The notes under the pieces were generated by a model. The model did no database searches. It had not been told where the DNA came from and saw only the letters and a list, made by a program, of their open reading frames with translations. A stretch of DNA of 18,971 nt from Planctomycetota bacterium (GTDB lineage: Bacteria; Planctomycetota; J058): assembly GCA_023954375.1 (NCBI GenBank), contig JAMLIC010000006.1:1-18971 (forward strand). Reading direction: 5' to 3'. How positions within the stretch are numbered: position 1 is the stretch's first letter; each line of letters begins with the position of its first letter. Both the position numbers and the translations under genes were made by a program. Positions 1 to 18,971 of the stretch are shown here, piece by piece.

Positions 1-120
1 CCCCCCCCCCCGGGGGGGGGGGGGGCGGGGGGGGGGGGGGGCCCCGGCCCCCCCCCCCGCCCCCCCCCCGCCTCGCCTCGGCCTCGGCGGCCTCGCCTCG
101 CTCGTCGCTCCGCTCCGCCC
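1..120. repeat. Low-complexity C/G homopolymer block (C11, G19, G14, C11...) followed by CCTCG-type short repeats. Probably a contig-end sequencing or assembly artefact.
   Basis: Directly visible: runs of 10-19 identical C or G residues and no coding structure. The window begins inside it. Confidence 0.6.
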
Positions 121-177
121 GTGGCCATGCAGGCGGGCCGCGACATCACCGAGGTGAGGCGTCGAGCAACCGCGGGG

Positions 178-194
178 GTGACGGCGCCCGTCAC
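178..194 (-). terminator. Perfect 7-bp inverted repeat GTGACGG-cgc-CCGTCAC about 85 nt downstream of the PilT-PilZ stop. Candidate GC-rich hairpin terminator with no U-tract.
   Basis: Inverted repeat read directly from the sequence. No T/U run follows on either strand, so intrinsic-terminator function is uncertain. Confidence 0.25.
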
Positions 195-278
195 ACTGTG
201 GGACGAGCCCGGAGATGCCCGAGAGGGGACGAGCGCGAGACGACGGGACTCATGTGCATCGGCGGCCGCAGCCGTCGC

Positions 279-1742
279 CTATGAGTGAAGCCGGAGGTAG
301 CGGTCGAGCGCCTGCGCCGCCGGCGGCGTGAGCCGCCCGAAGCGCACGCCGACCAGGTAGCGCCCGTCGTCCTCGCGGGAGACCGAGCGCACGTCGCCGT
401 CCGCCTCGACGACCACGTCCTCGAGCGCGAGCGACAGGCGCAGGCGGGCGCCGATGAGGAGCGGGTGATCGAGCTCCAGGCGCGCGCCGTCGTGCGAGAG
501 GTCGCGCGTCCGGCTGGCCGTCAGCTCGCGCGGCACCCCGAGCAGGTCGTCGTACTCGCCCACGTTGACCAGCGTCAGCGCCTGCACCCGCGGCTCGTGG
601 CGCCGCTCCTGCGGCGCCGCCGGCGGCCGGCGTCGCCGGGCCCCGCCCTGCCACCACGGGCGCTCGCGCGCCTCCGGCCGCGCGGCCCGCGCGAAGCGCT
701 GCGGGTCGCGCGCGTGGCGCGCGGCCTCCTCGGCCGTCACCTGCCCCGTCCGCACGAGCGCCTCGAGCGAGTCGTCGAGCAGGATCATCCCCTCGCCGGC
801 GACCTGGATCGCGCTGCGCAGCTCGTGCGTGCGCCCCCCCCGGATCAGCGCCGAGATCGCGGGCGACTGGAGCATCACCTCGCAGGCCGGGAGGCGGCCC
901 TTCCCGGTGCGCTCGTCGACGAGCACCTGGCTGACGACGGCGCGCAGCGACTGGGAGAGCATGGCCCTGGCCAGCGGGAGCTCGTCGCTCTCGAACAGGT
1001 CGAGGATCCGCTCCACGGTCTGGCCGGCGTCGTTGGCGTGCAGCGTGGCCAGCACCAGGACCCCCGTCTCGGCGGCCGTCAGGGCCGCGCGCACGGTCTC
1101 CAGGTCGCGCAGCTCGCCCACGAGGAGCACGTCCGGGTCCTCGTGCAGGCTGTCGATCACCCCCTGGTGGAAGGTCGGCACGTCCACGCCCACGGCGCGC
1201 TGCTGCACCAGCGAGCGCCCCGAGGCGTGCTGGTACTCGAGGGGGTCCTCGATGGTGATGATGTTCAACGCCTCGGCCTCGGCGAGCCGGCGCGTCAGCG
1301 CCGCGAGGGTGGAGGTCTTGCCGGTCCCCGTGGGGCCGGTCACGAGCACGAGCCCGGACCGGAGCTCGGCGAGTCGCACGACCACCGGGGGGAGGCGCAG
1401 CTCCTCGAGCGACGGCACGGCCCCGGCGAGCGGCCGGAGCGCGAGGGCGAGGCCCGTCCGCTGCCGGTAGGCGTGCCCGCGCCACCGCGCGCCGCCGCCG
1501 TCGACCACCGAGAACTCGAGGTAGCCCCGGGCGTCGAGGCGCGCCTGGCCGCCCTCCGGCAGGAGCCCGGCCAGGAGGCCCCGCAGGGCGCCGTCGTCGA
1601 GGGCGGCGCTCCCCTCGACCTCGATCAGCTCGCCCTGCAGGCGCATGCGCGGCCGCAGCCCTGCCTGGAGGTGCAGGTCCGAGCAGTGGAGCTCGAACGT
1701 GCGCTTCATCAGCCCGCCGAGCGTCGCTCCGAAGCTGGTCAT
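279..1742 (-). CDS. PilT-family (type IV pilus retraction-type, GspE/VirB11 superfamily) hexameric ATPase fused to a C-terminal PilZ domain.
   Basis: PilT core motifs: SDLHL, Walker A GPTGTGKTST, Asp box ITIEDPLEY, and His box TLHAND. The C-terminal ~110 aa carry canonical PilZ motifs RRHEPR (RRxxxR), then DLSHDG (DxSxxG) 30 aa later. The ATG lies 1 nt after the upstream gene's TGA. Confidence 0.85.
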   Translation of the reverse strand: MTSFGATLGGLMKRTFELHCSDLHLQAGLRPRMRLQGELIEVEGSAALDDGALRGLLAGLLPEGGQARLDARGYLEFSVVDGGGARWRGHAYRQRTGLALALRPLAGAVPSLEELRLPPVVVRLAELRSGLVLVTGPTGTGKTSTLAALTRRLAEAEALNIITIEDPLEYQHASGRSLVQQRAVGVDVPTFHQGVIDSLHEDPDVLLVGELRDLETVRAALTAAETGVLVLATLHANDAGQTVERILDLFESDELPLARAMLSQSLRAVVSQVLVDERTGKGRLPACEVMLQSPAISALIRGGRTHELRSAIQVAGEGMILLDDSLEALVRTGQVTAEEAARHARDPQRFARAARPEARERPWWQGGARRRRPPAAPQERRHEPRVQALTLVNVGEYDDLLGVPRELTASRTRDLSHDGARLELDHPLLIGARLRLSLALEDVVVEADGDVRSVSREDDGRYLVGVRFGRLTPPAAQALDRYLRLHS

Positions 1743-1743
1743 C

Positions 1744-3090
1744 TCACGCCTCCTCGCCGGCGCGCAGGACGCGCGCCGGGTCGAGCGCCAGGGGCAGCGC
1801 GTCGGCCGCGGCGACCTTGCCGGACCGCACCAGCCCCACGAGGGCGTCGTCGAGCATGCTCATCCCCTCCTTGCCCGAGGCCTGCATGACCCCCTGCAGC
1901 TGGTGCACCAGGTCCTCGCGGATCAGGCGGGCCACCGCGGGGGTCGCGACGAGCACCTCGGTCGCGAGGTGCTGACGGAGCCCGTCCGTGCCCGGGAGCA
2001 GGTGCTGGCTGACGACCAGCCGGAGCACGCTCGCGAGCATGCCGCGGACCATCGTCCGCTTGCGCCCCGTGTAGGCGTCGAGCACGCGCAGCACGCTCCG
2101 GTGCGCGCCGCTCGTGTGCAGGGTGCCGAGCACCAGGTGGCCCGTCTCGGCCGCAGTCAGGGCGGCCATGATCTGGTCGGGGGTGGCAAGCTCGGCCAGC
2201 ACGATCACGTCCGGGTTCTCCCGGACGACCGAGCGCAGCCCCTCGGTGTAGCTCGCGACGTGCGAGCCCACCTCGCGCTGGCTGATCAGGCAGGTGCGGC
2301 TCGGCAGCACGTACTCGATCGGCCGCTCGAGCGTGACCACGTGGCTGCGCCGGGTCTGGTTGAAGAGCTCGATGACGGCGGCCAGCGTCGTGGTCTTGCC
2401 GCTCCCGCGCGGGCCCGTGACCAGCACCAGCCCACGCTTCAGCCGGGGCACCTGCGTGAGGATCGGGGGGAGGGCCAGCCAGTCGTGCTCGGGGACCGCC
2501 TCGGGGATCCGCCGCACGGCCGCGCTCGGCCCGCGCGACTGCATGAACAGGCCCAGCCTGAAGCGCCCGATCCCCTCGCGCGGCAGGTGCACGAGCAGGC
2601 TCCGCTCGCGCTCGAGCTCGGCCCGCTGCTCCGCCGTGAGCGCCGACTCGATCAGCGCGCGGCAGCGCTCCGGCTCGAGCGGCCGCGGCGCGAGGCTGAC
2701 CAGCCGGCCGGCGATCCGGGCGTTGATGCGCGCCCCGGGCGTCAGGTGCAGGTCGGTGGCGCCGACCTCGACCTGGATGCGGAGGAGCTCGTCGAGGTCC
2801 GCCGCCTCGGCGCGCTCCGCCACCGCCTTGCGCGAGAAGTGCCCGCCCTCACCGCCGCCCTCGACCCGCCGCTGGCAGGCGAGCAGGCGCTCGAGGGAGG
2901 GCCGGGAGACGAGCCCCTCGTCGACCAGCAGGTCGCCCAGGAAGCGGGGCGGGTCCTGCGTGGCCTGGAGCTCGAGGCACCGCGCGACCTCCGCCTCCTC
3001 CACCAGGCCGTAGCGGACCGCGAGCTCACCCAGCTGCTTGCACCCGGGCGCCTCCCGGGGCTCCCGACCGACTTCCACTGCGCTCCCCAT
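1744..3090 (-). CDS. PilT-like ATPase with an N-terminal MshEN / T2SSE_N-type domain (putative c-di-GMP receptor).
   Basis: Walker A GPRGSGKTT, Asp box VTLERPIEY, His box TLHTSGA. The N-terminus has two tandem 24-residue motifs, QLGELAVRYGLVEEAEVARCLELQ and RFLGDLLVDEGLVSRPSLERLLACQ. These match the MshEN c-di-GMP-binding consensus RLGxxLLxxGLIxxxxLxxxLxxQ. Start chosen at the ATG at 3090, which has GGAGGTG 7 nt upstream. The ORF track extends to 3168 but that stretch lacks an SD. Confidence 0.8.
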   Translation of the reverse strand: MGSAVEVGREPREAPGCKQLGELAVRYGLVEEAEVARCLELQATQDPPRFLGDLLVDEGLVSRPSLERLLACQRRVEGGGEGGHFSRKAVAERAEAADLDELLRIQVEVGATDLHLTPGARINARIAGRLVSLAPRPLEPERCRALIESALTAEQRAELERERSLLVHLPREGIGRFRLGLFMQSRGPSAAVRRIPEAVPEHDWLALPPILTQVPRLKRGLVLVTGPRGSGKTTTLAAVIELFNQTRRSHVVTLERPIEYVLPSRTCLISQREVGSHVASYTEGLRSVVRENPDVIVLAELATPDQIMAALTAAETGHLVLGTLHTSGAHRSVLRVLDAYTGRKRTMVRGMLASVLRLVVSQHLLPGTDGLRQHLATEVLVATPAVARLIREDLVHQLQGVMQASGKEGMSMLDDALVGLVRSGKVAAADALPLALDPARVLRAGEEA

Positions 3091-3181
3091 CCTGCCACCT
3101 CCGCGATGTCGGCGGGGCTTCGCAAGCCGCGCGCCGCGCGCAACTGCAAGGCAGGCGAGGGGTGTCATCGGCGCGCGACGC

Positions 3182-3207
3182 CGCCGGTCGCGCGGCCGTG
3201 ACCGGCG
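3182..3207 (-). other. Stem-loop (8-bp stem CGCCGGTC / GACCGGCG, 10-nt loop) immediately 3' of the WD40 stop codon, inside the 117-nt spacer before the PilT-MshEN gene.
   Basis: Inverted repeat read directly. Its position between co-directional genes suggests an intra-operon attenuator, stability element or terminator. Confidence 0.3.
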
Positions 3208-4716
3208 TCAGTCAGGCAGCACGTGGCGGCGGACCGCGCCGGTCCGCGCGCCGGCGAGCAGCGACCGGCCGTCGGGCGCGAAGGCGACGGCGAGCTGCAC
3301 GGCGGGAGACGGCCACTCCGCCACGCGCTCGCCGTCGAGGCGCGTCAGGCGCACACCATCGGTGTGGGCCGTCGCGACGAGGGCTCCGTCGGGCGAGAGG
3401 GCCATCGCGTAGATGCCGCGCTCGTGCACGCGCAGCGGGGCGCCGACCTCCTGGCCCGTGGCGACGTCGAAGCGGCGGACGTGGCCGTCATCGCACGCCG
3501 TGAGCAGGGAGGTGCCGTCGGGCGTGAAGGCCAGGTCCTGCACGGCGTCCAGGTGGGGCGCGGTCCAGCGCGCCGCCCCGCTGGCGAGGTCATGGAGCAC
3601 CGCCCGCTGGTCGGAGCCCCCGGTGGCGCAGAGGGCCCCGTCGGGCGAGAGGGCCAGGGCGCCGACCTTCCGCTCGTGGCCCGCGACCTCGAGCAGGGGC
3701 CGGTCGCCGCCTGGCGTCCCGGGCCACACGCGCAGGGCGCCGTCGTACCCGGCGCTGACCAGGCGCCCGTCGGGGAGGGCGCGCAAGGCGGTGACGCCGC
3801 CCTCGTGCGCCGGCCAGCTCCCGCGCGCCTCGCCCGTGGCGACGTCCCAGGCGGCGATCACGCCCGCGAGGTCGCCCGCCCACAGGCGCGCGCCGTCGGG
3901 GCTGAAGGCCAGGGCCAACGGGTCGATCGGCGCCCGGCGCATGACGTGGAGGGGGTCGCCCGAGGCCGCGTCGCGCAGCGTCAGGTGGCCCGTGCGCGCG
4001 GCGAACGCCACGCGCGCCCCGTCCGGCGCGAAGACGATCGCGCGCACGATGCACGGCTCGGCGGAGAAGCGCCGCCCGGTCCGCGCCCGCCGGGCGGCCA
4101 CCGGGTCACCCAGGTCGAGGACCCACGGCGCCAGGTCGTCACGGATGACGACGCGCACCTGCGCGGGGGCGTGGGCGAGCAGCCCGCGCTCGAGGCCGTC
4201 CCGCAGGAGCGTCGCCGCGTTCTCCGGCTCGCGAGCGACGGCGCACGCCATCAGGACCTGCTCGCCCGCCGCGACGGCCCCCCAGCCCTCTGCCATCGTC
4301 GCCGCCGCGGCCTCGCGCAGCGCCTCGAGCGCCACCCGGCGGCTCGCGGCCGGCGCGAGCAACGCGCCGTCGAGCGCGTCGAGCAGGCGGACGACGAGGT
4401 CGTCGGGGCCGTCGAAGCGCTCCCAGCGCACGGGCGCGGCGTGGGCGGCCGCGGCCGCCGTGCGCAGGCAGGCCTCGGGGCCGAGCGCGACCGCGGCGCG
4501 AATCACGGCCTCGACCCAGGCGCTCGGCTGGGCCTGCGCGGGCTCGACGCCGGCCACGGCGCAGGCCGCCCGGTGCCCCAGGGCCACGGCGAGGTCGAGC
4601 GCGAGGGGGTCGAGGAGGCCCAGGCGGGCCCGCTCGCCCAGGAGGCGCGCCGCGGCGGCGTCGCCCGGCTGCTCGCGCCAGGCGCGCTCGGCGGCGCGCA
4701 GCCGCTCGTCGCTCAC
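3208..4716 (-). CDS. WD40 beta-propeller protein: an N-terminal ~230-aa Ala/Leu-rich helical domain plus ~7 WD-like repeats.
   Basis: The C-terminal half has repeated [AS]-x-D-G-x-x-[LV] ... W-D blades (FSPDGARLWAGDLAGVIAAWDV, LSPDGALCATGGSD, FTPDGTSLLTACDDGHVRRFDV, LSPDGALVATAHTDG, FAPDGRSLLAGA). GTG start at 4716 is preceded by GGAGGG. It overlaps the upstream gene's stop as GTGA. The longer ORF-track start (5124) runs antisense through the upstream gene and is rejected. Confidence 0.8.
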   Translation of the reverse strand: MSDERLRAAERAWREQPGDAAAARLLGERARLGLLDPLALDLAVALGHRAACAVAGVEPAQAQPSAWVEAVIRAAVALGPEACLRTAAAAAHAAPVRWERFDGPDDLVVRLLDALDGALLAPAASRRVALEALREAAAATMAEGWGAVAAGEQVLMACAVAREPENAATLLRDGLERGLLAHAPAQVRVVIRDDLAPWVLDLGDPVAARRARTGRRFSAEPCIVRAIVFAPDGARVAFAARTGHLTLRDAASGDPLHVMRRAPIDPLALAFSPDGARLWAGDLAGVIAAWDVATGEARGSWPAHEGGVTALRALPDGRLVSAGYDGALRVWPGTPGGDRPLLEVAGHERKVGALALSPDGALCATGGSDQRAVLHDLASGAARWTAPHLDAVQDLAFTPDGTSLLTACDDGHVRRFDVATGQEVGAPLRVHERGIYAMALSPDGALVATAHTDGVRLTRLDGERVAEWPSPAVQLAVAFAPDGRSLLAGARTGAVRRHVLPD

Positions 4717-6002
4717 GGGCCCTCCGGATAGAGCAGCGCCCGCGCCCGGGCGCGGGCGAACGCCGCCAGGGCCGGGTCGGCCCGCCAGCGGGCGACGATC
4801 GCCGCCGGGTCGTCGCCGCGCTCGAGCGCCTCCAGCACCCACCGCGCGCCGATCAGGCCGCGCAGGCGGTCGACCCGGTAGCGGTCCGGGTGCAGGCGCA
4901 GGAGCGCGTCGAGCAGGTGCAGACCTGCCTCGACGGGCCGCAGGGCGCGCCGGTCCGTCACGACGACGCGCACGCCCCGGCAGACCTGCTCGGCGAACGG
5001 GTAGGCGACGTTCTCGCGCCCGGTCACGTCGCGGCGCGACGGGACGAACGTCGTGGCCGAGAACCATAGCCCCGGGAGGGCGCGGGCCTCGAGGGCCGCG
5101 GCCAGCCCCTCGCCGTCGACCCACGGCGCGCCGACGTACTCGAACGGCCGGTCGGTCCCGCGGCCGACGGAGAGGTCGTGGTTGGCCTCCGTGAGCGCCA
5201 CCATGGGGTAGAGGAGCGCCTCGTCGACCGAGCGCAGGTTGGGCGAGGGGTTCACCCAGGGCAGGCCGGTCTCGTCCTGGAGCAGGCCGCGCCGCCAGCC
5301 CTCGCAGGCGATCACCTGCAGGTCGGCGGCGAGGTCGTCGTTCATGAGCCGCGCCACCTCACCCACCGTCATCCCGTGGGTCACGGGCATGGGCCAGAAC
5401 GAGGTGAAGCGGCCGACGAGGTCCGGGTCCTGCAGCGGGCCGTCGAACCCGTGGCCGCCGGTCGGGTTCGGACGGTCGAGGACGACCACGCGCAGGCCGC
5501 GGCGGGCGGCCTCCTCGAGGAGCAGGCCGAGCGTCGAGATGTAGGTGTAGAAGCGAGCGCCGACGTCCTGGATGTCGAACACCAGCGTGTCGAGCCCCTC
5601 GAGCATCGCGTCGGTCGGGCGGCGCGTCTGCCCGTAGAGGCTGTGGACCGGCAGGCCGGTGCGCGCATCGACGCCCGAGGCCACCGGCGCGTCCTGGTCC
5701 CCGCGCAGCCCGTGCTCGGGCGAGAGGAGAGCCGCGAGCGTGACCCCCGGCGCGGCGACCAGGAGGTCGATCGCGTGCCGGCCCTGGCGGTCGATCGCCG
5801 TGTGGTTGACGACGAGGCCGACGCGCCGGCCGCGCAGGGGGGCGCAGCCGTCGCGGACGAGGACGTCGAGGCCGGTGAGCACGACCGTCGAGACGGGCGC
5901 GACCGGCCCCGCGTCCGGACCCGACGTGGGCGGGGCCGGCGCGGGCGGCGGGGCGGCGCAGCCGAGCGCGAGCAGGAGCAGGGCGAGCGGGGCGCGGCTC
6001 AC
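4713..6002 (-). CDS. namZ: DUF1343-family lipoprotein (NamZ-like exo-beta-N-acetylmuramidase family).
   Basis: Signal peptide with lipobox LALGC. Motifs I associate with DUF1343/YbbC/NamZ: GRRVGLVVNHTAIDRQGRH, LLSPEHGLRG, LDRPNPTGG. GTG start with GGAGGA upstream. Family assignment is from memory of motifs, not a search. Confidence 0.65.
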   Translation of the reverse strand: MSRAPLALLLLALGCAAPPPAPAPPTSGPDAGPVAPVSTVVLTGLDVLVRDGCAPLRGRRVGLVVNHTAIDRQGRHAIDLLVAAPGVTLAALLSPEHGLRGDQDAPVASGVDARTGLPVHSLYGQTRRPTDAMLEGLDTLVFDIQDVGARFYTYISTLGLLLEEAARRGLRVVVLDRPNPTGGHGFDGPLQDPDLVGRFTSFWPMPVTHGMTVGEVARLMNDDLAADLQVIACEGWRRGLLQDETGLPWVNPSPNLRSVDEALLYPMVALTEANHDLSVGRGTDRPFEYVGAPWVDGEGLAAALEARALPGLWFSATTFVPSRRDVTGRENVAYPFAEQVCRGVRVVVTDRRALRPVEAGLHLLDALLRLHPDRYRVDRLRGLIGARWVLEALERGDDPAAIVARWRADPALAAFARARARALLYPEGP

Positions 6003-6072
6003 GGGGGCCAGTCCTCCAGCGCCTCGCGCGCCCGCTCGCCCCCGGCCAGGGCGGCGGCCCCGAGGGCGCAGG

Positions 6073-6864
6073 TCACAGGCGCCCGGCGCGCCGCAGCTCC
6101 TCGTCCTGCGCCCGCGTCCGCCGGTAGTAGGCGGTCATCGTCAGGAGGCTCGCCGCCGGCGGGTCGAGGTAGGCGGTCACGCGCCGGTGGAGCTGCAGCG
6201 CGCTGGCGGGGAAGAAGCTCGACACCGGCCCCTCGACCATGCCGCGCACGGCCTGCGCCTTCTTGGGGCCGATCGCCTGGAGCAGGACCTCGCGCGCGTC
6301 GAGGATCGTGCCGATGCCCATGGTCACGGCGAGCACCGGCGGCCGCTCGCCCGGGCCATAGAAGCGGGCGTTGTCCTCGAGCGTGCGCTCGGTCAGCGTC
6401 TTGACGCGCGTGCGCGACGCCAGCGACGACGTGGGCTCGTTGAAGCCGATGTGCCCGTTGCGCCCGATCCCCAGCAGCTGCACGTCGATCCCGCCGCACG
6501 CCGCGATCCGCGCCTCGTACTCCTCGCAGCGGCGCAGGAGGTCCTTGCCGTCGGCGGGCGGGAAGTGGACGTTCTCCGGCGGCAGGTCGAGCCCCTCGAA
6601 CAGGTGCTCGCGCATGAACGTGCGGTAGCTCTGCGGGTGCTCCGCCGGCAGGTCCAGGTACTCGTCGAGGTTGAACGTGCGCACGCGCGCGAAGCTCACC
6701 TCGCCGCGCGCGTGCGCCTCGCGCAGGCGGCGGTAGACGCCGACCGGGGTCGAGCCCGTGGCCAGCCCGAGCACGAGGTCGGGCTTGGCCTTCAGGCGCG
6801 CGACGATGACGTCGGCGACCTGCGCGGCCGCGTCCTCGGCGTCGCGTGCGAGCACGATCTCCAC
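6073..6864 (-). CDS. nagB: Glucosamine-6-phosphate deaminase.
   Basis: Classic NagB signatures GLATGSTP and GIGRNGHIGFNEP. Length 263 aa. GTG start with GAGGAGGA 6 nt upstream. Confidence 0.9.
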   Translation of the reverse strand: MEIVLARDAEDAAAQVADVIVARLKAKPDLVLGLATGSTPVGVYRRLREAHARGEVSFARVRTFNLDEYLDLPAEHPQSYRTFMREHLFEGLDLPPENVHFPPADGKDLLRRCEEYEARIAACGGIDVQLLGIGRNGHIGFNEPTSSLASRTRVKTLTERTLEDNARFYGPGERPPVLAVTMGIGTILDAREVLLQAIGPKKAQAVRGMVEGPVSSFFPASALQLHRRVTAYLDPPAASLLTMTAYYRRTRAQDEELRRAGRL

Positions 6865-6892
6865 GCCGTCCTCCTCGTCAGCCGGTCTCTCG

Positions 6893-8194
6893 TCAGCCCG
6901 TCGGGGGCGCCGGCGGCGCGCTCGGCGGCGCCGGGGGTGCGCTCGGCGGCGCCCCCGGCGGCGCGGCGGGCGGCGCGCCCGGGGCCACCGCGGCGGCCTT
7001 CTGCTTCTCGAGCTGCGTGTAGACCAGGTAGCCGCCGCCGCCGAGCATCGCCAGGAACACGAAGCAGCAGCCGAGGCCGAGGACGAGCTTGATGAGCGTC
7101 CCCAGGAAGCCCCCGCCCTGCTGCGACACGTTGCCCAGGCGGATCAGGTAGGTGTCGAGGTGGCTCACCGAGCCGAACGGCGGGCCCTTGTTCACGCCGC
7201 GCGCCTCGGGGGTGTAGACCTTGAGCATGTGGACGCGGGCGACCTTCTTGTCCTCCGGATCGGGGTAGGCGGCCTCGACCCTGAAGCTGTAGCACATCGG
7301 CTCGCCGATCAGGTTGTGCTTGTAGACCTCCCAGTCCTTGTCGATGCGGATCGCCAGCGGGTCGCGGTCGTCGTGCTTGCGCTTGAGGTGCTCGCGCAGG
7401 GCCGCGACGATCGCCGCGGGGTCGCCGTCGAACGGCTCCACGTGCGGCAGCCACTCGGTCGCGTCGATGAGCTTCTCGGTCTTCGCCTCCCAGTCCGCGA
7501 TCGCCGCGTCGAGGTCCTTCATCAGCTGGGTCAGCTCGGGGTCGCCCGGCAGGTAGCCCAGGACCTTCTCCAGGATCGGGCGGCGCTTCGACAGGTTCGT
7601 CACCTGACCGCGCGCCTCCATGACGTACTTCCGCTCCGCGTACTGTCGCTCGTGGCTGGTCAGCGCGTCCCGCACGTGCTTGACCGCGAAGTCCTCCGCG
7701 AGCTGCCGCCACTTCGGCGGCGCCTCGAGCAGCCGCTTGGCCTTCTTGTAGAACGTCTGCGGCCACGCCGTGCGCGTGTCCAGCCACTTCTTCCGGTCCG
7801 GGCTCAGGCGGCGCTCGAAGCCGGGCGCGCGCGGGTCGACCGGCTTGCCGTAGGCCTCGAAGACCTTGGCCTCGAGCGCGTCCGCGTCGGTCCCGAACTT
7901 GGCCTCGATCGCGGCCAGCGCCTGCTTCAGCGGCTCGAGCTCCTGCTCCGCCGCCGCGAGGCCCGTGAACTTCTCGTCGATGTACTTGCCGTCGTAGGCG
8001 TAGGGGTCGGCGTACGACCGACTGTGCTCCACGTCGGCCGCGTACTCGCCGAGCGACTTCTCGGCCGTCCGCATCAGCTCGGCGGCCTGCGCCCACTGGC
8101 GCTTCTCGGCGTCCGAGGGGTCCTCGGCCGCCGCGACGGGCAGGGCCAGGGCGGCGAGGACGAGCCCGCACCTCCGGATGATCGTGACGTTCAT
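6893..8194 (-). CDS. Hypothetical type-I membrane protein: signal peptide, ~370-aa Lys/Glu/Asp-rich ectodomain, one TM helix, Pro-rich C-terminal tail.
   Basis: N-terminal MNVTIIRRCGLVLAALALPVAAAE signal. C-terminal hydrophobic segment FLGTLIKLVLGLGCCFVFLAML followed by an (APP)n tail. Unusually Lys-rich, with AAG/AAA/TTC codons. Local GC is visibly lower than the neighbouring genes. I recognise no family. Start coordinate is +/-1 because of the local text/ORF-track discrepancy. Confidence 0.6.
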   Translation of the reverse strand: MNVTIIRRCGLVLAALALPVAAAEDPSDAEKRQWAQAAELMRTAEKSLGEYAADVEHSRSYADPYAYDGKYIDEKFTGLAAAEQELEPLKQALAAIEAKFGTDADALEAKVFEAYGKPVDPRAPGFERRLSPDRKKWLDTRTAWPQTFYKKAKRLLEAPPKWRQLAEDFAVKHVRDALTSHERQYAERKYVMEARGQVTNLSKRRPILEKVLGYLPGDPELTQLMKDLDAAIADWEAKTEKLIDATEWLPHVEPFDGDPAAIVAALREHLKRKHDDRDPLAIRIDKDWEVYKHNLIGEPMCYSFRVEAAYPDPEDKKVARVHMLKVYTPEARGVNKGPPFGSVSHLDTYLIRLGNVSQQGGGFLGTLIKLVLGLGCCFVFLAMLGGGGYLVYTQLEKQKAAAVAPGAPPAAPPGAPPSAPPAPPSAPPAPPTG

Positions 8195-8256
8195 GGTCCC
8201 CCCTTCCCCCCTTCGGGGCGGAGAGGATACGGGATGCAGGCCGCTCCGGCCAAGGC

Positions 8257-9576
8257 CTACAGGCCGTCGAGCGCCCCGCGGCTGTCCCCGAAGCTGGTCG
8301 CGCGCGCGCCCGCCCGCTGGAGGATCGACACGTAGAGGTTGCACAGCGGCGTCTCGGGCGCGAGGCGCAGGTGCCTCCCGCCGTGCACCGAGCCGCCGCC
8401 GCGCCCGCAGAGGAGGACCGGCAGGTCGTGGTGGTCGTGGCGGTCGCCGTCGCGGATCGCGCTGCCGAAGACGACCAGCGTGTTGTCGAGGAGCGTGCCC
8501 CGGCCCTCATCGACGGCCGCGAGCTGCTCGAGGAGGTAGGCGAGCTGCTCCACCTGGAAGCGGTTGATCCGCTGCAGCTTCGCCTGGCGCTCCGCATCGC
8601 CGCCGTGGTGCGACAGGTCGTGGTGCCCCTCCGGCACGCCGAGGAAGCGGTAGCTCCGGTTGCTGCCCGCGTTGGCCGTCATGAACGTCGCCACGCGCGT
8701 CGTGTCGGTCTGGAAGGCCAGGCGCACGATGTCGTACATGCGGCGGATGTGCTCGCCGTAGTCGCCCGCCGCGCCGGTCGGCGGGGCGACCGGCGGCCCC
8801 TCGCTCCGGCGGCGCTGCGGCTTGCCCAGGCGCTTCTCGAGCGCGCGCACCGCCTCCATGTACTCCTCGAGCTTGCGCCGGTCCGCCGCGCCCAGGCGCG
8901 CCCGGACGCGCTTGGCGTCATCGAGGACGAGGTCGAGGACGGAGGCGCGCTGGCGGTCGCGCCGCGCGCGCTGGTCGGGCGTGAGCCCCTCGCCGTCGAG
9001 GAACAGCCGCTCGAACACGGCCCGCGGGTCGATCTCCTTGGCCACCGGCGTCGTCGGCCCGCTCCAGGCGATGTTCGACGAGTAGGCGCAGCTGTAGCCG
9101 GAGTCGCAGTTGCCCCCCTGCGCGCTCGGGTCGCAGCCGAGCTCGAGCGAGGGGAGCGGCGTCGCCTGGCCGACCGCCTGGGCGAGGACCTGGTCGACGG
9201 AGACGCCGTTGTGGATGTCGGCGCCGTCGGTCTTGCGCGGGTGCGCGCCGGTGAGGAACGCCGCGCCGGCCCGCGCGTGGTCGCCCGGCCCGTCGCCGTG
9301 CGCGCGCGCCCCGTCGAGGGTCAGCCCGGAGAGGACCGTGAGGTGCCGCCGGAAGGGCGCGAGCGGCTCGAGCGTGGGCGGCAGGGCGAAGTCGGCGCCG
9401 ATGCGCTCGGGCGTCCAGGCCGACATGTGCACGCCGTTGGGGAGGAACACGAACAGCGCCCGCACGGGCGGCCGGTCGGCGGCGCGGGCCGCGGGCAGGA
9501 GCGACTCGAGCAGCGGCAGGCCGAGCGTGGCCCCCGCCGCCCCGCGCAGGAACGTCCGCCGCGTGCACCTGCTCAC
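8257..9576 (-). CDS. DUF1552-family protein (Tat-signal periplasmic protein, the usual partner of PSCyt/PSD-type DUF1592 proteins).
   Basis: Twin-arginine signal SRCTRRTFLRGAAGATLGLPLLE is typical of DUF1552 N-termini. GTG start overlaps the upstream stop as GTGA at 9573-9576. Family assignment from recognised N-terminal architecture and gene pairing. Confidence 0.65.
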   Translation of the reverse strand: MSRCTRRTFLRGAAGATLGLPLLESLLPAARAADRPPVRALFVFLPNGVHMSAWTPERIGADFALPPTLEPLAPFRRHLTVLSGLTLDGARAHGDGPGDHARAGAAFLTGAHPRKTDGADIHNGVSVDQVLAQAVGQATPLPSLELGCDPSAQGGNCDSGYSCAYSSNIAWSGPTTPVAKEIDPRAVFERLFLDGEGLTPDQRARRDRQRASVLDLVLDDAKRVRARLGAADRRKLEEYMEAVRALEKRLGKPQRRRSEGPPVAPPTGAAGDYGEHIRRMYDIVRLAFQTDTTRVATFMTANAGSNRSYRFLGVPEGHHDLSHHGGDAERQAKLQRINRFQVEQLAYLLEQLAAVDEGRGTLLDNTLVVFGSAIRDGDRHDHHDLPVLLCGRGGGSVHGGRHLRLAPETPLCNLYVSILQRAGARATSFGDSRGALDGL

Positions 9577-11918
9577 CGGGCCCCCTTCGCCGCGCGCCGC
9601 TTCTGGAACGCGTCGAGGCGCGTCACGCCCACGACGAGGTCCGCCAGGCCCGGGTCCGGCCCGAGCGCCTCGAGCAGCGCGTCGAGCGCGCCCTCGTCGG
9701 CGGCCACGGGCCCGCGGCCGAGCCCGAAGACCATGAGCTTCTTCGCCAGGGCGCGCGCGAGGTCGCGCGAGCGGCCGCGCAGGTAGCCGCGGAGCCCGTC
9801 GACGCCCATGAAGGTCAGCCCGCCGGGGAGGACGCCCGCGTCGTCGATCGGCAGCCCCTCGTCCTGCTCGCGCCACGCGCCCACCGCGTCGAAGCGCTCG
9901 AGCCCGAAGCCGAGCGGGTCGAGCCGCGCGTGGCAGCCGGCGCAGGCGGGGTCGGCCCGGTGCCGCTCGAGGCGCGCGCGCAGCGTCTTGCCGGTGGCGG
10001 GCCCGTCCTCCTTCAGGCTGTCCATCCCGGGCAAGGGCGGCGGGGGCGGGTCGTCGAGCAGCACCTCGAGCACCCAGCGCCCGCGCTTCACGGGCGACGT
10101 GCGCGTCGGGTTCGAGGTGGCCGTGAGCACGCTCGCGTGGCCGAGGAGCCCCCGGCGGACGGGCGGCGCGTCGACGCGCACGAAGTCGGGCCCGCGCACG
10201 CCCCGGATGCCGTAGTGCCGGGCCAGGCGCTCGTTGACGAACGTGTACGGCGCGTCGAGGAGCTCGCTCACCGGGCGGTTGCCGCGCAGGACCGCCTCGA
10301 ACAGGCGCGCGCTCTCCTCCTTCATCGCCGCCCGCAGCGGCTCGTCGAAGCCGGGGAAGCTCGCCGGGTCCGGCGCGGCCGTGTCGAGGCGCCGGAGCTG
10401 GAGCCACTGGGTGGCGAACTGCTGCACGAAGCGGCCCGCCTTCGGGTCGGCCAGGAGCCGGCGCGCCTGGGCCTCGAGCTGGTCGCGGAGCCCCCCCGCC
10501 TGGGCCGCGCGCAGGAGCTCCTCGTCGGGCAGGCTCACGTGCAGGTAGTAGGAGAGGCGCGTGGCGAGCTCGTGGTCGGCCAGCGGCTGCGCGCCGGGGT
10601 GCGGCGGCTCGCCCGGCCGCGGGCGCGCGGCGTCGAGCTCGAAGCGGAAGAGGAAGTGCGGCGAGCAGAGGACCGCCGTCAGCGCGAGCTGCATGGCCCG
10701 CTCGAAGCTCTCGCCGTCGGCCATCGCCTGGTCGACGTGCCTGGCGTAGCGCTCGAGCTCGTCCGACTTCGCCGGCCGGCGGAAGGCCCGGGTGACGAGC
10801 GGGCCCAGGACCTCCCGGGCGACGGCGCGCCGCTGCACGGGGCGCGCGTTGTCGGCCGGCCGCTTCGTCAGGTAGGTGCGGTGCGCCCAGGGCAGCGGCG
10901 GCGCCTCGACCGGCCCCTCGAGCTCGACCCAGGCGACCGCGAGGTTACGGTCGCGCTGCGAAGGGTCGGCGGCGCCCGGGTCGTAGAAGTCGTTGACGAA
11001 GGCCGCCGCGAGGTCGTGGTCGCCGGCGCGCAGGCGGGTCCGCGCCTCGTAGACGCCCGGGTCGTCGACGGTCGCGCGCACGTCGAAGGTCTCGAGCGCG
11101 CGGCCGTCCACCCGGAGCGCCATCCGCGCCGGGTCGGGGCCCGCCTGCATGCCGTAGGCGCGCGCCCGGACGACGTACTCGCCCTCGTACGGCGCGCGCA
11201 CGCGGACCACGTAGGCGCCGTTCGACCAGAGCGTGCCGAAGCCGTCGCGGAAGTTGCCGTCGGAGCCCTCGCGCCGGGCCGACTCGACCGACACCCGCTC
11301 GCGCACCGGCTTGAAGTCGAGGAACGCGGCCCGGGCCACCGCCTCGCCGGCCGCGAGGTACTTCTCCAGCAGGAGCGGCGGGATCGACAGGACGTCGCCG
11401 ATCGTGTCGAAGCCGTAGCCGACGTCGTCGTCGGGGAAGGTCCGGGCCGGGGCCAGCTCGACGCGCAGCATGTCCTGGACGGTGAAGTCGTACTCGGCCC
11501 GGTTGAGCCGCCGCAGCGTCACACGCCCGGGGTCGAACGGCCCGGCCGGGGCGGCGGCGCCGCCGAGGGCGCCCCGCACCCAGGCGATCACCGCCTTGAC
11601 CTCCTCGGCCGACGGGCGCGGGCGGTCCTCGGGCGGCATGTCGCCAGCGTGCAGGCGCTCGAGGACGCCCGTCCAGGCCTTCCGCTCGCGGAGGACGGCC
11701 GCGCGGTCGGCGAAGCCGTCGAGCGCCAGGTCCCCCTCGCGCTCGCCGCGCCCGTGGCACTCGAAGCAGTGGCGCCGGAGGAAGGGGAGCACGACGCGGG
11801 CGAAGCCCGCCTCGTCACCGGCGGCGGGGTCGGCCTCGGCCGCCGCCGGGCGGGGCCACAGGGGCAGGGCCGCGGCGAGCGCGGCCAGGGGCACGAGGAG
11901 CAGGGCGCGGCGCGGCAT
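9573..11918 (-). CDS. Secreted multi-domain DUF1592/DUF1595/DUF1587/DUF1588-type (Planctomycete PSCyt/PSD-like) protein with an N-terminal c-type haem-binding motif.
   Basis: Signal peptide MPRRALLLVPLAALAAALPLWPRPAAA, then CFECHG (CxxCH) ~40 aa later. Large ~780-aa body. Paired with and translationally coupled to the DUF1552 gene downstream, the canonical arrangement for this family. Confidence 0.6.
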   Translation of the reverse strand: MPRRALLLVPLAALAAALPLWPRPAAAEADPAAGDEAGFARVVLPFLRRHCFECHGRGEREGDLALDGFADRAAVLRERKAWTGVLERLHAGDMPPEDRPRPSAEEVKAVIAWVRGALGGAAAPAGPFDPGRVTLRRLNRAEYDFTVQDMLRVELAPARTFPDDDVGYGFDTIGDVLSIPPLLLEKYLAAGEAVARAAFLDFKPVRERVSVESARREGSDGNFRDGFGTLWSNGAYVVRVRAPYEGEYVVRARAYGMQAGPDPARMALRVDGRALETFDVRATVDDPGVYEARTRLRAGDHDLAAAFVNDFYDPGAADPSQRDRNLAVAWVELEGPVEAPPLPWAHRTYLTKRPADNARPVQRRAVAREVLGPLVTRAFRRPAKSDELERYARHVDQAMADGESFERAMQLALTAVLCSPHFLFRFELDAARPRPGEPPHPGAQPLADHELATRLSYYLHVSLPDEELLRAAQAGGLRDQLEAQARRLLADPKAGRFVQQFATQWLQLRRLDTAAPDPASFPGFDEPLRAAMKEESARLFEAVLRGNRPVSELLDAPYTFVNERLARHYGIRGVRGPDFVRVDAPPVRRGLLGHASVLTATSNPTRTSPVKRGRWVLEVLLDDPPPPPLPGMDSLKEDGPATGKTLRARLERHRADPACAGCHARLDPLGFGLERFDAVGAWREQDEGLPIDDAGVLPGGLTFMGVDGLRGYLRGRSRDLARALAKKLMVFGLGRGPVAADEGALDALLEALGPDPGLADLVVGVTRLDAFQKRRAAKGAR

Positions 11919-11982
11919 TCGACGGGTGATTCTACGCCGGGGCCCGGCGCGGCTCGACCCGGTAGGCGCCGACGTCGCGCCG

Positions 11983-12966
11983 CTACTCCCGCCCGGGCCC
12001 GAGCAGGTCGACGGCGAGCGTGCCGACGCCGTGCCCGTCCGACCAGTTGCCCAGGTGACCCCAGAGGAAGACGCCGCGCCGGAGCTCGTCGGAGAGGGGG
12101 GCCAGGGCCGCCTCGGACCAGGCGCGCGCAAGAGAGAGGAGCGGGCGCCCGTCCTGGTGGACCTTGAGGCCCCAGCCGGCGACGTCGACCCGCAGGTCGA
12201 GCACGAGGGGCTCGGCCGGCCGCGGGCGGAGCTCGAAGCGCTCGAGCACCTCCACGCCGGGCGTGCGCGGCTGCCCGGGGGGCGGGTCGTGCACCAGGTC
12301 GGCCCCGGGGGGCTTGTCGCGGTTGACGACGCGCACGAGCCCCAGCACCCGCCCGTCGCGCCGCACCTGGAGCGTGACCCACCACGCGCCCGGCTCGAGC
12401 TGCCGCGCGGCCTCGATCGGATGGCCCGCGGCCCGCACGCCGAGCTCGTAGAAGAAGCCGGCGGCCTCGCGGAACCCGTGGCCCCGCTCCCAGTCGGCCA
12501 GGCCGGAGGCGTCGCGGGCGACCTCGGCGGCGCAGGTCCAGCGCACGGCGAGCGGCAGGGCGCGGCGCTCCCGGTCGAAGAGGCCGGCGCGCTCCCAGTC
12601 GCTCGTCGGGCGGGGGCGCGAGGTGTAGACGCCGTCCTCGCCCCGGGCGAGGCCGTCCGCCGGGGGCTGCACGTCGAAGGTCAGGCGCGTGGCCCCCCGC
12701 GACCGCCCGGCGGGCTCGGACGCCGCCGGCTCGGGCGTCACCGGCTCGGGCGCGGGCCCGGGCGCTGCCGGCCCGGGCGCCGCCGGCCCGGGCGTCGCCG
12801 GCCCGGCCTCGTCGGCCGACGCCGGCCTGGCGTCGCGTGGCGCCTCCGGCGTCGCCGCGGCCGCTGCCGGCCCGGCCTGGGGCGGCGCCGGCGACGTCCC
12901 CGCCGACGGGCCGCGGCCGACGCGCAGCGCGGCGACGGCCGCGACCGCCGCCACCACGAGCACGGC
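11983..12966 (-). CDS. TM helix + Pro/Ala-rich linker + ~250-aa extracytoplasmic domain. Almost certainly the C-terminal part of the Ser/Thr kinase gene, read in the -1 frame.
   Basis: Frame with near-100% GC3 encodes AVLVVAAVAAVAAL (a TM helix), then PGPAAPGPAAPGPAPEPVTPEP, then a structured domain ending at a TAG at 11983-11985. Upstream of ~12970 this frame becomes Arg/Gly-rich nonsense. The true 5' boundary of this segment is approximate. Confidence 0.55.
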   Translation of the reverse strand, partial: AVLVVAAVAAVAALRVGRGPSAGTSPAPPQAGPAAAAATPEAPRDARPASADEAGPATPGPAAPGPAAPGPAPEPVTPEPAASEPAGRSRGATRLTFDVQPPADGLARGEDGVYTSRPRPTSDWERAGLFDRERRALPLAVRWTCAAEVARDASGLADWERGHGFREAAGFFYELGVRAAGHPIEAARQLEPGAWWVTLQVRRDGRVLGLVRVVNRDKPPGADLVHDPPPGQPRTPGVEVLERFELRPRPAEPLVLDLRVDVAGWGLKVHQDGRPLLSLARAWSEAALAPLSDELRRGVFLWGHLGNWSDGHGVGTLAVDLLGPGRE

Positions 12967-14075
12967 CGCGGCCGCGCCCGCCCGGGGGCGGCGCCCGCCT
13001 GACCGGAGGTGCGCGCGACCGGCGCGGGCGCGCGCAGCGCCTCCTCGATCGCCGCGAGGAGGGCGCCCGGACCGGGATGGCGGCGGGCCGCCTCGGGCTC
13101 CATCGCGCGCTGCACGAGCGCCACGGCGCGCTCGGAGAGCCCGGGGCGACGCCGCGCGAGGTCGCCCGGGGCGCCCCGGCTGCGCAGCGGCGGCGCGCCG
13201 GTGAGGAGCGCGTAGAGCGTGGCGCCGAGGCCGTAGACGTCGACGCGCGCGTCGAGGTCGGGGGCCCCCGCGATCTGCTCCGGCGCCATGAAGGCCAGCG
13301 TGCCCACGGCCACGCCGGTGAGGGTCAGCCGGTCCGCGCCGGTCTGGCTGCGCGCCAGCCCCAGGTCGCCCAGCTTGGCCCGCCCCCCGGGGGTGAGGAA
13401 CAGGTTCGTCGGCTTCACGTCGCGATGGACGAGGCCGGCCGCCTCCAGCGCCGCGAGGCCCAGCGCGGCGTCGCGCGCCAGCTCCAGCGCGCGGCGCTCG
13501 GGCAACGCGCCGCCCGCCCGGGCCAGGAGGCCCTGCGCGTCCCCGCCGGTCATCAGCTCCATGGCGATGTAGGGCTGCCCGTCGAGCTCCCCCGCGGAGT
13601 AGCAGGTGATCACGTGCGGGTCGTTCACGGCGGCCAGCACGCGCGCCTCGCGCAGGAAGCGCCGCCGCGCCCCGGGGTCGGCCGCGAGGGCGGGGGCGAG
13701 GAGCTTCACGGCCACGTCGCGCGCGAGCGCGCGCTCGCGGGCCCGGAAGACGCGCCCCATCCCCCCCTGCCCGAGCGGGGCCAGGAGGTCGAACCCGCCG
13801 AGCGTCCGCGGGAGGCCCTCCGGCGCGGGCCCCGCGCCGGTCGTCGCCGGCGGCGCGGTCGCGCCGGCGCGGACCTCGCGCAGCAGGTCGGCCAGCAGCG
13901 CCTCCGGCACGTCCAGCCAGAACGCGAAGAGGCCGGCGCTCAGGTCCCCCTCGTCCGGGCGGCCGGCGAGCGCCTCGCGCGCGTGGGCCACCGCCTCGGG
14001 CGGCGCGAGGTCGCGGGCCTGGAGGCGGCGCAGCGCCTCCTCCCACTCGGCCCGGGCGCCGACGAGGGCGCTCAC
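12738..14075 (-). CDS. Hanks-type Ser/Thr protein kinase: ~95-aa N-terminal extension plus catalytic domain. The frame decays into an Arg-rich tail after a C5 homopolymer, consistent with a frameshift or sequencing indel.
   Basis: Gly loop LGQGGMGRVF, VAVK (catalytic Lys), HRDVKPTNLFL, DLGLAR, GTLAFMAPE. GTG start at 14075 overlaps the ECF sigma stop as GTGA. After ...AIEEALRAPAPVARTSGQAGAAP the frame gives RPRPCSWWRRSRPS... with reduced GC3. Confidence 0.75.
   Translation of the reverse strand: MSALVGARAEWEEALRRLQARDLAPPEAVAHAREALAGRPDEGDLSAGLFAFWLDVPEALLADLLREVRAGATAPPATTGAGPAPEGLPRTLGGFDLLAPLGQGGMGRVFRARERALARDVAVKLLAPALAADPGARRRFLREARVLAAVNDPHVITCYSAGELDGQPYIAMELMTGGDAQGLLARAGGALPERRALELARDAALGLAALEAAGLVHRDVKPTNLFLTPGGRAKLGDLGLARSQTGADRLTLTGVAVGTLAFMAPEQIAGAPDLDARVDVYGLGATLYALLTGAPPLRSRGAPGDLARRRPGLSERAVALVQRAMEPEAARRHPGPGALLAAIEEALRAPAPVARTSGQAGAAPGRARPRPCSWWRRSRPSPRCASAAARRRGRRRRRPRPGRQRPRRRRRRHATPGRRRPTRPGRRRPGRRRPGRQRPGPRPSR
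12755..12810 (-). repeat. About 3.5 tandem copies of a 15-bp unit (CCGGGCGNNGCCGGC) encoding (PGPAA)n in the kinase's extracytoplasmic linker.
   Basis: Direct tandem repeat visible on the plus strand (gctgccggcccgggc / gccgccggcccgggc / gtcgccggcccggcc). In-frame, so copy number could vary without breaking the ORF. Confidence 0.5.
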
Positions 14076-14821
14076 CGCCCGGCCTCGCGCGACAGGCGCA
14101 GCACCGCGTCGCGCTCCTGCGCCAGCGCCTCGGGGCGCGCCTCGAGCCAGCGCAGCCGGCGCTCCACCTCGTCCGCCAGCGCCTGACGCAGCCGCGTGGC
14201 CCGGACGTAGAGGGCGTTGCGCGTCAGGCCGAGCGCCGCGGCGACCTCGTCCGCGCCGGGGCGCACGGGGGCGAGCACCCACTCGCCGAGGAGGCGCTGG
14301 CCCGCCTCGTCCCCCTCCTGGCGCAGGCGCTCCTCGAGGGCGGCCACGGCGCGCCCCCACAGGCACTGGGCCCAGTCGCGCTCGAACGACGCCTCGGGGT
14401 CGGCGGCCGCGGGCTCGCCGGCCCCCCGGCCCAGCGCCGCCTCTGCGAGGACCTCCGCCGCCCCGTGCCCCTCGAGCCAGCCCGGCCGCTCACCGTCCGG
14501 CCGGGCCCGCTCGCGGCGCCACGCCTTGCGCCGGTGGTTGGCGAGGCAGCTCAGGAGGTAGGTGCGCAGGCGGCCGCGCCCGGCGTCCCAGGCGCCGAGG
14601 AGCCGGCCGTCCAGCCCGGCGACGAAGAAGTCCTGCAGCACGTCCAGCGCCTCCTGCGAGGCGCTCCCCGTGCGGCGCAGGTAAGCGTAGAGCGGCGGCC
14701 AGTACTCGCGGAAGAAGCGCTCCCAGGCCGCGCGCCAGCCCGGGGAGCCGGGGTTCGCGGCCTCCGCCACGAGCGAGGCGCTCGTGCGCGGGAAGCCGGC
14801 GTGCCGCGACTCGGGGTTCAC
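14072..14821 (-). CDS. ECF (extracytoplasmic function) sigma-70 family factor with N- and C-terminal extensions.
   Basis: Sigma region-2-like WERFFREYWPPLYAYLRRTG...ALDVLQDFFV and region-4 HTH-like GLTRNALYVRATRLRQAL. GTG start at 14821 is uncertain; the upstream sequence is low-GC and non-coding-like. The ORF-track N-terminus (to 15265) is antisense to the plus-strand lipoprotein gene and is rejected. Confidence 0.75.
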   Translation of the reverse strand: MNPESRHAGFPRTSASLVAEAANPGSPGWRAAWERFFREYWPPLYAYLRRTGSASQEALDVLQDFFVAGLDGRLLGAWDAGRGRLRTYLLSCLANHRRKAWRRERARPDGERPGWLEGHGAAEVLAEAALGRGAGEPAAADPEASFERDWAQCLWGRAVAALEERLRQEGDEAGQRLLGEWVLAPVRPGADEVAAALGLTRNALYVRATRLRQALADEVERRLRWLEARPEALAQERDAVLRLSREAGR

Positions 14822-14900
14822 ACGGAAGAGTTTACAGCTCGGGCCGCGAACCACGAAAGATCTCGCCGCCCACCGGATACCCAGGGCGAAGGAGGTCCCC
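14822..14900. promoter_or_regulatory. 79-bp divergent intergenic spacer between the ECF sigma gene (minus) and a lipoprotein gene (plus). Contains TTTACA (14831-14836) and the SD AAGGAGG (14887-14893) for the lipoprotein gene.
   Basis: Noticeably lower GC than the flanks. Near-consensus -35-like hexamer and a strong SD 7 nt before the ATG at 14901, read directly. No convincing -10 found. Confidence 0.4.
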
Positions 14901-15914
14901 ATGCACCGCGTCTCGCACGGCCTGATCGGCGTCGTCTTCTTCGGCCTCGTGGCCCTGGGCTGCGGCGACTCGAGCGGCTCGTCGCCGCTGCCGGGCGGCG
15001 CGCCGCCCCAGGTCCCGTCGTCGTTCGAGCCGTCGCCGCCGGCCCCGCCGGAGCCGCCGCCGCCGGCCCCGCCGTCGCCGCCGCCCGCGCCCCCGCCAGC
15101 CCCGCCCGCCGACGACCTGGCGCCCTCGAGCGACGACTTCTCGGACCCCGCCCGCCTCGGCGAGTGGCAGCGGATCCACCTGGTGGAGCAGTGGGGGTTC
15201 GACCAGGTCGAGGCGCTCGACGTGGGGACGACCCGCGCCGGGTGGCTGACGATGGTCCCCCACACCAGCTCCTGGTACGAGGACTACCGCGGCGAGCTCA
15301 TGTTCAAGGAGGTCGACGGCGACGTCGTGGTCACGACCCGCGTCCTGGCCACGAACCGGGCCGGGACGGGGGCCCCGAGCAGGTCCTACTCCCTGGCCGG
15401 GCTCATGGTCCGGGCGCCCCGCAACGTGACCCCGGCCACGTGGCAGCCGGGCGGCGAGAACTACGTGTTCCTGTCGATCGGCGCGGCCAACGCGCCGGGG
15501 CTCGCCCAGACCGAGGTCAAGACCACCGAGGGCAGCGTCTCCACGCTGACGATCGAGCAGGCCGCCGGCCTCGAGGCCCGCATCCGCGTCGCGCGCGTCG
15601 GGGCGGCGGTGATCACCCTCATCCGCGAGGAGGGGACGCCCTGGCGCGTCCACCGGCGCTTCGCCCGGCCCGACCTGCCCTCGACCCTGCAGGTGGGGCT
15701 GACCGTCTACACGGACTGGGAGACGGTGCAGACCTTCACGCCCCAGGAGCACAACACGACGCTCATCACCACGGGGACCCCCGACCTGCGCGCGCAGTTC
15801 GACTTCGTCACCTTCGCCAGGCCCGCCGTCCCCGCCGCCCTCGTCGGCCGGGACCTCGTCGACGCCGCCGACGTCTCCGACGCGGAGCTCCTGGCGTTCC
15901 TGGGCGACGACTGA
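14901..15914 (+). CDS. Hypothetical lipoprotein: signal peptide with lipobox LVALGC, a long Pro-rich linker, and a ~260-aa C-terminal domain predicted to be beta-rich.
   Basis: ATG with AAGGAGG SD. MHRVSHGLIGVVFFGLVALGCGDSSG. (PAPPxPPP)n linker. The domain has alternating hydrophobic beta-strand-like segments (YVFLSIG, VITLIRE, LQVGLTVYTDWE, FDFVTFARP). Family not recognised. Confidence 0.7.
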   Translation: MHRVSHGLIGVVFFGLVALGCGDSSGSSPLPGGAPPQVPSSFEPSPPAPPEPPPPAPPSPPPAPPPAPPADDLAPSSDDFSDPARLGEWQRIHLVEQWGFDQVEALDVGTTRAGWLTMVPHTSSWYEDYRGELMFKEVDGDVVVTTRVLATNRAGTGAPSRSYSLAGLMVRAPRNVTPATWQPGGENYVFLSIGAANAPGLAQTEVKTTEGSVSTLTIEQAAGLEARIRVARVGAAVITLIREEGTPWRVHRRFARPDLPSTLQVGLTVYTDWETVQTFTPQEHNTTLITTGTPDLRAQFDFVTFARPAVPAALVGRDLVDAADVSDAELLAFLGDD

Positions 15915-15996
15915 CCGTGAGCGCGGCTCCGGCGCGCTCCGTCCGCGCTCCTGGCGCGCCCGCCCCGCGGTAGACTCATCCCGCCGGAGTATTACG
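15915..15996 (+). promoter_or_regulatory. Upstream region of the nik/cbi operon with an imperfect palindrome GTAGACTC-N9-GAGTATTAC (15970-15995) overlapping the SD GGAG. Candidate metalloregulator operator or promoter.
   Basis: Read directly. It is the only AT-richer patch in this spacer. 82 bp is too short for a B12 riboswitch. Confidence 0.3.
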
Positions 15997-16710
15997 ATGA
16001 CACGGATCCTCATACCCGCCGCGCTGCTGCTCTCGGCGGGGAGCGCCCTGGCCCACTTCCCGATCCTCCTCCCGGTCACGCCGTGGGGTCGTCGGGGGCA
16101 GGCGCTCGAGCTCGTCTATGTCTTCGGGCACCCGTTCGAGGGCGACCGCGCCCCGGCGCCGCGGCCGACGCGGTTCACGGTGCTCCCGCCCACGCAGCCC
16201 GCCGTCGACCTCCTGCCCGCGCTGGGGGACGCCGCCGAGCAGGCGGAGTGGCGGGCGCGCTTCACCCCGGACGAGCGCGGCGACCACGTGGTGGCGCTGA
16301 CCGGGCCGCTGCAGGAGCACGAGGGGAAGCGCTTCCAGGACTTCGTGAAGGTCGTCGTGCACGTGCCCTCCGTCCAGCGCGGCTGGGACCGCGTCGTGGG
16401 CGACCCGCTCGAGGTCGTCCCCCTCACCCGCCCCTACGGGGTCCCGGTGGGGTCCACGTTCCGCGCCGAGGTGCTCGCCGGCGGCGCGCCGCTCGTCCAC
16501 GCGGCCGTCGAGGTCGAGTATCGACACGAGGCGCCGCCCGACCCGCTCCCGCCCGAGCCGTTCATCACGCGCGTCGAGCGCACGGACCGCGCCGGCGCCT
16601 TCGCGACCACGCTGGACCGCGCCGGCTGGTGGATCCTCAGCGTCACCCGCGAGGCCGACGGCGGCGTCCAGCGCGCCTCCCTGTGGGTCCACGTCGGCCC
16701 CGTCGAGTGA
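15997..16710 (+). CDS. nikK: DUF4198 / COG5266 (CbiK/NikK-type) periplasmic component of an ECF Ni/Co transporter.
   Basis: Signal peptide MTRILIPAALLLSAGSALA, predicted to be cleaved before HF. Size ~237 aa. Sits immediately upstream of cbiM/nikM, as in NikKMLQO-type operons. GGAG SD 9 nt upstream. Confidence 0.6.
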   Translation: MTRILIPAALLLSAGSALAHFPILLPVTPWGRRGQALELVYVFGHPFEGDRAPAPRPTRFTVLPPTQPAVDLLPALGDAAEQAEWRARFTPDERGDHVVALTGPLQEHEGKRFQDFVKVVVHVPSVQRGWDRVVGDPLEVVPLTRPYGVPVGSTFRAEVLAGGAPLVHAAVEVEYRHEAPPDPLPPEPFITRVERTDRAGAFATTLDRAGWWILSVTREADGGVQRASLWVHVGPVE

Positions 16711-16714
16711 CCCC

Positions 16715-17362
16715 GTGCACGTGAGCGATGGGACCCCGATCCCCGCGCTCGTCCTGCTCGGCAGCGGCGGCGCCGCCGTGCTGCTCACCTGGGCGACGCT
16801 CCCGCGGCTGGCGGCGGCGTCGCCCGCGCGCGTGGCCGCGGCCACGTCGGTGTTCTTCGTCGCCTCGCAGCTCGCCTTCCCCGTGCCGCCGACGAGCGTC
16901 CACCTGTCCTTCCTCGGGCTCGCCGGCGTGCTCCTCGGGCGCGCGGCCTTCCCGGCGGTGCTCGTGGGGCTCGTCCTCCAGCGGGCGCTGCTCGGCCACG
17001 GCGGCTGGACGACGCTCCCCCTGAACGCGTGCACCATGGGCCTCGGGGCCCTCGTGGCCGGGCTCGTCTTCCACGCCGGAGGCGCCGGCGGGCGCATCCT
17101 CGGCCGGCCCGCCTGGCGGGCGGCGACCGCCGCCGCCCTGGGGACCGCCACGGCGCTGGGCCTCTACGGGGCGGCGCTCCTCTCGGCGGGGGACGCCCTG
17201 CGCGACGTGGCCTGGGTGTGCGTCGTCGCGCACGCGCCCGTCCTCGTGGTGGAGACCCTCCTCACCGCGCAGGCGGCCGCCTACCTGGCCCGCGTCCAGC
17301 CGACGCTCCTCGCCCCGCCCCCGGCCCCCGCGCCCTCGACCGCCGCCGGGGCGCCGCCGTGA
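16715..17362 (+). CDS. nikM: CbiM/NikM substrate-capture (S) component of an ECF-type Ni/Co transporter.
   Basis: GTG-initiated N-terminus M-H-V-S-D-G matches the conserved CbiM/NikM MH(I/V)xDG metal-binding N-terminus. Multiple TM helices. Begins 4 nt after the preceding stop. Confidence 0.75.
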   Translation: MHVSDGTPIPALVLLGSGGAAVLLTWATLPRLAAASPARVAAATSVFFVASQLAFPVPPTSVHLSFLGLAGVLLGRAAFPAVLVGLVLQRALLGHGGWTTLPLNACTMGLGALVAGLVFHAGGAGGRILGRPAWRAATAAALGTATALGLYGAALLSAGDALRDVAWVCVVAHAPVLVVETLLTAQAAAYLARVQPTLLAPPPAPAPSTAAGAPP

Positions 17363-17829
17363 CCCGCGCCCCCCTGATCGCCGCCGCGCTGGCGCTCCTG
17401 GCGCTCGCCGGACCGGCGCGGGCCCACCGCCTGAACGTCGAGGCGCGCCTGGAGGCGGGGCGGGTCGTGGTCGAGGTCTACTTCAGCGACGGGACCGTCC
17501 CCGTCGGCGCCGAGGTGGTGGCCTCGCGCGAGGGCGTCGAGGTGGCGCGCGGCCGCACCGACGCCGCCGGCCTGTGGACGTTCGCCCCCCCGGGCGCCGG
17601 GCGCTACGCGCTCGCGGTCACCGAGCCGGGGCTGCACCGCGGGCGGGCCGCCGTCGACGTCCGGGCGGCCGACCTGCCCGCGGTCGAGGCCGGCCCCCCC
17701 GCGCCGGAGGCCGCCCCACCGCCCACGCGGCGCGACGGGACCGACTGGGTCGGGCTGGCCGCGGGGCTGGCGATCATCACCCTCCTGGCCCTGGGCCTGG
17801 GGCGGCTGCAGCGGGCGAGGCGGCCGTGA
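17359..17829 (+). CDS. nikL: Small bitopic membrane protein: N-terminal signal/TM, a ~100-aa beta-rich periplasmic domain, and a C-terminal TM. NikL-like component that takes the place of CbiN/NikN.
   Basis: GTG overlaps the nikM stop as GTGA. LIAAALALLALAGPARA then HRLNVEARLEAGRVVVEVYFSDGT..., and a C-terminal WVGLAAGLAIITLLALGLG. Its position between M and Q matches the NikKMLQO order. The assignment comes from architecture and context only. Confidence 0.5.
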   Translation: MTRAPLIAAALALLALAGPARAHRLNVEARLEAGRVVVEVYFSDGTVPVGAEVVASREGVEVARGRTDAAGLWTFAPPGAGRYALAVTEPGLHRGRAAVDVRAADLPAVEAGPPAPEAAPPPTRRDGTDWVGLAAGLAIITLLALGLGRLQRARRP

Positions 17830-18566
17830 GCGAGCCCTGGCTGGCGCGGCGTGACGACCGCGCCCGGCTGGTGGCCTTCGGGCTCCTGGCCGCGCCGTTG
17901 AGCGCGCTCGGCTCGCCGGCGCCGCTGGCGCTCGGCGCCGCGGCGGGCGCGCTGGTGGCCGCGACGAGCGGCCTCCCCTGGCGCCTGGCGCTGCGCCGGC
18001 TCGCGCCGGTGCTCGCGCTCGTCGTGCCGGTGACCCTCCTCACCCCCTTCTGGGCGCCGCCGGGGGCGCGAGCGCTGTTCGACAGCTGGCCCGGCGGGCC
18101 GACCCGCGAGGGGGCCGCCATGGCCGGGTCGATCGCCCTGCGCGCCCTGGCGCTCGGCCTCCTGGCGGTGGGCGCCTTCGCCGTGCCCCTGCCCCGCACG
18201 CTGGCGGCGGCCAGCCGCCTGGGCGCGCCCGCGCCGCTGGTCCACACGGCGCTGCTCTCGGTGCGCTTCGTGGAGCGCCTCGACGACGACCTGGCGCGCG
18301 CCGGCCGCGCGCTCCGCCTGCGCGGGTTCCGCCCCCGGCCGGACCTCGCCACCTCGCGCACCTACGCGGCCCTCACGGGGGCGCTGCTCGTCCGCAGCGT
18401 GGCGCGCACCGAGCGCGTCGAGGCGGCCATGCGCCTGCGCGGCTACGCCGGCCGGCTGGTCCTCCCTCCGCGCGGGCCCTTCGGCCCGCGCGACGCGCTC
18501 CTGGTCCTCGCGGCGGCGGGCCTCGCCCTGGGGCTGCTCCTCCTCGACCACGGCCGGGGAGCCTGA
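17826..18566 (+). CDS. nikQ: CbiQ/NikQ transmembrane (T) component of an ECF transporter.
   Basis: GTG overlaps the previous stop as GTGA. Hydrophobic ~246-aa protein. Its C-terminal region contains the Ala-Arg-Gly signature of the T-component coupling helices (ARAGRALRLRG). Sits between nikL and the ATPase. Confidence 0.7.
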   Translation: MSEPWLARRDDRARLVAFGLLAAPLSALGSPAPLALGAAAGALVAATSGLPWRLALRRLAPVLALVVPVTLLTPFWAPPGARALFDSWPGGPTREGAAMAGSIALRALALGLLAVGAFAVPLPRTLAAASRLGAPAPLVHTALLSVRFVERLDDDLARAGRALRLRGFRPRPDLATSRTYAALTGALLVRSVARTERVEAAMRLRGYAGRLVLPPRGPFGPRDALLVLAAAGLALGLLLLDHGRGA

Positions 18567-18971
18567 GTGGACCCGGCCGTCCTCGAGGCGCGCGACCTGG
18601 GCTACGCCTACCCGGGGCGGGAGGGGGTGCTCGCGGGCGTGTCGCTGCGCATCGGCCCCGGCGAGCGGGTGGGGCTCGTCGGCCCCAACGGGGCGGGCAA
18701 GTCGACGCTCCTCCTCCTGCTCGCGGGCGCGCTCGCGCCGACCGCCGGCGCGCTGCTCCTCGACGGGCGCCCCGTCGACGCCGCCCGGCTCGACGAGCTG
18801 CGGCGCCGCGTCGGCCTCGTCTTCCAGCTCGCCGACGACATGCTCTTCACCACCTCGGTCGAGGACGACGTGGCCTTCGGGCCGCGCCACCTGGGGCTCG
18901 CGCCGGACGAGGTCGAGCGGCGCGTCGGCGAGGCCCTGGCGGCCGTCGGCGCGCTCCCCCTGCGCGGGCGC
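18567..18971 (+). CDS. nikO: CbiO/NikO ABC ATPase (A component) of the ECF transporter, 5' fragment truncated by the window end.
   Basis: GTG 1 nt after the nikQ TGA. Walker [11 protein letters not shown]-loop region [25 protein letters not shown] is typical of CbiO/EcfA. Confidence 0.85.

Follow-up and report, generated by a model that had tools for sequence, protein, structure and literature searches.

A conserved pair of PilT-family ATPase genes, each with a c-di-GMP-receptor-type module, on a Planctomycetota contig

Do three neighboring genes, for a WD40 protein and two PilT-like ATPases, encode the parts of a single c-di-GMP-gated motor? A first-pass annotation of an 18,971-nucleotide stretch of DNA (the window) suggested so. 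The contig is from Planctomycetota (~77% GC), not from Myxococcota as the annotation had assumed. The three genes are all on the minus strand, as are all of the features described below, and they lie at 279..1742 (gene 2, or PilT-PilZ), 1744..3090 (gene 1, or the partner), and 3208..4716 (WD40). The WD40 gene is 117 nt from the ATPase pair, and the two ATPase genes are separated by 1 nt; for this layout, GC3 frame analysis and the listing of open reading frames agree with the annotation. Overall, the annotation's observation was partly confirmed and its interpretation was partly supported: what is conserved is the pair of ATPase genes, without the WD40 gene.

The WD40 gene forms a module with namZ, downstream of sugar-recycling genes, and lies outside of the ATPase module. 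It begins with GTG and encodes 502 amino acids, with a helical N-terminal region (~200 amino acids) and a C-terminal WD40 propeller (Pfam WD40, 2.3e-29, with the repeats in the C-terminal ~300 residues), so a propeller gene does lie beside the ATPases. It was said to be translationally linked to them, but it is 117 nt away; instead, its GTG (4716-4714) overlaps the TGA of namZ (4715-4713) by 4 nt (GTGA). Profile matches agree with the identification of the upstream genes as namZ (exo-beta-N-acetylmuramidase; 4713..6002; Pfam NamZ_N, 1e-73, and NamZ_C, 2.7e-37) and nagB (glucosamine-6-phosphate deaminase; 6073..6864; TIGR00502, 275.5 bits versus a cut-off of 236.9). Two orthologues of the WD40 protein (53% and 50% identity) are also encoded directly 3' of namZ, and the next gene encodes a peptidase or UbiB, with no PilT. 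The WD40 gene is upstream of the pair only in relatives that are 88-91% identical (L006-8 and L014/15), and no WD40 orthologue is beside the pair in the other seven carrier lineages.

The idea that a WD40 scaffold, an MshEN-PilT, and a PilT-PilZ form a three-component c-di-GMP-gated motor is largely refuted by this synteny, and we consider it very improbable. The window and its close relatives do have the three genes side by side in one orientation, and in L013, a WD40-repeat gene (761 amino acids) lies beside a PilB-like gene, but the L013 protein is built differently and matches via generic repeat similarity only. As for the 117-nt spacer (3091..3207), the hairpin reported there does have an 8-bp GC stem (3182..3207, directly after the WD40 stop codon), but it is no more stable than shuffled sequence (folding z = -0.45). 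We found no promoter or terminator consensus and no Rfam family in the spacer. Its conservation is uninformative because the close relatives are 92% identical there.

The ATPase pair is present, with the same gene order, in all nine lineages that we examined (the window's clade, with the relatives mentioned above; L001; L009/10; L013; L002/16; L004/5; L017; L018; and the MAG ACE_PLA31). In the window, the junction (1743..1746) comprises the TGA of the partner gene (1746-1744) and a single base before the ATG at 1742, and the Shine-Dalgarno sequence for PilT-PilZ (GAGGAGG) lies within the 3' end of the partner gene. Across lineages, the junction is a 1-nt gap, a 9-nt gap, or a 4-nt overlap, and both the order and the tight coupling hold down to 46-49% identity between lineages. 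The two ATPases are just 38% identical to each other. The annotation's claim of two divergent PilT paralogues, each with its own c-di-GMP-receptor-type module, thus stands as a conserved and tightly coupled unit, and we came across no account of it in the literature that we searched. The carriers are all uncultured (MAGs or metagenome contigs). The PilZ form of the pair is very rare: among 1.84 billion representatives, only six clusters (at 50% identity) match it, and it is found in only 4 of 185,579 species genomes.

PilT-PilZ (487 amino acids) has a PilT-family ATPase core (amino acids 1-354; 681..1742), a flexible linker, and a C-terminal PilZ domain, as had been proposed. The protein matches Pfam T2SSE (1.3e-38), PilT/PilU (TIGR01420; 347.1 bits versus a curated cut-off of 319.1), and PilZ (PF07238; 3e-12, 47.2 bits versus a cut-off of 22.5). 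Its closest solved structure is P. aeruginosa PilT (3JVU, 3e-72), and its AlphaFold2 (AF2) model has a mean pLDDT of 86.8. The core contains Walker A (GPTGTGKTS, 1311-1337), the Asp box (TIEDPLEY, 1233-1256), Walker B (LLVGELRD, 1104-1127), the His box (AAETGVLVLATLHA, 1035-1076, with Val in place of the first His), and AISALIRG, which is similar to the AIRNLIRE motif (837-860). If we number the catalytic residues of both ATPases after P. aeruginosa PilT, then K136, E159, D160, E163, G203, E204, R206, and H229 are invariant across 15 members of the PilT-PilZ family, while H222 is replaced in all 15 (by I, V, A, or L). Because all of the residues known to be needed for ATP binding and hydrolysis are kept, PilT-PilZ would be the catalytic subunit of the pair.

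The linker (amino acids 355-382; 597..680) is rich in Arg and Pro, varies in length and sequence across lineages, and has pLDDT below 50 at residues 355-363 and 365-382. The PilZ domain (amino acids 379-483; 294..608) is modeled as a tethered beta-barrel, with beta strands and a C-terminal helix. It contains both motifs, RRHEPR (RxxxR, 588-605) and DLSHDG (DxSxxG, 486-503), and none of the 13 members varies at R133, R134, R138, D167, S169, or G172 (numbering of alignment A1). In YcgR-type brakes and in the PilZ-FimX-PilB complex, PilZ is likewise placed to relay c-di-GMP status to a motor or motility ATPase, but there it is a separate protein, while here a canonical PilZ is fused to the C-terminus of a retraction-type ATPase. 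(The PilZ protein of Xanthomonas and Pseudomonas does not itself bind c-di-GMP.) We found no other fusion of PilZ to a retraction-type ATPase in a PilZ survey or in the other literature that we searched.

The partner (448 amino acids; orthologues have 433-454) starts with the ATG at 3090, which is preceded by a conserved GGAGGTGG. It has an MshEN_N motif pair, a linker, and a PilT-family ATPase whose Asp box and Walker B are degenerate. It also exceeds the cut-off for PilT/PilU (TIGR01420; 339.7 bits versus 319.1) and is closest to the structure of P. aeruginosa PilT (3JVU, 7.7e-75). Its catalytic motifs (1915..2415) are Walker A (GPRGSGKTT, 2389-2415), the Asp box (TLERPIEY, 2311-2334, with Arg in place of Asp), Walker B (IVLAELAT, 2182-2205, without the Arg and the Asp), the His box (AAETGHLVLGTLHT, 2113-2154), and AVARLIRE (1915-1938, similar to AIRNLIRE). 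Among 16 members of the partner family, none has Asp at position 160 (R in 10, Q in 4, and E in 2) and none has Arg at position 206. At position 204, 13 members have E and 3 have D; at position 229, 12 have H, 2 have Q, and 2 have P; and at position 136, 15 have K and one has R. In 372 other PilT domains, these positions hardly vary. In PilT, E204 is the catalytic glutamate and H229 coordinates the gamma-phosphate (bioRxiv 10.1101/672212). The window's partner retains K136, E204, H222, and H229, and its interpretation as a pseudo-ATPase rests on D160R and R206A/D207T; in the literature that we searched, we found no documentation of the effects of these changes on PilT. Because all members have lost the Asp of the Asp box and the Arg of Walker B, and some lineages have lost further catalytic residues, the partner's sequence suggests a weakly active or inactive subunit that serves as an adaptor and regulator.

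Alternatively, the two genes might be ordinary PilT paralogues that arose by tandem duplication and form separate homohexamers that serve pili independently of each other, perhaps under different conditions, with the accessory domains as mere add-on regulators. The residues that the window's partner retains (K136, E204, and H229) are consistent with this. Also, it is common for bacteria to have multiple PilT paralogues with partial phenotypes or none (G. sulfurreducens and M. xanthus have four each; PMC5065972; PMC13584747), and PilT and PilU are reported to be homohexamers. But the proteins are only 38% identical to each other, while their order and coupling hold at 46-49% identity between lineages, and the family-wide losses are reciprocal (gene 1 lacks D160 and R206, and gene 2 lacks H222 and E177). 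The loss of H229 in some partners, or the change of E204 to D or of K136 to R, is hard to square with an autonomous motor. A fusion protein of the ancestral type of pair (see below) also argues against independent motors, and we think that this explanation is unlikely.

The PilT-PilZ pair derives from a broader class of pairs, MshEN_N-PilT with a plain PilT, which are found as separate genes (L095, and L100 with a 1-nt gap) and also as a single fused protein of 818 amino acids (P0006). The N-terminal half of P0006 shares 57% identity with P0106, and the C-terminal half shares 66% with the second of the two PilT proteins of L095. These pairs share the gene order, the tight coupling, the N-terminal MshEN_N motif pair in gene 1, and, in gene 2, a hydrophobic residue instead of H222. 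The window's partner aligns without gaps to the product of the first L100 gene (44% identity), and P0098 is 50% identical to the core of PilT-PilZ. The plain pairs differ in that the Asp box and Walker B of gene 1 have their canonical residues, and no PilZ domain is present in gene 2. Tandem PilT-PilT fusions of ~730 amino acids (such as WP_156338647.1 from Chondromyces crocatus) are widespread (175 among the matches) and also have two PilT-family domains in one unit, but both halves have canonical catalytic motifs, and they lack PilZ and MshEN_N. Because both of the window's proteins resemble the C-terminal half more than the N-terminal half, the tandem fusions are not collinear orthologues of the pair, so P0006 is the only fusion that supports a physical association of the two ATPases. 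MXAN_6705 and MXAN_6706 of M. xanthus may belong to the same class, judging by their published description: MXAN_6705 has a long N-terminus, adjoins MXAN_6706, and is conserved in Myxococcales, and deletion of MXAN_6706 causes a partial defect in S-motility (PMC13584747). However, the N-terminus of MXAN_6705 is described there as disordered, unlike the MshEN_N module of the window's partner.

Does the partner's MshEN_N module bind c-di-GMP? The N-terminal MshEN that had been claimed for this ATPase is present as the 53-residue MshEN_N motif pair (amino acids 19-73; 2872..3036), which comprises motif 1 (QLGELAVRYGLVEEAEVARCLELQ, 2965-3036), a 7-residue spacer, and motif 2 (FLGDLLVDEGLVSRPSLERLLACQ, 2872-2943). 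There was no match to Pfam MshEN (PF05157), even at E ≤ 10; this Pfam model represents the MshEN_C/N1 part, and the partner lacks that part. The partner scores 36.9 bits against NCBIfam NF053729 (cut-off 38); the scores of its relatives span 34-59 bits, and the cut-off is exceeded by 4 of the 7 members of the family. A profile of the partner family matches the N-termini of Geobacter PilB, Thermus PilF, and Vibrio MshE (4e-11 to 7e-14). The four-helix module is modeled with a pLDDT of 91.3, and its best match by Foldseek is MshE with c-di-GMP (5HTL, TM 0.79), with a match to 8PFA as well. MshE, PilB, and PilF, which are extension ATPases of the secretion superfamily, have a homologous N-terminal module of 53 residues, and the spacer of Geobacter PilB also has 7 residues; unlike them, the partner has a PilT-type ATPase (~350 core residues) and no N1/MshEN_C subdomain. 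According to a recent review, an N-terminal GSPII domain separates extension ATPases from retraction ATPases. The isolated 53-residue MshEN_N domain of Vibrio MshE suffices for binding (PMC5013675). The partner deviates from the published relaxed MshEN pattern only at position 1 of each motif, where the first Arg is missing. This Arg stacks on guanine. Because both motifs lack it, and the NF053729 score is 1 bit under the cut-off, this second c-di-GMP site may be dead.

A similar known arrangement is PilT/PilU (in P. aeruginosa, V. cholerae, and M. xanthus, MXAN_5787/MXAN_1995), which is also two adjacent PilT-family genes, the second with a C-terminal extension (a PilZ domain in the window's pair). 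In PilT/PilU, a member without catalytic activity can still link the other one to the machine: retraction driven by PilU is supported by catalytically inactive PilT (PMC11656802; PMC12607626). Both of the window's proteins belong to this subfamily by TIGR01420, but neither is nearer to PilU (222 and 206 bits to PilU 9N32, versus 256 and 247 to PilT 3JVU). Also, PilT and PilU lack c-di-GMP receptor domains, and the degeneracy of gene 1 is evolutionarily fixed, unlike in PilT/PilU.

The pair might not act on a pilus at all. Together with a PilB-like ATPase, plus an AAA+ ATPase in some lineages, it might drive or regulate a T2SS-like system, a novel kind of envelope transport, or a c-di-GMP-dependent regulatory or sequestering complex. 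The annotation had noted the lack of pilus genes nearby, which holds for the rest of the window and for 10 kb downstream of the pair in the closest MAG, but a PilB-like ATPase (MshEN + T2SSE) adjoins the pair in 4 of 8 lineages. At the loci that we examined, the surroundings of the pair never included genes for pilin, PilC, or PilMNOPQ, and the PilB-like neighbors have atypical N-terminal domains (GAF or PCMT methyltransferase). In L002 and L018, an AAA gene precedes the PilB-like gene, and in L018 all four genes overlap. On the other hand, both of the window's ATPases retain the AIRNLIRE-like motif, exceed the PilT/PilU cut-off, score far above the models for DotB, TraJ, and GspE, and are most similar to PilT among solved ATPases. 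Also, PilT paralogues are usually encoded apart from the genes for pilus structure (PMC13584747; PMC5065972). We therefore doubt a role outside of pili.

Our preferred explanation, which we think is about as likely to be right as wrong, is that this translationally coupled operon encodes two retraction-type PilT ATPases that act as one c-di-GMP-responsive motor, with the partner as a pseudo-ATPase adaptor. The two proteins would probably associate, in a mixed ring or in stacked rings as proposed for PilT/PilU; the fused P0006 points to this, as the only such fusion. PilT-PilZ would carry a canonical PilZ receptor on a flexible tether of ~28 residues, and the four-helix module of the partner might provide a second, possibly weaker, site. 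The target would be a type IV pilus-like machine that is encoded elsewhere in the same genome and whose PilB-like extension-type ATPase is, in half of the lineages, encoded beside the pair. Binding of c-di-GMP to PilZ, and perhaps to MshEN_N as well, would switch the retraction-type activity or the recruitment of the motor to this machine.

The window has a G+C content of about 77% and, as a result, long open reading frames in all six frames; real genes were told apart by third-position GC profiling. In the region of interest, the profile supports nagB (6073..6864), namZ (4713..6002), a WD40 gene (3208..4716), a gene for a 448-amino-acid PilT-family ATPase (1744..3090; hereafter the partner), and a gene for a 487-amino-acid PilT-PilZ fusion (279..1742), all on the minus strand. 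The first-pass annotation had namZ and nagB upstream, a 117-nt spacer, and a 1-nt gap; all of this agrees with our results, which put 117 nt between the stop of the WD40 gene and the partner's ATG at 3090, and 1 nt between the partner's stop (TGA, 1746-1744) and the ATG of PilT-PilZ at 1742. The partner's ATG is directly preceded by GGAGGTGG.

The annotation also described the WD40 gene as translationally linked to the ATPases, and proposed a unit (triad) of WD40, PilT and PilT. The WD40 gene does lie upstream of the ATPase pair in the 88-91% identical relatives, but only there. Its GTG start (4716-4714) overlaps the TGA stop of namZ (4715-4713), and the ATPases lie beyond the 117-nt spacer. 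Because of this overlap, the WD40 gene is translationally coupled to namZ rather than to the ATPases. Full-length WD40 orthologues at 53% and 50% identity immediately follow namZ, overlapping it by 4 nt or starting 10 nt after it; next comes a gene for peptidase M1 or for UbiB, not PilT genes. So the triad is essentially refuted. Because WD40 orthologues stay with namZ and without PilT genes, the window brings together two conserved modules that are independent of each other, nagB-namZ-WD40 and the ATPase pair. A hairpin in the spacer between the WD40 gene and the partner folds no more stably than shuffled sequence does (z = -0.45), and the spacer has no detectable terminator or promoter consensus and no match to any Rfam family (c-di-GMP riboswitches included); the reading of the hairpin as a regulatory element was rejected.

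The first module is conserved in Planctomycetota as nagB, a variable gene, namZ and the WD40 gene (window 3208..6864; retrieved loci L006, L014, L096/L097 and L098). The variable gene encodes an unknown protein of 357-362 amino acids, or else a 308-amino-acid protein kinase (in L096), and is missing from the window. The WD40 protein has a helical N-terminal domain of about 200 amino acids and a propeller. Since its gene overlaps or abuts the stop of namZ in lineages down to 50% identity, gene order suggests that the propeller is a partner of the exo-MurNAc-ase NamZ.

The remaining genes of the window (8257..11900, 12738..14030 and 14072..14770 on the minus strand, and 15997..18566 on the plus strand) encode the planctomycete pair of DUF1552 and PSCyt/PSD proteins, a Ser/Thr kinase, an ECF-type sigma factor, a DUF4198 protein, and CbiM/CbiQ for cobalt or nickel transport. 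A 376-amino-acid protein (14784..15914) belongs to no family; in L004, its homologue is encoded directly downstream of the ATPase pair. At the left end of the window (1..~70), long poly-C and poly-G runs are followed by GCCTCG-like repeats, which suggests an artefact of sequencing or assembly at a contig end rather than biology. The closest relatives are Planctomycetota metagenome-assembled genomes (MAGs; GCA_019636275.1 and others), and the window carries the planctomycete gene pair of PSCyt/PSD and DUF1552. For these reasons, the earlier attribution to Myxococcota is wrong.

Both ATPases of the pair exceed the whole-protein cut-off (319.1 bits) of TIGR01420, the curated NCBIfam model for type IVa pilus ATPases of the PilT/PilU family: PilT-PilZ scores 347.1 bits and the partner scores 339.7 bits. 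For both, the nearest solved structure is Pseudomonas aeruginosa PilT (E = 3e-72 for PilT-PilZ and 7.7e-75 for the partner), and PilU, DotB, PilB, and GspE score lower. Neither is closer to PilU than to PilT. PilT-PilZ scores 205.6 bits against PilU (9N32) vs. 247.3 bits against PilT (3JVU), and the partner scores 222.3 vs. 255.8 bits.

The PilZ domain that had been proposed for the second ATPase is clear: residues 379-483 match PF07238 at 47.2 bits, above the gathering threshold of 22.5 bits. The two ligand-binding motifs of the domain type, RxxxR (RRHEPR, 380-385) and (D/N)xSxxG (DLSHDG, 414-419), are invariant in all 13 of the family members compared. In the AlphaFold model of PilT-PilZ (mean pLDDT 86.8), residues 1-354 form a PilT core that is modelled with confidence, residues 355-382 are a disordered linker, and the C-terminal part is a beta-rich domain that ends in a helix.

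For the first ATPase, the annotation had proposed a pair of MshEN motifs. A full MshEN domain consists of MshEN_N and MshEN_C/N1, and MshEN_N by itself has 53 residues (NCBIfam NF053729). The partner's N-terminus has no match to Pfam's MshEN model (PF05157) even at E ≤ 10, because PF05157 covers the later N1/MshEN_C part, which is absent from the partner. (This can be seen from the position of the PF05157 matches in the PilB-like proteins that adjoin the pair in related loci.) For MshEN_N we therefore turned from Pfam to the NCBIfam model, to a family profile run on PDB sequences, and to structure prediction. Residues 19-73 of the partner form two 24-residue repeats that fit NF053729, the MshE-type c-di-GMP motif, with 36.9 bits and E = 2e-9 against a cut-off of 38 bits. 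Orthologues score 34.3, 45.5, 39.2, 44.4, 37.3, and 59.4 bits, which puts four of the seven proteins above the cut-off. A profile of the N-termini of the partner family finds the N-termini of Geobacter PilB (E = 4e-11), Thermus PilF (7e-14), and Vibrio MshE (5HTL, 1.7e-9). The N-terminus is predicted to fold as a four-helix bundle (AlphaFold 2 pLDDT 91.3). Foldseek's top match in the PDB is MshE with c-di-GMP (5HTL, TM-score 0.79, rmsd 1.9 Å), and it also finds the c-di-GMP-bound GSPII-B domain of PilF (8PFA, TM-score 0.77, rmsd 1.1 Å); for both, the E-value is weak because the model is short.

Each 24-residue motif has six key residues: R1, L2, G3, L17, L21, and Q24 (Wang et al. 2016). The partner has four of these in motif 1 (which has Q1 and V17 instead) and five in motif 2 (which has F1). 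By the published relaxed pattern, only position 1 fails, in both motifs. The arginine at this position, which stacks on guanine, is absent from most of the 16 partners as well. The spacer between the motifs has 7 residues (ATQDPPR) instead of the expected 5, and Geobacter PilB aligns across it ungapped. In Vibrio MshE, the isolated MshEN_N subdomain binds c-di-GMP, and the Pfam model of that time missed this subdomain (Wang et al., PMC5013675). The lack of the position-1 arginine weakens the case for this module in the partner.

The catalytic residues of the two ATPases differ. We aligned both families to P. aeruginosa PilT and use its numbering. Both window ATPases have the Walker A lysine, the Walker B glutamate (E204), and the histidine of the His box (H229). 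The glutamate at 204 is the catalytic one, and H229 touches the γ-phosphate (bioRxiv 10.1101/672212). PilT-PilZ has the canonical Asp box (E-D-P-x-E) and Walker B motif (G-E-x-R-D), and the partner departs from both (TLERPIEY and LAELAT). In all 15 PilT-PilZ proteins, K136, E159, D160, E163, G203, E204, R206, and H229 are kept; position 222 is never histidine, and position 177 (E177) is mostly alanine. In the partner family, D160 is aspartate in 0 of 16 proteins (arginine in 10, glutamine in 4, glutamate in 2), and R206 is arginine in none of them. Other changes in this family are E204D (3/16), H229Q/P (4/16), and K136R (1/16). For comparison, every one of 22 other single-domain PilTs has D160 and R206, as do almost all halves of tandem PilT fusions (350 halves), and across this set D160, R206, E204, and H229 are essentially invariant. 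Because the catalytic residues are kept in one family and lost or variable in the other, PilT-PilZ looks like the working ATPase, and the partner like a subunit on which the catalytic constraint has relaxed.

We examined the gene neighbourhoods of homologues that share between 90% and 49% identity with PilT-PilZ. Wherever a lineage has PilT-PilZ (the window clade, L001, L009/10, L013, L002/L016, L004/5, L017, L018, and the MAG ACE_PLA31), a partner of 433-454 amino acids is encoded directly upstream, and the two genes are 1 or 9 nt apart or overlap by 4 nt. As a rival reading, we considered that the two ATPases might be independent paralogues. The pair is rare. Using a profile that spans PilZ and the C-terminal end of PilT, we scanned one genome per species (185,579 species) and found full-length matches in four (three labelled Planctomycetota and one unclassified), which is a lower bound because the scan relies on peptide patterns. 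An exhaustive HMMER search of 1.84 billion representatives at 50% identity found six full-length members. In the literature we searched, neither a PilT-PilZ fusion nor a PilT with MshEN_N is described. The observation itself is real, and the pair is a rare addition to the theme of paired PilT paralogues.

The nearest relative of the PilT-PilZ core that lacks PilZ is the homologue P0098 (50% identity, methionine at position 222). Its gene is preceded, after a 1-nt gap, by the gene for a 434-amino-acid protein with the same pair of MshEN_N motifs, which is 44% identical to the window's partner without gaps and keeps the canonical Asp box and Walker B motif. Another locus, L095, has a second pair of MshEN_N-PilT and PilT. 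P0006 (818 amino acids) is a single-chain fusion of this type of pair in the same order: its N-terminal half shares 57% identity with the homologue P0106, and its C-terminal half shares 66% with L095's second PilT. Because pairs like those of P0098 and L095 share MshEN_N and have canonical motifs in the first gene, and P0098 has no PilZ, the window's family is a derived branch of a broader class of MshEN_N-PilT and PilT pairs, in which the first gene degenerated and the second gained PilZ. In Myxococcus xanthus, the adjacent PilT paralogues MXAN_6705 (which has a long N-terminus) and MXAN_6706 are conserved across Myxococcales, and deletion of MXAN_6706 partly impairs S-motility (PMC13584747). 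This pair may belong to the same class; MXAN_6705 is absent from the supplement of Wang et al. (PMC5013675).

P0006 is the only fusion of the pair-related class. Proteins of about 730 amino acids with two complete PilT-family ATPase domains in tandem, and canonical motifs in both (P0009, P0015, P0071, P0124, P0140, and others), are abundant but are not collinear orthologues of the window's pair. As a Rosetta stone they fail: both window ATPases match the C-terminal half better in 171 of 175 cases. Their hosts are Polyangiales (including Chondromyces crocatus, WP_156338647.1), Bradymonadia, Eremiobacterota, Armatimonadota, and MAGs of Alphaproteobacteria. Separately, P0248, P0256, P0262, and P0333 (430-470 amino acids) have a C-terminal PilZ that closely resembles the one in PilT-PilZ proteins (E ~1e-26 to 1e-32), and their N-terminal regions of about 320 amino acids match no Pfam family.

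The first-pass annotation stated that no pilus genes are nearby. This holds for the window and for the 10 kb downstream in the closest MAG, and no pilus structural genes are found in the window or the related loci. But in 4 of 8 lineages, the pair adjoins a gene for a PilB-like ATPase with MshEN and T2SSE (699-781 amino acids). In L004 (6566-8665) this protein has an N-terminal GAF domain, and in L013 (6182-8527, minus strand) an N-terminal PCMT protein methyltransferase domain. In L002 (11605-15302) and L018 (1602-5362), its N-terminus has no recognised domain and its gene is preceded by an AAA ATPase gene. The L018 locus thus strings together four ATPase genes, all of them overlapping (AAA, PilB-like, partner, and PilT-PilZ). 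As another rival reading, we considered that the pair might act outside pili, jointly with the PilB-like and AAA ATPases; both proteins of the pair themselves fit the model for type IVa pilus ATPases. As for a role in anti-phage defence, PADLOC gave only local matches to P-loops or repeats, and we rejected it.

Other neighbours were also seen. Ser/Thr kinase genes recur near the pair in three lineages, and we judged this to be compatible with chance in Planctomycetota. In L013, the PilB-like gene is divergent from the pair, and immediately downstream of this gene is a second WD40 gene of different architecture (3816-6101, minus strand; 761 amino acids with 14 WD40 repeats), whose presence we likewise judged to be compatible with chance. 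Downstream of the pair in L018 (9274-11796), an 841-amino-acid protein has an MshEN_N-like motif at its start (LLTREQLGEAIRTAREQGVSLESVISEAG) and DUF4013.

We propose that the pair forms a two-component, c-di-GMP-gated motor of the retraction type. PilT-PilZ would hydrolyse ATP, the partner would act as an adaptor or regulator, and the two would assemble into a mixed ring or into rings stacked on each other. Binding of c-di-GMP to the tethered PilZ, and possibly also to MshEN_N, would switch activity or recruitment, and the site of action would be a pilus-like machine that is encoded elsewhere. (We infer the c-di-GMP binding, the partner's loss of activity, the formation of a complex, and the pilus target.) The nearest functional analogy is PilT/PilU, where PilT that has lost its catalytic activity can still link PilU to the pilus machine (PMC11656802; PMC12607626). 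In Vibrio and Pseudomonas, the combination of dead PilT and active partner was made by mutation, while in the window's pair it would have been fixed by evolution. A more specific version is an obligate mixed PilT-family ring (such as alternating 3+3) or a fixed double ring, in which MshEN_N on a pseudo-ATPase subunit and PilZ on a catalytic subunit would read c-di-GMP as two types of receptors with different affinities. We think that this version is unlikely, but if true, it would be the first heteromeric motor of the type IV pilus type and the first retraction-type ATPase that is directly gated by c-di-GMP.

To our knowledge, direct control of pilus dynamics by c-di-GMP has so far involved extension ATPases (MshE, PilB, and PilF) and separate adaptor proteins. 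A recent review considers the N-terminal GSPII/MshEN domain as a mark that separates extension from retraction ATPases. In the window's pair, both of the widespread dedicated receptor-type modules for c-di-GMP sit on retraction-type ATPases. Because all carriers of the PilZ form are uncultured, work on it would need heterologous expression. If confirmed, the pair would be a natural system for studying how two PilT-family rings or subunits cooperate, and it would suggest that the conserved, unexplained pairs of PilT paralogues in Myxococcota and other phyla contain an MshEN_N module that has been overlooked.

Follow-up and report, generated by a model that had tools for sequence, protein, structure and literature searches.

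A PilT-family ATPase with a C-terminal PilZ domain in Planctomycetota and its possible control by c-di-GMP

Introduction

Can a retraction-type pilus motor read a second messenger directly? Where c-di-GMP is known to control type IV pili, it does so mainly through the MshEN domain of the extension ATPase (MshE, PilB, and PilF) or with the help of free-standing adaptors. One study places both extension and retraction of the MSHA pilus under c-di-GMP control via MshE (PMC7096442). Moreover, the one entry found for a retraction ATPase records no c-di-GMP binding by V. cholerae PilT (PMC10333796), so direct control of a retraction ATPase is without experimental precedent. The question is raised by gene A, which lies in a stretch of 18,971 nucleotides of Planctomycetota DNA (the window) and was originally predicted to encode a PilT-family ATPase fused to a C-terminal PilZ domain. 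If the reading proposed below is true, its product would be the first retraction-type motor to read a second messenger directly, by means of its own intact PilZ domain.

The ATPase core of gene A

Gene A ends in a TAG stop codon (279-281). Its GC content at the three codon positions (0.81/0.49/0.99, in surrounding DNA of 75-78% GC) is typical of a genuine coding sequence in DNA this GC-rich. The domain order is a PilT/PilU ATPase core, a disordered linker of about 30 aa, and a canonical PilZ domain (Table 1). The core scores 347.1 bits with the NCBIfam model TIGR01420 (pilT_fam; cutoff 319.1) over model positions 4-342 of 343, and it matches P. aeruginosa PilT (3JVU) with E=3e-72. The key residues of the Walker A motif, the Asp box, the Walker B motif (with its catalytic Glu), and the His box are invariant across the ortholog alignment. 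The AIRNLIRE motif, which is characteristic of PilT proper, is found as AISALIRGG. Here A295, I300, and R301 are conserved, and the final Glu varies among orthologues (G/A/M/V/D/E/T). Assignment as a PilU orthologue was rejected, as the score against P. aeruginosa PilT (3JVU, 247 bits) exceeds that against PilU (9N32, 206 bits). Taken with the conserved boxes, these matches suggest that gene A encodes what is probably a catalytically competent PilT-family ATPase, one that would assemble as a hexamer.

Table 1. Positions in the window of genes A and B and of the features within them.
Feature	Position (nt)	Strand	Basis
Gene A, PilT-family ATPase with C-terminal PilZ, 487 aa	279..1742	-	ORF, TIGR01420, Pfam T2SSE and PilZ matches, orthologous clusters (n=12)
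PilT/PilU ATPase core, aa 10-348	699..1715	-	TIGR01420 and 3JVU match
Walker A GPTGTGKTS, gene A	1311-1337	-	sequence motif
Asp box ITIEDPLEY, gene A	1233-1259	-	sequence motif
Walker B DPDVLLVGELRD, gene A	1104-1139	-	sequence motif
His box LATLHAND, gene A	1029-1052	-	sequence motif
AIRNLIRE-like AISALIRGG, gene A	834-860	-	sequence motif
Arg/Pro/Ala-rich flexible linker, aa 354-379	606..683	-	AF2 pLDDT and alignment variability
PilZ motif 1 RRHEPR (RxxxR with an extra Arg before it), aa 380-385	588..605	-	alignment of 13 sequences
PilZ motif 2 DLSHDG ([D/N]hSxxG), aa 414-419	486..503	-	alignment of 13 sequences
PilZ six-stranded beta-barrel (predicted), aa 391-468	339-572 (within 285..572)	-	AF2 models
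PilZ C-terminal alpha-helix (predicted), aa 473-486	285-326 (within 285..572)	-	AF2 models
Gene B, second PilT-family ATPase, 474-aa ORF	1744..3168	-	TIGR01420; pilT core nt 1777-2796
MshEN_N-like module, gene B	2872..3036	-	profile homology; motifs QLGELAVRYGLVEEAEVARCLELQ (aa 45-68) and FLGDLLVDEGLVSRPSLERLLACQ (aa 76-99), spacer of 7 residues

The linker and the PilZ domain

Behind the core, AF2 pLDDT falls below 50 over aa 354-384. Both the length and the sequence of the linker vary among orthologues, and a RERPWW(Q/L)GG stretch is conserved in the closer ones only. As the original prediction had expected, the Pfam PilZ profile PF07238 matches the whole protein (47.2 bits, E=3e-12; gathering threshold 22.5), and it matches nt 282-611 alone with 51.8 bits (E=1.1e-13), covering model positions 1-100 of 102, well beyond what chance would give. 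The protein closes with the C-terminal sequence quoted at the outset (...YLVGVRFGRLTPPAAQALDRYLRLHS). In gene A and its 12 orthologues (13 sequences, 47-90% identity), R380, R381, E383, and R385 of RRHEPR are invariant, as are D414, S416, and G419 of DLSHDG; D414 lies 29 residues past R385. L415 is nearly so, the position being L or I in accordance with the [D/N]hSxxG definition, in which h is a hydrophobic residue (bioRxiv 10.1101/814665). An ERRHEPRV signature was also found in stand-alone PilZ relatives.

Searches of the PDB at the sequence level (pairwise and profile) with the PilZ part gave nothing significant, PP4397 appearing at E=0.19, and a fold comparison was therefore needed. The predicted barrel has an AF2 pLDDT of 87-93, and its last strand is closed by the conserved Phe468. 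In a Foldseek search of the PDB with this model, the 39 best matches were PilZ domains without exception, many of these structures having c-di-GMP bound, and the matches included Alg44, MotI, BcsA, MrkH, VCA0042, YcgR, and PP4397. As judged by profile, alignment, and predicted fold, gene A ends in a canonical PilZ domain that keeps both motifs for contact with c-di-GMP, as was claimed for RRHEPR and DLSHDG, and this domain would be expected to bind c-di-GMP.

Two narrower assignments were rejected. Membership of TIGR02266, the Myxococcus PilZ-like paralogous domain, is not supported by a score of 30.9 bits against a cutoff of 68.7. A two-domain receptor of the YcgR/MotI type would carry a PilZN or PilZ-like domain ahead of PilZ; no PilZN/YcgR profile matches gene A, in which the ATPase core and the disordered linker precede the PilZ domain. 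When gene A was compared with a 91%-identical relative (in locus L001), dN/dS came to 0.56 for the PilZ part but only 0.27 for the core, a contrast that is too sparse (about 25 changes only) and too constrained at synonymous sites (GC3 99%) to be informative.

Rarity and authenticity of the fusion

The PilT-PilZ architecture was found in twelve 90%-identity clusters that share 47-90% identity and derive from independent assemblies (NCBI, ENA, JGI, and Logan). The fusion had been called uncommon, and the counts agree: 6 of 1.84 billion 50%-identity representatives match the PilT-PilZ profile from end to end, and a pattern search with the PilZ part matched at least 2 of 185,579 species genomes. 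The named members are all Planctomycetota MAGs and are annotated as PilT/PilU ATPase only. A look-up for records identical to the gene A protein came back empty. Literature searches on PilT-PilZ, on PilZ in Planctomycetes, and on PilT interactors with c-di-GMP returned nothing relevant and no paper describing such a fusion; PilT goes unmentioned in a PilZ review preprint and in the MshEN paper (PMC5013675).

Could a frameshift or mis-assembly have joined pilT to a downstream stand-alone pilZ? A closely related family of stand-alone PilZ proteins does exist (about 115 aa, 33 clusters in an alignment-query homologue search that listed only stand-alone PilZ proteins and no fusions), and the window terminates 200 nt downstream of gene A in homopolymer C/G runs that resemble an assembly artefact. 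However, the architecture is uninterrupted in all 12 clusters despite their divergence and separate assemblies, GC3 stays at 0.99 in a single frame across the ATPase-PilZ junction, and the stand-alone relatives are not adjacent to pilT in any of the three genomic contexts examined. An artefactual origin is thus effectively refuted. In those three contexts the gene neighbourhoods did not point to any partnership of PilZ with PilT beyond the fusion itself, and a split-gene argument was set aside. The PilT-PilZ fusion is real, rare, and so far undescribed.

Gene B and the surrounding loci

Gene B lies directly upstream of gene A. Its stop codon and the gene A start are 1 nt apart, and the two genes are therefore probably co-transcribed. 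In every locus examined (six: the window and L001-L005) the pair is adjacent, with stop and start codons that overlap or abut. The true start of gene B is probably M27 (nt 3088-3090). The product scores 339 bits against TIGR01420, above the cutoff, and matches P. aeruginosa PilT (3JVU) with E=7.7e-75. It retains an AIRNLIRE-like A..IRE motif, and gene B orthologues have unusual, variable catalytic boxes.

An MshEN domain had been assigned to this neighbour, and the assignment stands in part. A profile built from five gene B orthologue N-termini matched PilB (6OLJ, E=4e-10), PilF (6F8L, E=9e-10), and residues 8-61 of V. cholerae MshE (5HTL, E=2.8e-6) in the PDB. On the other hand, Pfam MshEN (PF05157) gave no match in gene B, and NCBIfam NF053729 scored 36.1 bits, below its cutoff of 38 (32.2 bits for the L002 orthologue). 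The relaxed MshEN pattern consists of two 24-residue motifs of the form [RKPN]hGxxhhxx[GAS]hhxxxxhxxxhxx[QNKRYWST] separated by a 5-residue spacer (PMC5013675). Both motifs of gene B fit this pattern save at position 1, where Q and F are found, and their spacer is longer (Table 1). Among gene B orthologues, a full fit is seen in L003 and L005 only, and there for motif 1; the Leu, Gly, and Gln positions are invariant, and the first-position Arg is not conserved. This profile evidence relates the N-terminus of gene B by homology to the 53-residue c-di-GMP module found in MshE and PilB, at a level below curated family cutoffs.

The original prediction further placed two c-di-GMP inputs on one putative motor. 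As the MshEN assignment of gene B holds only in part, this is a reasonable hypothesis rather than a result, and only the strictly conserved adjacency of genes A and B hints at a common motor. The abundant tandem PilT-PilT proteins of about 730 aa were considered as Rosetta-stone support for an A-B interaction and rejected, as their halves are not specifically B-like and A-like, and A and B are both nearer to the C-terminal half.

A PilB-type ATPase with MshEN and T2SSE domains adjoins the pair in three of the six loci (L002, L003, and L005) and is missing from the other three (the window, L001, and L004). No other pilus genes lie beside the pair in the window or in its close relative L001, and no PilC, PilM-Q, or pilin genes were seen near it in any of the six loci. 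On the reading proposed below, a type IV pilus would be involved in this genome.

A proposed mechanism

Domain identities, the integrity and conservation of the motifs, the predicted fold, rarity, taxonomy, and gene-pair synteny are established. The explanation of gene A that we consider likely is that of a competent, hexameric PilT-family ATPase with a tethered, ligand-competent PilZ domain, which would be made together with gene B, would most likely serve the retraction side of a type IVa pilus motor, and would be braked at high c-di-GMP. [quoted passage not shown] In other PilZ proteins an Arg preceding RxxxR goes with the binding of an intercalated c-di-GMP dimer. Binding could order the linker and draw the barrel onto the C-terminal domain of the ATPase or onto a partner hexamer, and this movement might alter ATPase cycling or engagement with the pilus base. 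High c-di-GMP would then mean less retraction, and pili would stay extended and adhesive. A brake is the most likely direction of the effect, the sign itself being without support in the sequence.

It is this sign that leaves room for the opposite reading, in which c-di-GMP on the PilZ domain switches the motor on or brings it to the pilus base or a partner hexamer, and high c-di-GMP gives more retraction, with dynamic pili or surface pulling. PilZ and MshEN receptors do activate their fused enzymes in BcsA, Alg44, and MshE (PMC5013675), and a tethered domain near the C-terminal region could dock in a ligand-dependent manner, in parallel to the C-terminal extension by which PilU embraces PilT (bioRxiv 10.1101/2025.10.30.685630). 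However, the adjacent PilB-type extension ATPases also carry MshEN, and one signal that activates both extension and retraction would be futile unless affinities differ. PilZ proteins that act on motors, such as YcgR and MotI, are moreover brakes or clutches. Activation is doubtful, if a serious contender. Far less credible is a PilZ domain that senses no c-di-GMP and acts as a ligand-independent protein-protein adaptor, in the manner of the Xanthomonas/Pseudomonas PilZ that binds PilB and FimX. Some PilZ-family proteins have indeed lost c-di-GMP binding and serve as adaptors of pilus ATPases (bioRxiv 10.1101/814665; PMC8389850), but in these adaptors the RxxxR loop and the DxSxxG motif are missing and the barrel is incomplete (bioRxiv 10.1101/814665), whereas gene A keeps both motifs invariant over 47-90% identity and its predicted barrel and helix are complete.

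The pair might also drive a different type IV filament-like or secretion machine, or another process altogether, while still being controlled by c-di-GMP. The PilB-type ATPase aside, the six loci offer no pilin, PilC, PilM-Q, or other pilus gene near the pair; genomes with several pilT copies commonly hold paralogues whose roles are unknown or other than retraction, and the catalytic motifs of gene B orthologues are unusual. Against this, A and B both exceed the cutoff of TIGR01420, the model for type IVa PilT/PilU, bona fide PilT proteins are their best matches in the PDB, and half of the loci place the pair against a PilB/GspE-type ATPase with MshEN. A role outside type IVa retraction is decidedly unlikely, and retraction stays the preferred reading. 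An elaboration of retraction, tentative and itself rather unlikely, is a PilT-PilU-like stacked motor with c-di-GMP sensors on both partners and on the neighbouring PilB. Gene B would form an adaptor ring that engages the machine (AIRNLIRE-like motif kept, catalytic boxes variably degenerate, MshEN_N-like N-terminus), and gene A would form the power ring (intact boxes, C-terminal tether and PilZ). PilZ would meet MshEN_N where the two rings touch, and coupling of the rings would depend on c-di-GMP. Such an arrangement would amount to a ligand-operated clutch for the force of pilus retraction.

With a PilT-PilZ protein, an MshEN-like PilT paralogue, and MshEN-PilB proteins, these Planctomycetota may place all three pilus motors under a single signal. 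They are uncultured organisms, the PilT-PilZ family is tiny, and everything past domain identity is inference. Gene A offers a compact, purifiable system for learning how a small ligand-binding domain can gate a hexameric secretion ATPase.

Comparison with known systems

The core of gene A has the same length (about 350 aa) as PilT of P. aeruginosa (3JVU/3JVV) and Geobacter metallireducens (6OJX), with the four catalytic boxes conserved. Canonical PilT ends after this core, whereas gene A adds a 30-aa linker and a 105-aa PilZ domain, and the final Glu of AIRNLIRE is not conserved in its family. In Proteobacteria, PilT and PilU form stacked hexamers; in PilU the AIRNLIRE motif has been lost and a C-terminal extension, wrapped around PilT, has been added. 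The ATPase activity of PilT is dispensable when PilU is present (bioRxiv 10.1101/2025.10.30.685630). Genes B and A resemble this pair as adjacent PilT-family genes, of which the upstream one keeps A..IRE and the downstream one has a weakened motif and a C-terminal extension. The intact catalytic boxes of A beside the variable boxes of B likewise parallel the dispensable ATPase of PilT beside PilU. However, the extension of gene A is a folded, putative c-di-GMP receptor rather than a short peptide, gene A is no PilU orthologue, and gene B has an N-terminal MshEN_N-like bundle.

In MshE, PilB, and PilF (PMC5013675; 5HTL), as in gene A, a pilus motor ATPase and a c-di-GMP receptor are found in one polypeptide, and the MshEN-type module itself recurs in the adjacent PilB proteins and, in MshEN-like form, in gene B. 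Their receptor is an N-terminal MshEN domain on an extension ATPase, whereas the putative one of gene A is a C-terminal PilZ domain on an ATPase of the retraction (PilT) type. In the Xanthomonas PilZ-FimX-PilB system, a PilZ-family protein contacts the type IV pilus ATPase (PMC8389850); unlike gene A, this protein lacks both motifs, does not bind c-di-GMP (FimX does), and acts on PilB in trans.

YcgR and MotI (DgrA), which brake or declutch the flagellar motor, also relay c-di-GMP levels to a motility motor by a canonical PilZ domain, and MotI (5VX6) and YcgR (5Y6F) are among the best fold matches of the gene A PilZ domain, the query TM-scores being 0.71-0.73. Both are free-standing proteins that have a PilZN domain as well and act on flagellar stator or rotor proteins, whereas gene A has a single PilZ domain fused to a pilus-type ATPase. 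Fusion in cis to the enzyme or complex under control is found in BcsA and Alg44, whose outputs are polysaccharide synthases rather than an AAA+-like secretion ATPase, and whose structures (Alg44, 4RT0; BcsA, 4P00) are top fold matches of the gene A PilZ domain.

A PilZ domain on a PilT-family ATPase

The GC content of the window is 75-82% and many long open reading frames (ORFs) overlap on both strands; real ORFs were told apart by codon-position GC. One of these, gene A, carries a PilZ domain on a PilT-family ATPase. The interval assigned to PilZ in the original prediction (282-611) is formed by the last 110 codons of this ORF, and both motifs that it named, RRHEPR and DLSHDG, are found there together with the C-terminal string that it quoted. 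The profile proposed as a check, Pfam PilZ (PF07238), matches over model positions 1-100 of 102 and scores 47.2 bits with the whole protein and 51.8 bits with the fragment alone, above the gathering score of 22.5. The remainder matches the NCBIfam PilT/PilU family type IVa pilus ATPase profile (TIGR01420) with 347 bits (cutoff 319), and Pseudomonas aeruginosa PilT (PDB 3JVU) aligns with this core (E=3e-72).

Gene A was aligned with 12 orthologous clusters (47-90% identity). Walker A (G136/G139/G141/K142/T145), the Asp box (E165/D166/P167/E169), Walker B (D204-E210/R212), and the His box (T233/H235) are invariant, and the ATPase is apparently catalytically competent. Conservation of the PilZ motifs, on which the fusion claim depended, is equally complete (R380, R381, E383, and R385; D414, S416, and G419). 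Mean column identity is 64% in the PilZ segment versus 66% over the whole protein, a nearly equal degree of conservation.

The AlphaFold2 model of the full protein (mean pLDDT 78) places a disordered segment, six beta-strands, and a terminal helix after the PilT fold. The C-terminal 118 residues modeled alone gave the same topology (pLDDT 79; barrel 87-93). Sequence-only PDB searches of the PilZ part found no significant match, as is usual in this divergent family. Foldseek searches of the PDB returned PilZ domains in all of the first 39 places, including Alg44, MotI/DgrA (query TM-score 0.73), BcsA, MrkH, VCA0042, YcgR, PP4397, and PlzA, and many of these structures have c-di-GMP bound. The predicted barrel is intact and canonical; the linker appears flexible in the model, and its last residues form the RRxxxR motif.

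Features of the window and of related loci
Feature	Location	Strand	Details
Homopolymer C and G runs	window 1-70		CCCCCCCCCCCGGGGGGGGGGGGGGCGGGG...
Gene A	window 279..1742	-	487 aa; GC1/2/3 = 0.81/0.49/0.99
TIGR01420 match	gene A aa 10-348		
Disordered segment	gene A aa 354-384		
PF07238 match	gene A aa 379-483		
RRHEPR	gene A aa 380-385		nt 588-605
Six beta-strands	gene A aa 391-468		
DLSHDG	gene A aa 414-419		nt 486-503
Terminal helix	gene A aa 473-486		
Gene B	window 1744..3168	-	PilT-family ATPase
Gene B repeats	gene B aa 45-68, aa 76-99		
WD40 beta-propeller ORF	window 3208-5124	-	
NamZ ORF	window 4713-6002	-	exo-beta-N-acetylmuramidase
DUF1552 (HXXSHH) and DUF1592-type genes	window 8260-12131	-	
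Ser/Thr kinase and sigma-70-region-2 genes	window 12741-15265	-	
DUF4198-CbiM-(CarboxypepD_reg-like)-CbiQ cluster	window 15997-18566	+	
Gene B orthologues	L003 6694-8004; L005 6703-8004		
GAF-GGDEF gene	L004 9413-10591	-	
Stand-alone PilZ family	L006 6001-6348; L007 1855-2202; L008 6001-6363		about 115 aa; P0273-P0303

Distribution and origin of the fusion

Among the best 120 matches, 12 clusters of 468-487 aa contain both PF00437 and PF07238 and come from assemblies in NCBI, ENA, JGI, and Logan. As the same architecture recurs in 12 clusters and in independent assemblies, an assembly or frameshift artefact was ruled out. Named members are all Planctomycetota and are annotated solely as 'PilT/PilU family type 4a pilus ATPase'. 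One locus, L001 (JAHBXY010000047, isolate ACE_PLA31), shares 88-91% DNA identity with window 256-7475 and is therefore a close relative. The long homopolymer runs at the window edge, ~200 nt downstream of the gene A stop codon, look like a contig-end or assembly artefact; at the corresponding place L001 has normal genes (FG-GAP protein, macro-domain protein, carbamoyltransferase, and lactate permease).

The fusion had been called uncommon, and the searches bear this out. When 1.84 billion 50%-identity representatives were scanned exhaustively with HMMER (E<=1e-10), 36,252 proteins matched the gene A profile, only six of them end to end with PilZ included. Scanning 185,579 species, each represented by a single genome, for the PilZ part found two loci, one of them L001 and both in Planctomycetota MAGs, a lower bound as one peptide pattern was used. 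A profile search with the PilZ part also found stand-alone PilZ proteins of 102-140 aa in 33 clusters; they are 31-55% identical to the fused domain and share with it the signature ERRHEPRV...GRTLDLSHDG..LELDH. Capture of one of these stand-alone proteins is the simplest origin for the fusion. No pilT gene was found near the stand-alone gene in the three genomic contexts examined (0/3); a P-type cation-transporting ATPase gene lies nearby in two of the three.

A conserved ATPase pair

Gene A starts 1 nt past the stop codon of gene B, which encodes a second PilT-family ATPase (TIGR01420, 339 bits; P. aeruginosa PilT, E=7.7e-75) that is 38% identical to gene A. The same order is found in four further loci (L002-L005; 49-59% identical), where the stop codon of the first gene abuts or overlaps the start codon of the second, and co-occurrence with the second paralogue is strict across the loci examined. 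A PilB/GspE-type ATPase with Pfam MshEN directly adjoins the pair downstream in L002 and upstream in L003 and L005, two of these three neighbors also having a GAF domain; the window, L001, and L004 lack such a neighbor. The conserved unit is the ATPase pair, at times a trio. No pilC, pilM-Q, or pilin genes were seen in any locus examined; other pilus machinery, if present, must be encoded elsewhere.

The original prediction had also assigned an MshEN domain to the neighboring ATPase, and here the homology held and the formal domain assignment did not. At their very N-terminus, gene B orthologues have two 24-residue repeats that follow the pattern xLGxxhhxxGhhxxxxLxxxLxxQ. A profile of five gene B N-termini matched the N-terminal modules of Geobacter metallireducens PilB (E=4e-10) and Thermus PilF (E=9e-10), and residues 8-61 of Vibrio cholerae MshE (5HTL; E=2.8e-6), which correspond in essence to its 53-residue c-di-GMP-binding module, Arg9 to Gln61 (Wang et al., PMC5013675). 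The ligand-contact Leu, Gly, and Gln are invariant. However, the Pfam MshEN profile does not match gene B, NCBIfam NF053729 scores 36.1 bits (cutoff 38), the spacer between motifs has 7 residues and not 5, and the position-1 Arg is variable (Q/L/R/T/R in motif 1, F/S/H/F/Y in motif 2). This N-terminus may still bind c-di-GMP, since hydrophobic residues provide most of the MshEN binding energy and earlier Arg9 mutants of MshE shifted affinity less than fivefold (Wang et al., PMC5013675).

Comparison with PilT-PilU

For PilT and PilU, Teipen et al. (bioRxiv 10.1101/2025.10.30.685630) have proposed stacked hexamers in which PilT links PilU to the platform protein PilC. In their proposal PilU is marked by having lost AIRNLIRE and acquired a C-terminal extension wrapping the PilT N-terminal domain, and in its presence the ATPase activity of PilT itself is dispensable. 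The gene B family has invariant A411, I416, R417, and E418 (AVARLIRED). The gene A family retains A, I, and R of AIRNLIRE, its final Glu not being conserved, and resembles PilU in its C-terminal extension. Gene A was nevertheless rejected as a PilU orthologue, its core giving a lower score with PilU (206 bits) than with PilT.

Catalytic boxes are invariant in the gene A family. In all five gene B sequences the Asp-box Asp is replaced by R, Q, or E (ERPIE/EQPIT/EETIE/EQPVE), and in the orthologues from L003 and L005 Walker B is further changed (E->D), as is the His box (H->P or H->R). These substitutions suggest that the ATPase activity of gene B may be reduced or altered. By analogy with PilT-PilU, the pair is suggestive of an adaptor ring (gene B) and a power ring (gene A). 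Tandem PilT-PilT fusions gave no Rosetta-stone support for an interaction, their halves being not specifically B-like or A-like.

Proposed regulation by c-di-GMP

The RRxxxR loop and the DLSxxG face of the gene A PilZ domain would grip c-di-GMP between them; in PP4397, binding of c-di-GMP as an intercalated dimer goes together with an Arg in front of RxxxR. Ligand binding would order the tether and dock the barrel onto the ATPase or the partner ring, which could alter how the motor turns over ATP or engages the pilus base. PilZ proteins brake flagellar motors. In V. cholerae, c-di-GMP is reported to favor MSHA pilus extension (PMC7096442). Because it matches both, a brake is tentatively favored, at somewhat under an even chance: high c-di-GMP would inhibit the gene A motor, leaving pili extended for adhesion. 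That binding would instead activate or recruit the motor is considered less likely.

In the searchable literature, no prior description of the PilT-PilZ architecture was found, nor any case of a retraction-type ATPase reading c-di-GMP directly; the sole PilT table entry located is 'no binding' for V. cholerae PilT (PMC10333796). PilT and PilZ are textbook families, and public databases already include the fusion proteins, with no remark made on them. The fusion offers a clean, testable hypothesis in a tiny family from uncultured bacteria, with function inferred from sequence and model.

Related architectures and neighboring genes

Many of the matches (P0006, P0009, P0125-P0130, and numerous others) have two complete PilT cores in one chain of about 710-770 aa, in some cases as long as 1024 aa, and P0006 (818 aa) also starts with an MshEN-like double motif. 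Other C-terminal additions to PilT-family ATPases are ankyrin repeats (P0143, 672 aa), HEAT repeats (P0204, 502 aa), a GGDEF diguanylate-cyclase domain (P0229, 509 aa), and, in several proteins, extensions of 150-320 aa without a Pfam match.

Neither GGDEF nor EAL genes were seen within the window; the metagenomic locus L004 has a gene for a putative diguanylate cyclase of GAF-GGDEF type, which lies ~5.5 kb from its PilT-PilZ gene on the downstream side. The WD40 gene directly upstream of gene B is kept in L001, not in more distant loci; as its ORF overlaps that of NamZ by ~400 nt, its true start is probably downstream of the first GTG. The DUF1552 gene is followed by one for a DUF1592/DUF1588/DUF1587/DUF1595/DUF1585 protein with PSCyt, cytochrome-c, and CBM60 modules, a typical Planctomycetes-specific pair consistent with the taxonomic assignment. 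Beyond these, the kinase gene adjoins the sigma-70-region-2 gene, and the CbiM-CbiQ cluster looks like a cobalt/nickel uptake system.

Follow-up and report, generated by a model that had tools for sequence, protein, structure and literature searches.

A planctomycetal receptor Ser/Thr kinase gene that is very probably frameshifted in its genome assembly

The minus strand of the window, by which we mean the whole stretch of 18,971 nucleotides from a Planctomycetota contig that was analyzed here, carries a Ser/Thr kinase domain in one reading frame and, directly downstream, a transmembrane helix and a large ectodomain in another. The NCBI records list two separate proteins for this region, MCO5166379.1 and MCO5166378.1, which raises the question of whether the two frames are two genes or the halves of one. 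The analysis below leads us to regard the locus, with high confidence, as one single-pass receptor Ser/Thr kinase gene that has been frameshifted in this assembly.

Coding signal in the two frames

Read directly on the minus strand, the kinase frame gives APVARTSGQAGAAPGRARPRPCSWWRRSRPS and stops at a TGA at 12740-12738, and the second frame gives RAGAAAAVLVVAAVAAVAALRVGRG and stops at a TAG at 11985-11983. From 14075 to about 13000, GC3 in the kinase frame is 0.93-1.00, and from there to 11983 it is 0.95-1.00 in the second frame; the coding signature changes frame there with neither a stop nor a restart, the kinase-frame stop coming only at 12738. A codon-usage likelihood trained on 11 other genes of the window prefers the second frame by +250 nats over the ectodomain and by +38.8 nats over the overlap at 12983-12742. 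Across 370 control windows the margin of the true frame over the same shifted frame averaged +100.8 (sd 19.9) and never fell below +44.5, none of the 370 being at or below 0, and the overlap value falls below that of typical coding windows because the linker encoded there is of low complexity. GC3 and the codon-usage change point at 12963-13038 thus confirm the proposal, made in an initial annotation of this DNA, that a kinase gene is split over two frames. The switch at the kinase locus is the sole anomalous one in the 19-kb window, and when six full-length homologues were searched against it by tblastn, all six matched with their kinase part in frame -1 and their ectodomain part in frame -3.

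Beyond the switch, the kinase frame reads through a tail of 81 codons (12738..12983, minus strand) that is 47% Arg and 19% Pro and, judged by composition and hydropathy, is most likely not genuine coding sequence. The product of the kinase frame as given is 445 aa long including this 81-residue Arg-rich tail, and its part encoded at 12990..14075 is 100% identical to MCO5166379.1. The tail had previously been described as Arg-rich and lower in GC3; the first part stands, and the contrast in GC3 is smaller than was implied, as the 80 overlapping codons at 12983-12742 include 7 ending in A or T in the kinase frame versus 3 in the second frame.

Architecture of the repaired gene and of its relatives

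In the window as given, the kinase, the transmembrane (TM) helix and the ectodomain do not share an open reading frame, and after the addition of one base they do. Inserting a single C at a C5 run joins the halves, as had been predicted, into an ORF of 697 aa that aligns end to end with the homologues P0003 (699 aa), P0005 (693 aa) and P0028 (725 aa) at 98% query coverage. The kinase-frame part (12990..14075, minus strand, GC3 0.93-1.00) encodes a conserved N-terminal region of ~90 aa, a catalytic domain of the Hanks type and a juxtamembrane stretch on the cytoplasmic side. The Hanks-type Ser/Thr kinase profile (Pfam PF00069) is matched over residues 98-299 with 131.3 bits against a curated cut-off of 31.7, and the translation contains the catalytic motifs GQGGMG, VAVK, HRDVKPTN, DLG and APE. 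DLG, a variant of DFG, is common to nine of the 11 aligned homologues, the others having DFG (P0008) or ELG (P0018).

The second frame continues, again on the minus strand, with the TM helix AGAAAAVLVVAAVAAVAAL at 12925..12981, which scores highest (2.53) among the 19-residue Kyte-Doolittle windows of the repaired protein, a periplasmic linker of 76 aa at 12697..12924 that is rich in Pro (20 residues) and Ala (22 residues), and an ectodomain of ~235 aa that, with its stop, occupies 11983..12696. Hydropathy, composition and alignment with homologues bear out the earlier description of this frame as a TM helix, Pro-rich linker and ectodomain running to 11983. An equivalent low-complexity linker is found in 10/11 aligned homologues, P0004 being almost without one. 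The ectodomain matches no Pfam family; its predicted structure, a confident model, is a concanavalin-A-like (L-type lectin) β-sandwich that can be superposed on L-type lectins, and it keeps every residue that is invariant in the family. On the basis of the kinase motifs, the invariant ectodomain residues and the confident ectodomain model, both halves of the gene look intact.

The relatives are consistent in their architecture. In all 11 aligned homologues a single ORF encodes kinase, TM helix and ectodomain, with the domain of our second frame at its C terminus; the strongest hydrophobic window falls at a matching relative position, between kinase and ectodomain, in each of these 11 full-length proteins; and a Pfam scan placed an N-terminal kinase domain in 10/10 of the full-length ectodomain homologues scanned (596-794 aa). 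At four loci representing three orthologues (L002, L003 and L004/L005), a single-ORF kinase lies directly 3' of an ECF sigma gene, and a divergent lipoprotein gene completes the shared context. The expectation that orthologues would be single kinase-TM-ectodomain ORFs is therefore upheld by these loci and by the Pkinase domain in 10/10 long homologues, and the opposite arrangement, split orthologues with a functional downstream start, was seen in none of the close orthologues and only in the distant locus L006.

About 25 relatives were found among 1.8 billion representative proteins, and they define a small, previously uncharacterized family of planctomycetal receptor kinases with a lectin-like periplasmic domain. 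A scan of genome contigs gave only L001 and L002, at 48-52% identity, and a scan of metagenome contigs with the ectodomain found no relative. An intact allele from the same species was not found among genome contigs, metagenome contigs or exact matches to the 445-aa and 252-aa products. L001 was considered as a stand-alone ectodomain gene and rejected: it abuts a truncated PAP2-like gene on the opposite strand ~530 nt from the contig end, its ORF retains part of the linker, and it looks rearranged or chimeric.

The proposed frameshift and the alternatives to it

The frame would have been shifted by a net deficit of one base in the juxtamembrane segment, at 12963-13038 on the minus strand. The change needed in this interval is a net loss of 1 nt, or a loss of 3n+1 or gain of 3n+2. 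Because the change-point likelihood varies by no more than 3 nats between 13038 and 12963, where the TM core VLVV begins in the second frame, the site of the indel can be narrowed to the interval and no further. Runs and repeats within it provide candidate sites at C5 (12984-12988), GGG (12994-12996) and a GGGC GGGC tandem (~12976-12983). The initial annotation tied the switch to the C5 run and placed that run at 12994-12998; the actual run (G5 on the plus strand) lies ~10 nt away and is just one of several candidates, and it was rejected as the specific site since codon likelihood gives no separation among sites within 12963-13038. Moreover, G/C runs of at least 5 nt are found 4.2 times per kb, and 20% of 61-nt intervals drawn at random hold one, so that coincidence of the C5 run with the switch is weak evidence. 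A G added at GGG 12994-12996 gives QAGRRPRAGAAAAVLVV, with a positive juxtamembrane patch that resembles those of the homologues, and the frame could also have been shifted by the loss of a third copy of GGGC. The exact junction 23-mer was not found in the other fetched loci.

Translation of the gene as written would yield a 445-aa soluble kinase with an 81-residue nonsense tail, lacking the TM helix, linker and sensor domain. Because all of the full-length relatives checked are single genes, the break points to a mutation that killed the gene very recently or to an error of assembly rather than to new biology, and from the sequence by itself these two are indistinguishable. Within the frameshift explanation we estimate that a real lesion takes about half of the probability and an artefact somewhat less. 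The window has 19 G/C runs of 6-8 nt, including a C7 at 13761-13767 within the kinase, at which the local frames are undisturbed, and these longer, frame-neutral runs weaken the case for homopolymer-error-prone sequencing as the cause. If the base is absent from the organism, the gene would be a very recent pseudogene or a strain variant.

The NCBI annotation embodies the alternative of two genuine genes, a soluble kinase ending at 12738 and a separate protein, which we consider very improbable. The separate protein could start at the annotated GTG at 12741, giving the 252-aa 'hypothetical protein' M9894_08440 (MCO5166378.1; 11983..12741, minus strand) that has no TM helix, or at an in-frame GTG at 12963-12961, MLVVAAVAAVAAL, one of the in-frame GTG codons of the TM region, which lies inside the hydrophobic stretch and would leave a short N-terminal anchor or signal. 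Counting for two genes and against one are the acceptance of both by the NCBI pipeline, the GTGA overlap (12738-12741) of the kinase-frame stop with the annotated GTG, as in coupled genes, and L006, a distant relative (32% identity) in which kinase and TM-ectodomain are separate genes, the sole naturally split case. However, the L006 ectodomain gene has its own start 5' of its own full TM helix, its own cytoplasmic N terminus and no overlap with its neighbor, and all close orthologues are single ORFs. The 12741 start lies 3' of the TM helix and of most of the linker and would produce a lectin domain with neither export signal nor anchor, although in all relatives this domain lies beyond a TM helix; since codon usage at 12742-12983 is that of the second frame rather than of the kinase tail, it would also leave unused 240 nt in which the TM helix and linker are well coded. 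The 12963 start, for its part, needs a 225-nt out-of-frame overlap and an anchor of 13 residues without N-terminal charge, and an Arg content of 47% in the tail is expected for off-frame translation of GC-rich DNA.

The two-protein annotation is thus probably wrong, and PGAP probably left the frameshift unflagged because the ectodomain belongs to no curated family. The finding matters chiefly for annotation: MCO5166379.1, whose Arg-rich tail is nonsense, and MCO5166378.1 are most likely the two parts of one broken gene, best handled as a pseudogene or as the result of an error in assembly.

We give almost no credence to programmed recoding or phase variation, in which a -1 slip or an indel-prone C5/G3 run would give both a soluble kinase and the full receptor: a -1 shift at CCC CCG GG does regain the receptor frame and the 106 nt downstream fold strongly (-82.8 kcal/mol, z = -2.0), but no X XXY YYZ slippery heptamer was found in 12963-13038 (GCC CCC GGG does not fit, its post-slip A-site codon being CGG with the first base mismatched), 4/200 shuffles of this 77% GC sequence fold equally well so that the fold is barely better than theirs, Rfam gives no match, the orthologues do without a shift as the close relatives are all single-frame, the 0-frame product runs 81 codons past the site with no early stop, and, as to phase variation, C5 is short and the 19 G/C runs of 6-8 nt leave their frames intact. 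Programmed frameshifting is accordingly unlikely, and a peptide spanning QAGAAPRAGAAAA would signal it. We find it hard to credit, too, that the break is real and maintained, the usual product being a soluble kinase uncoupled from its sensor, with occasional -1 slippage or reversible C5/G3 indels restoring a full-length lectin-receptor kinase so that input to the ECF sigma factor could be switched.

The sigma factor neighborhood and known systems

Upstream of the kinase lies an ECF-type sigma-70 gene (14072..14821, minus strand; start tentatively GTG 14821) whose only profile matches are the generic TIGR02937 (E 1.6e-7) and Sigma70_r2 (29.5 bits versus a cut-off of 24). It shares 58-63% identity with the sigma genes 5' of the orthologous kinases in L002, L003 and L004, and the σ2.2 motif (E/D)xxDxxQ(D/E), with its acidic residues, is kept in 4/4 sigma sequences. 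The TGA that ends the sigma gene (14074-14072) and the GTG that starts the kinase (14075-14073) overlap in a 4-nt GTGA, and the intact kinase gene would be translationally coupled to the sigma gene 5' of it. Divergent from the pair on the plus strand is a lipoprotein gene (14901..15914) with a signal peptide and lipobox-like LVALGC; its match to DUF1349 is weak (18.9 bits, under the cut-off of 32.4), homologues occupy the equivalent position in L002, L003 and L004, and it is possibly a target of the sigma factor.

The intact receptor would comprise, in order, the N-terminal conserved region, the Hanks-type kinase, the cytoplasmic juxtamembrane stretch, the TM helix, the Pro/Ala linker and the periplasmic ConA-like lectin domain. 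We infer that the lectin-like domain would sense a periplasmic glycan, that the activated kinase would phosphorylate or otherwise activate the co-encoded ECF sigma factor, and that the latter would direct transcription of, for example, the conserved lipoprotein gene divergent from the pair. An undescribed glycan-sensing ECF module may be made up of the sigma factor, the kinase with its conserved N-terminal region of 90 aa, the lectin ectodomain and this lipoprotein.

In its break, the locus shows nothing unusual beside other frameshifted bacterial genes, both recent pseudogenes and indel errors: there too a conserved gene is halved over two frames that each keep a coding signature, the break falls in a G/C-rich run or repeat region, and the upstream frame runs into an Arg-rich nonsense tail. 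ECF sigma factors with a cognate Hanks-type TM kinase are known from ECF43 EcfP/PknT of Vibrio parahaemolyticus, EcfK/PknS of Xanthomonas citri and the planctomycetal groups ECF59-62 (PMC13147305, PMC7826278). As in the ECF43-type pairs, an ECF sigma gene is immediately followed here by a gene for a Ser/Thr kinase that spans the membrane once and has an extracytoplasmic sensor domain, and no anti-sigma gene is seen adjoining the two. Unlike in those pairs, the kinase gene is broken in this window, and σ2.2 carries the acidic (E/D)xxDxxQ(D/E) where ECF43 has an uncharged QTTA with a phospho-Thr, which suggests that control may differ from that of EcfP; a minority of ECF43 members keeps negative charge in σ2.2 (PMC13147305, which also defines the QTTA motif). 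Most planctomycetal Ser/Thr kinases are single-pass TM proteins with periplasmic domains, and kinase-associated ECF groups have been described (PMC7826278, PMC13147305, PMC11032199). Those with ConA-like domains such as DUF1080 (PMC11032199) share with the present family a cytoplasmic kinase, one TM helix and a periplasmic β-sandwich, but the ectodomain here has no Pfam match and its nearest folds are L-type (legume-like) lectins at 6-10% identity, the compared structures being the Entamoeba lectin-like 5zbt, ERGIC-53, VIP36 and Emp47p. The family fits the established pattern of ECF sigma factors regulated by kinases and leaves that pattern unchanged.

Coding frames of the kinase locus

At a G+C content of 77.4%, several frames in the window are open at length by chance, so that an ORF alone is no proof of coding. 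On the minus strand, an ECF-type sigma gene (14072–14821) ends in a TGA (14074–14072) that overlaps the GTG at 14075–14073, the opening codon of the kinase frame. This frame matches Pkinase in Pfam (131 bits, cut-off 31.7), its translation contains all of the catalytic motifs (GQGGMG, VAVK, HRDVKPTN, DLG, and APE), and it later reads ...EEALRAPAPVARTSGQAGAAPGRARPRPCSWWRRSRPS... and stops at TGA 12740–12738. The second minus-strand frame is open throughout, with RAGAAAAVLVVAAVAAVAALRVGRG... from about 12985, then a Pro/Ala-rich stretch and 235 globular-looking residues (hereafter the ectodomain) up to TAG 11985–11983.

Between 14075 and about 13000 the kinase frame has a GC3 of 0.93–1.00; from there down to 11983 the second frame has one of 0.95–1.00. 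When frames are plotted across the entire window, the switch in the kinase is the sole one that does not fall at a gene boundary. Where both frames are open across 80 codons (12983–12742), the raw GC3 contrast is modest (three A/T-ending codons in the second frame versus seven in the kinase frame), and a codon table was therefore trained on 11 other genes of the window. By codon likelihood the kinase frame leads by 136 nats over 13300–13000; the second frame leads over 12983–12742 (+38.8 nats) and over the ectodomain (+250 nats). In each of 370 control windows, all 80 codons long, the true frame outscored the same shifted frame (mean +100.8, minimum +44.5); a truly coding kinase tail should give a value near −100 in place of the observed +38.8, which falls below the control mean because the Pro/Ala linker is of low complexity. 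Arg makes up 47% and Pro 19% of the kinase-frame tail, a composition to be expected when GC-rich DNA is read off-frame, and no 19-mer of the repaired protein (697 aa, one C inserted) is more hydrophobic than one contributed by the second frame. The frame switch described in the initial annotation is confirmed.

The TGA that ends the kinase frame overlaps, as GTGA at 12738–12741, the GTG that NCBI annotates as the start of a 252-aa ORF, an arrangement that looks like translational coupling. In view of the frame evidence the overlap is probably coincidental, and it may be the reason that gene callers took two genes.

Homologues and orthologous loci

No Pfam or NCBIfam family matched the ectodomain, and a word-indexed search returned nothing beyond itself and a fragment, whereas HMMER, run exhaustively over 1.84 billion representatives, yielded 26 proteins. 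A Pfam scan of 10 of the 11 matches of at least 596 aa with E ≤ 1e-4 (P0020, 963 aa, was left out) found an N-terminal Pkinase domain and a C-terminal ectodomain in every one (596–794 aa), and the strongest hydrophobic window of the homologues sits between the two. The repaired protein is collinear end to end with the homologues P0003, P0005, and P0028 (98% coverage, 43–54% identity), and in tblastn all six full-length homologues used as queries matched the window in frame −1 with their kinase part and in frame −3 with their ectodomain part.

In the orthologous loci L002 (Planctomycetota MAG ABC1.64), L003 (a Logan contig), and L004/L005, a sigma70_r2 gene is directly followed by a single-ORF kinase, as the initial annotation had predicted of orthologues; the two genes of L003 overlap by 4 nt, and a lipoprotein gene homologous to that of the window lies divergent and upstream in L002, L003, and L004. 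Together with the frame evidence, these single-ORF orthologues support the reading as one frameshifted receptor kinase gene, and the public record, which has two proteins here, is probably wrong.

The divergent lipoprotein gene (14901–15914, plus strand), which adjoins the sigma-kinase pair in those three loci too, has a weak match to DUF1349 (ConA-like). The intergenic regions (14822–14900 in the window) have short motifs in common, among them CTGTAA(A/G)AC upstream of the sigma gene (CTGCAAGAT in L004) and elements resembling GATCTTTC and GCT(A/G)TCCG, which are possible promoter parts. The gene directly downstream of the kinase locus (9573–11918, minus strand) encodes a planctomycete-type PSCyt/PSD multi-domain protein (DUF1587/1592/1588/1595/1585, cytochrome c, CBM60), and another ORF comes next (8257–9570, minus strand); in L001 and L002 this place is taken by a pilT-like ATPase gene, and the window has two pilT-like genes at 279–3168.

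Two loci depart from the single-ORF design. In L001 (1–1294, JAGQRJ010000260.1) the ectodomain homologue is without kinase and TM helix, and about 530 nt before the contig ends its ORF runs into a PAP2-like gene that lies on the other strand and is truncated at its N terminus; we therefore rejected it as a stand-alone ectodomain gene, and it is probably a rearrangement or chimeric contig. L006 (3–2012, Logan SRR11674044 contig), a distant relative at 32% identity, is genuinely split into three genes, each with clean GC3 and tidy boundaries: one for a kinase, one for an unknown 200-aa protein, and one for a 314-aa protein (P0022) that has a cytoplasmic N terminus of its own as well as a TM helix, a linker, and the ectodomain. 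The family can thus have a split architecture. In the respects that matter, however, the window is unlike L006: its annotated GTG at 12741 comes after the TM helix and after most of the linker, and the only upstream in-frame starts of the second frame are GTGs inside the hydrophobic core.

Position and origin of the break

In effect one base is missing (3n+1 lost or 3n+2 gained). Across 13038–12963 the change-point scan stays flat to within 3 nats; homology in the kinase frame reaches about 13035, and the TM core starts at 12963 in the second frame. The C5 run to which the initial annotation had assigned the indel lies at 12984–12988 (minus strand; G5 on the plus strand) and not at 12994–12998, a correction of 10 nt. 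It stands as one candidate route, giving ...AAPRAGAAAAVLVV..., within a wider uncertainty on the site. On the same strand, GGG 12994–12996 would give ...QAGRRPRAGAAAAVLVV... with a positive juxtamembrane patch as in the homologues, and a GGGC GGGC tandem could have lost a third copy. Because G/C runs of at least 5 nt are common (4.2 per kb, found in 20% of random 61-nt intervals), the coincidence of C5 with the switch carries little weight.

Both halves are undamaged, so the event must be very recent if it is biological at all. The local frame is intact at 19 G/C runs of 6–8 nt, including C7 at 13761–13767 in this kinase and C8 at 834–841, which counts against a homopolymer-error-prone technology. 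So does the short-read look of a block at 1–69 (C11, G14, C, G15, CCCC, GG, C11, G, C10), unlike anything elsewhere in the window, which may be poly-G junk at a short-read contig end or a natural GC hairpin. In favor of an artefact, the junction is extremely GC-rich and self-complementary (−82.8 kcal/mol over 106 nt), a setting in which coverage and graph resolution are poor, and any artefact looks recent. No same-species sequence was found among genome contigs, metagenome contigs, or exact protein look-ups. We regard the odds as about even, leaning slightly to a strain variant or a genuine lesion. The switch is unlikely to reflect programmed frameshifting, as an X XXY YYZ site, an Rfam element, and conservation are all absent and the downstream fold has a z-score of just −2.0.

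The intact receptor kinase and known signaling modules

Modeled from a 20-sequence alignment, the ectodomain is predicted to be a β-sandwich of the concanavalin A-like class (pLDDT 94.9, pTM 0.92), and the intact protein is a single-pass receptor kinase whose periplasmic domain is probably carbohydrate-sensing. Ahead of the catalytic domain, about 90 residues (13800–14075, minus strand; kinase residues 1–90) without a Pfam match are conserved in nine of 11 aligned homologues with the pattern W..AL...P..A...A.E.LA.R....L.PAL.AF..D..E, and could form a docking or sigma-binding module.

The locus is an ordinary frameshifted gene in a signaling module of a known class, of which this member is otherwise uncharacterised. 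Between 70 and 80% of Planctomycetota STKs are TM proteins, with the ConA-like DUF1080 frequent as periplasmic domain, and the kinase-TM-ConA-like design of the intact protein is common there (PMC11032199). Pairing of kinases with ECF sigmas is known for ECF43, ECF59–62, ECF217, ECF267, and ECF283 (PMC7826278), and direct phosphorylation of sigma has been demonstrated for EcfP/PknT and EcfK/PknS (PMC13147305). By analogy, the intact system would pass from ligand to kinase to sigma activation and transcription. The σ2.2 motif is typically an uncharged QTTA in ECF43, whereas it is acidic, (E/D)xxDxxQ(D/E), in all four kinase-linked sigmas (window 14072–14821, minus strand; L002 3893–4591; L003 2132–2881; L004 3298–3999), and because the acidic motif is retained we do not file the window's sigma under ECF43. 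These sigmas also have an invariant RRTGS just upstream of the motif and a conserved tail of ~30 residues beyond σ4. Their control by the kinase may be unlike that of EcfP.
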